A DNA stretch of 64,000 nucleotides from Azolla caroliniana (GCA_043228905.1 JBHGNT010000006.1:9300001-9364000), one strand, 5' to 3'. Shown: positions 1 to 64,000, numbered from the stretch's first letter. Notes: generated by a model not told the origin, from the sequence alone. Made by a program: numbers and translations.

Positions 1-446
1 ACCTCGAATTTTGACAAAAGGAAAGATGTTCCACAGCAAGAGCATAGAATGCCATCGCGGGTAAACTTTCCTTCTTTCATGATCGATCCATCTCGTTTCT
101 TGAGGTAAAAAATGGGTTCAAGATCAGAGATCGTACCTGAATTAATGAGTCTGGAGAAGATACTAGAGGTTGATTTAACTTCCGAGGATAGCGACCATGA
201 TGGTGATGGTGATGATGATGATGATGAGGGCGAGTATGTTGACGATGAAAGATTCATTTTCTTTTTCGTGGTCGTTTTTGCTACCTTCATCTTCTTTGTA
301 GAGGATAATCTGTTGCTCTTTCTGGAGGACGGTGAAGAGGATAACGAAAAAGAAGAAGACGAAGAAGAAGAAGATGATGACGATGTGTCGTTAGGAAATG
401 ATCTCTTCTTAGGGTTTGTAGAATGCGATGAATATGTTACGGCCAT
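1..446 (-). CDS. 5' part of an IDM1-like (Tify-domain-binding domain; PHD/GNAT acetyltransferase family) gene, continuing beyond the left edge
   Basis: ATG at 446 opens a stop-free minus-strand frame to base 1. A Ser/Lys-rich N-terminus is followed by SIFSRLINSGTISDLEPIFYLKKRDGSIMKEGKFTRDGILCSCCGTSFLLSKFEV, matching the TDBD pattern of IDM1-like proteins (SWLIDSG...EG.ITRDGI.C.CC...SKFE.HAG). It is absent from the ORF track because there is no stop in the window. Confidence 0.8.
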   Translation of the reverse strand, partial: MAVTYSSHSTNPKKRSFPNDTSSSSSSSSSSSFSLSSSPSSRKSNRLSSTKKMKVAKTTTKKKMNLSSSTYSPSSSSSSPSPSWSLSSEVKSTSSIFSRLINSGTISDLEPIFYLKKRDGSIMKEGKFTRDGILCSCCGTSFLLSKFE

Positions 447-1042
447 AGGGAAGGAGAGAAAGATATAGGGAGAGGATTCGATTGATCTCCTTAATGTGAT
501 GCAGAGGGAGATAGATATGGTGATGAAGATAGTGGAAAGGATGATCTTTCTGTTTGCACAGAAGAAGGAGAAAGGAAGGAACACGACGAGATCAAGAAGA
601 AGCGGAAGAAGAACGAACAAATGAATGAGGGGGGAGGAGGAGGAGGAGGAGGAGGAGACGATGAATCAAGGAATGAAGGAATAAGGGGAAGATGAAACGA
701 ATGAAGGAGAAGAAACAAGACGGCGATGGCGATGGCGATGGCGTGCGCAGAGACGCGATCGATCGGATTCAAGACGAAGGAGGAGGAGGAAAACAGAAGA
801 AGAAGAAGAAGAAGAAGAAGGAGAAGAAGGAGACGAAATGAATATTGAAAAGGCAAGAAAAAACAGAAGGAGCGAGCGCACGCCCCTTTCAATTCCCGGC
901 TGCTGACGTGGCGGCCTCCGTCAGCCGGACGTCTCTTTCTTCTTCGTTATCGCCGTCATCTTAAGCTGCCGGCGACGGCGAAGGTCATCATCTCTCTCTC
1001 TCTCTCTCAAAAGACGTTAATCTCTCTCTATTTTTTATTATC

Positions 1043-1046
<4 letters not shown>

Positions 1047-1087
<41 letters not shown>
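1047..1087. repeat. (CT)n microsatellite
   Basis: Seen directly. Confidence 0.95.
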
Positions 1088-1090
<3 letters not shown>

Positions 1091-1830
1091 TGTGCTGGTG
1101 AAGCTCCTTCCTCTTATTTTGGAGCCACTTGTTTTACTTAATAGCTACAACTTACATCTAAATCCAAGCCATTTGTCACTATGTATGGATCTTCGGTGCC
1201 ACTCTCGCTAGCCTCTTACCTAGCATTATCTTTTATTTTACCCCGACTGACCGACCCACCAACCCGAGCTAGCCCTAGCTCTCTCACTCGCTACATTACA
1301 TAATACGTATATAACATATCTCTTCCCCTTTGTGCAATGTGAACACGATGGGACGAGATGGTTTTTTTTTTTTGGGGGGGGGGGAGAGGGGTATCTCTAT
1401 ACCTTGGTTGCCAAACCAAGCTAGCAAAAGAGGATCCTTCTTCCTGAAAAGATGGACAATGCAACATCGTCAAATCAAATGTCGGCAAATCATTTTGGTG
1501 GTGCTTTTGACATAAATATATGTGTACATACATACATACATAACATTAACTCATGGAAGAGATTTACAACGGCTCGACCAAGCAAAACGTGTGTAAATTA
1601 TACGCAAGTAAGTGAGTGGCTTGAGTGTGTTGTATGGAGAAATGCGGGAAACAGACCCCCAACGATATGTATGTATGTACACAGTTCTTCCAAAGGAAAG
1701 GAACTAAGACGAACGAACCGGCTGGTCTTTATTTAATAAAGCCAACCAAGTAAAGCTTAACTAACGGAGGGGCCAGCCGGTTGGGTTTCAGTTCCGTCCG
1801 TTAGTTAGGCTTTAGTTCGGTCCACGGAGG

Positions 1831-1833
<3 letters not shown>

Positions 1834-1880
<47 letters not shown>
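1834..1880. repeat. (AG)n microsatellite upstream of the PPR gene
   Basis: Seen directly. Confidence 0.95.
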
Positions 1881-1881
<1 letters not shown>

Positions 1882-1977
1882 GGAAAAACCTCTCTGTTTC
1901 CCGAGACGAGAGGTAAGGAGTTCGAATCTCGCTGCAACCATCGTCATGTGAACAATAACTGAAATGATTTCCCAGCG

Positions 1978-3615
1978 ATGAAGGGTGAGAGAATACACAG
2001 CCATATTCGATCCATCTCTTCTTCTTCTTCTTCTTCTTCTTCTTCTGTTGCTTCTGCAGGAAAGAAAGGTTCTGCTGTACCCTACTATTCTCTTCTGCTG
2101 CAATCCAGCAATGGCATAGAAATCCGATCCATCCATCATCATCTCATCGTCGATTCTCTCAACCAAGATGTCTTCTTATCCAACCACCTCATCCAGATCT
2201 ATGGACAACATGGCTTTCTTGATGAAAGCTTCTCTGTTTTCTACAGATTGGAACGGAGGAACATCTTCTCCTGGACAACCATGATTATAGCATGTGTTCT
2301 TTTTTATAGCCATGAAGTTGCGGCATTTCAGATTCTTGAAAATATGTTATCAGAAGGTATGCTTCCTATCCATCACACGTTTAGCGCTATTGTTGGATCA
2401 TGTATATGCAAAGAAAGAGGTAAACGCCTCCATGTCTATATACTGAATGCTGGATTAGAAACAAACGCGTATGTTGGATCATCTCTCATCGATATGTATG
2501 GTAAATGTGGTTGTTTGAAGAGCTCTCAGCAAGCTTTCAATCTCATTCACATAAAAGATAGTGTTTCTTGGACGGCCATGATCACAATCTATGCTTCTAA
2601 TGAAAGCAGAAAAGCGATAGATCTCTACTTTAGGATGGAGAGACATGGAATGAGACCTAATGAAGTAACATTTAGTTCGATTCTTGTTGCTTGTGTCAAT
2701 CTTTCGGATTTAGTGACTGGGAGAATGATCCATGCCAAGGTCTACCAAAATGGATTCTGTTCAGTTTTGTTAGTCGCTAATGCGCTACTAAATATGTATG
2801 GGAAATGTGGTCATTTGGAGGAAGCAACGTGGACCTTTAATGATCAAAATCAACGAGATACTGTATCATGGAATTCGATCATTTTGGCACATACTTTGCA
2901 TGAGAAGCATGAGGAGGCCATCAAGCTTTTTACACAGATGGGGGAAGAAGGAATGGAGCCTAATGATGTCACTTTCATCAATGTTCTTAGTGCATGTGCT
3001 GAATTGATAGTGCCGATTCAAGGAAAAGTAGTTCATTCATGGATAGTTTGCTTAGGTTTTGATTTATTTCCTGTGGTTAGTACTGCCCTTGTATCTATGT
3101 ATGGAAAGTGTGGATGCATTAATGATGCTGATAATGTCTTCTATAACACGTGTATACGTGATGTTGTCTCATGGACCTCTTTAATAGAGGCTTATGCTTC
3201 CCATGGCTATGCCAAAGTCGTTATTGAACTTCTTTTGAAGATGCAATGTGAAGGAGTGAAACCTGATGCGATTACCTACATAAGTGTTCTTTCATCGTGT
3301 AGTCATGCTGGTTGGGTTGATGAGGCATGCCGACAATTTAAATTGATGAATGAGGATTATAGTGTGTCATCTACCATAGAGCATTATGGTTGTTTGATTG
3401 ATTTGTATGGTCGAGTAGGGAAGCTAGAAGAGGCTGAGATGCTAATGTTTGAAATGCCATTTCTGCCCAATGATGTTGTGTGGGAGATTTTCATTAGTGC
3501 TTGCCAGGTTCATCATGATTTAGAGAGAGGGAGATCAGTAGCTGAGCAAATGATCTGGGTGATTCCTGAATGTTCTATACCATATGTTCTAGCATCAAAT
3601 ATATATGCTTTGTAA
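1978..3615 (+). CDS. PLS-class pentatricopeptide repeat protein (organellar RNA-editing-factor type), ending within the E domain
   Basis: Intronless 545-aa ORF with repeated LIDMYGKCG / DVVSWT.MI / PNEVTF..IL.AC motifs, then HYGCLIDLYGRVGKLEEA, MPF.P...VW..FISAC.VH and a terminal YVLASNIYA. The Ser-rich N-terminus may be a transit peptide. Confidence 0.93.
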   Translation: MKGERIHSHIRSISSSSSSSSSSVASAGKKGSAVPYYSLLLQSSNGIEIRSIHHHLIVDSLNQDVFLSNHLIQIYGQHGFLDESFSVFYRLERRNIFSWTTMIIACVLFYSHEVAAFQILENMLSEGMLPIHHTFSAIVGSCICKERGKRLHVYILNAGLETNAYVGSSLIDMYGKCGCLKSSQQAFNLIHIKDSVSWTAMITIYASNESRKAIDLYFRMERHGMRPNEVTFSSILVACVNLSDLVTGRMIHAKVYQNGFCSVLLVANALLNMYGKCGHLEEATWTFNDQNQRDTVSWNSIILAHTLHEKHEEAIKLFTQMGEEGMEPNDVTFINVLSACAELIVPIQGKVVHSWIVCLGFDLFPVVSTALVSMYGKCGCINDADNVFYNTCIRDVVSWTSLIEAYASHGYAKVVIELLLKMQCEGVKPDAITYISVLSSCSHAGWVDEACRQFKLMNEDYSVSSTIEHYGCLIDLYGRVGKLEEAEMLMFEMPFLPNDVVWEIFISACQVHHDLERGRSVAEQMIWVIPECSIPYVLASNIYAL

Positions 3616-4624
3616 AAGAGAATTGGCAATTTTTTTTTCTAACGTGTATGCTTTGTAAATGAAGGATTGAGTATGAGGTGTGAGAGAACTTACGCTTTAA
3701 AGAAGGGTGCAAGACCACGGAGGTCAATAGTATAGAGCATAAGTTTGTTGCTTTACTCTGAAAGGAAGGAAATTTATGCTTCTGTGGAAGCTTAACTGAG
3801 AAGTTTACCATGGCTTCATTGGTTTAGAGATGACATCTGTTCTCATGGGGTTTCATTACTGGTGACAGTTTCATAGAAGCTTAGGACAAATGCATGTGAT
3901 TTGCACAAGAAAAGTAGCTTACTAACTCTTGATTGAAACAAAGGAAGTTCCCAACAGACATTGTCATCATAGGCCTGTTGTATTATTGAATGATCACGCA
4001 TGATATCACATGTATATGGATGGCATATCGTCCTATTTGGATATGTGTATCAGTGAGAAACAGTGAGAGACCAAAATGGTATTGGGAGGATGTGGATGAT
4101 GATGTTCATACTATCCTTGAAGACATAGATGATATTACGCTTTCTGCCTAAAACATTGACCAATTAAACATTGATGTTGAATGCATGAGATGATATTTTT
4201 AATGATAGTAATCATGTTCATATCCAAACGAAAGAGAAGGCGAATATTTTATTAGGAGTGTGGAAGTGCAATAGGATCTCTAAGTTCAATCAGGTGAACC
4301 ACTTTTCAGGATACTTACGTGCGGACATTGTAGAAAACAAAAAATGGTGTTTTGACTAAATCTGCTATTTTCTTTCTTTATTAAAATTTTAAAATATTTC
4401 TTTTCAGGCGATTCTAAACAAAATGGTTCATTATTATCTCCGTGATCTAAGTGCACTTGTGATTTCATGTACTTGAGTCCTCTTCAAAATCCACACAGTG
4501 GTGGTCAACATAATGCCAAATTTGTCTTGATTGTAGATAATATATGAACAACCAGATCATAATGACAATCTGATCATATATACAAACCTCTAGAAGAAAA
4601 GTAGATCATGTGTGCCCAATTTCT

Positions 4625-7600
4625 TAGTCCAAACATCATGACCACTGCAACAAACACTCCCCACTCTGTGATGAACGCCGTCTTATCCTGGTCCATCGGG
4701 TGCATCCGAATTTGATTCTATCCACTGAATCCATCCAAGAAATTGTACACTTTGTGACCAGCTATTGCATCTAATACTCCATCTGTGAATGGTGGTGGAA
4801 AGCCATTGGTTATTGTGGTTGTATTAAGTTTCCGGTAGTCAACACATATCCAGATTTTGCTGTTCTTATTTGATACTACGACTATTGGGCTCAACCACGT
4901 TGCTTGCTTTACTGGTAAGATGAAACTGATTCTTAGCAATTTATCAATTTCTTCTTTTACTTTTGCCGCATAATTTGGGTTCATCGGGTAACGTCGTTGC
5001 GCTACCGGCTTCACATCCTTACTGAGATGGATCTGGTGTTGGTACAACTGGGGGTCCAAGCCTCACATATTTTCGTATGACCATGCAAAAACGTCCCGGA
5101 ATTCTTTGAGTAGCTCGATCATTGTTGTTTTCCCCTTTGGTAGCATTTCCCTTGCCACGTTTACTGGTCTCAACACCTCACCTATCCCCAGGTCGACCTC
5201 TTCCAAGTTGGAAGCCTTTACTCTTTGGGATACGACAATGTCCTGCTCTTGTCGTAGTTCTCGGATCACCTCCTGATCCGGCGCGTCAATTCCGTCCTCC
5301 TGGTTTGTGATGTACGACGTGATGGCTTTGGCTACATCCACTTCGAATAGTGGCACGATCTTGGGATGTTCCTCTAAATACCGGTCGACTTCGTCATCTG
5401 CCAATCCATCCAACATGTTAATACTTTCCGCGTATAGCGGTGTTACTTGCTTACTTGTGCTAGTTTGTTGGTGTGTCGGCACCTACACTTTAGTTTTCCC
5501 TCGCTAGAAGGTAATCATGTTCTTCTGCCAGTTTTGCTTAATATGCGCAGTTCGCAACCATGGTTTTGCTAATAACAGGGGGTATGCCCATGACGCGTTG
5601 AGTTGCGGGATCATTGTGGAGATTTGGAACGCGTGCCCTTTGATTGTAATGTCGAGGTTCCAGTATTTGCCATTCGTAGCTAGAATGGGCACGATTCCCA
5701 TTCTTTGATGCCCAATGTATCACATGTCAGTTGGCTGATTACATTTACACCAGAGCCTCCGTCAATAATTCTTTTGGGTACCTCGCTTCCTTTGTTGATT
5801 ACCGTGACTACAAGACTACTTGTATCGATAATTGTCGGTCCTTCCTCTGGGTTTGAGAAAAATACCAGCGCTGGCTCCAAATTTTGTTTTGAGAAAGCCG
5901 ATTTTAACCCTTTTGTAAATCTGGGAACCAATTGCAAAAGCTGGCCCAGTGGCAACATAATCTGGCATTGTTGCAAAGGCTGCCAGGTCGGGTCGGTGTC
6001 CATGTTCTCGAGTGGTTGTCCGAAAACTTGGTCTGCTCTTTTAATTCGGCCAAGTTCTGTTCATTGGCCTTTTGTATCCACTCTGTAGCCTACTTCTGGA
6101 TTGCCTCCTGGGCCTCCCACTCTACAACTTTCCCTTTCGATCGGGTGGTGACATGTTGTACATCCATGACTTCTACGGTCACCATGTTCACTACCGGCTG
6201 TTTCTTGTTAAACTTGACTGGGCACTGGATGCTATAATGGCCTTCCTTCTGACAATAGTAATAGTACACTTTTCGGATATTGCTCGATTCCTCTTTTTCT
6301 GTAGTACTCGGTTGGATACCGGAATTCATCTAGTTGATATCTTTTGGCCGCCACTGCTCTGGTTGTGGGACGATCGTGCTTGTATTTGGCTCCCGTCGAT
6401 ATTCTCGTGTCGGTTCACGCCACTCATCTCGCTGGAAATTTTCTCTACGTTTGTTTGGATTGTGTCGGTTGTTGCGGTACCCTTGCCATTGTGGGTACCA
6501 TCTGTCTAGGTCTGGGTACACTCGCCGTTCCGGGTACCTTTTATCGTCTCTTAGCCGATCATTATCCGGAGAGTAATCTCGCTCATAGTCCTCTCTCCGT
6601 CTGTCATCATACCGGTAACTGCGTTTCGGTCGGTAGCAGTCGTCTCTTTGGAACCTTTCCTCGTCCGGTCGTTGCTCACCCTAGGGCTCAATGTGTCGAA
6701 TTAGTGCAACTTGTCGATTTAAAATATTGTACTCACACCGGTCCATGGTGTGTGACCAGGAGTGACATAGCATGCACTGAGCCTGCATTGTGCATTCTAA
6801 TGTGGAGTGGCGGGGGTTGAGGCATGTTGTGCACTGGACTGCCTACTGAAACCGTAGGTCCTCCTCTCTAGGCAACACTCGTTGTACAACTCCCATCGCC
6901 ATGTAGTTACTGTTTTGGGCCCTATCCATTTCAGCCACTCAGTCGACAACTTGATCAATGGTGTTGGTCCAAAATTTACAACACGGAAAGCATTGTTTGG
7001 AGTGGTTCCCAGAGCATGGCCAAAAAGACTACTTTTGTCTCATCCTCCAGAGGTGCGGTTGTAAGTTCACTATGTAGTGTCTGAAATCGAATGTGAATTG
7101 TGGAACAATCTTGATGGGCTCCTGATATATCGTATAAAATTGGCCGACGAGCTCCCTCTGAACAGTCATAGAAATTTATCCTGTAGGGCTTCAAACGTGC
7201 GAAGGTACCCAGAAGATGCTTTTTGTGCCATCGCACCGCTGGTCCTTCTAGGGTCATACCGAATTCCACGATCTTTGATCGCTCAGCTTCAGCTTCAGTC
7301 AATCGTTGTGAAACATGGTTGGCTTCCGATGTTTGCAAAAAGGCGTACACATGTGCTTCCGCATCTGGGTTGTCTCTGTATTTGGAGTACGTGTACAACA
7401 TGTTGTCGTCGTCTGCCAATCGTTCTAGTGATGGTGTCGGTATGCGATCATCCTTCTTCTCCGATTATCGGTTTAGTGGTGGTGTTGGTATGCGATTATT
7501 CTCTTTTTCTGGTTGTGGTTCCATATTCTCCTCTTGACTTCGGTGTCGGTGTGTGCTCAGGTTCGTCTTCCTCTGGTTCGTCCGGAGTATCGTGACTCGA

Positions 7601-8383
7601 ACGATAGTTGGACTGTACATTGTGTTCGTTGTCTGACTTCGACTCGAATGCGGAAAATGCTTTCGAGTCCCTGGCGCATGTGGCTAGGGTTTGCAGTATC
7701 AATTATGTGTCATGCAAATTGCTCAGACTGCGGCCTTTGTTTGAATTTCATTGGTTTTGCAACTGAATTGTCTCCTTCGCAACCTACCGAATCTCTCTGG
7801 AAAAAGACTGATCCTATCGGATCTCCTTGACCGCCTATTGGTAGGCCTCTTGGCTAGTCTTCTCACTCGTTCGGCAACTGGGTTGTTCATCGGTCTAGTC
7901 ATCCACTCCCCGTCATTCTCTGCACCATGTAGGAATCGTGGTCGCCATAACTGTGTTTACTCTGGGTTGGACATAGCCACAAACACTGGGGTGTCCGTTC
8001 TAGACACTTCACCAAAGGGTATTTTCTGGATACTCTCCGGATGATTAATACACACCCGATTAATGAAAACACGTGTAAGATTATGAATGAAAGTGTAGAA
8101 CGACAAGTAAGCAAGAGACACAATAGAATTAAAGTAGAACACTCAAACATTTATTACTTCCGTTGCCAATTACATCAATTCTCGGATCCTTTTATAGGCA
8201 TCCGGTTGGAAATACAAAATGGTGCTTTACCGGCTACCAACTATCAATCGGTCCGGATCCGGATCGGTACAACTATTCTGGATCCCTCCGTTCCAGTAAT
8301 ATTTCTAATTAATAATTAATCTAATTATAATATCCAACTCGTCCCTTTCCACACTTGTCCTCCGGATCATACTCCGGCCAACA
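4625..8383 (-). mobile_element. Ty3/gypsy LTR retrotransposon A, degenerate and 3'-truncated inside RT
   Basis: 5' LTR 7954-8383 (TGTTGGCC...GTAAACA on minus), PBS TGGCGACCACG at 7947-7937. Broken gag (YAFLQT..ANH, FGMTLEG), zinc knuckle (CQKEGHYSIQC), protease (IIDGGSGVN) and RT (WLSPIVVV, CVDYRKLN, FLDGFSG, EWGVFVAVVMMFGL). Left end is approximate. Confidence 0.88.
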
Positions 8384-8437
8384 CCGTGCAACATCTATCT
8401 TGGAGTTAGTGCACATGGATCTTTGTGGTCCTATTAA
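8384..8437 (+). mobile_element. 54-bp integrase fragment of host Ty1/copia H
   Basis: Reads RATSILELVHMDLCGPI and continues after gypsy B at 38480 as IKTTTLGGARYFMLIID. Confidence 0.85.
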
Positions 8438-8969
8438 TGTTGGCCTAGAGTATGATCCGGAGGGTTAATGTGTGCAAGGATGAGTCGGAGAATAATATTA
8501 TAATTAGAAGCATAAGCATTAGTTAGGAAATATTATAGGAACGGATGGATCCGGATAGTTGTACCGATCCGGATCCACATTGATTAATAGTGCCGATAGC
8601 CGGTAAGGCACCGTTTTGTATTTCCTATTGGATGCCTATAAAAGGGTCCAGAATCGATGTGATTGGTCTAACGGAAGTAATATGAGATTAGTGTTCTATT
8701 TTAATTCTATTGGGTCTCTGTGTACTTGCCGTTCTGTGCTTCAATTGTTAATCTTACGCGTGTTATAACTAATCTACTTTGTCTTAACAATCCGGAAGTA
8801 ACCGGAATTAATCGGATCGGAATCGGATAGCCGGATAACATCCATCCCTTAACCACCCTTTGGTGAAGTGTTCCGGAATGGACACCCTGTGTTTGAGGCT
8901 AAGTCCAACCCATAGTAAACATAGTTTTGGCGACCACGATTTTTGCAAAGTGCAACGAACGACAAGGAA

Positions 8970-11900
8970 TGGATGACTAGATTGACAAACGACCCAATTG
9001 TCGAACGAGCAAGAAGACTGGCCAAGAGACTACGGAGGCGGGAGGCCTACCAGTGGGTGGCTAAGGAGATCCGACAGGATCGGTCTTTTCCTAGAGAGAT
9101 TCGGCGGGTCGTGGAGGAGACAATCCGATTGCAAACTTAGCGACATTCAGATGAAGGCATCAACTTGAGCAGTTTGCGCGACACAGAATCGATACTGCAA
9201 ACTCTAGCCACAGGCACCGAGGACACGGAAGTATTTTCAGCATTTGAATAAGAGATAGACAACGAACACAATGTCCACTCCAACTACCGATCTAGTCACG
9301 ATACTCCGGACGAACTGGAGGAAGATGGATCTAAGCACACATCGACACTGGAGTCGGAAACGACGATACGACCGACACACAAAGAGAATCCGGAACAACA
9401 ATCGGAGAAGACGGATGATTGCGTACCAACGCTACCACCGGACCGACAATCAGAGAAGACTGACGATCGTGTATTGATACCACCACTGGATCGACAATCG
9501 GAGAAGAAGGACGATCGTGTACTGACGCCACCACCGGAACAATCGTACATGTACCCCAAATATAGAGATGAATCGGATGCAGAGGTACACGTGTACGCCT
9601 TTTTGCAAACATGGGAAGCCAATCATGTTTCACAACGGCTGGCGGAAGCAGAAGTAGAGCGGTCAAAAATTGCGAAATTTGGCATGACCCTGGAGGGACT
9701 GACGACAAGATGGCACGCAAAGCATCTTGTGGGTAGCTTCGCCATGTTATAAGCCTTGCGGGATAAATTTCTGTGACTGTTTTACCGACAGGTGAACCAG
9801 AGGGAGCTCGTCGGACAAATTTATACGGTATATCAGGAACCCAACGAGACAGTCCCACAATTCATCATCCGAATCTAGACACTGCATAGTTAGCTTACAA
9901 GGGAACCTCTAGAGGATGAGTCAAAAGCAGTCTTTTTGGCCGCGCTCTAGGAGACGCTTCGGACAATGCTATCAATGTTGGACTTCAGGACCAACACCAT
10001 GGATGAAGTCACCCACCAGGAGTAGGAAATGGATAAGGCCCAAAACAGTAATTACATGGTGATGGGGGCCCTGCAATGAGCATTACCTAGAGAAGAAGAC
10101 TTGCGATTTTGGTAGGCCATGTAGTGCACAACATGCCTCAACCCTGACCACTCCACATTGGAATGTACAATGCGGACCTGGTGCATGTTGTGTCACTCCT
10201 GGTCTCACACCATGGAGCAGTGTGAGTACAATCTATTAAATTGGCAAGCAACACCGGTTCAACACATTGAGCTCAAGGTGAGCGACGACCAGACGAGGAC
10301 CGGTTCCAGGATGATGACCGATACCGACCGAAACGTGGTTACCGCTATGATGACAGATGACGAGAAGATTATGACTGAGACCACTACAAAAGAGATTACT
10401 CTGCAGATTATGACTAGTGAAGATACGAAAGAAGGTTTCTGGAACGACGAGCGTACCCGAACTAGGATAAGCAAGGATATTGCAATAACCGACGACACCC
10501 GAATAACCGTAGAGGAAATTTTCGACGAGATGAGCGTCGAGAGACGATCCGGGAATACCGTCGAGAGCTAGATACAAATCATTCCGTCCCACTACCGTAA
10601 CCACGGAGGCTGGAAGATACCAACCGGATTAATTCTGGTATCTAGTCAGGTAATGCAGAAATAGGGGAAACGAGCGGTATCCAAAAACTATATTGTTATT
10701 ATCGTCAGTGGGAAGACCATTACAACAACAATTGCCTTGGAAAAGCCAAAGAGAAACAACCGCCAGTTAGCATGGTGACTGCCGAATTCATGAATGTACA
10801 ACAAGTCACCACCCGATCAAAAGGAAAGGCCACGGAATGGGAGACCCAGGAGGCAATTCGGAAGTAGGCTACATAGTGGTTACAAAAGGCTAATGAAAGG
10901 AACATGGCCGAATTGGAAGAACAGACCAAGTTCCTGGAAGTGCCAATCGACAACACGGACAACGACCTGTCCTGGTAGGGTATGCAACAATGTTAGATTA
11001 TGCTGCCACTGGGCCGGCTTTTGCAATTGGTTCCCAGATTTACGGAAGGGTTAAAGTAGGCATTGTCACCACTCAATTCGGAGCCGACACCAACATTCTT
11101 CTCAAATCCGGAGGAAGTATCAGTCGTGGTAGACACGAGTAGTCCGGTAGTAACGGACATCATAAGGGAAATGAGGTACCAGGAACGATTATTGACAGAG
11201 GATCCGACGTGAATGTAACCAGTTGAGGGACTTGTGAAACATTGGGCATCAACGAATGGGAACTGTGCCCATTCTGGCTACGAATGGTAGATACCGGTTC
11301 GGTCTAGTCAATAGGACTCATCCAAAACCTTGACATCATGATCAGAGGTCATGCGTTCCGTATTTTCCCCGTGGTATTGCAGCTCAATGCGCCGGGGGCA
11401 TATCCCCTATTATTGGGAAGACCATGGTTGAAAACAACACACATAAAGTAGAATTAGCAGAAGAATGTGATAACTTTCAGATTTGGGAAAACCAAAGCCC
11501 GGGTACCAACTCGGGAATGGGCCAGTACGAGCAAGTAGCTAACACCGCTATATGCTGAAAGTATCAATATGTTGGACGGATTGACGGATGATGAAATTGA
11601 CCAATACTTAGACGAACATGCCAAGATCGTACCACTTTTCGAGGTAGATGTAGCTGATGTCGTCACGCCGTACATTTCACACCAAGAGGACGAATTGGAT
11701 GAGCCGGATCGGGAGGCAATCCGGGAACTCCGGCAGGCGCATGAATCGTTTGGGAGAGAGATGGTTGTATCCCAAAGAGTAAAGGCATCCAAACTGGAAG
11801 ACGTTGACCTCGGGACAACTTAGGCGCCTAGACAAGTCAATGTGGCGAAGGAAATGTCACCTAATGAAAAAACGGCAATGATCGAACTATTGAAAGAATT

Positions 11901-13267
11901 CAAGGATGTCTTTGGCACATGGTCCTATGAAGATATGCGGGATTTGGACCCCAAGTTGTATCAACATCAGATCCGCCTTAGCAAGGATGCTAAACTAGTA
12001 GCATAGAGACGTTACCGGATGAATCTGAACTATGCGTTGAAGGTAAAAGAAGAAATTGACAAGTTGCTTAGAGTGGGTTTTATTCGGCCAGTGAAGTAGG
12101 CTACATGGTTAAGTCCGATAGTCGTAGTAATGAAGAAGAACGAGAAAATATGGGTGTGTGTCGACTACCGGAAACTTGACGCAGCCACGGTGACGAATAC
12201 CTTTCCGCTACCATTTACGGATGACGTATTGGGCGTGGTAGTCGGACATGAAGTTTACAGCTTTCTAGACGGATTTAGTGGGTATAATCAAATCCGGATG
12301 CATCCGGATGACCAGGAAAAGATGACCTTCATGAAGGAATGGGGAGTGTTTGTTGTAGTCGTCATAATGTTTGGGATAAAGACGACACCAACAACATTTC
12401 AACGGATTATCATGGTAATATTCGGAGAATATATTCTGGCCTTCATGCAGGTGTTTCTTGATGATTTTGTTGTTTATAGCCGGAGGGAGGACAACTTGAA
12501 CCATCTCCGGATGTGTCTTGAGAAATGCCGGGGATACAGATTGAGTTTAAATTCGGCAAAGTGCGTATTCGGGGTTACCAGCGGAGCACTACTCAGACAT
12601 ATAGTGAGCAAAGAAGCAATTGCAGTGGATCCGGACAAAGTGAAAGCAATTCTACAAGCACCAACGCCAACAAACGCGAAGTCCTTGAGCCGATTCTTGG
12701 GGCAAATTTGGTGGAACAGCTAGATGCTCTAGTACTTAGCGGATTTCGGAACTCCGTTGCATGCAGTAGTACATAGATTACCATTTCAGTGGACGGAGCA
12801 GGAGGATAAAGCCTATCAAGCGCTCAAAGTCATGCTTTCACAGGCACCAGTGGTATAACCTCTCGACTGGACAAAGGATTTCCACGTATTTGTAGATGCA
12901 TAAGATGTAGCCATCGGAAGTGTCCTAATGCAGCTCACAGAGTCGAAATGGTTCTGGCCGGTGTATTACGTGACCTGGAAGCTTTCCAAAGCCAAGTGAA
13001 ATGATTCAACAACGGAAAGAGAAGCTCTGGGTTGGTTTATAACGTAACAAACTACGGGTAGTATTTGTTAGGCCGGAAATTTTCATTCCATGTGGACCAC
13101 TCCGTGTTAGTCTATCTGGTATCAAAGGCGTCACTAATGGGGAAGCTAGCAAGATGGACCTTATTACTGCAGGAATTCGAATTCGACATATATCATCGGC
13201 CCGGAGTGCAACATGCAGTAGCAGATTATTTGAGTCGGTTGGAATCCGGCGAATCCGGTGACGGGGG
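8970..13267 (+). pseudogene. gag-pol of gypsy B (gag, zinc knuckles, PR, RT, RNase H) with many stops
   Basis: YAFLQTWEANH, CVDYRKLD, FLDGFSGYNQI, VFLDDF, GKLARWTLLLQEF, VADYLSRL; interrupted at 13268 by element C. Confidence 0.88.
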
Positions 13268-15493
13268 TGTTACCGGTTAGGAACATAGGCCACCCTCAGT
13301 CCTTCGGGGTTGCTTACAAGGTGATCATGGTGCAAGGGAATAGGGATGTGTAGTGCGTGATTTGTAGGGCATAAGGGGAAGACGGCTACAACGTAACCTC
13401 CATAGGGGCGTAACACCCAACGTGTACTTAGGTTGTGTTTACTACAACACAATCTTGTACAGAGAACGAGACACGGAAACCAGAGACCAATAGACCAATA
13501 AACAGAGCACCAAGATCAGAGAAGATAAACTATATTAAAACGGAACTCTCATAATACGCTAGCCCTTTACAATGGTCTCTCGCCCTTTATATACACAGGG
13601 CTTCTAATCGGTTACGCTCCCTGCGTACAATCGTTACACGCGTTACTTTAACGCTCCTAATATAATACTCTATTCTCCATGCGTTATGTTCGGTGGTTAC
13701 AATTCCAACGGACAACACCTGGCACGCTTGTGGGATAGTGCCATGGCACGTCGAACCCATCCGCTTCCTATTCGTTGCCCAAAATGTCGAGGATGTTCAG
13801 CTCTGTTCATTTGTCATGCACTAGAGTGACGTGATGTCTGTAGGTGCTTCATTGGTACGCTCGGCCGATGCGTCGGTTTCCATGTTGCCCTCGTCACGCG
13901 ACTCCGTTCTTTGATTTCGGTCCGTATACCGGGGACGCTCCTCTTGCTGGCCTTGGTCATTCTTGCGAAATTTCCGTTGTGGCTCCATACAGCGTACTAC
14001 CGGTGTGGGCCTGTTCAGCATATTGTATTCACATTGATCCATCATGTGTGTTCGTGAGTGGCAAATGGGGCAATGTATTCTCATATTACATTCAACCGCG
14101 GAATGCCCGAAGTTTAAATAGATTGTGCACTGAATGGCTTGGCGGAATCGATGTTCCTCTTCTTGAGGCAACGCCTGTCATAACGATGCCATGGACAGTC
14201 CTTCATCTTCCTCCTCTAACTCGAGTTGTAATGATCGCTCGATGACCATATCCGACGTCTCCCCTTTCACACTTCAGCATCGTCCGGATAGGCTGTCGTA
14301 GGGCTGCCAAAAACGTTTCCTTGGCCTCTTCATCGCCGGGGCCCGTGTAAGGTTCCATCGTAAACTTTGGAAATGCAGACTGAAATCCGCTACGGATTCT
14401 ATTGGAAGTTGCTTGATGGTATAGAACTGACCGATAATTTCACGTTGTGGCACCCTCCGATGAAAAAAATGCAAGAACTTCGATTGCAACTAGTCAAAGG
14501 TTGTGATTGCTGCCAAATCCATTTGGGAATGCCAACACGCAGCCTGACCATCCAAAGTTAACCCGAACTCGGTGATCTTCGATGCGTGGGCTTCCGTGTC
14601 TTCAAACCTCTACACGATGTGATTAGCATTCCAGACATTGAGGAACAATCGTATGTGGCTCACAACGTCGGTTTCTCTGTTGAAGCGGGGGTATGAAAAA
14701 GACATTCTGGTCGCGATGGTGACCGTCGGCAAACGAAGGTTATTGACACCCGTGGTGTGAGCTACTGTGGCGTTTGTTCACACTACTTTGGTCGTGTGGC
14801 GATAAGACTTCGTGATCAAAGCTGCTCTGTTCTGTGAGCGTGGAGTCTACCGTGTACTCTTGAAAAGAGGAGGTGTGGTCGCTGAGACGGGGTTTCCGCG
14901 TAGTGCGTTCTTCTATTTGTTTGGTGATGGATCTAGTTAGTGGTTGATCTTGTTGCATAGGTTCTCTAATACGTCGGTGTCTAGACATCCATTCCTTGCT
15001 TGCTCGGTTGCGAGGATTCACAGATCACCAAGCGTGCCAAAAGTGTTACCGGTTAGGAACACAAGCCACCCTCAGTCCTTCGGGGTAGCTTACAAGGTGA
15101 TCGTGGTGCAAGGGAATATGGAAGTGTAGTGCGTGATTTGTAGGGCATAAGGGGAAGACGACTACAACCTAACCTCCATAGGGGTGTAGCACCCAACGCG
15201 TACTTACCTTGTGTTTACTGCAACACAGTCTTATACAGAGAACGATACACGGAAACCAGAGACCAATAGACCAATAGACAGAGCACCAAGATCAGAGAAG
15301 ATAAACTATATTAAAACAACACTCTCATAATACGCTAGCCCTTTACAATGGTCTCTCGCCCTTTATATACACAGAGCTTCTAATCGGTTATGCTCCCTGT
15401 GTACAACCGTTACACGCGTTACTTTAACGCTCCTAATATAATACTCTATTCTCCATGCGTTATGTTTGGCGGTTACAATTCCAATGGACAACA
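13268..15493 (-). mobile_element. Non-autonomous gag-only Ty3/gypsy LTR element C (TR-GAG-like, 2.2 kb)
   Basis: Two 450-bp LTRs (13268-13717, 15044-15493; TGTTACC...GACAACA on plus). PBS TGGCACGC lies next to the right LTR on minus. The interior has degenerate gag (KITEFGLTLDG, FLHFFHRRVPQREIIGQFY, Cys/His knuckles) and no pol. Confidence 0.82.
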
Positions 15494-15828
15494 ATGTATC
15501 TACCCTTTTGTAACTATTTAACCCCTTATGGGGAATGAATGAATAAGAAAGAAAGATCTCTCTCTCTCTCTCTCTTCCCTTATGTTGAACCCCCTTGGGA
15601 GGGGGGTGTACGGTTAGAGTTAATATTTATGATAATGATGATTGGTGATGGAGATTGAGAAGCCTTACGGGGTGGGGGGTGGTGCCTAGAATGGCTCCAC
15701 CCCCCTCCCAAGGGGGTTCAACATAAGGGAAGAGAGAGAGGAAGAGATGACAAGAGAGAGAAAAATCTTCCTTTCTTATTCATTCATTCCACATAAGGGG
15801 TTAAATAGTTACAAAAGGGTAGATGCAT
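15494..15828. mobile_element. Foldback/MITE-like element with ~115-130-bp inverted arms
   Basis: ATGTATCTACCCTTTTGTAACTATTTAACCCCTTATG...TGTTGAACCCCCTTGGGAGGGGGGTG is mirrored by CACCCCCCTCCCAAGGGGGTTCAACA...CATAAGGGGTTAAATAGTTACAAAAGGGTAGATGCAT; no clear TSD. Confidence 0.75.
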
Positions 15829-17204
15829 TGGGGTGCAAGTCCCCTTGACCATTCACACTTATCACTCACTCACACCTCCTCATATCAGTCTAGATGCACA
15901 CATGTGTGCATGTGTTTTCATACGCAATACTCACACTCACAATTACGCTTGTGCCCATCTACACATACACATCAACAACATTATAGAATTCGACCCTTGC
16001 TCATCACACTACATCTCCCGTACATCCTGTACGGTAACACATTATGGCACACCCATGGGAGAGTGCCTTGCACGTCGATCCCACATGCCTTGATCGTCAT
16101 CATTCTTCGACTGGAACTTCCATCGGTCCTCTCATCGATTGACTCTCTTGATCGGAACGCTTGACTCGAACATCTCCTTCGGTCAGCGAATCTTCCTCGA
16201 CACGAACACTCCCGTTCTGTAGGCTCACGAACTTTGGTATCATTCGACTTGTCAAAAAAACGTTGTGTGTATGTGTATTCTTCCTTTTATTTTGTGAGTT
16301 GATCTCGTCCATTGCTTCCACGTTGATGAGTTTGCAAAATTATGTATTATACTCTCAAGATTTCTAAAATTTTGATAATGCCCTTAGTTAAATTTTATTA
16401 AATTTTATCATAAATTATGTCTGATACCCCTCTAATTTTTGAAATTTTCTACATGCCCCCCCCCCCTTGTTTTTTCCCTCTTTTTCCCTCTCTTTTCAGT
16501 TTTATTTTAGGTTTTTTTACTTTTTCTTCTTCTTCTGCTGCCGCTGCTTCCTCTAAGTGTTGCCTTTTGACGGCTGTTTTGAACGGTTTTGGCAAATTTA
16601 ACCGTATATGAAGGTTAATTTAAAAATGAAACTGTCAATCTTGACGGGCATATGTTTTATTAAAATGTAAAAATGAAGGCTTAAAATTTCTTAATACCGT
16701 CCAATTTTACTAAGACCAATACAATAGTATTATAATCCTAGCATCTGGGAACAATGTTACTGTTCCGGTTGCATTGGGACTTTATATAGTTTCCTAATGT
16801 TTCTCTAGACTCTAGACTCTAAATTATGAATCTCCTCTGCCCAAATCCCCGAATCCCCATCTAATTTCCCCCACTTTCCCCCTTTTTCCCCCTTTTCCCC
16901 TGTTTGTTCGTTCCTCCCTTAGCCCTACACGTTGCTGGAAGCTCGCTGCCCACTATCCCTACTCGAAGCTTGTTGCTCGTTGCCTGCTACTCATAGATTC
17001 AACAACATCTCCTGCTCACCCATCTAAGGTAGTGCTCTCTCTCTCTCTCTAAGATTAAAATAGACTAAACCATCCTCATTGAAGATTTCATAAAATTCCA
17101 TTGCCATGGACACCACTTACAAAGCACATAGGTGATACTTACAAAGCACATTCCATTTGGTGTCAAGTTTGTTTTTTTAACTAGTTTTTCTCCCTCATTT
17201 TCAG

Positions 17205-17474
17205 TCACAAAGAAGAGGTTTTGAATGCTAAAAGAAGAATTCAGAGAAAGATTTGCTTCCAAGAAACATGTGAGATATAAATACACATATCCACACACAT
17301 AAATGTAAATATTTATCTCCAAGAAACATGTATAAATCAGAGAACTTCTTTGGGAATACTTTGCTGCAGACCGAATATATCTTCAGCGCTATTTTCAAAT
17401 ACAACACAGCTTTAGGTCCTCCTTACCAAGTTCTTGTGGACACCAATTTCATCAATTTCTCCATTCAGAATAAA
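17205..17474 (+). pseudogene. FCF1: Two captured exons of FCF1/UTP24 (rRNA-processing PIN protein), frameshifted, inside the hAT
   Basis: AG/GT-bounded exons 17205-17269 (HKEEVLNA.KKNSEKDLLPRN) and 17370-17474 ([34 protein letters not shown]); each has a 1-nt frameshift. Confidence 0.85.
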
Positions 17475-18334
17475 GTAAGTATCTTTCATGTTGTCTTGGT
17501 TTTAAGTGTGTTATGGGGCATTTCATGCTTAAGTCAATCTTTCAAATAAATAATTCCATTATGGCATAAAACCTGTGTGTCTAGAGAGGCAAATAAATGA
17601 TGATATATTAAAACAACACACAAGGACAACTGTGAGTCTTTCATAATGGTTGCTGACATGTGGGACCAGAAATCATTACAAAATCACTCTCCCTAGTTGC
17701 ATAGGTGATGGATTTAAAAATGGTGGAATGTAAGGAAAATGAAAAGTTGTAATAGAAAACTAGGCAAGTGGCTGAAATTCATTATTTTGATCTTCCACAA
17801 GATTTTGGTTCTATGGTTGAGTACATGAGTGAATGGAATGACTATTGGATGGCGTCAGTGATGGCTACATTCTTGCTATAAGAATATAACAATAGGTAGT
17901 GAAATTCAAGGCAGCAATGAGCCATTTCTCATGTGGCAGCAATGAGCCATTTGAAGGCATTGTTCTTGCTTTCAATATGTACTTGTAAACTCTTTGAAGG
18001 GCATAAACGCCTATTGAAATTGTTGTTGACGGTGAGGTCATAGATGAGGAGTGCGGAATGGTGTGACAACGGCTTCGGCTTGTGATAAGGGGAGGTGGGA
18101 GAGGCGTGATTAGGGATAAGGGATGGGAGTTAATTGCTAATGTTAGGGCTAAACGGAAGATTAATAACAAATTAAGATTAAAACATAAACCTAAATCTAT
18201 CTAAATCTACCTACAAGAAACTAGGGGGAGGGAAGATGGGGTTAGTTAATGACAAGATTAAAAATAATTAAATGAAACATGATTATAACAATAAACATCC
18301 TAGCCTATTTTGAGAGACAGGAAGAGATAACATA

Positions 18335-19000
18335 ATAGTTACTAATTAAAAATTAAGAGAGAGAGAGAGAGATTAAGGAGGAGATTCCACACTAATTATT
18401 AATTAAAAATTAAAAGAGAGAGGAGAAGAGAGGGAGATTAAGGAGGAGATTATAAACTATTGACTTAATTAAAAATTACAAGAGAGGGAGAGAGACTAAG
18501 GAGAGATTACATACTAATTACTTAGTTAAAAATTAAAGAGAGAGAGATACATTAAGGAGAAGATTAAATACTAATTAGTATTTAAAAATTAAGAGAGAGA
18601 GAGAGAGATTAAGAAGAAGATTGCATACTAATTACTAATTAAAAATAAAATAGAGAGAGATTAAGGAGGAGATTACATATTAATTACTAATTAAAAATTA
18701 AAAGAGAGAGAGAGAGACATTAAGGAGGTGATTAAAACTAATTACTAATTAAAATTTAAAAGAGAGAGACATTAAGGAGGAGATTACAAACTAATTACTA
18801 ATTAAAAATCAAAAGAGAGAGATTAAGGATGAGATTACATATTAATTACTAATTAAAAATTAAGAGAGAGAGAGACATTAAGGAGGTGATTAAAACTAAT
18901 TACTAATTAAAATTTAAAAGAGAGAGACATTAAGGAGGAGAATACATACAAATTACTAATTAAAATTAAAAGAGTTAGAGAGAGAGAGAGAGAGATTAAG
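18335..19000. repeat. Diverged ~55-60-bp tandem array (about 11-12 units) inside the hAT
   Basis: Unit approximately TAATTACTAATTAAAAATTAA(AG)nATTAAGGAGGAGATTACA. Confidence 0.85.
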
Positions 19001-19202
19001 ACATGTAGTTATCATTAGAAATGGAAAATTACATGGGGTGGGGGATGAGGGCATGGTCAAATACAATGGGCAAACTAGTTTCGCCCCTAAGGGCTCAATA
19101 GGTCATAACTAATATGTATGGGTTGAATGATGCTAGTGATTGTTTTGAATTGATGGCATGATCTTTTCTTACATGTTCCATTTCTTCTTATTTAGCATAA
19201 TT

Positions 19203-21485
19203 ATGGCTCCCAAAAGAAAAAATCAATGAACCATTAGTGCAATGTTTGCATGGAAACCATCGAACGATACAAATGACATAAATATAAACAATGATGTAAA
19301 TGAGGATATGGACTTGTTCGAGACTGATTTAGAGAGTTTAACTAAAGAGAGTTGTTCCTCTAAAACCAAAGAAAAGCCTAAGAGAAAATTTCGTGATGCA
19401 TGGAGAGATAAATTCCCATGGATACGATGCATTATGCAAGGAGAGAAAACATTAATGAAATGTACATGGTGTGAGAAATATGCTAGTCCTGGGCCTTGGG
19501 GTGTTGGTTCTGGATGCATTACTTTGCAACTTGATGCAATTTTGACCCATGTTAACTCAAGTGGTCATAAATTATGTGCATCAAAGTGGATGTGTGATGT
19601 TGAAGGGAAAGCAATGTCCATCCCAAAGCATGTCTCACAATTGGATGATATTAATAAAAATAAGGTCATAACAACAATGAAACTCATGTACTTTATTGCA
19701 AAAGAAGATTTGTCTATCGCTACATACCAAGAATTATGTGATTTGGTTGTGCTACTAGAGGTGCCTAATATGCCTAAGCAACATGATTATATATCTTATA
19801 CTAGTAGATATGGAGGATATGAAATTTTGGTTGCCTTTGGGAAATATCTTCTAGAAATTCAAAGCTAAAACCTAATAAATTCCCCATACTACTCTTTGAT
19901 GCTAGATGAAAGTACTAACAATGGATTAGAGTTGCATCTCATTGTGAATGTTACATACTTGCAATGTGGTGGTTGTGGGCCTAAGCAAACTGAATATATG
20001 GGTTTGCTGAAAATTCCCAATGGTAAAGGTAGAACTATATATGAACATGTTAAGCATCTATTAGGCGATCAATGCCTCAACATGAACAAGTTGATTGGAT
20101 TAGCAACGGATGGTGCGTCATCAATGATTGGTAGTGAAATTGGAACAATAACATTAATCAAAAATAATATCCCAAATTTGGTTGGTGTACATTGTATTGC
20201 TCATAGAGAAGCATTGGTTATTTCAGATGTATCTAAAGATATCCCTGAGCTCATTCTTGTAGAAAAAATTGCAAATAAGGTATATGCATGGGCTAACAAT
20301 AGTACCAAAAGGACACATGAAATTTTAGAGCTCTTGGAACAAATGCAATTGGATGCTCATAGACCCTTACAAATTCATAATATTTGTTGGTTGTCACGTG
20401 GTCAAGTCATGGAAAGACTAGTGAGTATAATGCCAACAATACTTACTATTTGGAAGAAAGAGAACTTAAATGAGTGGTACAATAAAGAGTAGTATGGGGA
20501 ATTATTAGGTTTGAGCACTATAGATACAAAATTGCACACTATATTTTCTAGAACCCTTGTATCTATAGTGTGCAATTTTGCTTTTGTATGATGGTTGATG
20601 TGTTGCATTTGATGAATATTTTGAGCTTGAAACTTCAAAAAGAGAATTTGGATGTAACTTCAATTAGTGCAAAATTTGATATTTTACTATTTCTAATTTG
20701 CGGAGGTCTTTATGGAGAAATGACACATTTGCGGATGGAACAATGTATTTATCCAAGTTCTTAAGATGTTCTAAAGTTGGGTTTTTGGAAATAGAGGATA
20801 AAGATGGCGTTACATATAGACATGAACTATACTTCAAACAAATTCCTATGGATAAAGCAAGTCAAAATGATACGAATCCCAATATTACAAAATCTGGATC
20901 ACTTGAAAGTTGTATTAAACTATCTCAAAATTATGTGCAAAATGTTATTGATGGACTAAATGCAAGATTCCCTGACTTAAGCCTCTTCAATGCAGCAAAA
21001 TTATTCAGCCCATGCCATTATGCAGATGATGATGTGATTAGGGATACTAAAGCAAAGACATGGTTGGGAATTTTGATTTCTCACTTACAACCAAATGTTG
21101 ATGTCAATGCATGTCTTCAAATTTTACATAATGCAAAGGCTTGTGAAATGGAACTCTATAGGTTTGTTGACACTTTACTTTTAAATTGTGAAGGCTATAC
21201 TATGTAGGAAGCTTGGCGTATGTTTTGCAAATGAAGGATTAGCAAGATAGTTTCCCTCATTTGATGAAATTATGGCAAGCTACTTTGGTTATTCCATATA
21301 GCACAGTTTCGTGTGAGAGAGGGTTCTCTAAGCAAAATCTCATCAAAGAGATGAAAAGAAATCGATTGAATATAGAGCATTTAGATGATTTAATGCGGGT
21401 CTCATTGAATGGGCCACGCGTTGAAGAAATACAATGGGATCGTGTACATGAAATTTGGAAAGATGCAAAGGATAGAAGAGTATAA
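19203..21485 (+). pseudogene. hAT transposase (ZNF862-like), disrupted
   Basis: RKFRDAW..KFPW..C.WC zinc-finger-like start, MLDESTN, GLATDGASSMIG, VHCIAHREAL, WLSRG, C-terminal STVSCERGFSKQNLIK..RNRL dimerisation motif; several stops and frameshifts. Confidence 0.9.
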
Positions 21486-22921
21486 TGTATTGTTTCGTAC
21501 AAATATTCAATGTATTTACTTTTTGAAGGGCAATTCTTTTGACAAACCGTCATTTGACGGGCAAAATTTTTGGAATACCGTTCTCATGACAGGCAATGTT
21601 AGCCGTCAAAAGGCAACACTGCTTCCTCTCTTTCTTTCCTCTTCTTCTTCATTCTCTCAGTTTCTACTTCTTCTTTGTATCTTTCTTCTTCTCTTCTTGC
21701 TCGATTTCTTCTTTCACATCTTCTACTTCTTCTTCAGAATCTTCCTTTCATTTTCCGATGTTTCTTTTGAATCCTCTTCGTTGATCCTTTTCTTCTGCCA
21801 CTCCGTCGTTTCCATTGTCCATCATCGTTCATCATCGTTCATCCGCCCGTTTGTCGCCTGTTCATTCGGCTGATCGTCGTTATCGTTGTCTATCGGTCTT
21901 TGGTTCATCTTTGTTCATCCCTTCCAGTTGTTTCTCTGGCCATCTCTTGTCCATTTGAGTCGTTGGTGTTCTAGACGCTGCCACTTCGTAGCCACTATTG
22001 TCAGTCCGTCCGTAACAGGCATCCGGTCGTTGGCTATTTGGCACTTGTTCCCCCTGGCTCGTCTAGCTGTCTGTCTGTCGGTCTTTTCTTGGTCTTGTCC
22101 ATCGTTGCCATGATTGTCTCCATCTCTGTTCGTCCACTTTTTCAGATGGTGGATTTCCGGCCACCGCTCCTCAGGTCGCAGCTGTCTGGCCGTCTATCTG
22201 ACCTTGTCTGTACATTGTCCCAGCTTCTGGTCCATTCTAGTCGTCCAGTTCCGTCCGGTTCCATTGTCTCGGTAGTCGTCGTCGCTGTGGGGCATGGGGA
22301 AGGATCAGGTTCGAAAAAGGACAGTATACCGATTCCCTGCTCAACGGTGGTGGAGCCCAGACCGGAGAAAGAGCCAGCGGAAAGACCAGAAGTAGTGAAG
22401 ATGGTTCCGAAAGAGCTAGAGAAAGAAAGCCATATATCACCGGGTCTTCAAATGCAACAACAACAAGAGGAACACCGACCAGAACGAAAGGAGCCAATTA
22501 CATCGAGGCTTGAGGAGTAGCAAGAACTGATGTCGAAGCTAGTGTAGCAGTTCGTTGTACTCACACAACATAGAACCTACCAGCAATGGCTGGAGTGACT
22601 CAGAAAGCATTTTTCTGGTGTGGCTGACCGGATGGAAGAAGAACAATGGTTCGAGCGGAAACAAATAGAATGTTTTGTTGGCAACAATTGAAGAAGTTGA
22701 TAAGACCCAGAAGTGGATCCAGAGTCTGGAGGAGGAGCTCGCAAGGGCCAAGGAGTTCGTTGTGCTCATGCCAAATATGGGCCAAAGCACAAGGTCAAGA
22801 ACAGAGCCGGTAGAATTGGATAATCCACTGAGCCTAGGAAAAGGAAAAACCGGTGGCTAGCACATCCCCGGAAAAAGAATGTGAGCGGGAGAAAGGGAGG
22901 AGTTGGCCGCTCAAGAATCAC

Positions 22922-22970
<49 letters not shown>

Positions 22971-25900
22971 ACAGGAAGACAACTGAGGAAGAGAAACGGA
23001 GAACCGAGGAAAGTCTCCGGAAGAGTCAAGTAAATAACGACCCGCTGAAGGAAGAAAGAGAGAACTTGCTGCAAGAGAAGGATAAGCTACGCAAAATGGC
23101 GGAGAGAGAAATAGAAAGGCTAAAGGAAGAAATCCGGCCGCAGAAGGATCGGGATGATCGGTTGCGGTCACAGGTCAACTAGCGCCTAAAACGGAAAACG
23201 GAGGACTTCGAGAAGTTGTTTTGGGACCATAAGCAACTGGAGGCGGAACATAAGAAGTTGTTATGAATATGTCCCTCCTATGGGAAAAGCCGATTGGTCA
23301 GGCTGAGTGCCAACAATCGAAGACCTGGAGAGTTGACTTAGGGGAGTCGATAATAGGACAATCAAGGTCGAAGACACGACCAACCAGTCGGGCCGACCGA
23401 ATGGTTGAAGATAAGGCCGACTGGACAGTCGACACTGGAGATGACTAGCTGAATCGACTAGTTGATCAATCGGCTGAATAACTATTATTGTTATATAATA
23501 ATAGGAATGACAGTAGCAGTGGCTACATTTGTAAATAGCCCATACAATGTATAAGTATAAATACACTTAGGGCAAACATAGAGTGTGTAGAACAACATAG
23601 TTGTGAGCCTCCGTTGTAGTGAGCGACAGAGAGGAGAGAGGGTGTGAGTGAGAAGGAGAGAGCGGCGCCATAACCTAGTGAGGTTTGATGCCAAGAGCCC
23701 TATGTAGCTGATGCACTCTGTGTGGAGAGTGTTGTATTCTGATCTCATCTTATATTCTCTTGTGCATAGTGGAATCTCCGTTCTCCCGTGATTTTCCCCG
23801 TTTAGGATTTACACATAAAACTGTGTATTCTGTGTATTTGTTGTGTTTTTGATATTTCGTTGTAATATTGTCAATGACACAGTTGGTCTTTCTTAGAATC
23901 GGAAGCGAGCGAATCTCAACAATATGGTATCAGAGCGAGGTTGAAGATGGAAGGTGGTTTAAGCGGCTTCTCAAGCATGATAGTTCTAAACTCTCAGAAC
24001 TATGCGTATTGGAAGATAAAGATGGAGGACCTTCTCATAGTCAAAGACCTGTATGATGCAACTGAGAGAGAAGAAATACCCATAGGGGTACTAGAGTCGG
24101 AATACTTCTTAACATAAAGGCGGTGGCCACCATCCGACAGTGTGTCGATGTAAGTGTCCTTTAACAGGTGGCGAACGACATAAATGCTTACAAGATGTGG
24201 CAGAAGTTGTCAGGTTTATATGAGAGGAAGAATGCCCTGAACAAAAAATCTTTGATGAAGAAGATTGTGAGGCTGAAATACAAGGATAGGGAAAGCATAG
24301 TCGAGCACGTCAGAACATGCATGGGGTATGTAAATAAACTTGCTGCAACCAAGTTTCCCCTTGAGGATGCAATGCAAACCATCCTCCTATTATGCACCCT
24401 ACCAAACATCTGGGAGAATCTAGTGGTGACTCTCAGCACCTCGTGTCAGGAAGAGAACTTGTCTTTAGAAGCGGTAAAGACAAGCATCTTGAACGAGGAG
24501 ACTAGAAGAAAGGACAAGGGTGTCTTGGCCCAGACGGAGTCAAACTTGACTCAACACATAGACAGAGGAAGGAATCGACAAAGGAGTCTACCAAGGAGAG
24601 AAAAGTCCCATGCCAAATCCAAGTCGAGAGGTAAGATAACATGTTTCTATTGTGGAAAGCCTAAACACTTTCAGAAGGACTGTCGACACCTCAAGAAGGA
24701 CAAGAGTGTCGGAAATAATGTTGAACCTAGGAAGATTCCTGATGAAAAGGGCACATTTGTCGTAGCTACGAGTGCAGAGGAGATCTTGTTCATTTGTGAG
24801 CAAGCAAGCACAAATCTTGCAAGCAAAGAGTGCACCTAGGTAATCGACTCAGTTGCATCATTCCACATAACTCCGTCGAGAGAGTGTTTCTACTTACATA
24901 GCCGGTGATCATGGTTATGTAAAGATGGGAGATCATGGTGAGTGCAAGATAGCAGACACTAGAAGCGTGTGCTTGACGACGTCGTCTAACGTTGAGAGAA
25001 GTTCGACATGTCCCCGATATAAGATTGAATCTGATATTGACTAGAAGATTGGAGGACGAAGGCTACAATGGCAGAGTCGGAAACGACAAGTGGAAATTCT
25101 ACCGTGGCAACCTCATAGTGGCACGAGCACAAAAAGAGGGCACGTTGTATACGATGCATGCCCGAATGTGCATGTCGGAAGTGAATGTGGCAGCTAACTT
25201 GAGTGGAGAGTTATGGCATAAGAGGCTCGGCCACTTGAGTGAAAAATGAATGCACATCCTGGCCGACTAGGAACTTCTCCCCGAAGTGAAAGGAGTACAC
25301 TTGGAGAAGTGTGTCGATTGCTTATTCAGAAAGCATTCCATACAAGACCACCAAGAAGAAGAGAAGTTGCACTGGAACTAGTACACGCAGATGTGTGCTA
25401 TGTGGATGCTCCATCACATCGAGGTGGAGAGTATTTCGTAAAGTTTATTGACGACTATAGTCGAAAGACTTGGGCCTTCGTACTGAAGTCGAAGGATCAA
25501 GTATTGTCAATGCTCAAGGAGTTCTAGGCAAGAACCGACTGAGAGTTGGGTCGGAAGTTAAAGGTTGTCTAAACTCACAATGGTGATGAATATAAAGGAC
25601 AATTCAAGGAATACTACAAGGCCCAAGGTATTCGAATCAAATACACTGTGCCAAAGACCCTGAGTTGAACGGGCTCGCAGAGAGGATGAATCGAACAATC
25701 ATGGAGAGAGTAAGGAGCATGCTCTCTCATGCTAAATTGCAGAAATCGTATTGGACTGAGGCGATGTACACAGTCATGTACCTGATCAACAGGTCCCCCT
25801 TAGTACCATTGAAAGATGATGTCCCACAGAGGGCGTGAATAGGAAAGGATGTCTCCTATCGACACCTGAGGGTGTTCAGATTCTTAGTGTATATGCATGT

Positions 25901-27830
25901 GGCTAAGGATTAGAGGTCATAGCTAAACAGTAAGTTGAAACCATGCATATTCATGGGATACTCGGAGGACAAGTTCGGCTACAGGCTGTGTGACTTAGTC
26001 GACGTGAAGGTAGTGAGGAGTCGTGACGTAGCCTTCTTGGAAGACAAGACGATTGAGGACTGGAAGCAACAGAAGTCGGAATCGACTTCCCAATCGATTC
26101 CCACTACCACTGACTTAAGGCCAAGTGAACCGACACAGTCGACTGCTCGGAGACAGCCAGTCGGCATAGCTGAATCCGAGTCGATCGACTCGAAGCAACC
26201 GACCAACAAAGATGAGTCAGAGTCAGTGGACTTATGGAAGTCGATCGAGGACTACGGGTGAGAATAGGCAAATCCTAAACGACTGATCGACACATATGAA
26301 TCCGAGCCAAGAATAGAGTCTGTAGAGACATCTGAACTTGAACCGACAACGAGTGGAAGGAGATACGCACTCAGAGAAAGGAGAGCATCGACTACATATG
26401 CTAGTCAATACATCCTCTTGACTGATGAAGGTGAAGACCAAAGAAGTCGACAACACACCCAGGTACAAAGCCTGCATTGTGGTGAAGTGGTTCCAATAGA
26501 AAAGGGGTGTTGACTTCCATTCGAACTGTTTTGAGCATTGCTACGAGCATGAATTTGGAGATCGAACAATTGGATGTCAAGACGACATTCTTGCACGCGG
26601 AGCTGGATGAAGAAATCTATATGTAGCAGCCCAAAGGTATTATGGAGACTGAAGAAAAGCTTTTATGGATTGAAACAAGTGAGCAAGCTCAACCGGATCC
26701 GGATCGGCTGAATAAGCCTGAGCCAGATCGGCATCCGGAAGGATGAGCCAGATCGGTATCTGGAAACAACCGGCCGCATCGGGGAGCCGGATCGGAGAGC
26801 CGGATTCTAGCGAGAACCGGAAGCCTAGCAGTAGCCTAGACTACTAGGTAATCATTGTCTGGTAGTTAGTGTCAGTCGTACGTGTGAGCATTGATGTACC
26901 TGTTAGTACTTTTGTTAGTCGTTTACGGACTTGTATAAATAGTGTTGTTTAGCACGTTGTATGTACATAGTGTTAGAGTTAATTTTTTGAATATAGTTTT
27001 ATGTTCTGCTCTCTCTCTCTCTCTCTATGTCTCCTCTGTGCTTTAAGCTTTTCCATTAAACTTTCATCTCATTTTTCTAAAGCTTCCGCACATTAACATG
27101 CACATGGTATCAGAGCGCAAGGGTTGAGAACCTCTGCAACTGACATTTGCTTCTATAGACGAACCCTAGATAGAGAGAAGATATGGACAAAGGAATGATG
27201 AGTTCACTTCCAACAAAGAAGCTCGACCGGAGCAACTATGCACCAGTACCTGCTGGGGCATGGATATTGGAGCTTCGTGGAAGGAACAAATGAAGTAGCA
27301 CCGGAGCCGTCACACAAAGACTTCCCGGTATGGGAGCAAGGAGCAGCTACATCAAGGATGCAAAGACGCTGAAGGAGGCCTGGGAAAATCTACGGAAGAT
27401 TTTCGCCGCAAGTACCACAACTCGTAAGTTGTAGCTCCGACAAGAGCTGAACAACAACAGGTTGCAAATGGGTGTACAAGGTAAAGTACAATGTCGATGG
27501 TTTAGTTCACCGGTACAAGGCCCGGTTAGTGGCGAAGGGATACGCACAAACACAAGTAATGTTGCGAATCAACGCTCCGATTCTCCTTCGCCACTCGGCC
27601 ACAACCGAGTAATCGCGAATCAATGCAGCAGAAAATAGGAAACACAGAGAAAGACACGATAACACAGGGATTAACGTGGAAAACCCTATACGGGAAAAAC
27701 CACGGGAGTCCTCAAACTCCAACTATCACTATGAACAGAGATGTACAATGGTGAAGCTTCAAGGCAACAACCTTGAGCTCACTGTCTTCGCCACAGGCGG
27801 CGGTAATACACAGAGGCAACGACCTCTTCG

Positions 27831-27874
<44 letters not shown>

Positions 27875-28056
27875 CTGCTCTCTTCACTCTCTCTAAGTGA
27901 AAACAGAAAAATAAGCAACAACAAAAACTGTTTGCCCTAAGTCATATTTATACACATATGACTTTCGGGCTATTTACAAATATGGCCTCAAGGACCCTTG
28001 GCAAACATATTCATAAATATGTCCCCGCATCCGGATTTCTTTCCGGGTACATTCTT

Positions 28057-28240
28057 CATCCGGCTCCGTAGCCGGGGTCTTCATCATCCGGCTCCGTAGC
28101 CGGGGTCTTCTTCATCCGGCTCCGTAGCCGGGGTCTTCTTCATCCGGCTCCGTAGCCGGGGTCTTCATCATCCGGCTCCGTAGCCGGGGTCTTCATCATC
28201 CGGCTCCGTAGCCGGGGTCTTCTTCATCCGGCTCCGTAAC
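28057..28240. repeat. 28-bp VNTR in the 3' LTR of copia F (6 full units plus a partial)
   Basis: Unit CATCCGGCTCCGTAGCCGGGGTCTTC(A/T)T. Confidence 0.93.
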
Positions 28241-28314
28241 CGCAACTGGGCTTGCCGTCATTCATCTCCGGACATCCCATCCGGAGGGACCGAAAATCCC
28301 AACAAACTCCCCCT

Positions 28315-31300
28315 TCACTTCGGCATGGGATGTCTCTCCAGTCCGACCCTCTTCCGGCACGCTTCCAGCTTGTCGGGTGTGAGCACTTTGGTCAGCATGT
28401 CTGACCCGTTCTCGTCCGTGTGGATCTTCGTCAGCACGAACTCCTGGTCTTCTATCCTTTCCCGGATCCAGTGATATCTTCGCTGGATGTGCTTCGTCCG
28501 GGAGTGATAGGCCGCATTCTTCGCAAGGTGGATGGCACTCTGACTGTCGCAATAGAGTCGGTACTCCTCCTGCCGGATACCAAGCTCTCTAATGAAGTCC
28601 TTCATCCATATTATTTCCTTGCCGGCTTCAACAGCCGCCATGTACTCCGCCTCCGTGGTTGACAACGCAACCGTCTTCTGCAGCCTCGACTGCCACGAAA
28701 CAGCTCCCCCTGCATACGTCATCACATACCCTGATGTGGACCGGCTGGTATCTGCATCAGCCGACATATCCGAATCGGTAAAGCCGTCAAGTTCGGGCTT
28801 ACCGGAGCCGAATCGGAGGCACACGTTTGCCGTACCCTTTAGGTATCGGAGTATCCACTTGACCGCGTTCCAGTGCTCTTTGCCGGGATTGCTCATGTAC
28901 CGGCTCACCACTCCGACTGCATTTCCTATGTCCGGTCTTGTACACACCATTGCGTACATCAAGCTCCCGACGGCAGAGGCATATGGTATCTTCATCATAT
29001 CCTCCTTCTCGGCCTTTGTCTTGGGACTTTGCTTGCCGGATAACTTGCAGTTTGCCGGGAGGGTCGACCCGACTGGTCTTGCTTCCGACATGTTGAACCG
29101 TTGAAGCACCTTTGTCACGTACTTCTCCTGTGATAGCCACAACTGCTTCTTCTTCCGGTCCCGGATGATGTGCATCCCTAGTATTTGCCTCGCCGGACCC
29201 AGGTCCTTCATTGAGAAGGTTCGGTGAAGAGCCTTCTTCAGCATCCGTATCTTGACCTGGTCCCGTCCGACGATCAACATGTCGTCCACGTATAGGAGGA
29301 GTATTAGAGAGTCTCCTCCGTCGAACTTCTTCACAAACACGCAGTGATCGGACTGCGTCTTGTGGTACCCTTCGTCGGTCATGAAGGAGTCGAACTTCCG
29401 GTACCACTGCCGGGGAGCCTGCTTCAGTCCGTAAAGGCTCTTCTTCAACCGGCATACCAGGTGCTCCTTCCCTTTCTTCTCGAATCCTTCCGGTTGCTGC
29501 ATGTAGATCTCTTCCTTGAGGTCACCGTGAAGGAATGCCGTCTTCACGTCCATCTGTTCTACCTCGAGGTCCATGCTTGCCGCTATGCTCAGCACCGTCC
29601 GGATGGAGGTCATCTTCACTACCGGGGCAAATATCTCGTCGAAGTCGACGCCCTTCTTCTGCTGAAACCCCTTCACCACGATCCTGGCTTTGTATCTCGG
29701 GGGGTTTCCGGCATCTCCCGGTTTCAGCTTGAACACCCACTTGTTACGGAGTGCCCGTTTTCCTTTCGGCAACTCCACAAGTTCATATGTGTGGTTCTCA
29801 TGCAGGGAATCCATCTCGTCCTGCATGGCACTTAACCACCTGCGGCTATGGGTGTCATGCTTCGCTTCTTCAAAGCTCTCCGGCTCCCCCTCGTCGGTTA
29901 GCAGCACGTGCTCTGGTTCCGGAAATCTCCGGGGGGCCCTTCTCTCTCTTAGAGGATATCTCCGTTCCGGAGCTTCGATAACCGGCTCCTCCGTTTCCTC
30001 TTCATCCGAATCCATTTCGGGATCGGGGCGGGTTCCGGTATCATTTTCATCTTCTTCGGCCGGTTCTGGTTCTTCACCGTCTTCGGCCGGATCTTCGAGT
30101 GTTAACCGGTCCCTTGCCGGTCGGGACTGCTCCTCGTAGAGTTGATCCTCACCGGTCGACTTGGAGCTCTTCATCTTCTTCTCCGACTCCCAGTCGGCGA
30201 GTGTCTTGTCCTCCATGAAGATGATGTCTCGACTCCTGAATATCTTCTTGTCGACCGGGTCCCATACTCGGTAGCCGAACTCATCGTCGCCGTAACCGAG
30301 GAATATGCATGGCCGGGTCTTTGGATCTAGCTTTCCTCTCCGGTCCTTTGCCACATGCACATATGCGAGACACCCGAACACCTTCAGATGCCGGTAGGAC
30401 ACTTCCTTACCGGTCCACACTTTCTGCGGCGTGTCTTCGTCCAAAGGTACTGAGGGTGATCTGTTTATCACGTATGTCGCCGTCGACATTGCCTCAGCCC
30501 AAAACCCCTTGGGTAATTTCGCATGCGCCAGCATACTCCGGACCCTCTCCATTATGGTCCGGTTCATCCTCTCGGCCAGCCCGTTTAGTTCCGGCATCTT
30601 CGGCACAGTAAACTCGAGCCGGATTCCCTTCGAGCGACAGTACTCCTGGAACTGCCCCCGGTATTCCCCTCCGTTATCCGCTCGTATCGCTTTCAGCTTC
30701 TTGCCGGATTCCCTTTCCACTCTCGTGTGGAGTTCTTTGAAGACGGACAACACTTGGTCCTTTGTCTTCAACGGCGCCGTCCACAGCTTCCGGCTGTGAT
30801 CATCAATGAATGTTACGAAGTACTGGGCTCCGCCATGTGACTTCGTTTCTACCTGACACACGTCAGTGTGCACCAACTCCAATGGTGCACTACGTCTCAT
30901 CGGTGGCCTTGAGTGGAAGGAGGTCCGGTTTTGCTTACCGGCCAGACAGTCGGTACACTTCCCCAAGTGTACATGCTTTACCGGTATCAGGTTGTCTTCG
31001 GCAAGCCTCTTCATCCCCTTCTCGCTCATGTGGCACAATCTCTTGTGCCACAGCTCACCGGCAGTGTCGGCTGCCACGTTCAGCTCTTCCGGACATAACC
31101 GGGCATTCATCAGGTACAACGTGTTGATCTTCCGGGCCCGAGCCACTATCAGGCTTCCTTTGCTGAACTTCATGACACCGTTCCGGATGCTACCCGTGTA
31201 GCCTTCATCGTCTAGCCTCCCGGCCGAAATCAGGTTCAATCGAACCTCCGGAACGTGTCGCACATCCTTCAGCAGCATTTTGCATCCGGTCGAGGTTGTT

Positions 31301-32388
31301 AACCACACGTCTCCTATGCCGGCAATCCGGCATGTATCTTCATTTCCCATCCGGACACAACCATGCTCACCGGCTGTGTAGGATGAGAAGTATTTCTTCT
31401 CCGGGGTCAGGTGGAACGACGCTCCGGAATCGACCACCCAGGTCATCTCTTCTCCGGCAAGGTTCAGCTCCCTCTCTTCGGCAATGAGCATGATCTCCTC
31501 TTCACTTGCCGCGAGTGCCGTCGTTCCTTTCCGGTCCTGCCCTCGCCGATCCGAACCTCTCCGGTCCGTGGCTCCCCGGTATGCACCGTTTCTCTCCGGT
31601 GACTTCTTCGAATCGGTGTCGTCGGCTCCGTTGTCCTTTCGGTAATGCCGACAATTCTTCCGGAAGTGCCCCGGCTTCCCACAGTGGAAGCATGTGGGTC
31701 TTCCTCTTGACTGCGACCGGGTCCCCGACTTCTCCCGTCTTTGCGGACTCCGGTTCCATTGTCTTCCCCGTTCCGATTCGGTAAGCAGCGCCTTCGAGTC
31801 GGAGGCCGGTTCTTTATCTCTCCGACGCGCTTCTTCGTTCAAAATACTTGTCTTTACCGTTTGTAAAGACAAGTTATCTTCGGTGCAGGAGGTGCTGAGA
31901 GTCACCACCAAGTTCTCCCAACTTTCCGGCAATGTACACATCAGAATGATGGCTTGCATTGCATCCTCCAGCGGGAACTTGATCGCCGTAAGCTGGTTCA
32001 CGAATCCCATGAACGTGCTTACGTGTTCCACCATACTCTCGCCGTCCCGGTACTTGAGGTTCACTATCTTCCTCATCAGGGAGGTCCGGTTCAACGCATT
32101 CTTCCTCTCGTAGAGGCCCGACAGCTTCCGCCACATCTCGTATGCGTTGGTGTCGTTCGCCACATGCTGTAGGACGCTTACATCGACATATTGCCGGATC
32201 GTCGCTACGGCTTTCCGGTTCAGAAGCCTCCATTCCGTCTCAAGTACCCCCTTCGGTATTTCCGACCTGTCAATCGGTTCGTACAGGTCCCGAACAATCA
32301 GAAGATCCTCCATCTTGATCTTCAAGTCGGCGTAGTTCTGTGCATTCAACACCATCATCCCCGGCTGCCCGCTGCTGCCGCCTTCCAT
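28315..32388 (-). CDS. Copia gag-pol polyprotein (1357 aa from the first ATG after the PBS)
   Basis: Uninterrupted ORF: CFHCGKPGHFRKNC, WVVDSGASFH, LWHKRLCH, LELVHTDVC, RADNGGEY, QMDVKTAFLHG, LLYVDDML, FTDSDMS, KHIQRRYHWIRE. Confidence 0.96.
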   Translation of the reverse strand: MEGGSSGQPGMMVLNAQNYADLKIKMEDLLIVRDLYEPIDRSEIPKGVLETEWRLLNRKAVATIRQYVDVSVLQHVANDTNAYEMWRKLSGLYERKNALNRTSLMRKIVNLKYRDGESMVEHVSTFMGFVNQLTAIKFPLEDAMQAIILMCTLPESWENLVVTLSTSCTEDNLSLQTVKTSILNEEARRRDKEPASDSKALLTESERGRQWNRSPQRREKSGTRSQSRGRPTCFHCGKPGHFRKNCRHYRKDNGADDTDSKKSPERNGAYRGATDRRGSDRRGQDRKGTTALAASEEEIMLIAEERELNLAGEEMTWVVDSGASFHLTPEKKYFSSYTAGEHGCVRMGNEDTCRIAGIGDVWLTTSTGCKMLLKDVRHVPEVRLNLISAGRLDDEGYTGSIRNGVMKFSKGSLIVARARKINTLYLMNARLCPEELNVAADTAGELWHKRLCHMSEKGMKRLAEDNLIPVKHVHLGKCTDCLAGKQNRTSFHSRPPMRRSAPLELVHTDVCQVETKSHGGAQYFVTFIDDHSRKLWTAPLKTKDQVLSVFKELHTRVERESGKKLKAIRADNGGEYRGQFQEYCRSKGIRLEFTVPKMPELNGLAERMNRTIMERVRSMLAHAKLPKGFWAEAMSTATYVINRSPSVPLDEDTPQKVWTGKEVSYRHLKVFGCLAYVHVAKDRRGKLDPKTRPCIFLGYGDDEFGYRVWDPVDKKIFRSRDIIFMEDKTLADWESEKKMKSSKSTGEDQLYEEQSRPARDRLTLEDPAEDGEEPEPAEEDENDTGTRPDPEMDSDEEETEEPVIEAPERRYPLRERRAPRRFPEPEHVLLTDEGEPESFEEAKHDTHSRRWLSAMQDEMDSLHENHTYELVELPKGKRALRNKWVFKLKPGDAGNPPRYKARIVVKGFQQKKGVDFDEIFAPVVKMTSIRTVLSIAASMDLEVEQMDVKTAFLHGDLKEEIYMQQPEGFEKKGKEHLVCRLKKSLYGLKQAPRQWYRKFDSFMTDEGYHKTQSDHCVFVKKFDGGDSLILLLYVDDMLIVGRDQVKIRMLKKALHRTFSMKDLGPARQILGMHIIRDRKKKQLWLSQEKYVTKVLQRFNMSEARPVGSTLPANCKLSGKQSPKTKAEKEDMMKIPYASAVGSLMYAMVCTRPDIGNAVGVVSRYMSNPGKEHWNAVKWILRYLKGTANVCLRFGSGKPELDGFTDSDMSADADTSRSTSGYVMTYAGGAVSWQSRLQKTVALSTTEAEYMAAVEAGKEIIWMKDFIRELGIRQEEYRLYCDSQSAIHLAKNAAYHSRTKHIQRRYHWIRERIEDQEFVLTKIHTDENGSDMLTKVLTPDKLEACRKRVGLERHPMPK

Positions 32389-32690
32389 TTTCTGCACTGC
32401 CGTCGCTCTGATACCACTTTGTTGCGAATCAACGCTCCGATTCTCCTTCGCCACTCGGCCACAACCGAGTAATCGCGAATCAATGCAGCAGAAAATAGGA
32501 AACACAGAGAAAGACACGATAACACAGGGATTAACGTGGAAAACCCTATACGGGAAAAACCACGGGAGTCCTCAAACTCCAACTATCACTATGAACAGAG
32601 ATGTACAATGGTGAAGCTTCAAGGCAACAACCTTGAGCTCACTGTCTTCGCCACAGGCGGCGGTAATACACAGAGGCAACGACCTCTTCG

Positions 32691-32734
<44 letters not shown>

Positions 32735-32916
32735 CTGCTCTCTTCACTCTCTCTAAGTGAAAACAGAAAAATAAGCAACAACAAAAACTGTTTGCCCTAA
32801 GTCATATTTATACACATATGACTTTCGGGCTATTTACAAATATGGCCTCAAGGACCCTTGGCAAACATATTCATAAATATGTCCCCGCATCCGGATTTCT
32901 TTCCGGGTACATTCTT

Positions 32917-33156
32917 CATCCGGCTCCGTAGCCGGGGTCTTCATCATCCGGCTCCGTAGCCGGGGTCTTCTTCATCCGGCTCCGTAGCCGGGGTCTTCAT
33001 CATCCGGCTCCGTAGCCGGGGTCTTCTTCATCCGGCTCCGTAGCCGGGGTCTTCATCATCCGGCTCCGTAGCCGGGGTCTTCTTCATCCGGCTCCGTAGC
33101 CGGGGTCTTCATCATCCGGCTCCGTAGCCGGGGTCTTCTTCATCCGGCTCCGTAAC
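32917..33156. repeat. 28-bp VNTR in the 5' LTR of copia F (8 full units plus a partial)
   Basis: Same unit; the 56-bp LTR length difference equals two units. Confidence 0.93.
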
Positions 33157-36100
33157 CGCAACCGGGCTTGCCGTCATTCATCTCCGGACATCCCATCCGG
33201 AGGGACCGAAAATCCCAACAAGTAATAGATTACGATGAGACCTTCGCCCTAGCAGCGAAGATGACGACGGTTCGTGTGGTATTGGCGGTTGTTGCGGCAA
33301 GGGGGTGGCATCTTCACCAGATGGACGTGTCGACTTGTCTCCACACCCCTAGACCAGAACTAGAAGCTCTGTCCCAAATCCAGACCGACATGCGATGAGA
33401 AACGGTTCCGACAAATCGTTGGAATCCTGATATACTTGACAATCACTTGACTCGACCTCAGTTACCCGGTTAGAGTGATCAGCCAGTTCATGCAGAAGCT
33501 GACCGTTGAGCTCCTTCAGTGCGCACACCGGATACTCTGATATGTGAGTGGCACGAAGGACCGGGGACTGTTATACCGACATGGTATAGCTAGGAAGCTA
33601 GTCAGATATACTGATGCTGACTGGGCTAGTGATGCATTGGATCGCCGATCCACCTCAGGTTACATGTTTTCTTTGGGTAGCGCGGCTGTTGCGTGGAGTA
33701 GCAAAAAGCAACCAACAGTGGCTCTGTCGAGCACTGAGGCTGAATACCGAGGCGCTACCAAATGCCACCTATGAAGCCATCTGGCTTCACCGACTACTAC
33801 AAGACCTACGGATTGAGGTCCCGACCCCGATCCTGATCTTTTGTGACAACATGAGCAACATTAAGCTCGCCAAGAACCCCGTGTTTCATGCTCGGACAAA
33901 GCACATAGAAGGCCACTATCACTTTGTGCGTGTGCGGGTTCTAAGCAGTGAAGTTGAACTTTGGTATATTTAGACGGATCGGCAAATTGCCGATATCTTC
34001 ACCAAACCGCTCGGATCGGACAAGTTGCAACACTTGACCGAAATGTTTGGTGTTCAGTATCTCGACGTGCCGCACTTGAGGGGGAGAAAAGGAAAGGGAA
34101 CGGATGGTATCGAACAAGGAGTCGGAGAGGAAGAAAGAACCAACAAAGGGGGAGACGAGAGGAAAAAGGAAGTTGAACCGACCGAAGGAGTCGGCACATC
34201 CGAAAAGGTCAGAACAAGTGGCAGTGGCGGCAGAGTCAAGAAGGATAGAGCCAACCGGAAGAAAACGGCTAAGCCCCGGACGTGGTCCGGTGTGGAGAAG
34301 GGCCTGAAACTGGAAGACGAGTTGGAGAACACCGACTCGGACAAGAGCTGGAACGAATCGAAGGAAACCGATTCGGTTCAAGATTCGGAGAAGCCGGATC
34401 AACTAAAGGCCAAGCGGACACAGACGTAGCGGAAGTCGACGCCAACACGAAGGATCCAACGGGTTGACAAGCGTCAGAGTCGCAGCAGCAAGGGAGCTAA
34501 AATGGGCCTGTTGAGCAGACAAGCCAACCAAGGAGGTCGAGGTGTGCATAACCAGAAGGGTCACTGCAAACAAGATCAAACCGGACGAGGAACGCGAGCG
34601 AGGCGAAGCAACACCAGAAGGAGCCGGGTAGAAGAGTCGTCTGTCGCGGGCACTAACACCATGATCCGACCTCAAGTTGAGCTTGAGGGGGAGTGTTGAG
34701 CGAGCAAGCTCAATCGGATCCAGATCGGCTGAATAAGCCTGAGCCGGATTGGCATCCGGAAGGATGAGCCGGATCGGTATCCGGAAACAACCGGCCGGAT
34801 CGGAGAGCTGGATTCGAGCGGGAACCGGAAGCCTAGCAGTAGCCTACCTGGACTACTAGGTAATCATTGTTTGGTAGTTAGTGTCAGTTGCACGTGTGAG
34901 CATTGAAGTACCTGTCAGTACTTTTGTCAGTCCTTTATGGACTTGTATAAATAGTGTTGTTTAGCACGTTGTATGTACAGAGTGTTAGAGTTAATTTTTT
35001 GAATATAGTTTTATGTTCTGCTCTCTCTCTCTCTCTCTCTTTGTCTCCTCTGTGCTTTAAGCTTTTCTATTAAACCTTCATCTCATTTAACTGTTGCTAT
35101 CCGGCTGAGCCGGTTCTGTTTGACGCTTCCACACATTAACATTCACACACACCAATGGTACAAGAAGTTTGAATCCTTCATGATGGAATATTGGTTCCAG
35201 AAAACAGAGGTCGACCACTGTGTGTTCGTCAATGAAAATGATCAAGATCTCATTGCGTTTTGTTCTAACATAGGCATAAATTCAAACATATTAAGATTGT
35301 TTTTTGATAAAAATAGACGAAAGGTATGATGAAGGTGACCTCTTAATTCTCTTGTTATATGTGGATGACATGTTGATAGTCGGACAAGACACGAAGAAGA
35401 TCGTCAGCTTGAAGAAATCATTAGGCAAGTTGTTTGTCATGAAAGATCTTGGACCGGCAAAGTAGATCTTAGGGATGCACATAGTTCGAGATAGAACTAA
35501 GAAAGTGTTGTGGTTGTCACAAGAGAAATATGTGATGAAGATCCTAGAAAGATTCAACATGTCAAAGGCAAAGTCAATCGGCTTTGTGTTGCCGACCAAC
35601 TACAAGTTGAATGCCAAGCAATGCCCGAGAGGGGAGAAAGGAAAGGCTGAGATGAAGAAAGTATCGTATGCCTCAGTTGTCAACAGTTTAATGTATGCTA
35701 TGGTCTATACGAGACTAGACATAACATTTGCTACGGGGACAATAAGCCGATACATGAGTAATCCAGGTAGAGAACACTGGGCAGTAGTAAAATGGATACT
35801 CAGGTACTTAAGAGGCACCTCGGGTGTGTGCCTCAGGTATGGTTTCAAAAAACCCATGCTCGAAGGGTTTACCAACTTAGACATGTCGAGGGATGCAGAC
35901 TCAAGTCGGTATGGTTTCAAAAAACCCATGCTCGAAGGGTTTACCAACTCAGACATGTCGAGGGATGCAAACTCAAGTCGATCCACTTTGGGGTACGTGA
36001 TGACTTACGCAAGGGGAACGATGTCGTGGTAGTCAGGACTTCAGAAATCTATGGCTTTGTCAACCACAAAGGCTGAGTACATGGCATCGGTAGAGGCCGG

Positions 36101-39100
36101 CAAAGAGTTAATCTTGATGAGAAATTTTCTCAGCAAGTTGGGGACGAAGCAAAGGGAGTTTTGCTTCATTGTGACAGGCAGAGTGTCATTCATCTAGCAA
36201 AGAATGTTGCATACCACTCTTGAACCAAGTACATACAGAGAAGGTACCACTGGTTGTGGGAGAAAGTGGAAGAAGAAGAGTTTACCCTTGTGAAGATCCA
36301 TACGGACAAACATGAATCCAACATGTTGACAAAGAACCTATCGATGGACAGACTCAGAGTTTGTTGACAGAAGACATGACTGATCGACTCCACCCATAGG
36401 AGTGAAGGGGGAGTTCGTTATGAATATGTCCCTCCAACTCCCTCCTATGGGAGAAGCCGACTGGTTGGGCCGAGTGCCGACAATCGAAGACCTGGAGAGT
36501 CGAATTAGGGGAGTTGACAGCAAGATGGTCAAAGTCGAAGACACGACCAACTAGTCGGACCGACTGAATGGTTGAAGATAAGGCTAACTAGTTGGGCCAA
36601 CTGGACAGTCAACACTCGAGACGACTAGCCGAATTGACTAGTCGATCAATCGGCTAAATAACTATTATTGTTATAATAGGAATGACAGTAACAGTGGCTA
36701 CATTTGTAAATAGCCCATACAGTGTATAAGTATAAATACACTTAGGGCAAACATAGAGTGTGTAGAACATACATAGTTGTGAGCCTCCGTTGTAATGAGC
36801 GATAGAGAGGAAAGAGGGTGTGAGTGAGAAGGAGAGAGCGGCGCCATAGCCTAGTGAGGTTTGACGCCAAGAGCCCTGTGTGGCTGATACACTCTGCGTG
36901 GAGAGTGTTGTATTTTGATCTCGTCTTGTATTCTCTTGTGTATAGTGGAATCTCTGTTCTCCCATGGTTTTCCCCATTTAGGGTTTCCACGTAAAATTGT
37001 GTATTCTATGCATTTGTTGTGTTTCTGGTTTTCCTCCGCAATATTGTCAACGATACAGTTGGTCTTTCTCAAAATCAGAAGTGAGCGAATTTCAACAGAA
37101 GCTAGGGTTCGATTATGACGAGCAGCTAGAAAAGCTAAAGGAGGCCCGGGTGGAGTTAAAGGAAAAAACGGAGCCACTAACGGATCAAGGGAAGATGATG
37201 GCTGAGATGACGACGAAGGTGATGTAGGAAGCGGTGAAACAAAGAATGGAGCTCATATCGTAGCACTAGTAGGAGTTGAAACGTTTGAAGGTGGTTTTGG
37301 ATAGGGTGCAAACATCCTACCAAACCAAATTGATGGAATATGAAGTGCAAGAAACTGTTGTTGCCGACCTCATCAAACAACTTAAGAATGAAAAAGAGGC
37401 CATGAACAACAAAACGAAATTGGGGATCGACAGGATCCGGATGATCGTTGCGGCATGGAGGGACCACACAAAGACAAAGATAAGATAGACGATTGTTCGG
37501 CGACAATGTGGAATCAATGGCCTCGACAAGCGGCAAAACACTAGATACTCCGGGCGGATACGGAGAACTGAAAGCTGGCTGATGATCATTTTTACAAAAT
37601 GGATGAAGAAAGCAATGTTACCATCCGGGAAGAATTGTCTAATGACTTTTATGCCTTGGCTGAAACACAAATCGAGGTTGTCCAGAAGCTCATCAAAAGG
37701 CTTGAAGATGATCAACTCGACACACAACTGTAGTTCGAGAGATATGAGCAGGAACGCCGACAGAAGGAAGCGGAAAGGCGAGCGAAGGCCATTAACATTA
37801 GTGATGAGGAGCCACAACCACAACCACAACCTGAGTTGCAGCCGGAAAGGGCTGGAAATGAATAGACAGAAGGAGCAGGAGCAGAGCAACAACAACAGAT
37901 AGAGGAACAGCCACAACGGATGGAAGAACCACTTGAGCCTTTGGATCAAAGTATCCTAGACATACTCGACGAGGATTCAGGGGGCTAACCATGGGTTCAA
38001 TGTGCAATGCACTGTCCCACGGGTGTGCCATGTGTTGGTCTAGAGTATGATCCGGAGGGTTAATGTGTGCAAGGACGAGTCGGAGAATAATATTATAATT
38101 AGAAGCATAAGTATTAGTTAGGAAATATTATAGGAACCGACAGATCTGGATAGTTGTACCGATCCGGATCCACACCGATTAATAGTGCCGGTAGCCAGTA
38201 AGGCACCGTTTTGTATTTCCTACCAAATGCCTATAAAAGGGTCCGGAATCGATGTAATTGGTTAGTAATATGAGATTAGGGTTTTGTTTTAATTCTATTG
38301 GGTCTTTGTGTACTTGTCGTTCTGCGCTTCAATTGCTAATCTTAGCAATTCGGAAGTAACCGGAATTAATCAGATCAGAATCGGATAACCGGATAACATC
38401 CATCCCTTAACCACCCTTTGGTGAAGTGTTCCGGAACGGACACCTTGTGTTTGAGGCTAAGTCCAGCCTAGAGTAAACAATTAAAACCACTACTCTTGGT
38501 GGTGCACGCTACTTCATGCTTATTATTGATTATTTCTCCCAAAAGGACTAAATTTGAGTCCAAAACCAATAAATACAAGTATCTTAGTTACAACACACAA
38601 TCTAAAGCCGACATGTTAATTTGCTTTGTCTTAACAATCTGGAGGTAACCGGAATTAATCGGATCGGAATCGGATAGCTGGATAACATCCATCCCTTAAC
38701 CACCCTTTGGTGAAGTGTTTTGGAACGAACACCCTATGTTTGAGGCTAAGTCCAACCCATAATAAACAATTAAAACCACCACTCTTGGTGGTGCATGCTA
38801 CTTCATGCTTACCATTGATGATTTCTCCAATAGGGACTAACTTTGAGTCCAAAACCAATAAATACAAGTATCTTGTTTACAACACACAATCTAAAGCCGA
38901 TGTATGGGATTTAGAATCAAAGTCCCTAGTCATCTCTAGGGATGTTTATTTTGTGGAGTCTAAGTTGGATGACTCTAGGCTTTCACCTGAGTTCATGGTT
39001 GAAATTCCAACTACTCCGAAATCTCCTATTTTAGACGAAGATGTCGCACCGTCAAACCCCCCATCTCCTCCTACTCAACCTCTAACTTCGCCAACAATTC

Positions 39101-41725
39101 GAACCTCTCCCTCAACTCCAATCGTTTCCCCTCCCTCTACACACCAGTTTCCACCACTTCCCAAGTGGCTTCAAGCCACCATTCATGATTCCCATCTCTC
39201 CGATGTTGAACTTCATGAGTATACATCTGGTTCTCCGACCAACATGAAAAGAACACGTAGGTCACAACAGCCTCTTCACTCATGCAACTTTGCCTTACTA
39301 TGCACTGTTGTGCAATCACAAGAACCCACAATAGCAAAAGAGGTATTTGTTCTTCCGAAGTGGAAAGCAACAATGGAAGTTGAACTTAATTCTATGGAGT
39401 AGAATCATACATGGGAGTTGGTCCCTTGGCCTCAACATTGGCAAGTCATTGGATTGAAATGGATTTTCAAGACCAAGTACCATGTTGATGGTACTTTGGA
39501 TAAGCATAAGGCACTTCTTGTTGCAAAAAGCTACTCACAAGTCGAAGGAGTGGATTACGAGGAAACTTTTGCTCCAACGGCAAGGTACACCTATATTCGA
39601 TGTGTGCTTGCACTTGCTGCTTACAACAGATGGCCCATCTTTCAAATGGATGTCAATGGTGACTTGAAAGAGGAATTTTATGTTGAACAGCCTCTAGGTT
39701 TCGAGATTCCAAAGCAGAAAAACATGGTCTACATGGGCTTAAAGCAAGCTCCCAAAGCTTGGTCGGACAAAATTGATACCTTCTTTCTCTCTCTTGGGTT
39801 TCGGCATTGCAGCTATGATGACAACAATCTCTATGTTTTTTCCCAAAATAATTTCCTATGCTTGATCATATTATATGTTGATGACCCTCTAATTACAGGG
39901 TTCCTTGCTTCTAAAATCAAGGAGCTCTACGCTGACCTCAAAACAACATTCGAAATGATTGATCTAGGACTTCTCCATTAGTAAATAGGTATGGAGGTCT
40001 ATCAAACATATGGTGGTATCTTCCTCAGCCAACATAGGTATCTCTAGCAGCTCCTTGAGACATATAGCATGTCAAATTGCAGGCCACTCTCCTATCCAAT
40101 GGATCCAAACTCAAAGTTATCTCATGAAGACAATTCTCCCATATTTGAAGATATCACGAAATATAGAAGGTTAATTGGTTCTCTTCTTCACTTAATTTAC
40201 AGTAGGATTGATTTGTCCTATAGTGTGAGTATTCTCAGTCAATTCTCAAGCGCTCCAAGACAAATTCATTGGCAAGCAGCTATTCGAGTTCTTAGGTATT
40301 TGGCCAACCAACTCGACTTTGGTCTCTCTTTTATAGAGGTGGCATTGAGCTTCTTGGCTACTCAGACGTTGATTGGGCGGGTGATATTGATTCTATAAGG
40401 TCCACTTCTAGCTATTGTTTTACATTAGGTTCAAGCTTGATTTCTTGGAAATCATAGAAGCAAAACTCAGTTTCTACTTCATTGATAGAAGTTGAATATC
40501 GAGCCTACTTGGATACTTGCAGTGAGTTGCTATGGTTAATGCAATTATTTTGTCACGTTGGTGTTTTGCAAGACTCTCTTCTTGCAGTTTTCACTAACAG
40601 CCAAAGTGCTTGTGGCTTGGCACATAGTTGAACATTTCATGGTAGAACAAAACATATTGAAGTGCACTACCATTTTGTTAACACGTTCGCGTTCACAAGT
40701 GGAAGGATTGCGCATTCCACTTGTAGAATCTTCTTAAAACGAAGCAAATACACCCTCTCTACAAAAATTGGATGCACTAGTATCACATGTTCCTCAACTT
40801 GATGAGAATTTGCAAATATAAAAATACATGATAGGTCTACGAGTGGAGATCATTAGAAATCATGCAAGTTTAGACGCGTTGATAAGTAAATGTAGGCATA
40901 ATAAAGTTCAACAATGGCTCAATATGTCACTACTGTTCGACAAGGGAAACACTAACTTAAAGACTTATATTAATTAGGTAAGTTTTACAAAAATATCAGG
41001 TGTACTTGTATCCATACTAATAAAATGAGTTATAATTTATACTTTGACCCATACGTGCATGTATGTAATTGTGGAAAATGTAGGATAGTGCACATTAGGA
41101 TAAGTGATTGGAATAACTAACTTATTAAAGTATTCAATACTTGTATTTAAAGTTGATCTAATCTATTCCTCAGTTTGTTCATATGGGATCAAACCATACG
41201 TATATAATTGTGGACAATGTAAGGCAGTGAACTTTAGGATAATGTCGTGGAAATAACAAACCTATTAGGCTTTCATACCTGTATTTAAAATTGATCTACT
41301 GTATTGCTTAGGTGATTCACACAGGATCAAATTCCAAACGATAACGCAACTGGAACCATTTTCAACACACTACACAATCTAAGCAGAAATGGAATAGAAA
41401 CATACTAGTTTTAACAATAGAAGACAAAGATCCATAATAACAACATGGACAGTCGTGGCAACAATTGTAGGGCCATGTTCTGTTAAGGTTAGCTTGGACC
41501 AAAATCAACCTCAATTTAAACTAATTCATGTTTCTCCATAAATTTGGTAGTCAGCTATGCACGCAGTGAAACCAATGTCATAAATCTACTAACCAAGTAT
41601 ATAAATATAAAATTGAAACATATAGAAGATTATAAAGAATAGAATCCACTAGGTAAAACCCAAAATTTGTATTAATAATGTGAAATCCTAACAAATTGTC
41701 AGTGTCATTTTCTTCATAGAGTCTA

Positions 41726-44700
41726 TTACATAGCAATCAATTCATCAACGTCATTTTCTTCATCATCTTGTGTAGAACTCTCTTCGGCTATACATGCATT
41801 GACTTCCCCTATTAGCCGAGCCAACGAAATATCTTCTATAAGCTCATCATCAAGCTCTCTTAGCTCCCCCGGTTCGCCGGCTAACGGAGGAATAGGCTCT
41901 CGCGAAGCAGGTTGAAACCTTTTTGTATTAGCGAGGTTCTTTGCACCGACCTCCTCATCCTGGTCTGGGCACTCCCACAAAGCCTTAATCCGCATATTAA
42001 TAAATATAACCTGGTCCTCGTCCTTCTCCAATGCAACTGTATTTCTAAAGAGCTTCAATGCACATGCAGATGTCGTTCCTGTGATGTAAGTAACAAGAAG
42101 ATTTAGTTGTCAAACGAAAAAAAAAGGGATTAGTTATCTCAAGATCGTTACCCTAGTTCAAGGAATACTTGCGCCAGAAAAGAGATCTAATATCCAGTCT
42201 CCTTCGATAGAAAACATCTCAATCAAGCGCATCATAAGCCGTTGAGGTTTTTGATATGGGTTGACAGGTCCCCGTTCTGTCATGGTGACATGTCGTAATT
42301 TCTGTGTCACTGTTGGATATACCAACAGATTTGAACCTCCCACTTCATTAGAATGCTCCTTGATTCTCTGTTTCTTAATTTCATTGAAGTAGCCAATCGT
42401 GATGTATTCAATGGCATTAACGAACCGAAAAGTTGGCCCTCTATTTACATTGGTCTTGATCCTATAAAAAATAATACATTGAGTTAAGAATAGATTGAAC
42501 AACCTTAAGAAATGCAATATAGTGAAAGACACCTATAAATAATCCTTACCATGCAAGGTTCTCGATGCCATGGCAACGAGATCTCAAAGCTTGAGCTACC
42601 GAGTACCCTTGGTCCATACTATGAAAGACAACTATTCGCCACAAGGATGCAGTCGTTAGCTCAGCGAAATCCTTGACCATCTTCTCCAATTGTTTAAACC
42701 TAAACGGTTCATCGTCGTATGATGACCCAGCCATTCGAAATCCGTAAGGAATATTTGCAATCATTAGCGTATATTCCTTCTTTGGCACCTTTTGGATCAA
42801 GTCGACGACATCACCGCAAACCACATTGTAGTAAAGATCTCTCATAATATCTTTTTTGTCGCTAAATTTTTTAAAGGAGCCATCTTCCTCCATTTCGTAC
42901 GCCTTGACTAAGCGACGATCCTTTTCTTTTCTGGCTCGCTCGAGATGTGCAAGGAAGGATGTAGGGAAATCGTGTATATCCTTAACTTCTCCTTGTTTCT
43001 TGCCTCGACACGGTTTCTAATAGAAGCAATAGGACATCATGTATTATTATACAAGCTCTACATATGATGAAAGGGTAATGAAAAACCATCAATACTAACC
43101 CAATCCTTGAATGCAATAAAATACTCTGATAACGCCTTATATGAAGACGTTAGAGGATAATCCTCGTTCACTTGTTCCCAAGTTATACATCCAAGTTGTT
43201 TCATCATAACTTCTTGGATCTTCATGTACACCTTATGACTGTAAAATTAGAAATCAAGATTAGAACTTTGAATTACACCAGATAGACTACAATTTCAGTA
43301 TTTGAAAGACTTACTTATTGAACTCAGTGACCATTTCTTCAAGGCTTAAATCTTTCGCCACAACCCTTGACAAAACACACACAAGAAGTTGTTCGTCCTT
43401 AATACCTTGCATCGCTCTCCACAGAGACAGCTTCATGTTGTCTGCCGCTTCTTCAATTGTCAAGTCAATTTTCTTGGCAGCTTGTGACTTTAACTCTAGT
43501 TGAGGGTCAACCTTACATTTCTTTTGTCGTTGACCCTTTACCTCCTTATTCTCCCACATTGAGAAGATTTGATCTTGTAGGTCCCATACTTCTCCATTTC
43601 TAAACGTCAATTGAAACCAAGACTCATATTTTCGAAGACCATCGGACTTAACATTATCATCTACAACAATGCCGACTTCATGTAGACATTGACGTCGTAG
43701 GCCTGGATGTAACTTCACACCAAACTTTTGTTTCACGTCTAAATACTCGTGGTGGAAGAACCGTATACGCTCAATGGACGACATTTTCTGCCTATAGTCA
43801 TTATCATTATTATGGTCCCATGCCAACAACTTAGCCTCTTTGGTTGTGAGCCCAACATAAATTTTCCACTCAGTATACTTGAAGAAGAAAGTCGTTGGAT
43901 GTTCTCTCACAAGTTGCCGACGTGCCTCTACTGAATGCGATCCACCAATGACAAAGTAATTATATTGATCATGCTTTCTAATATCAAAATCTTCAATGGT
44001 TTCACATTCTTCAGGATCTACCATAACAATGAAAGGCACCACAGTGGCATGAGGATTAATTTTCATTTTTTTCTTGAGATTTTGAACATGCATGCGGTGT
44101 GGCTCTCTAATCTCAAGTGGTCGTCGACCTGTTTTTTCATCAATAAGGGGCCGATGGATGTGGGTTATAGGCAAATTAAACACTTGCCCTTTCCTGACCA
44201 GTTTACGTTGCATTAACTCTCTCCTTATCTTATTCTGCTCGGATGACAAAACACCTGATGCCAGCTCAGCTCCTGGCGTCCCCTTATTGTCCTCCTCTTC
44301 GTTTTCACTTGTTGAATTGGTGTCCGACATTTTGGTTGTCTTCTTCTTTGGTGGTCTTGACTGGACTTTGGATACCCTTTTTGTGGCCTTCAATGGGGAG
44401 GGCACTTCATCTCTTAGAGTTACATGGCCTTGTATATATGGCCTCAAGGTAACAATAAGGTTTTGTGAGCTTTCAAGATCTTTTTTGAACGCTTCTGGCC
44501 CACAAGATTCCTTTACTAAAACGTCTTCTGAAAGGAACACTTTACGTACCCCCTTGGAGCACTCTATCATTACCAATATGTTGGCCGAATCTGCAACTTC
44601 GTAGTCAAATCGTAGAATACGGCCATACATAAATGGGGTTTCCTTTCCAAGCTGCCCCTCCCCCTTCTTCTTTGTTGTATACAATACGACTTTTTTCTTT

Positions 44701-45979
44701 GAGTCGACATATTGCATACACCATTCCTTGTCCGTTAGGTCAGGGTCAGGAAGGTCTTCACCTCCAATAGCAGCGACAAGTTTCTTTTGGCTAACGTCAA
44801 TGTGTGGCTGAGATTTTGTCTCCTCGTTGAAGAGAAGCTTTTTTCCTCTCTTCATGGTCTCAGGAGCTACCTTGGTCTGGGCTTCGATTGGAGAACCCTG
44901 TATGCGAAGCTTTATTTTCTTCACGGGTCGGTCTGACAGGTTCTCAAACGACCTATTTAAGAAAGTATATGCAAAAACATAAGTTAGGTGGTCACGTAGA
45001 TTAAGGTTGTATATTAAAATATAAATATGAAGATGAAGAACAATTCTCACTAGCAGGCGATTAGTGGTGAAGTGAAAATATCAATCATGCATTCAGAGTA
45101 CATGGTAGTCCTATATTCAAAAATCTAATCTAGGCAGGGCTATTCAAACTAGAAAATATATATCGTAATAAGTAAACAGGGTTATATATTCTTTTAAAGA
45201 GTAGGTATGACTTATATAGATTCCAGACCTATATTGAGGAGAATTTGCTATCATAAAGGCAATTTGTGGGTTATTTTCTACTATTTTAAGCTATAGTAGG
45301 TCATAAAACACCTATAATTAGGGCATGTTTTTTTTAAAAAGTAAGGCAAGTCAACATAAAGAAGACTGATTTTGACAGACAATTTGATATCTTTTCCACA
45401 CAATAATTAATTGTTGCCCCAAAAACACAAATTTTCTCTTTCAAAGCCTTCTTTTATACAGGAACTCGATACGGCGTATCGAGATCCCGTTTAAAGTCTA
45501 GGTTTTAAACACGAACTCGATACACCGTATCGAGTTCCCGTTTAAAGTTTAGGTTTTAAACAGGAACTCGATACGCCGTATCGAGTTCCCGTTTAAAGTT
45601 TAGGATTTAAACACGAACTCGATACACCGTATCGAGGTCTCGTTTAAAACCTAAACTTTAAACGGGAACTCGATTCGGTGTATCGAGTTCATATTTTTTT
45701 TTTGCTTTTTAAACAGGAACTCGATACGGCGTATCGAGTTCGTGTTTAAAGTGTAGGTTTTAAACAGGAACTCGATACGCCGTATCGAGTTCCTATTTAA
45801 AAAGCAAAAAAAAAATATGAACTCGATACGCCGTATCGAGTTCTTGTATAAAGTTTGTATTGTATACAGGAACTCGATACGCCGTATCGAGTTCTTGAGC
45901 GACAAAACATATTTACAAAAATGTCCACAGTGTTAGAGGCCTACCTGGAGTCCTTGCGCTCGATTCTCTTTGAAGACAT
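41726..45979 (-). CDS. Transposon cargo gene: ParB/Srx-like domain fused to a beta-class N4-cytosine/N6-adenine DNA methyltransferase (~974 aa, 6 exons)
   Basis: Exons 45979-45945, 44952-43315, 43238-43100, 43016-42550, 42461-42169, 42078-41726; all introns GT-AG, phases consistent, 2925 nt, no internal stop. ParB-like part: R...HVQNLKKKM...PFIVMV...YFVIGGSHSVEARRQL...EAKLLAWDHN...MSSIER. MTase part: VVCGDVVDLI, LMIANIPYG (motif IV), LAWIK...RFVNAIEYI, NPYQKPQRLMMRLIEMFSIEGDWILDLFSGA(R)TTSACALKLFRNTVALEKD (motifs X, I, II). Confidence 0.85.
45462..45894. repeat. Array of nine 25-bp palindromes at an exact 51-bp period (in intron 1 of the cargo gene)
   Basis: Consensus GAACTCGATACG(C/G)CGTATCGAGTTC starting at 45462, 45513, 45564, 45615, 45666, 45717, 45768, 45819 and 45870, separated by 26-bp AT-rich spacers. 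Confidence 0.97.
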
Positions 45980-46105
45980 GGTTGATCGTGTGGTAGTGGA
46001 GGCGGAGATCGCGCTTTTGTGCTTTGTGCTCTATGTGCTCTAAGTGCTCTGGACGCTCTGTACGCTCTTGGGTGCTCTTGTGACTGAAATATGACGAGGT
46101 CTTCC

Positions 46106-46113
46106 TATTTATA
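46106..46113 (-). promoter_or_regulatory. TATA box of the ParB-MTase gene
   Basis: CCTATAAATAGG on minus, ~127 bp upstream of the ATG at 45979. Confidence 0.65.
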
Positions 46114-46793
46114 GGGATTGACCACATTGGTTAAAGTAACCATAGTCACCTTAACCAAGGTTGGTAAGTTTGAGGATAGTTAGTTGGTAACCACAGTCAC
46201 ATTAACTAGAGTAACTTATGATTGCATTAATGATTACCATGTCAAACTAACATATTGATCAATCTTTTATAGTCATAACAACCTGCAATGACTTCAAAGG
46301 TCATGAAGGAGACAATGATAGAGGTTCATGAATGTACCAATGATTGATTAACTCTCAAATGTTGTGTATTAAAGATGTGGGCATGAATTAACCAATGATT
46401 GATAAGTCTAATATTTAAAATGATGAGCATTAAAGAACCAATGAGTGAGAGGTTCTATATCAAATATGGGTGCCATTAATTAGCCAATGATTTTAACATG
46501 ATCCCACATATTTATGGCTTGGTAATGATTAGATTTATATTATACTTGATTTAACTTCATATAGATGTAGTTTAAATAATAATTGATATTTTAAATACAA
46601 TTACTTTATTAAAAATAAAAAATTTATGTATTGCATTAACATAATATTACATAATATAGACAATCTATTGATTTGGCTTTTGTTTAGAGAGAAGTTTATG
46701 TTTAGAGAGGAGTATATGTTTAGAGAGGAGGTTATTAGTTTTTTTCCTTACCCTAAGCACATAACTTATAGAGCCCTATCTAGACCTTAAGCC

Positions 46794-49574
46794 ATGAGTG
46801 AAGATTCACCGTTCTCGATTGAAGAATATTGTTTGTCATCAGACTCATCGTTTTCTACTGAAGAGTATTGTTTGTCGACAGAGTCACCATATTCGATTGA
46901 AGAATATTGTCTGTCAACAGACTCACCATATTCTATCGAAGAATATTGTCTGAGCTCATCTACAGGGAATGTAAATAATGACACATGTGAAGAGTTCTCT
47001 ATTGAAGAATACGATATTAATAAAGATACGGAGAATGAAGGTAGTGCCAAGGAAACATTGAATAACATTGGCGATGGTCACAACAGAGAATTAGATTGTA
47101 ACAAGGTTACACCAACCTCTATGCAGGAAGAGAAATCTAGGAGCCCTATCCATATTAGAAGAATCCCACGAAGAATTCGTTTGGCTAGATTTAGCTTGGT
47201 GACATCAGATAAACAGATTGGTTTTGATGTCAAAAAAATATGTTGTGCCCGTGGTTGTATGTCTATGATTGGAAAATCAAAGTTGCGAGAATTAAGGCGA
47301 TACTATTTTTCGATGACCGGTGATGAGCAAGACACTTACCTCGGGTCACATATGCAACTAGTATCTGACAAATGTACGGGGATCAAAGTATCATTCGAGT
47401 ATTATATCTTCCATGCGCAACAGATATGTAGAGTTGCATTTAAAATTGCGTTATGTGTTAGTAACATGCGGCTACATAAAGTACAACAACGTCTACTTAG
47501 CGGGGATCAGATGCTCAATTGTAAAGAGGTTCCAAGTATGAAAGGTGCAATTGGAAGACATTCTATTGGTTGGATGAAAACTTACTTTCAGTTAAATTGT
47601 GAAGTAATGCCCACTACAGGTAGGATGCACCTTTCTGATAATTATACATGTCGGGAAGTTTATGATGTCTATCGATCTGATATGTTGGGCTCACGTAATA
47701 AGTCTATCACCTATAGCCAATTCACAAGATTATGGAGAGCTCGGTTTTCAAATGTTATTATTCCTTAAAAGTTTGTGCAAATCTTAAAAGTTTGGCTAAA
47801 GGTGCAAAGACATCAATGGAAAAGGATATGAGTAAGAAGTTACTACAAGAGCATCGTGAGGCACAATCCTTAGAACGAAAGAAGGTGATGCATCATAGAG
47901 AGAAGTGTTTGAAGAGGCCCGAACAATACATGTGCTTAATGATAGATGGCATGGACCAGAAGAAGACATGTTTGCCGCATATGCGGAGGCTCCCCAAAGA
48001 TGTCAATGATGAGTGCCTTGTTCAAATGCACTTGGTGGGATGTTTGGCTTATAATAGGTCTGTTCGACCTCATGTCTTCATTACTTACCCCAATGTTCAC
48101 AATGACCCTAACCTAACAGTTACAGTCTTTCACTGAGTTTTGATGTCTTGGGGCCAACCTTTCCCCCCTGTTCTATACATTCAATTGGACAATACTGCTA
48201 GAGAGAACAAAAATTCAACTGTATTTGGCTATCTAAGTATGTTGGTCAACCAAGAATTGTTTAGGAAAGTGAAAGTCAATTTCCTTTTGGTTGGCCACAC
48301 ACATGACCATATAAATCAGATGTTTAGCACATTCTCTAGACAGTTGTCTCGGCATGATGCTTTCACTTTACCTAAACTATTTGATGTCATTTGTGATGCA
48401 TATACACGCCCAAAAGTGTTACACTTGAAGGAGGTATATAACTTTAAGAGATATATATCAGATGGGGGTGGTGGGAATGTTAAAGTGCTTGCTCAGTTAA
48501 ACAATATAAGTTTCAATCACATTTTTATGATAAAGAAAAATGGAATAAGTGGTTCTACACTTTTGTATGCTAAACAATATTCATCTTCTACAACATGGGA
48601 ACCTGAAGGTGGTTGCCAGTTATTACTTTGTATGCTGAGTACAATTGTCCATGGAGCTAAGCAAATGCCAATTGAGAAGAAAGGACAGTTGCAGAGCGAC
48701 TTGGTATCAGAACAAAAACGGTCATGGCTCCAAGCCTTAGAAGAAAAAAGAAAGCATATTGAGGCCGCCAAGAAATATGCCGCACAACAAGACACATCAT
48801 GGTGGGATGTATTTTATAGTGATCAGAAAGAAATTATAGACAATTGTGTATCTGTTGATAATTGGAATTTGGAAACGCCATTCACATGGTCGCTGCAACA
48901 TGATCGCGTAAATAGAACTCCGGAGCAACTAGTAAATGCGATTAATAACAACTTAGTCCATCCACAACAAAGAGACATTTATGTGGGACCAAGGATGACC
49001 AAAGCAGCCGAAGCTAGATGGCAAGGCAATTTGCAAGAGCTCACCGCGGGGATGTTGATTGCAACGCCAGCTGATGAGAACTCACGATCAAGTCTATAAA
49101 TGTTCTAGAAGTGCTAATGCATTTTGTCTTGGTAAAATTCTAGAAGTGCTAATGCATGAAATAGAAAACACGATCAAGTCTATAAATGTTCATTGGTACA
49201 ACACTAGAAGTGCAAATGCTTTCACAGGTAAGTATACATTGGAGATGATTGAATGCCCAACAAGAAGGGGAGGTAGGAAGAGGGAGCGAAACATTCGTAA
49301 CACCTCGACCCTTGATATCTCTGATGTGGATATCATCGTGTACGACTTCACACTTACAAAAGCCGGATGATTAAGGAAGTCAACAATAGATATAATAAAA
49401 GAAAAATTACCAGGTCTACAAGGTGGCTCGAGTCAAAGGCAAACGAGATCTGCTACATATAATCTAGAGCCAAACCATTTGGTTTATGACGAAGATAATG
49501 CACTGATTGGTACATCCGAGGATGATGAGGAGGAATCGTCATTGTATATTAGTTATAGTAGTGATTCTCCGTAA
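46794..49574 (+). pseudogene. Sola1-like DDD/E transposase, disrupted
   Basis: CC.RGC, ICRVAF, MIDGMDQKKTCLP, LYIQLDNTARENKN, FLLVGHTHDHINQMFS. Frameshift/deletion at ~47765, in-frame TGA at 48134 and 49368, templated patch at 49083-49122; final stop at 49572-49574. Confidence 0.82.
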
Positions 49575-50392
49575 AGGAGTGATCATGAATGTATATTTGG
49601 CTATTAAGTGTAACTACATTCCGCTTGTAACAAATCGAGTAATATAAAAGCATGTGTTTTGAATTCTTATGATTTCTAAAAAATTGTTTCTTATAAAATA
49701 ACATTGCTTGTAAAGTTTGTGATATAAATTGAGAATGTATCTTTTTGAAATTCGTCTTTTTTTAGTTACTTCTAAATCACGAAAATAGTGGATTTTTAAC
49801 CTTTTTCATAGTATGTTTGAACATGTATGATACTGGTATCAATGTGTTTTATAACATCATTGAAAAAGCCCTAAAATCAACCAAAATTTCCCTTATCCTT
49901 CCATTTATGCGCGATCCTTCCACTTGTGAACGCGAACGTGTTTGTTCATGAATTAGTGAAATCACAAGTCATCAACTTGGCATATTGTCGTACTCAAGAA
50001 ATGTGACTGATTTACTTAGTAAGCCACTTCCAAGGCAAGCCATTGGTTAGTTCCCCGGTCGACTCAATGTTGGACCACCATTCTGGAGCTGAGAGGAGAT
50101 GTTGGAGGCGGCAGCTCCAAACCTGCACTCTCTTTCATCTTTATTATCTCTCTTCCTAGATTCTTCTCTCTCTAGAATTTGCAACTCTCTTTATTATTCT
50201 TATTTACAAATTACTAAGTGCATGTGCAATGTTGCACATCCTCGTTTTATTTGTCCCAGTCGATTTTCTCACCATAGCCGAAAATCCTCACGACAATGTT
50301 CCCTTATTTTCTTAATTGCTTCTACACCTCGTTGAGTTGCTTTGAAACCCAGTATCTGAGGGCACTTGGTTCTTCTTTGGTTTTCTGCTTCA

Positions 50393-50794
50393 TCAAGGAA
50401 GAGGCCGAGTGGTGCAGGTGTGTCCACATTCGTTCTCTCCCCGTCCCTGAAAAACTTCATTTGTTACATGTTGGTGAATATTAGAAACGTCATTGTTGAC
50501 AACATTTTGTAGCTTATTCTCTCTATGTTGTTTTAGCTCTAAGATATATCTGTCTAATTTCTTTATATTTAGAGTATCTAATAGTTTGGATAGGGTGGGA
50601 AAGGGTCCGGGTATGTCTCGATATTTTGCCCTTATCTCAGCGTAAGTTGGACACTTGCATGTAAAGTGGTACTCATCCTCTATCTCGATGTGACATAGTC
50701 TAAATATCCTTTCCTCTCTAGGGACTCCATTAGTACGACTATTCTCAATCTCAAGTTGGTGGGATGATATCCTAAGTTTGGTAAGAGAGAACAA
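50393..50794 (-). mobile_element. 3' fragment of a non-LTR retrotransposon (LINE) ORF2
   Basis: LTKLRISSHQLEIE...PREERI.RLC..EIEDEYHF...CP.Y..IR.KY, a zinc-binding C-terminal motif. Confidence 0.7.
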
Positions 50795-50929
50795 GAGAAT
50801 AAATGAACACTCATTATTTCCATTATTTGCGTCTCATTGAATATATGTAACTAAATGAATGGACCCTAAAGCAAAAATCCTCGACAATAAGTAAATACAA
50901 TTGGGCGTAACCGATCGGCATGTGGGAAT

Positions 50930-52120
50930 CACGCGCATTTAGGGTCAGTGGCCGAGAAGACATGTAGACAAGCACGAAAGTGCCCATGATCTAGACCATT
51001 GAGGGCTTTCATGCGTAAAGCCCCGGTTCGGATCCCGTCATCAACCCTGCACCACATATGGCACCTAAGCATTGGACCACAATGTAGGCTACTACTGCCC
51101 TTGGCAATGATACTTTCCTTGTCAGGAATAAGCCGAATGTCCCTGTGAGGTTGATGTGGCCTCCTACGTAGGATACTACATATGACGTTAGCACTCCGCC
51201 AAAAGCTCTGAAATCTTGTGGACACAAAACAAGTTTATCGTATGTGAATGTATGTTTTTTCTTCAATTGTTGGAGGTCTAATTAGAATTTGGTGAATTCT
51301 TTATGCAATTTCAAATGTTTTCACATGGTAGATACAACGTACTTTATGCGATACACAATATTATAATGGTTCCTCCTAACATCACTATTTTTTCAGACCT
51401 CCAAACTTTGGTGCCCAAATTAGTTTATTAGTTTTATTGGATTGATGGCAAGGCAATTAAATGATTAATAAACATGTGCAAAATGATTTTTTTTAATAAA
51501 CAAGTGCAAAATAAATTATTTAATAAAGTTGATGCATAAATGATAAATAGAGATGTGTTGTGGATCATGATGATCCATTTAAGACCTTCGAGCTTCATTG
51601 AACAAATTGGAAACTTTAGATATCATCAAAGGATAACACAGAAACCAAGAGTGTAATTAGGGAGATGATTAGATGGGATTGAGCATATATTTAGAGGGAT
51701 TATTATAGGATTAAGCATGCAATGTGGGATCGTAAGGGTAATCAATAATTTGGTGTCGAATAAGGGAGATGCTTAGAGGATAATGTGGGAATTGAGCACA
51801 TCATTAGGTAGATATTAAATGGCAATCGAAAGTTGAATTCATAGTTAGAGAGATTATGCAAAGTGTTGAGAATATTAAAGAACAATACTAAGGTAAATCA
51901 TCATAATGGATACAAATGATAAAGAGATGATATGTTATAGAAGAATGATGGTTACGTATTGCCATGAAGCATAGTACCAACGATGCCTCCAATGGAGTAG
52001 ACGAGGATGAAGATCATGTCCACCGAAGCCCCAAGCAATACCCAAGGCTCCCACAACCTTTGTAATGCTAATGTAGATGATGAGTAAAGTGGCAACGAAC
52101 TCCACAATGCATGCTACATC
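50930..52120 (-). pseudogene. PIP-type aquaporin pseudogene fragment (2 exons)
   Basis: EFVATLLIIYISI..LGIAWGFGG, GT-AG intron 51977-51164 at the usual G|GHIN position, then [37 protein letters not shown] and VFSATDPK. NPA is mutated; there are deletions and frameshifts. Confidence 0.85.
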
Positions 52121-53421
52121 ATGATTTCTTACATGTAGGGTAGACGACACCTACAAGTGAACCCTTACAAGAGAAAAGAGAAGGTTTGATCGCATGTCAA
52201 CATGTATATGCAACATCCCACATACTTTATCGACAATGTCATTGTTAAAGCCATCTTCCCTTGTTCATGTCCACAATGCTTCCATTGCTACATTTCTTAG
52301 GCACAGACATTTTTCTTGTGATTATGTGCTCTCTTAATTATTCCTTGAACCCATTTAACGTTTCTTATTGCTTAAGTTTTTAGAGATATAACTTGAGCAA
52401 TATCTCCTGTGTACTAAAATAAGGATAAATACAATTAGTAAAGATGTTTATATTTACTTCATTAAATATAGATTTAAAATTAAAATTGTGTGCATAGTTT
52501 AGATGCATAATCAAGTCACTATCATCTTAATTTCGAAATCATATTCTCCATGTAGTGAATGATGTTTTCTCATATGTATATTTGTGGTGCCCACTGCCAA
52601 CATTGTCATATGCCCATATAACCAATATCTAGGTGCAATATGATCACGGGTACCAACAATAATCACGATGGTTAACAATTTTATACATACATAAACATTT
52701 TGTTGTGTCCACATTGTCATATTGACATATGTTCATCTAAACAATCTCTAGGTGCATTAAAAAAAACACATACCAACAATGATCTCTAATATCTATAAAA
52801 ACACACACACATGTCACAGATCACATGTGTCCACATGCACACCGTACTTTACTGCCAAAACTTTTCAATAATAAACAAAAACAATATGACAGATTCTCAA
52901 CAAAAAATCACAAATATAAATTATCATGCACCAGGTACATAAGCCTAGACTCTAGAGTCACAATTCTATGAAACATAATAACATTAATACTTTTAGTAGT
53001 ATTCTCTGAGTGCAAAAAAGTGTTGGGAGTATTGTAGGACTGCAGGAGTGCTCAGTGCATTGCTTGAAATATAATTGGTTATGGCTAATGTCATAAATGT
53101 CAGCACATTGAGAGAAAAACCAACACCCATGCCTTATTCCCAAAAACATTGGCAATTATTTAATGTAATAATTTTCCACATTTCTCATTTTTGTCGTTCC
53201 TCTTGAATTAGATCTCATTTTACTCTTTTAAGAATAATTGGATTATGGTAATTAACACATTTTTAGGGTATCAAATTCACATTATACTCAATGATACATC
53301 ATATTAATGGTGTGCCAGAGTTGGTAATTAATATAAAAATGCCTTACATTCCAAAAACTTGCTCGATTAATTAATGTATAAAACACCAATCTAAATTAAG
53401 CTCATAATCATGGTTACAAAC

Positions 53422-56400
53422 TGTTGAGATATCAAGCTCAACTAGTTTAATCTAGTTAGTCAACACATGTAACTTAGTAGTTACCTAGATCAAATCTAAT
53501 TAATGTGTTGACCTTAAGCCTTTAATAGGACCTTGTACTTAAGTGGGATATTCTAGATCCTCCACTCCTTAGTACATTTAATGTAGGACTTACACATAAG
53601 TACCTATGTTCTACCCACACATGTGCACCTTTGCACATGGGTTGTATATATACCTCATTGTGGGTATTTTTGTAGGGGATAACACTTTTCAATATAGTCA
53701 ATCATCTCCCATTTATCTTTCTGTTTAAGTGTAACTTCCTCTCTCTCTCCCTTCCTCTCACACACTCTCACGCGCATATCATACTAATCTTCCGCTGCTT
53801 AACGTAACCATATAATTAGTCTCTAATTAACCCTAGTTAATTACCTAATTACTTAACATGGTATCAGAGCGCGTGGTTTAGGAAATCCACTAAGCCCACT
53901 GCTTATTCGTGATTGTGTGTTCGAGACGCCGACGACAAATCCCGGCTATTCGCTATCCGCTACCGTAGTGCCGCTACGAAGGACATGTACGCGACCAAGA
54001 GAAGAAAAACAAAATAGAAGACACAACAATCAAATGAACAAACAAATGGGAAGCTCGCTCCCTAGCGAAAAGCTAGACCGAAGCAACTATTCATCTTGGG
54101 AGTACAAGATGAATCAATACCTTGTCGGCCAAGGGTATTGGAGCTACATCAACGGCACACACGAAAGCAAACCCGAAACCACACACGCCAACTACCCAAC
54201 GTGGGAGCAAGGCGCGAGTCGGGTAATGTATTGCTTGGCAACATGTGTAAACGACCACATGCTTAGCCACATTCGTGACGCCAAGACACCCAAAGAGGCG
54301 TGGGAAAATCTCAAGAAGATTTTCACCGCGGACACATCCGCGCGCAAGCTTCAACTCCGGCAAGAGTTGAACAACATACGACAAAAAGAAATGTCTGTGA
54401 CGGACTACACCGCCAAGATCAAGAGCATTTGCGACTCTCTTAGCTCTATCAACGTCAACATCGACGAGGACGAGATGGTGCAAGTATGCTTGGGAGGCCT
54501 CGCACAACGATTCAACCCGTTGAGAACGGCAATCTTGGCGAGAGATACCCCTCCCTCGTTCTTCAACCTCCAATCAATGCTATTGGTCGAAGAAAACCAC
54601 GTTCAACCAAAGACCAACACATCGGAAGGACAAATGCTCTTCTCCGATACGGATGGTGCCCATAGACGAGGTCGACGCGGAAGAGGTCAATTCGACCTAT
54701 CCCATGAAGGGAATTCACAATTTCGGCAAGGAAACGGAAGCCATCGAGGAACCTTCACAAGAAGGGGGAGCTTCCACGCCGAACAAGGTTGGCGAACGAC
54801 GCCACCTACGTGCAACTATTGCGGCAAAATCGGCCATCGCGAAGATGAGTGCCGAAAAAGACGAAGCGAGTCGGCCTCAACAAGCCGACAACTCACAAAT
54901 TACGCCACAAACGCGGAATATGTGGACTACGGCGGACTCTTCGTGATGAGGCATAGAGCGAATTCTATGATGGCCTCCGATCCCGCAAACTCCGCAAGCA
55001 CCTCCAACTCCGAACACGCGTGGTTCGTAGACTCCGGCGCCTCGCACCACATTACGTCGCACCAAGAGTGGTTTCGCGACTTGTGAACGTCGGATCGACC
55101 CGGCTACATAGAGACCGGAGATGACACTCCGCATCCCATTCGGCACATCGGCGATGTCCCATTCGGGAAAGAAAGCGAGCAAACTTGCATCAAGAATGTC
55201 TTGCACGTGCCCACAATAACAAAGAATTTGGTCTCGGTCGGCCAAATCGTGGAGCAAGGCATGCAAGTCCGCTTCAACAATGACGGTTGTTTCATCGAGA
55301 AAGACGGTTGACTCATAGCCAAGGAACGGAGAGACGGTCGCTTGTTCATCCTCGACTCAAACGAGGTAAAATCAGCCATGTACGCCAAAGGTCTCAAGAC
55401 CGAGACAAACATCGAGTTGTGGCACAAGTGAATCGACCACGTAAACCTCCAACGACTTCGCGGAATGCAATCAAAGGGAGTCGTAATCGGACTTCCGGCT
55501 TTCGAAACGAAACGAGTCGACCGAGTGTGCGAAGCATGCCAACTCGGCAAACAACATCAACTCCCATTCCCAAAGGAGAGCTCCGCAAGCAAAGGCCTCC
55601 TTGACGTCATACACTCGGATGTATGGGGACCGACTCAAACGCCGACGCTCGGCAGATGCCGCTACTACGTCACCTTCATCGACGACCACTCGCGCTACGC
55701 ATGGATATACCCGATGAAGAAGAAGAGCGAACTGCTCTCCCACTTTCAAAGGCTCAAAAGCCAAGTGGAGAAAGAAATCGATCGACACATTCGATGCCTA
55801 CGATCAGACGGAGGAAAGGAGTACTTCTCCGACGAGTTCACCTCCTACCTCCAAGGTGAAGGGCATTCGTAGAGAATTCTCATGCCGACACACTCCCCAA
55901 CAAAACGGAGTAGCCGAGAGAAAGAATCGGCAAATACTCGAGGTAGCACGCGCCATGATGCGTGAGAAGCACATGCCGAACTTCTATTGGGCGGAAGCGG
56001 CATCCACGGCAGTCTATCTCATGAATCGAAGCACCACAAATAGCGTGCACGACTTTACTCCATACGAGATCTTCATTGGAAGAAGGCCCATCCTCTCAGA
56101 CCTCAAGGTGTTTGGAAGCATTGCGAATGTACGCATCCCGAACGAAAGTCGAGAGAAGCCCGACGCGAAGTCGGAAGAATGTACAAATGCGAAAAAGGCA
56201 TACAAATGCTTCAACCCTTCGACCCGAGCGGTGCGGATAAGTCGCGACGTCGTTTTCGACGAATCGGCATCTTGGTATAAGCCCGATGCGACTCCATCGG
56301 ACCCGATCGAGGAAGAGTTGAACGCCAACTCGGACGACGAAACTCGGCCAAGTCCTCCACCAAAGGACAATCCAAGCTCTACCAAGCTAATTGGCCCACA

Positions 56401-57583
56401 AGAGCCTCCACGCGATGAAAACACGTCGCGACCAAGTCCGACATCGGACAAAGGCAAAGTTAAGATGCCCGAATATGAAGTCGAGGTCCACCCCGACAAC
56501 CGTGATTCGGATGATTCGGCTCGCTCACTAAACGATGAGTTCGGTGTACCCATCATGAGGACACCCGGAGTAAAGAAGGCACTCACATCGACAAACGAGA
56601 AACTCCGCCGCTCATCACGAGAGGAGACCCAAGTCACTCGTTACGCCTACAATGAGTATATGGCCCATCACTATGCCCTCGCGATGAAGGTAGTGGCCGA
56701 ACAAGAGCCCGAGGATCCAAGCCTTCGTCACAGGCTTGAGGGGGAGAACAAAACCGCGGAGAGCTACGCAACGAAGCCGCGAATACGCGAAGAAAGCCGC
56801 GCAACAAAGCCACGGAGAACCATGCAACGAAGCCGCGAATACGCGAAGAAAGCCGTGCAACAAAGCCGCGGAGAGCTGCGCAACAAAGCCGCGAATACGC
56901 GAAGAAAGCCGCTCAACAAAGCCGCGAAAAGCCGCGCAACGAAGTCGCGAATACGCGAAGAAAGCTGCGCAACGAAGCCGCGGAGAGCCGCGCAACAAAG
57001 CCGCGGAGAGCCGCGCAACGAAGCCGCGAAGACGCGAGGAAAGCCGCGCAACACCGGGAAGAAAGCCGCAAGCTGCACCGATGCCGACGAAGCCAAAGGA
57101 AGCTAAACCAGACGTTGGACGCCTCACACTTGAGCTTGAGGGGGCGTGTTGAGATATCAAGCTCAACTAGTTTAATCTAGTTAGTCAACACATGTAACTT
57201 AGTAGTTACCTAAATCAAATCTAATTAATGTGTTGACCTTAAGCCTTTAATAGGACCTTGTACTTAAGTGGGATATTCTAGATCCTCCACTCCTTAGTAC
57301 ATTTAATGTAGGACTTACACATAAGTACCTATGTTCTACCCACACATGTGCACCTTTGCACATGGGTTGTATATATACCTCATTGTGGGTATTTTTGTAG
57401 GGGATAACACTTTTCAATATAGTCAATCATCCCCCATTTATCTTTCTGTTCAAGTGTAACTTCCTCTCTCTCTCTCTTCCTCTCACACACTCTCACGCGC
57501 ATATCATACTAATCTTCCGCTGCTTAACGTAACCATATAATTAGTCTCTAATTAACCCTAGTTAATTATCTAATTACTTAACA
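53422..57583 (+). mobile_element. Ty1/copia G, non-autonomous (gag-PR-INT, no RT/RNase H); gag related to copia E
   Basis: 437-bp LTRs at 53422-53858 and 57147-57583 (about 5 differences seen); TSD CAAAC; PBS at 53859; PPT before 57147. Motifs KLDRSNY, CNYCGKIGH, WFVDSGASHH, VIHSDVWGP, LRSDGGKEY, PQQNGVAERKNR; in-frame stops present. Confidence 0.93.
56750..57075 (+). repeat. AAGCCGCG-rich degenerate tandem repeat in the 3' region of copia G
   Basis: Recurring AAGCCGCG / GCAAC(A/G)AAG / AATACGCGAAGA units. Confidence 0.85.
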
Positions 57584-57786
57584 CAAACATCTCTCTCTCA
57601 CCACTCGTAAACAAATTGAGTGCATGTCCTAGGAGGGATGAATTAATTAAAAATATGTATGATAACAATAATGAGATGTATCAAGACAAGACACTATCAT
57701 AATATTGTGACATCAAAATTTGTGATTAGCACTTACTTTTGTGTGACAAGCGTGTACGCATGCACATATATTACATAAAAAAAAAT

Positions 57787-58000
57787 AGTGTTCACAAATT
57801 ATGACAACACCACGGTCCGTACGAGATGGGAACATGAAATTACATGTGTATGCCTGTCTATATTTAAGTGTTCACAAATTATGACAATACCACAATATTA
57901 CAAGATGAGAACATGAAAATACATGTATATGTCTATATTTAAGTGTTCACAAATTATGACAATGCCTCAATATTACAAGATGGGAACATGAAAATACATA
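57787..58000. repeat. Three ~76-80-bp tandem repeats
   Basis: AGTGTTCACAAATTATGACAA...AGATG(G/A)GAACATGAAA repeated three times. Confidence 0.8.
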
Positions 58001-59283
58001 TATTTAACTTTTTAAGTGTAGAGAGCATAGGAATAAGCATTAACGACATACTATGACAATTTCGAAATATTACAATGTGGCAAAGTGAGAATACAAATTT
58101 GTTTATTTGTTTGTTTGTTTGTTTGTTTGTTTGTGTGTTTGTGTGTGTGTGTGTGTGTGCGCGTGCATGTTTGTGTCCACGTGCATGGATATATCATAGG
58201 AATAACTCATGACAACAAATTATGACGATGACGAAAAGGTGACTTTATAATATGCCGCATTACTAAGAATATATCACACTATTCACACACACACACACAT
58301 AAGAAATTGATGGTTTAAAATTGGATAAGTTGTATTGAACAATACGACATTTGACAAGGTATATAAATTAATGTAAGAAAGTCTTTTGTAAAGCTAAAAT
58401 AATGTATTCAAAGAGTTTGAGGTGCACACGCACACATATAAATTATCACAATTTTTACCCCTGCGAGATTGGGGTGGGGGCGTAAGTTTCGTTGTGTTTA
58501 GTAGTACAAGTGGACAATATCATTCTAACTTCTAAGTAAATCCGTCAAAGACAAGGGCTGAATCGTAAACAATTCTATGATATAGAAAGATTAGTCTGAA
58601 TCAATACACAATCTTCTTTGATTAGTTCTAGAAATATGTCATCCACTTGGTGTAAGTACTGGAGCCATTTCGTGTAAACAAAGGAATCATTTGAAAGGGG
58701 GGGCAGGAATCATTTATATTATTCGCCAAATCCAAGTATTAATGATTGACAGTTATATATTGTGCTTTGACCTCAGTGTGGAGAAATCCAAGCAACTAGA
58801 TTTCAAACATGGGGGAAGAATTAGACTTAGACATAGACATGTCATACAATACCATACATACATACATGGACTTTGAACACCCATCAACACATTCTAGAAC
58901 ATGTCATGCCTCATAGACACACACACATACAATACATACATACATGTTGGACTTTGGAGACCCACCAATACATACTGTAGGATACGTGAGGACTCATACA
59001 TGCATACACACACACACATACATATATGTGTATATATACATATAGATGGTGTGGACTTTGAACACACACACATACATATATGTATATATACATATAGATG
59101 GTGTGGACTTTGAACACACACACACAAGACATTCTAGAAACATGCCCCCATCGTCACTTACTTCCTATGTATATGTATGTATCTCCAATTCTTCCTTTTG
59201 GGGGGGACTGACCCCACCCCCACCTTATCTTTGAACGTTCATTCCTAAGTTCTCTCTCTCACACACACACACAACTTCACAAG

Positions 59284-59290
59284 TATAAAA
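59284..59290 (+). promoter_or_regulatory. Probable TATA box of the dirigent-like gene
   Basis: TATAAAA ~320 bp upstream of the ATG. Confidence 0.4.
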
Positions 59291-59481
59291 AGAAGGCCAA
59301 GCCCCATCAACCATCTCCAAATCACACCCAATCATAGAGACACACACACACAATCCATCCATATTCTTTGGATCCGTAGTAATCCGTATAAATATATAAT
59401 CATAAGGAGTTTCATCCAAATTTTGTGAAAACCCTGCTTTAAAGACCTTCTTACTATCCATCATCCATCACCTCAATATAT

Positions 59482-59530
<49 letters not shown>

Positions 59531-59603
59531 ACTCACCCCACTAGCTGCTACTTCTAAATTTCACCACATATACCTACTACCTATACATAAGAAGAAGAAG
59601 AGT

Positions 59604-60194
59604 ATGGGCGGACGCAATGCCGGGGCGTGCTTCGGGCTCACAACGGAGGTGTTGGTGGTGGCATTGTGGGCGGTGATGGTGCTAGCCACTACGCATTGGC
59701 CGGATGCGGTGGGTGCGGGCCGCTACCACTCGTACGTAGGGATGGCCAAGGATGCGGTGACCACGAACGACACGGGCACGGGCAGGAACGCGTCCCTCGA
59801 ATATTACGTGCAAGTGGTGGTGGGGGCCCCGTACACGGGGGAGGTGGCGCCGCCCCTCGACAATGACACCACATATAGCTTCGGGTCGGTCGAGGTCTTC
59901 GACTTCAACATTACCGCGGGCGCGTCCAATGTGTCCGAGTCCCTTGGTCATGTGCGCGGCTACACGGTGCAGGCCAGCTACACTTCGATCAGCCATGAGG
60001 TGGAGGTGGAGGTGGTTTCTTATGATGATGGGGCTGGCACCAATGGCACCCTCAGCCTCCAAGGCCTCATCAACCTCTCAACCAATGAGATTGCCATTGT
60101 TGGCGGGAGCGGCTCCTTCCGGGGCGCACGTGGCTATGTCATCATCTCCATGATCAGCCCCACCGTCTACCACCATGCCCTTTACTTCCTCTAA
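59604..60194 (+). CDS. Dirigent-like secreted protein
   Basis: Intronless 196-aa ORF with a hydrophobic signal/anchor, then LEYYVQ, FGSVEVFDFNIT.G, LGHVRG, GTLSLQG, EIAIVGGSGSFRGARGY, and several NxS/T sites. Confidence 0.88.
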   Translation: MGGRNAGACFGLTTEVLVVALWAVMVLATTHWPDAVGAGRYHSYVGMAKDAVTTNDTGTGRNASLEYYVQVVVGAPYTGEVAPPLDNDTTYSFGSVEVFDFNITAGASNVSESLGHVRGYTVQASYTSISHEVEVEVVSYDDGAGTNGTLSLQGLINLSTNEIAIVGGSGSFRGARGYVIISMISPTVYHHALYFL

Positions 60195-61078
60195 AAGAAA
60201 TCATATATAACCTTCTTCTTCCTCCAATAAATCTAGAACCCTAGGTTCCTAGGACCACACACACACACACTAATGTTCAACTGTGTATGGGCAAGTTAAT
60301 TTGGTTGTTGCACCCATAAATAAATAAAGAAGGACTTTGGTTGATCCTAACTACCAGCATATATAGTTAGCTAATGCTAAATATGATCCTAATTCAACAA
60401 TCTGCTACAGACTACTATAATACTATCATGACAAATTAATTATGAGCTAAGAATATGATCAAGATTTGATAATAATAATAATAACAATAACTCCTATGTA
60501 TACTATTATTGTGATTATATAATTTTATTGATTGTATGTGTATATACCCAATGTTATAACTACATACAGTAATTGACTTTATACTTGATTAAGTATTTCT
60601 GTGATCAGAAAATGTTCAAGAGGGTGGTTAGGGTTTACGTATGGTATATGCATAAGATACATAGTCTAGATAGGCATGGTTGTTATCTACGTGATGAAGA
60701 CGAATGCCCATACCCACAAAAATGTATGCTGGAGGAGCTCTTTAATCCAGTAGACGGGGAGGGCTAATGTGAGAAATATTCATTCGAATCTTCAAAAACC
60801 TTCATAATCACAAACTATCTATTGACAGCGTTTTTTAATAAGGTAGAGGAACTTAGGCCTCCCATATAATCTACAAGCATCAATGACGCATTATAATTTG
60901 TTGGACCTGAATCATAGTCTCTTCTTTCTCAAAGTACCTTACCCTAGTGGTAAGTTGTTACTGCGGATGTGCGTGCTTAGACCTAATTGGTTTAATATGT
61001 GAGTCTGAATTGCAATCTTCTTATTGAGGCCCTCGTTGTAAGCAATCTTAAGTTACTAAACAATCCCCTTCTCTTCAA

Positions 61079-61197
61079 CAGTTGGATTAACGAAGAAATT
61101 AGTTTATAAGATCTAATGTCTTAATCAATACACTTGACAGTTGGATTAACGAAGAAATTAGTTTATAAGATCTAATGTCTTAATCAATACACTTGAT
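61079..61197. repeat. Perfect 59-bp tandem duplication
   Basis: CAGTTGGATTAACGAAGAAATTAG...CAATACACTTGA twice. Confidence 0.9.
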
Positions 61198-62149
61198 AAA
61201 TTAATTAAGACATGAAAGCACAGACATGAAGTATAAACACGTTTCAGTCAGTTGAAACAACCACGACCATCCAGTGAAGACGGACTTCTTTGATGGAATT
61301 GTTGCACTATTCCAAGCTATGACAGAGATGGTAGGACAAGATTTAGGGTTTAGGGTTTAGGAGTGTAGTTGAAGCATTATGCCCAATCTATAAAGTTCTC
61401 GCTGAAGAGAAATAAAAAAGAGATTAACAATAAGGAACGCCTAATAAAAGTGTTATGTTCCCATATATTGTAAGTGAGGGTAGGTCACCAATATTTAAAA
61501 AATGTAAGTGAGGGTATATTCACTAATGTTAGAAATGTACTGATGTGTTGCATATAGGGAATGGTAGTTGCATGCATTATCATGATCTTCACAACCAATA
61601 AATGGAGTCTTTTAGAAAAGCATATCTATTGACAATGCCTACGAAGAAGTATAAACATGGCGTCTAGCTACCCTTCTAACATACATTACATCGGAAGGTT
61701 GAGGTATTAAGACATCAACCGTGCAGGCTAGGCTTCGTCACAATAATCATGTTACCTCGTCCAAGGTACTAATCATCCTAATATCCAATTGGTATGGGAT
61801 GTCGATGGTAGGTTGGCTATGTCTTGGTCATACCTTGGGGTTGCTTGGAAGGATAAGGTTCCTCCGTCCAATCTACTCACCTTTTTTTACTCTAATTTTG
61901 ATCTATTAATTGATAGGAGATTCTTAGCAAACAAGGACATTAGATTCAAAATGGTAGAAGTAGGAGATTTTACAATGCATCTATCCAACAACCAAGTCAC
62001 AATTCCCTTAGGAGAGCTCTTAGGCATGCCAACATCATGGGTATCATGAAGAGAAAGAGAGGCAACCAACAAAGTAAGGCGATGGTAACAAGGCTATGAA
62101 TGTGTTGACTAACATTTGACTACATAAGGGTTCCACATCATCAAAGAAT

Positions 62150-62990
62150 TGGCCAACAGTCATTACATCAGGCTACATTGATGTGTGCAATGAATAAGAC
62201 TAGTGCAAATCAAGGAAATAGAAGAACCAATAAATATTTGTTGGATTGATCGAGTATGGCTCAAAAATAATTAGGCTCATGTTGTCTAACTTTTATTAGA
62301 AGGGGAGACAATCAATGAAAATTGGTCATGCGTGGAATATCTAAGTGGCAATGTGCATGACTAAGGCACTTTAGGGGGTTTGCCCAAAATTAATGGTGTT
62401 AATTGGATATGTTTCTATTGACCAACACTTTGTTGTAGAAGTTTCCTCTTTGCATTCAATTATTCTTGGCAAACTCTGCACAGTTGTGGCAAGAATAAAG
62501 ACAAGTTGGTGGACAATTAATTGGGGAGATGGAGAGTGTTGAATAGGGTCAAATAGGATTGAGAATAATTCCACTAAACACTAATGCTTGGTACAATACC
62601 GAGTTCACAGAAATACAAGATTGTTGTTATGAAGGTGAGACCAATGGCAGTTCCTTTACCAAAGGTTAGTTGGCAAAATCTAAAATAAGTTACGACCGCT
62701 CATAGCCTTCATGACCCAAGGGAATCGAGCACATGATCACCAATGAGATGCAAGGAAAGCTTAGAGTTAGCTGACATGGGTTCCTCCTCCCAAAGAAGGA
62801 ACATGCTTCAAGACAATGTTGGAAAGGTGCCATAAGGCTTTTGCCTTTTTCCCAACAGATTTACTGAATTGTACAAACTTTCATTAAGTTGACTATTATC
62901 TTTATAGTTCCCCTTGTGCCATGGAATCTAAATCCAATTCTAATACCAAAGACCCATGTCGAAAAGTAACTGATCTCTTGGAGGTGTAAA
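62150..62990 (+). mobile_element. Highly decayed Ty3/gypsy pol remnant (protease to pre-RT)
   Basis: Fragments LIEYGSK, FKTMLERCHKAFAFS and IIFIVPLVPWNLNPILIPK resemble LIDHGSE..KAFAF..VIFTVPHVPW.LKPIP.P of non-seed-plant gypsies; limits are approximate. Confidence 0.45.
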
Positions 62991-64000
62991 AAAATGCAGA
63001 TCCCTCAAATGCCAGGCCTGATCTTTGAGCAAAATGCACCCAGGCATAAAGTATAAGAGGCCAGATCCAAGTTCAAAACATGTACGGAGTATTGCTCTTC
63101 AGTCTACATATAGAGGTGCATCAAAGTGACAAAGAGGTATTTAAAGCTCGGACCAAGAGTGCAAGCTTAATTCACTTATGATGGAGGGTTGCAAATCAGC
63201 TTCTCTGTAGAGGAAGGTCAACTGGAAATTGTTGAAGACTAGGTGCAAATGAACATTGGGAAAGACAAATATCAACTCTGGTTGGTTGTCTCCTATATCA
63301 ATGCAACATAAGACAAAAATTTGGCTCAAATATTGGCAAAGTTTACGCCGAATCCAAAACCATACAATTACATATCTGAAGATTACTGTCAAATAAGGCA
63401 TCAATCTTTATTAAGTGATAGTTACCTAAACATTGTGATTCCAACTAGGCTGCGGATTCTCAAGGACAAGGTCAAACTCTAGATTTTGTTTCACCATTGG
63501 GTTCATGGATATAAAATATTTCCACCTCTGAGCTGTGTAGTGGTGCTTCAACAATATTAGGACAAGAACGCAACTTTAGGAGCAAAATTTGCATGCATCC
63601 TGTGAAATTTCAACAAGTTAAATTCTCTAATTGCTTGGATATGCTATGGTATTATACGAATCACAGTATAAAACATTAAAAAATATGAAGTTAACAAACA
63701 TTCAAAGATGTCGAATGAGTAAGGCTTAATTAACAAGAAACACAAAATAAAATAAAATAAAATAAAATAACATAAAGACAATTAAAGGCTGACAAGTCTA
63801 ATATGCATGTAATACCTGGAGGAATCATAAAATGAGTTAATGTTTTGATTGAAAACATTAGAGAATTATCAGAACATTTTCCAGAAAAGCATTTCTTTGT
63901 AATCTGAAATGGTACATATCCATGTAATAATTTTTACATGGCTATAAATTGCTCCTTATGCCATGAAGCCCTCTTTCTCATTGACACCAGCAATTTGTTA

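Follow-up and report, generated by a model that had tools for sequence, protein, structure and literature searches.

The window studied here (the whole 64-kb stretch of Azolla caroliniana DNA that was analysed, 64,000 nucleotides) contains a six-exon gene for a ParB-like protein fused to an amino-methyltransferase. Very likely, this gene is carried as an accessory by a DNA transposon of the cut-and-paste kind, probably a Sola1 element; the present copy is a decayed relic. Members of the family carry a DUF7869 transposase gene and, head-to-head with it, the six-exon ParB-methyltransferase gene. The predicted product of the latter comprises a small beta-rich N-terminal domain, a ParB/sulfiredoxin fold with a helical extension, and a beta-class methyltransferase.

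The limits of the transposon, its terminal inverted repeats (TIRs), the target site duplication (TSD) and the transposase gene are as follows:

40680 to 49942, no strand assigned: whole DNA transposon of 9263 bp, delimited by TIRs, TSD and shared termini
40680 to 40715, no strand assigned: left TIR, 36 nt, with a TSD copy (TGTT) at 40676-40679
49907 to 49942, no strand assigned: right TIR, 36 nt, with a TSD copy (TGTT) at 49943-49946
46794 to 49568, plus strand: DUF7869 transposase pseudogene (Pfam PF25273 at 1e-39)

Both TIRs are complementary at 35 of their 36 nt. The transposon is inserted in a copia element with a 4-bp target duplication (TGTT), and the in silico removal of the element together with one TGTT restores the copia pol reading frame. 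The transposon terminus is 94-100% identical in four related loci (L012, L013, L002, and L008), beyond which the flanks are unrelated. In L002, the other complete element, the flanks differ and a clear TSD was not found. The DUF7869 gene is oriented head-to-head (divergent) with the methyltransferase gene, an orientation also present in L002, L003, L005, L007, L008, and L009. In three of these loci (L005, L008, and L009) the transposase is an intact single ORF of 869-915 aa, and the module formed by transposase and ParB-methyltransferase was found again in fern contigs.

With respect to the transposase itself, DUF7869 was its sole Pfam match, AlphaFold2 modelled the core of this domain at a pLDDT of 39.5, which was judged unusable, and DUF7869 was mentioned in none of the papers searched. 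Sola elements reportedly produce 4-bp TSDs. The assignment to the Sola1 type is probable and rests on this TSD length and on a gene arrangement like the published one, not on a transposase comparison. An earlier note on this DNA had described the ParB-methyltransferase gene without a transposon context; TIRs, TSD and the adjacent transposase gene place it inside a DNA transposon, so that it is an accessory gene of a multi-copy cut-and-paste element and not a free-standing host gene.

The ParB-methyltransferase protein is present in Chara, Riccia, Adiantum, Ceratopteris, and Ginkgo. There are 29 homologues of exon 2 at 52-91% identity, and Ginkgo Gb_10123 stands at 37%. The dN/dS values of the family, 0.04-0.11, indicate strong purifying selection, and are quantitative only for the closer pairs, synonymous sites being saturated in the older ones. 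The presence of introns, the insertion in a copia element and the existence of relatives in plants rule out bacterial contamination. The long residence in a eukaryote that had been deduced from the introns holds for the transposon family, from Chara to Ginkgo, but not for the present locus. No report of such a transposon-borne design from land plants was found in the literature.

The gene model proposed in the earlier note, in which four ORF pieces (579, 115, 124, and 110 aa, all on the minus strand) are joined through five introns into an open frame of ~974 aa, was reproduced with exactly matching coordinates. The introns (45944-44953, 43314-43239, 43099-43017, 42549-42462, and 42168-42079) all have GT at the 5' end and AG at the 3' end (5/5), range in length from 76 to 992 nt and are rich in AT (25-34% GC). 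Once joined, the six exons (41726-45979, minus strand) make 2925 nt, that is 974 codons with zero internal stops, and the N-terminus of the product reads MSSKRIERKDS(R). The features of the gene are:

45945 to 45979, minus strand: exon 1, predicted only; begins with ATG (45979-45977), comprises 11 codons and 2 nt, and is followed by donor GT at 45944
43315 to 44952, minus strand: exon 2, with a disordered N-terminus, a beta-rich domain, a low-complexity linker, and a ParB/Srx-like plus helical part
about 44406-44753, minus strand: beta-rich domain of exon 2, from the AlphaFold2 model
about 43314-44246, minus strand: predicted ParB/Srx-like and helical DNA-binding part of exon 2, from the AlphaFold2 model, Foldseek and VIA
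43932 to 43946, minus strand: GGSHS, in the place of the nucleotide-binding motif of ParB/Srx proteins; compared in 23 sequences
43100 to 43238, minus strand: exon 3, linker helix region, 65-96% conserved in all covering loci, GT..AG on both sides
42550 to 43016, minus strand: exon 4, N-terminal half of the methyltransferase, containing motif IV
42744-42755, minus strand: motif IV, NIPY, in exon 4 (AAT codon at 42753-42755)
42169 to 42461, minus strand: exon 5, target-recognition region, NPYQKPQ..L motif and start of motif I (DLFSGA); PF01555 match
41726 to 42078, minus strand: exon 6, rest of motif I (split R codon, then TT) and acidic C-terminal tail
41726-41728, minus strand: stop codon, at the end of exon 6

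The four internal junctions show GT..AG at homologous positions in every covering related locus, and are kept while coding identity falls to about 50%. Intron lengths vary among these loci (68-113 nt, with one of about 420 nt). Since junction positions are conserved while intron lengths differ, a chance reading of the splice model is unlikely. The intron-1 acceptor (pyrimidine tract, AG/G, same phase) is kept in 7 relatives, and the conserved coding sequence begins exactly at this acceptor, so that an exon upstream of exon 2 is required. The frame runs unbroken from exon 1 into exon 2. Nucleotide similarity to exon 1 is absent in distant loci, and the contigs of close relatives break inside the palindrome array described below, short of exon 1 and its donor. 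A TATA box lies at 46106-46113, upstream of the predicted exon 1. No transcript was found, a result uninformative on transcription: the two RNA runs retrieved had almost no sampled sequence words in common with the locus, and nothing was placed on the 4301 bases compared. Thus, the sharing of the four internal junctions and of the intron-1 acceptor by the covering relatives confirms on comparative grounds that the six-exon gene with five GT-AG introns is real, exon 1 being predicted only.

The N-terminal part of the protein was modelled with AlphaFold2 from exon 2 and a 23-sequence alignment. The pLDDT is 66 overall and about 85 in two domains, with values of about 80-89 in the ParB/Srx domain. 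The top 45 Foldseek matches of this model are all of the ParB/Srx type (ParB, Noc, KorB, PadC, sulfiredoxin, and SbnI), the best with an E of 2e-5 and a probability of 1.0. The VIA Z values are 9.3 for PadC, 8.4 for KorB, 8.2 for pNOB8 ParB and 7.9 for Srx, and the structural alignments to KorB and pNOB8 ParB, which would take in a putative helix-turn-helix DNA-binding domain after the N-domain, reach residue 546, but with an rmsd of 7-10 A. At the sequence level, Pfam gave no ParB_N or ParBc match on exon 2 at E up to 10, the 23-sequence family profile found no ParB among PDB sequences at E up to 1 (spurious gp41 matches fell in the linker only), and tblastn of the ParB part against phages returned nothing. 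A predicted ParB/sulfiredoxin fold is supported for the N-terminal part, by fold only. The ParB-like assignment of the earlier note stands as a fold (VIA Z 8-9), but not as a Pfam detection: of the two profiles it had named, PF01555 was matched, by exon 5, and ParBc was not.

The GGSHS motif, which the earlier note had compared with DGxHR, is not a sign of decay: it is essentially fixed across the 23 family members, where G336, G337, H339, and S340 are invariant and S338 is nearly so. The arginine of the ParB/Srx motif (GxxR, DGxHR or GGCHR) is replaced by serine family-wide and, therefore, CTP/ATP-switch behaviour cannot be assumed for these proteins.

Intron 1 contains a further feature:

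45452 to 45897, no strand assigned: nine 25-bp palindromes of the GAACTCGATAC-GNC-GTATCGAGTTC type, with a 51-bp period

The palindrome core motif is absent elsewhere in the window. Arrays with a TCGAT[AG]C core are located upstream of exon 2 in L002, L004, L009, and L011-L015; in the three that were measured (L002, L004, and L009) the period is 51 bp. ParB proteins act as dimers on palindromic sites. Most of the elements examined have such a phased array just upstream of exon 2. In the mechanism that we propose for intact elements, the ParB-like part would bind, as a dimer, the palindromes of its own element, and this binding would bring the fused methyltransferase to the element (self-targeting). 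The enzyme would then methylate the DNA of the element, most likely at N6 of adenine, as motif IV of the family begins with D. It is possible, and we suggest it tentatively, that intact members function in land plants and charophytes as modules that mark themselves, putting N6-methyladenine or another amino-methyl mark on their own DNA.

Alternatively, the array could be unrelated to the ParB-like protein and be a transposase-binding site, a replication or hairpin element, or an intron satellite. Such a reading, which we hold to be somewhat unlikely, would accommodate the variation found among elements: the number of palindromes ranges from 2 to 12, the array is missing or minimal in L005 and L003, and the Ceratopteris array is in intron 3 with a 31-bp period. 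The intergenic region of L005 has zero TCGAT[AG]C half-sites and, taken with the position in Ceratopteris, this indicates that the array is neither obligatory nor fixed in place. However, the TCGAT[AG]C...G[TC]ATCGA core and its dyad symmetry are retained among elements while the arms vary, the 51-bp period persists across elements whose proteins are merely 53-72% identical, and the array adjoins the ParB-methyltransferase gene rather than the transposon termini. The dimeric binding of palindromes by ParB proteins also argues for a connection, as does the same association in the ParB-2OG genes of red-algal transposons (10.1101/2025.02.11.637652).

In the methyltransferase part, exon 5 scores 32.3-34.1 bits with PF01555 (N6_N4_Mtase), whose gathering score is 26.7; all searches and fold predictions on this gene were run exon by exon. 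The result for exon 4 by itself is a weak UPF0020 match, located at motif IV. Motif IV (exon 4) precedes motif I (FSGA/RTT, at the exon 5/6 junction and split by intron 5), the permuted order that had been described from the sequence. A full-length fern relative, P0034, matches M.RsrI at 7e-5, followed by TTHA0409 and CcrM, which together with the PF01555 score upholds the earlier beta-class call. Phage records that match the family methyltransferase domain number 547, with 24-28% identity across 85-95% of the domain; one of these phage proteins is a ParB_N plus N6_N4_Mtase fusion encoded beside a terminase, its ParB_N scoring 24.9 bits, slightly below the Pfam gathering score of 26.3. Exon 4 had no match among phage sequences. 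A word-indexed search with the Ginkgo methyltransferase region retrieved Ginkgo and Adiantum only, with no prokaryotes, and is uninformative on origin.

Motif IV reads DIPY in the fern relatives fetched and DFPY in Chara and a metagenome relative. As a family trait, I occupies the position where beta-class enzymes usually have P. The AdoMet loop is FSGTG in every covering relative, FSGSG in Ginkgo and FSGAR in the present copy; the family thus fits FxGxG and the present copy does not. Judged from its motifs and matches, the domain is a beta-class N6_N4 DNA amino-methyltransferase, M.RsrI-like, for which DNA methylation itself is predicted. PF01555 includes N4C and N6A enzymes alike, and a D in motif IV is the N6-adenine signature. 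This residue favours N6-adenine over N4-cytosine as the predicted target of the family.

It is rather unlikely that the family enzyme makes N4-methylcytosine, or acts on RNA, instead of producing N6-methyladenine in DNA. The breadth of PF01555 would allow it, land plants possess a bacterial-type 4mC writer, Marchantia DN4MT1 (10.1101/2021.02.12.428880), and the authors of the Ectocarpus study leave N4C versus N6A undecided (PMC12477816). However, DN4MT1 has TSPPY, typical of N4C enzymes (10.1101/2021.02.12.428880), whereas the family motif is D-I-P-Y (D-F-P-Y in Chara), and among solved enzymes it matches best M.RsrI and CcrM, which both act on adenine. With respect to RNA, the fusion to a DNA-binding ParB fold suggests a DNA substrate.

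Several alterations set the present copy apart from its relatives. Its transposase gene is broken into three frame blocks (at least two frameshifts) and has an internal stop. In the methyltransferase, motif IV has changed from DIPY to NIPY and motif I from SGTG to SGAR, both changes being private to this copy; the others read ADIPYGF, with GAT or GAC. Each change (D>N and G>R) is a single G>A substitution, and all covering copies have DIPY and SGTG, which bears out the motif damage already suspected. The R codon of motif I is split across intron 5, and the G>A that replaces the second glycine of the AdoMet loop alters the last exon base before the donor; the same substitution weakens the intron-5 donor as well. 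Private changes at sites invariant in nine other copies amount to 15/372 here versus 2/359 in L012, and C>T plus G>A changes are in excess among private substitutions (46/117 here, 21/88 in L012).

The present copy looks dead, a decayed and non-autonomous relic. Given the replacement of the catalytic D by N and of the second AdoMet-loop glycine by R, together with the weakened intron-5 donor, any protein that it may still produce is probably inactive. An open 974-codon frame beside a broken transposase is somewhat unexpected under pure decay (a rough estimate of its chance is 5-10%).

NPPY is the working motif of gamma-class N6-adenine methyltransferases, and M.PvuII reportedly lacks the last glycine of FxGxG. 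Hence, an N in motif IV could be regarded as normal and the R in the loop as tolerable, and the present copy would still encode an active enzyme, its frame being fully open although the neighbouring transposase gene is broken. We consider this improbable: D and G are kept by every related copy covering those sites, G>R removes an AdoMet-contacting glycine while altering the last exon base at the donor, 15 private changes fall at invariant sites, and the RNA comparison yielded no transcript. A domesticated host gene, that is, a methyltransferase of bacterial origin that has resided for a long time in the plant genome and now serves the host, would suit the open frame with its canonical introns, the strong purifying selection on the family, and the TATA box with a plausible start codon, but it is most improbable and largely refuted by a locus that lies between conserved TIRs with a TSD and within a copia element, that always has the transposase gene as its partner in the loci compared, that belongs to a family of many copies with near-identical elements in differing flanks, and in which both catalytic motifs, as well as further invariant positions, have undergone private changes.

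The reading as a transposon accessory gene has parallels in other lineages. In Sola1-1_Ec32 of Ectocarpus (Genome Biol 2025, PMC12477816), a ParB-like plus N4/N6 methyltransferase gene lies opposite the transposase, and it is proposed in that study that the element's own DNA is bound and epigenetically modified. The likeness to the present element, a DNA transposon with a ParB-methyltransferase gene, is one of description. However, Sola1-1_Ec32 measures 21.5 kb and encodes a protein of 1104 aa, compared with 9.3 kb and 974 aa here; its host is a brown alga, whereas the present family occurs in streptophytes (Chara, a liverwort, ferns, and Ginkgo); and the portion of its description available leaves a phased palindrome array, such as that of the present element, unmentioned (PMC12477816). 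The PAG3 gene (ParB plus 2OG oxygenase) of Plavaka, from red-algal giant transposons of Bostrychia, is likewise a transposon accessory fusion of ParB type to a nucleic-acid-modifying enzyme, adjoined by tandem inverted-repeat arrays and also proposed to be self-targeting, but its enzyme is a dioxygenase and it belongs to the Plavaka/CACTA superfamily and to another host lineage (10.1101/2025.02.11.637652).

Phage and prophage ParB-N6_N4 fusions, for instance that of Streptococcus phage Javan69, have the same domain order as the plant protein (PMC4738411; 10.1101/2025.10.10.680097), and their methyltransferase domains are homologous to that of the plant family at 24-28% identity. These fusions are of about 420 aa, intronless, with a Pfam-detectable ParB_N, and are tied to DNA packaging, beside terminase genes. 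In contrast, the plant protein is encoded by a gene with five introns and has, in addition, a beta domain at its N-terminus and a long linker. Its ParB part has diverged beyond recognition by Pfam, has no arginine in the motif and is accompanied by a eukaryotic transposase. M.RsrI and CcrM share with the family the position of motif IV before motif I, the xPxQKPxxL helix and the D..F.G.G.T AdoMet loop, but they are stand-alone bacterial enzymes with DPPY, the plant family having DIPY and the present copy NIPY and SGAR. Marchantia DN4MT1, from a land plant, and rotifer N4CMT are also bacterial-type amino-methyltransferases in eukaryotic nuclei. However, both belong to the host, have a motif of the SPPY type and lack a ParB domain (N4CMT has a chromodomain), whereas the family studied here is carried by a transposon and its motif is of the D type. 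Kinship with DN4MT1 was rejected, the motif type being different.

To our knowledge, DNA marking in land plants is almost entirely 5-methylcytosine, the single clear exception being 4mC in Marchantia sperm. The present copy adds little by itself, as a decayed member of a design already noted in algae (PMC12477816). The family is of wider interest: from Chara to Ginkgo, a phage-type amino-methyltransferase fused to a predicted DNA-binding fold has been kept by strong purifying selection, usually with its probable landing sites, the palindromes, beside the gene. If intact copies are active, this suggests that certain transposons of plants produce a DNA mark of their own, which would constitute a transposon-encoded amino-methylation system in embryophytes and could give the element an epigenetic identity of its own, for instance by countering 5mC/siRNA silencing or by regulating transposition. 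Such activity would also bear on the disputed reports of 6mA in plants, on the interplay between transposons and silencing systems, and on the origin of host amino-methyltransferases.

The gene on the minus strand at 41726-45979 is part of a mobile element. This element is a streptophyte DNA transposon carrying, as cargo, a gene for a ParB-fold/beta-class amino-methyltransferase, and the window copy of it is dead. The earlier note was right about the fold, the enzyme and the mutated motifs; its interpretation is altered by the surroundings, the gene being transposon cargo.

The earlier note had connected four separate open reading frames through five introns into one frame of about 974 aa. These pieces (579, 115, 124 and 110 aa) are present on the minus strand as named, the sequence reads GT..AG at the exact proposed coordinates in 5/5 introns, and the six joined exons comprise 2925 nt, that is, 974 codons with 0 internal stops (script count). 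The introns are AT-rich (25-34% GC). The joined exons were only counted; searches were carried out with single exons or with full-length relatives.

Features of the methyltransferase gene and of its divergent neighbour
ATG 45979, donor 45944, TATA box 46106-46113, minus strand: exon 1, predicted from the window sequence
45944-44953, minus strand: intron 1, 992 nt, GT..AG
43314-43239, minus strand: intron 2, 76 nt, GT..AG
43099-43017, minus strand: intron 3, 83 nt, GT..AG
42549-42462, minus strand: intron 4, 88 nt, GT..AG
42168-42079, minus strand: intron 5, 90 nt, GT..AG
46794-49568, plus strand: DUF7869 gene, divergent from the methyltransferase gene

Exon 2 matches 29 homologues sharing 52-91% identity with it, as well as a single Ginkgo protein sharing 37%, and 15 contigs encoding exon-2 homologues (L001-L015) were fetched. 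In each of these contigs that spans them, exons 2-6 form distinct blocks whose order is unchanged, and every gap between blocks in the contigs covering exons 2-6 is GT..AG at the homologous codon position. Among relatives, the introns vary in length (68-113 nt, with one at about 420 nt) and cannot be aligned in sequence. The earlier note had named junctions unconserved among copies as evidence against its model; those of exons 2-6 are kept in the covering contigs and, because of this conservation, the gene model is no numerical accident. The acceptor of intron 1 is kept in seven relatives (pyrimidine tract, AG, then the G completing the split codon), in which protein similarity starts exactly at this point. 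Therefore, an upstream coding exon is required. The predicted exon 1 has no similarity in the contigs of distant relatives, and the contigs of close relatives break inside a repeat array. Among the sequencing runs listed, none contained the stretch.

With respect to the enzyme, Pfam N6_N4_Mtase matches exon 5 at 32-34 bits (gathering score 26.7). The catalytic motif (motif IV) is located in exon 4 and the AdoMet loop (motif I) at the exon 5/6 junction, which is the permuted beta-class order. Among solved structures, P0034, a full-length relative from Adiantum, matches M.RsrI (7e-5), then TTHA0409 and CcrM. The exon-5 score and the M.RsrI match bear out the beta-class methyltransferase proposed in the earlier note. 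The methyltransferase domain of another relative, P0049, matched 547 phage records at 24-28% identity, covering 85-95% of the domain length among the matches listed. As a sequence signature, the D-type motif IV points to adenine as the candidate target base.

The ParB-like part of exon 2 (residues ~236-546), also proposed in that note, was not detected by Pfam or PDB sequence searches and is recovered by predicted structure. An AlphaFold2 model based on an alignment of 23 family members has a pLDDT of 66 overall and about 80-89 in its folded parts. Its top 45 Foldseek matches are all of the ParB/Srx type (ParB, Noc, KorB, PadC, sulfiredoxin and SbnI; best E = 2e-5, probability 1.0), and a second, independent structure aligner gave PadC (Z 9.3), KorB (8.4), pNOB8 ParB (8.2) and sulfiredoxin (7.9). 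On the predicted structure, the ParB-like assignment is correct at fold level. The GGSHS motif is essentially fixed across the family and is therefore not a sign of decay. It does not contain the arginine found at the nucleotide site of ParB/Srx proteins, for which reason a CTP switch should not be assumed. The ParB-like part is preceded by a confidently predicted beta-rich domain (exon-2 residues ~67-182; 44406-44753, minus strand), whose matches are weak (Z 4-6; M18BP1 SANTA, Z 5.8; PH-like folds, Z ~4). This domain may serve as a module for binding chromatin or proteins.

Positions 40680-49942 end on both sides in a 36-nt inverted repeat with 35/36 complementarity. In silico excision of this element (9263 bp) together with one TGTT leaves a copia pol frame uninterrupted (...HYHFVHELV...), indicating that the element entered a copia retrotransposon and duplicated 4 bp at the target site. 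The host pol gene occupies 38707-40679 and 49947-50100, with RVT_2 and SH3_retrovirus matches upstream. The element ends of L002, L008, L012 and L013 have this terminus at 94-100% identity, and in L012 and L013 gene identity to the window copy is just ~80%; these two contigs share identical exon-2 proteins and have different flanks. The 36-nt terminal repeat (L012:4865-4900, L013:5286-5321, L002:288-323) is 97-100% identical, versus ~80% or less for the genes; thus, the ends are better conserved than the coding sequence. Of the DUF7869 homologues, placed head-to-head likewise, those of L005, L007, L008 and L009 are single intact ORFs (869-915 aa), and those of L002 and L003 are shorter ORFs. 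By a language-model look-alike search, DUF7869 proteins occur in streptophytes, oomycetes and echinoderms. In its initial part (46818-46952, plus strand), the window transposase gene contains 3.5 tandem copies of a 39-bp unit encoding a repeated S-I-E-E-Y-C-L-S-x-D-S-P, a motif that the family consensus also shows at the N-terminus of the transposase. The ParB-methyltransferase gene is carried as cargo by this element, a cut-and-paste DNA transposon. A Sola1 label may be suggested by two features, the 4-bp duplication and the matching gene arrangement.

Intron 1 contains nine 25-bp palindromes with a 51-bp period (45462-45894), whose core is absent from the rest of the 64-kb window. Arrays with a 51-bp period are present upstream of exon 2 in L002, L004 and L009, arrays alignable with that of the window occur at the same place in L011-L015, and L003 and L005 have a weak array or none. 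Across elements the arms vary; both the dyad symmetry and the core TCGAT[AG]C persist. In Ceratopteris richardii (MU262555, L001:11795-12029), the array consists of TCGATGCC..GGCATCGA palindromes at a period of 31 bp and lies in intron 3, not ahead of exon 2; the annotated protein of this fern ends before the methyltransferase part. A dimeric ParB-type DNA binder encoded beside the array would be the obvious candidate ligand of the palindromes, and the array is probably cognate to the ParB-methyltransferase. The short-read contigs of the close relatives L004 and L011-L015 all start within the palindrome array. Since the array evidently breaks assemblies, exon 1 and the connection with the transposase are prone to be overlooked in public annotations.

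The window copy is decayed. Its transposase homology is spread over three frame blocks, which implies at least two frameshifts, and contains an internal stop. In its methyltransferase gene, 15 of 372 positions that are invariant in the nine other copies have a private amino-acid change; the comparably distant relative L012 has 2/359. Motif IV is ANIPYGF in the window copy versus ADIPYGF in every covering related copy (GAT/GAC to AAT), and motif I is SGAR/TT versus SGTG/TT in every covering relative. The latter G>R change affects the last base of exon 5, so the intron-5 donor is weakened too. The earlier note had placed both motifs one G>A change away from the usual form, which is correct: the natural related copies covering these sites, compared without building a consensus, all have D and G. 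Among private substitutions, C>T and G>A amount to 46/117 in the window copy versus 21/88 in L012, an excess expected for a 5mC-silenced element. By a rough estimate, the chance of a long frame staying open beside a broken transposase is ~5-10%, which is mildly surprising and within chance.

Elsewhere in the window, the copia gag-pol ORF at 28315-32517 (minus strand; 1400 aa) is complete, with gag, zinc knuckle, protease barrel, integrase and RVT_2; it lies in a GC-rich stretch (55%), and this copia element is possibly intact. Another copia gag and pol region (53917-57106, plus strand) is broken into several ORFs and probably represents an element in decay. A 545-aa pentatricopeptide-repeat (PPR) gene at 1978-3615 (plus strand) supports a plant nuclear origin of the window.

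An exhaustive profile search yielded 692 cluster representatives, those named being from Chara braunii, the liverwort Riccia sorocarpa and the fern Adiantum nelumboides; additional family members are found in Ceratopteris and Ginkgo. All these named hosts are streptophytes with motile sperm. There are no angiosperms among the matches listed, and this pattern may be due to nothing more than sampling and the extent of the listings. For copies sufficiently close for quantification, both protein halves have dN/dS values of 0.04-0.11; in older pairs synonymous sites are saturated and pN is 0.06-0.30. By these sequence comparisons, the family is old and constrained.

Different reports describe related arrangements. 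Prophages commonly encode fusions of ParB with an N6_N4 methyltransferase (10.1101/2025.10.10.680097; PMC4738411). For instance, Streptococcus phage Javan69, among our phage matches, has such a fusion adjoining terminase genes, its ParB_N scoring 24.9 bits, slightly below the Pfam threshold of 26.3. The Marchantia 4mC writer DN4MT1 has a TSPPY motif (10.1101/2021.02.12.428880), whereas the window family has a D-type motif. In Bostrychia, tandem inverted-repeat arrays adjoin ParB-2OG oxygenase accessory genes (10.1101/2025.02.11.637652). No description of a ParB-methyltransferase transposon module in land plants was found in the literature searched. According to PMC12477816, the Ectocarpus Sola1-1_Ec32 family (21.5 kb) carries a gene for a ParB-like plus N4/N6 methyltransferase protein opposite the transposase, as the cargo gene of the window element also is. 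Self-binding and self-modification of the own element are proposed there for this family, with reference to the Bostrychia genome and to Iyer et al. 2011. The Azolla element is thus a land-plant member of a transposon design already noted in algae, and the functional idea for its family would be self-targeted amino-methylation.
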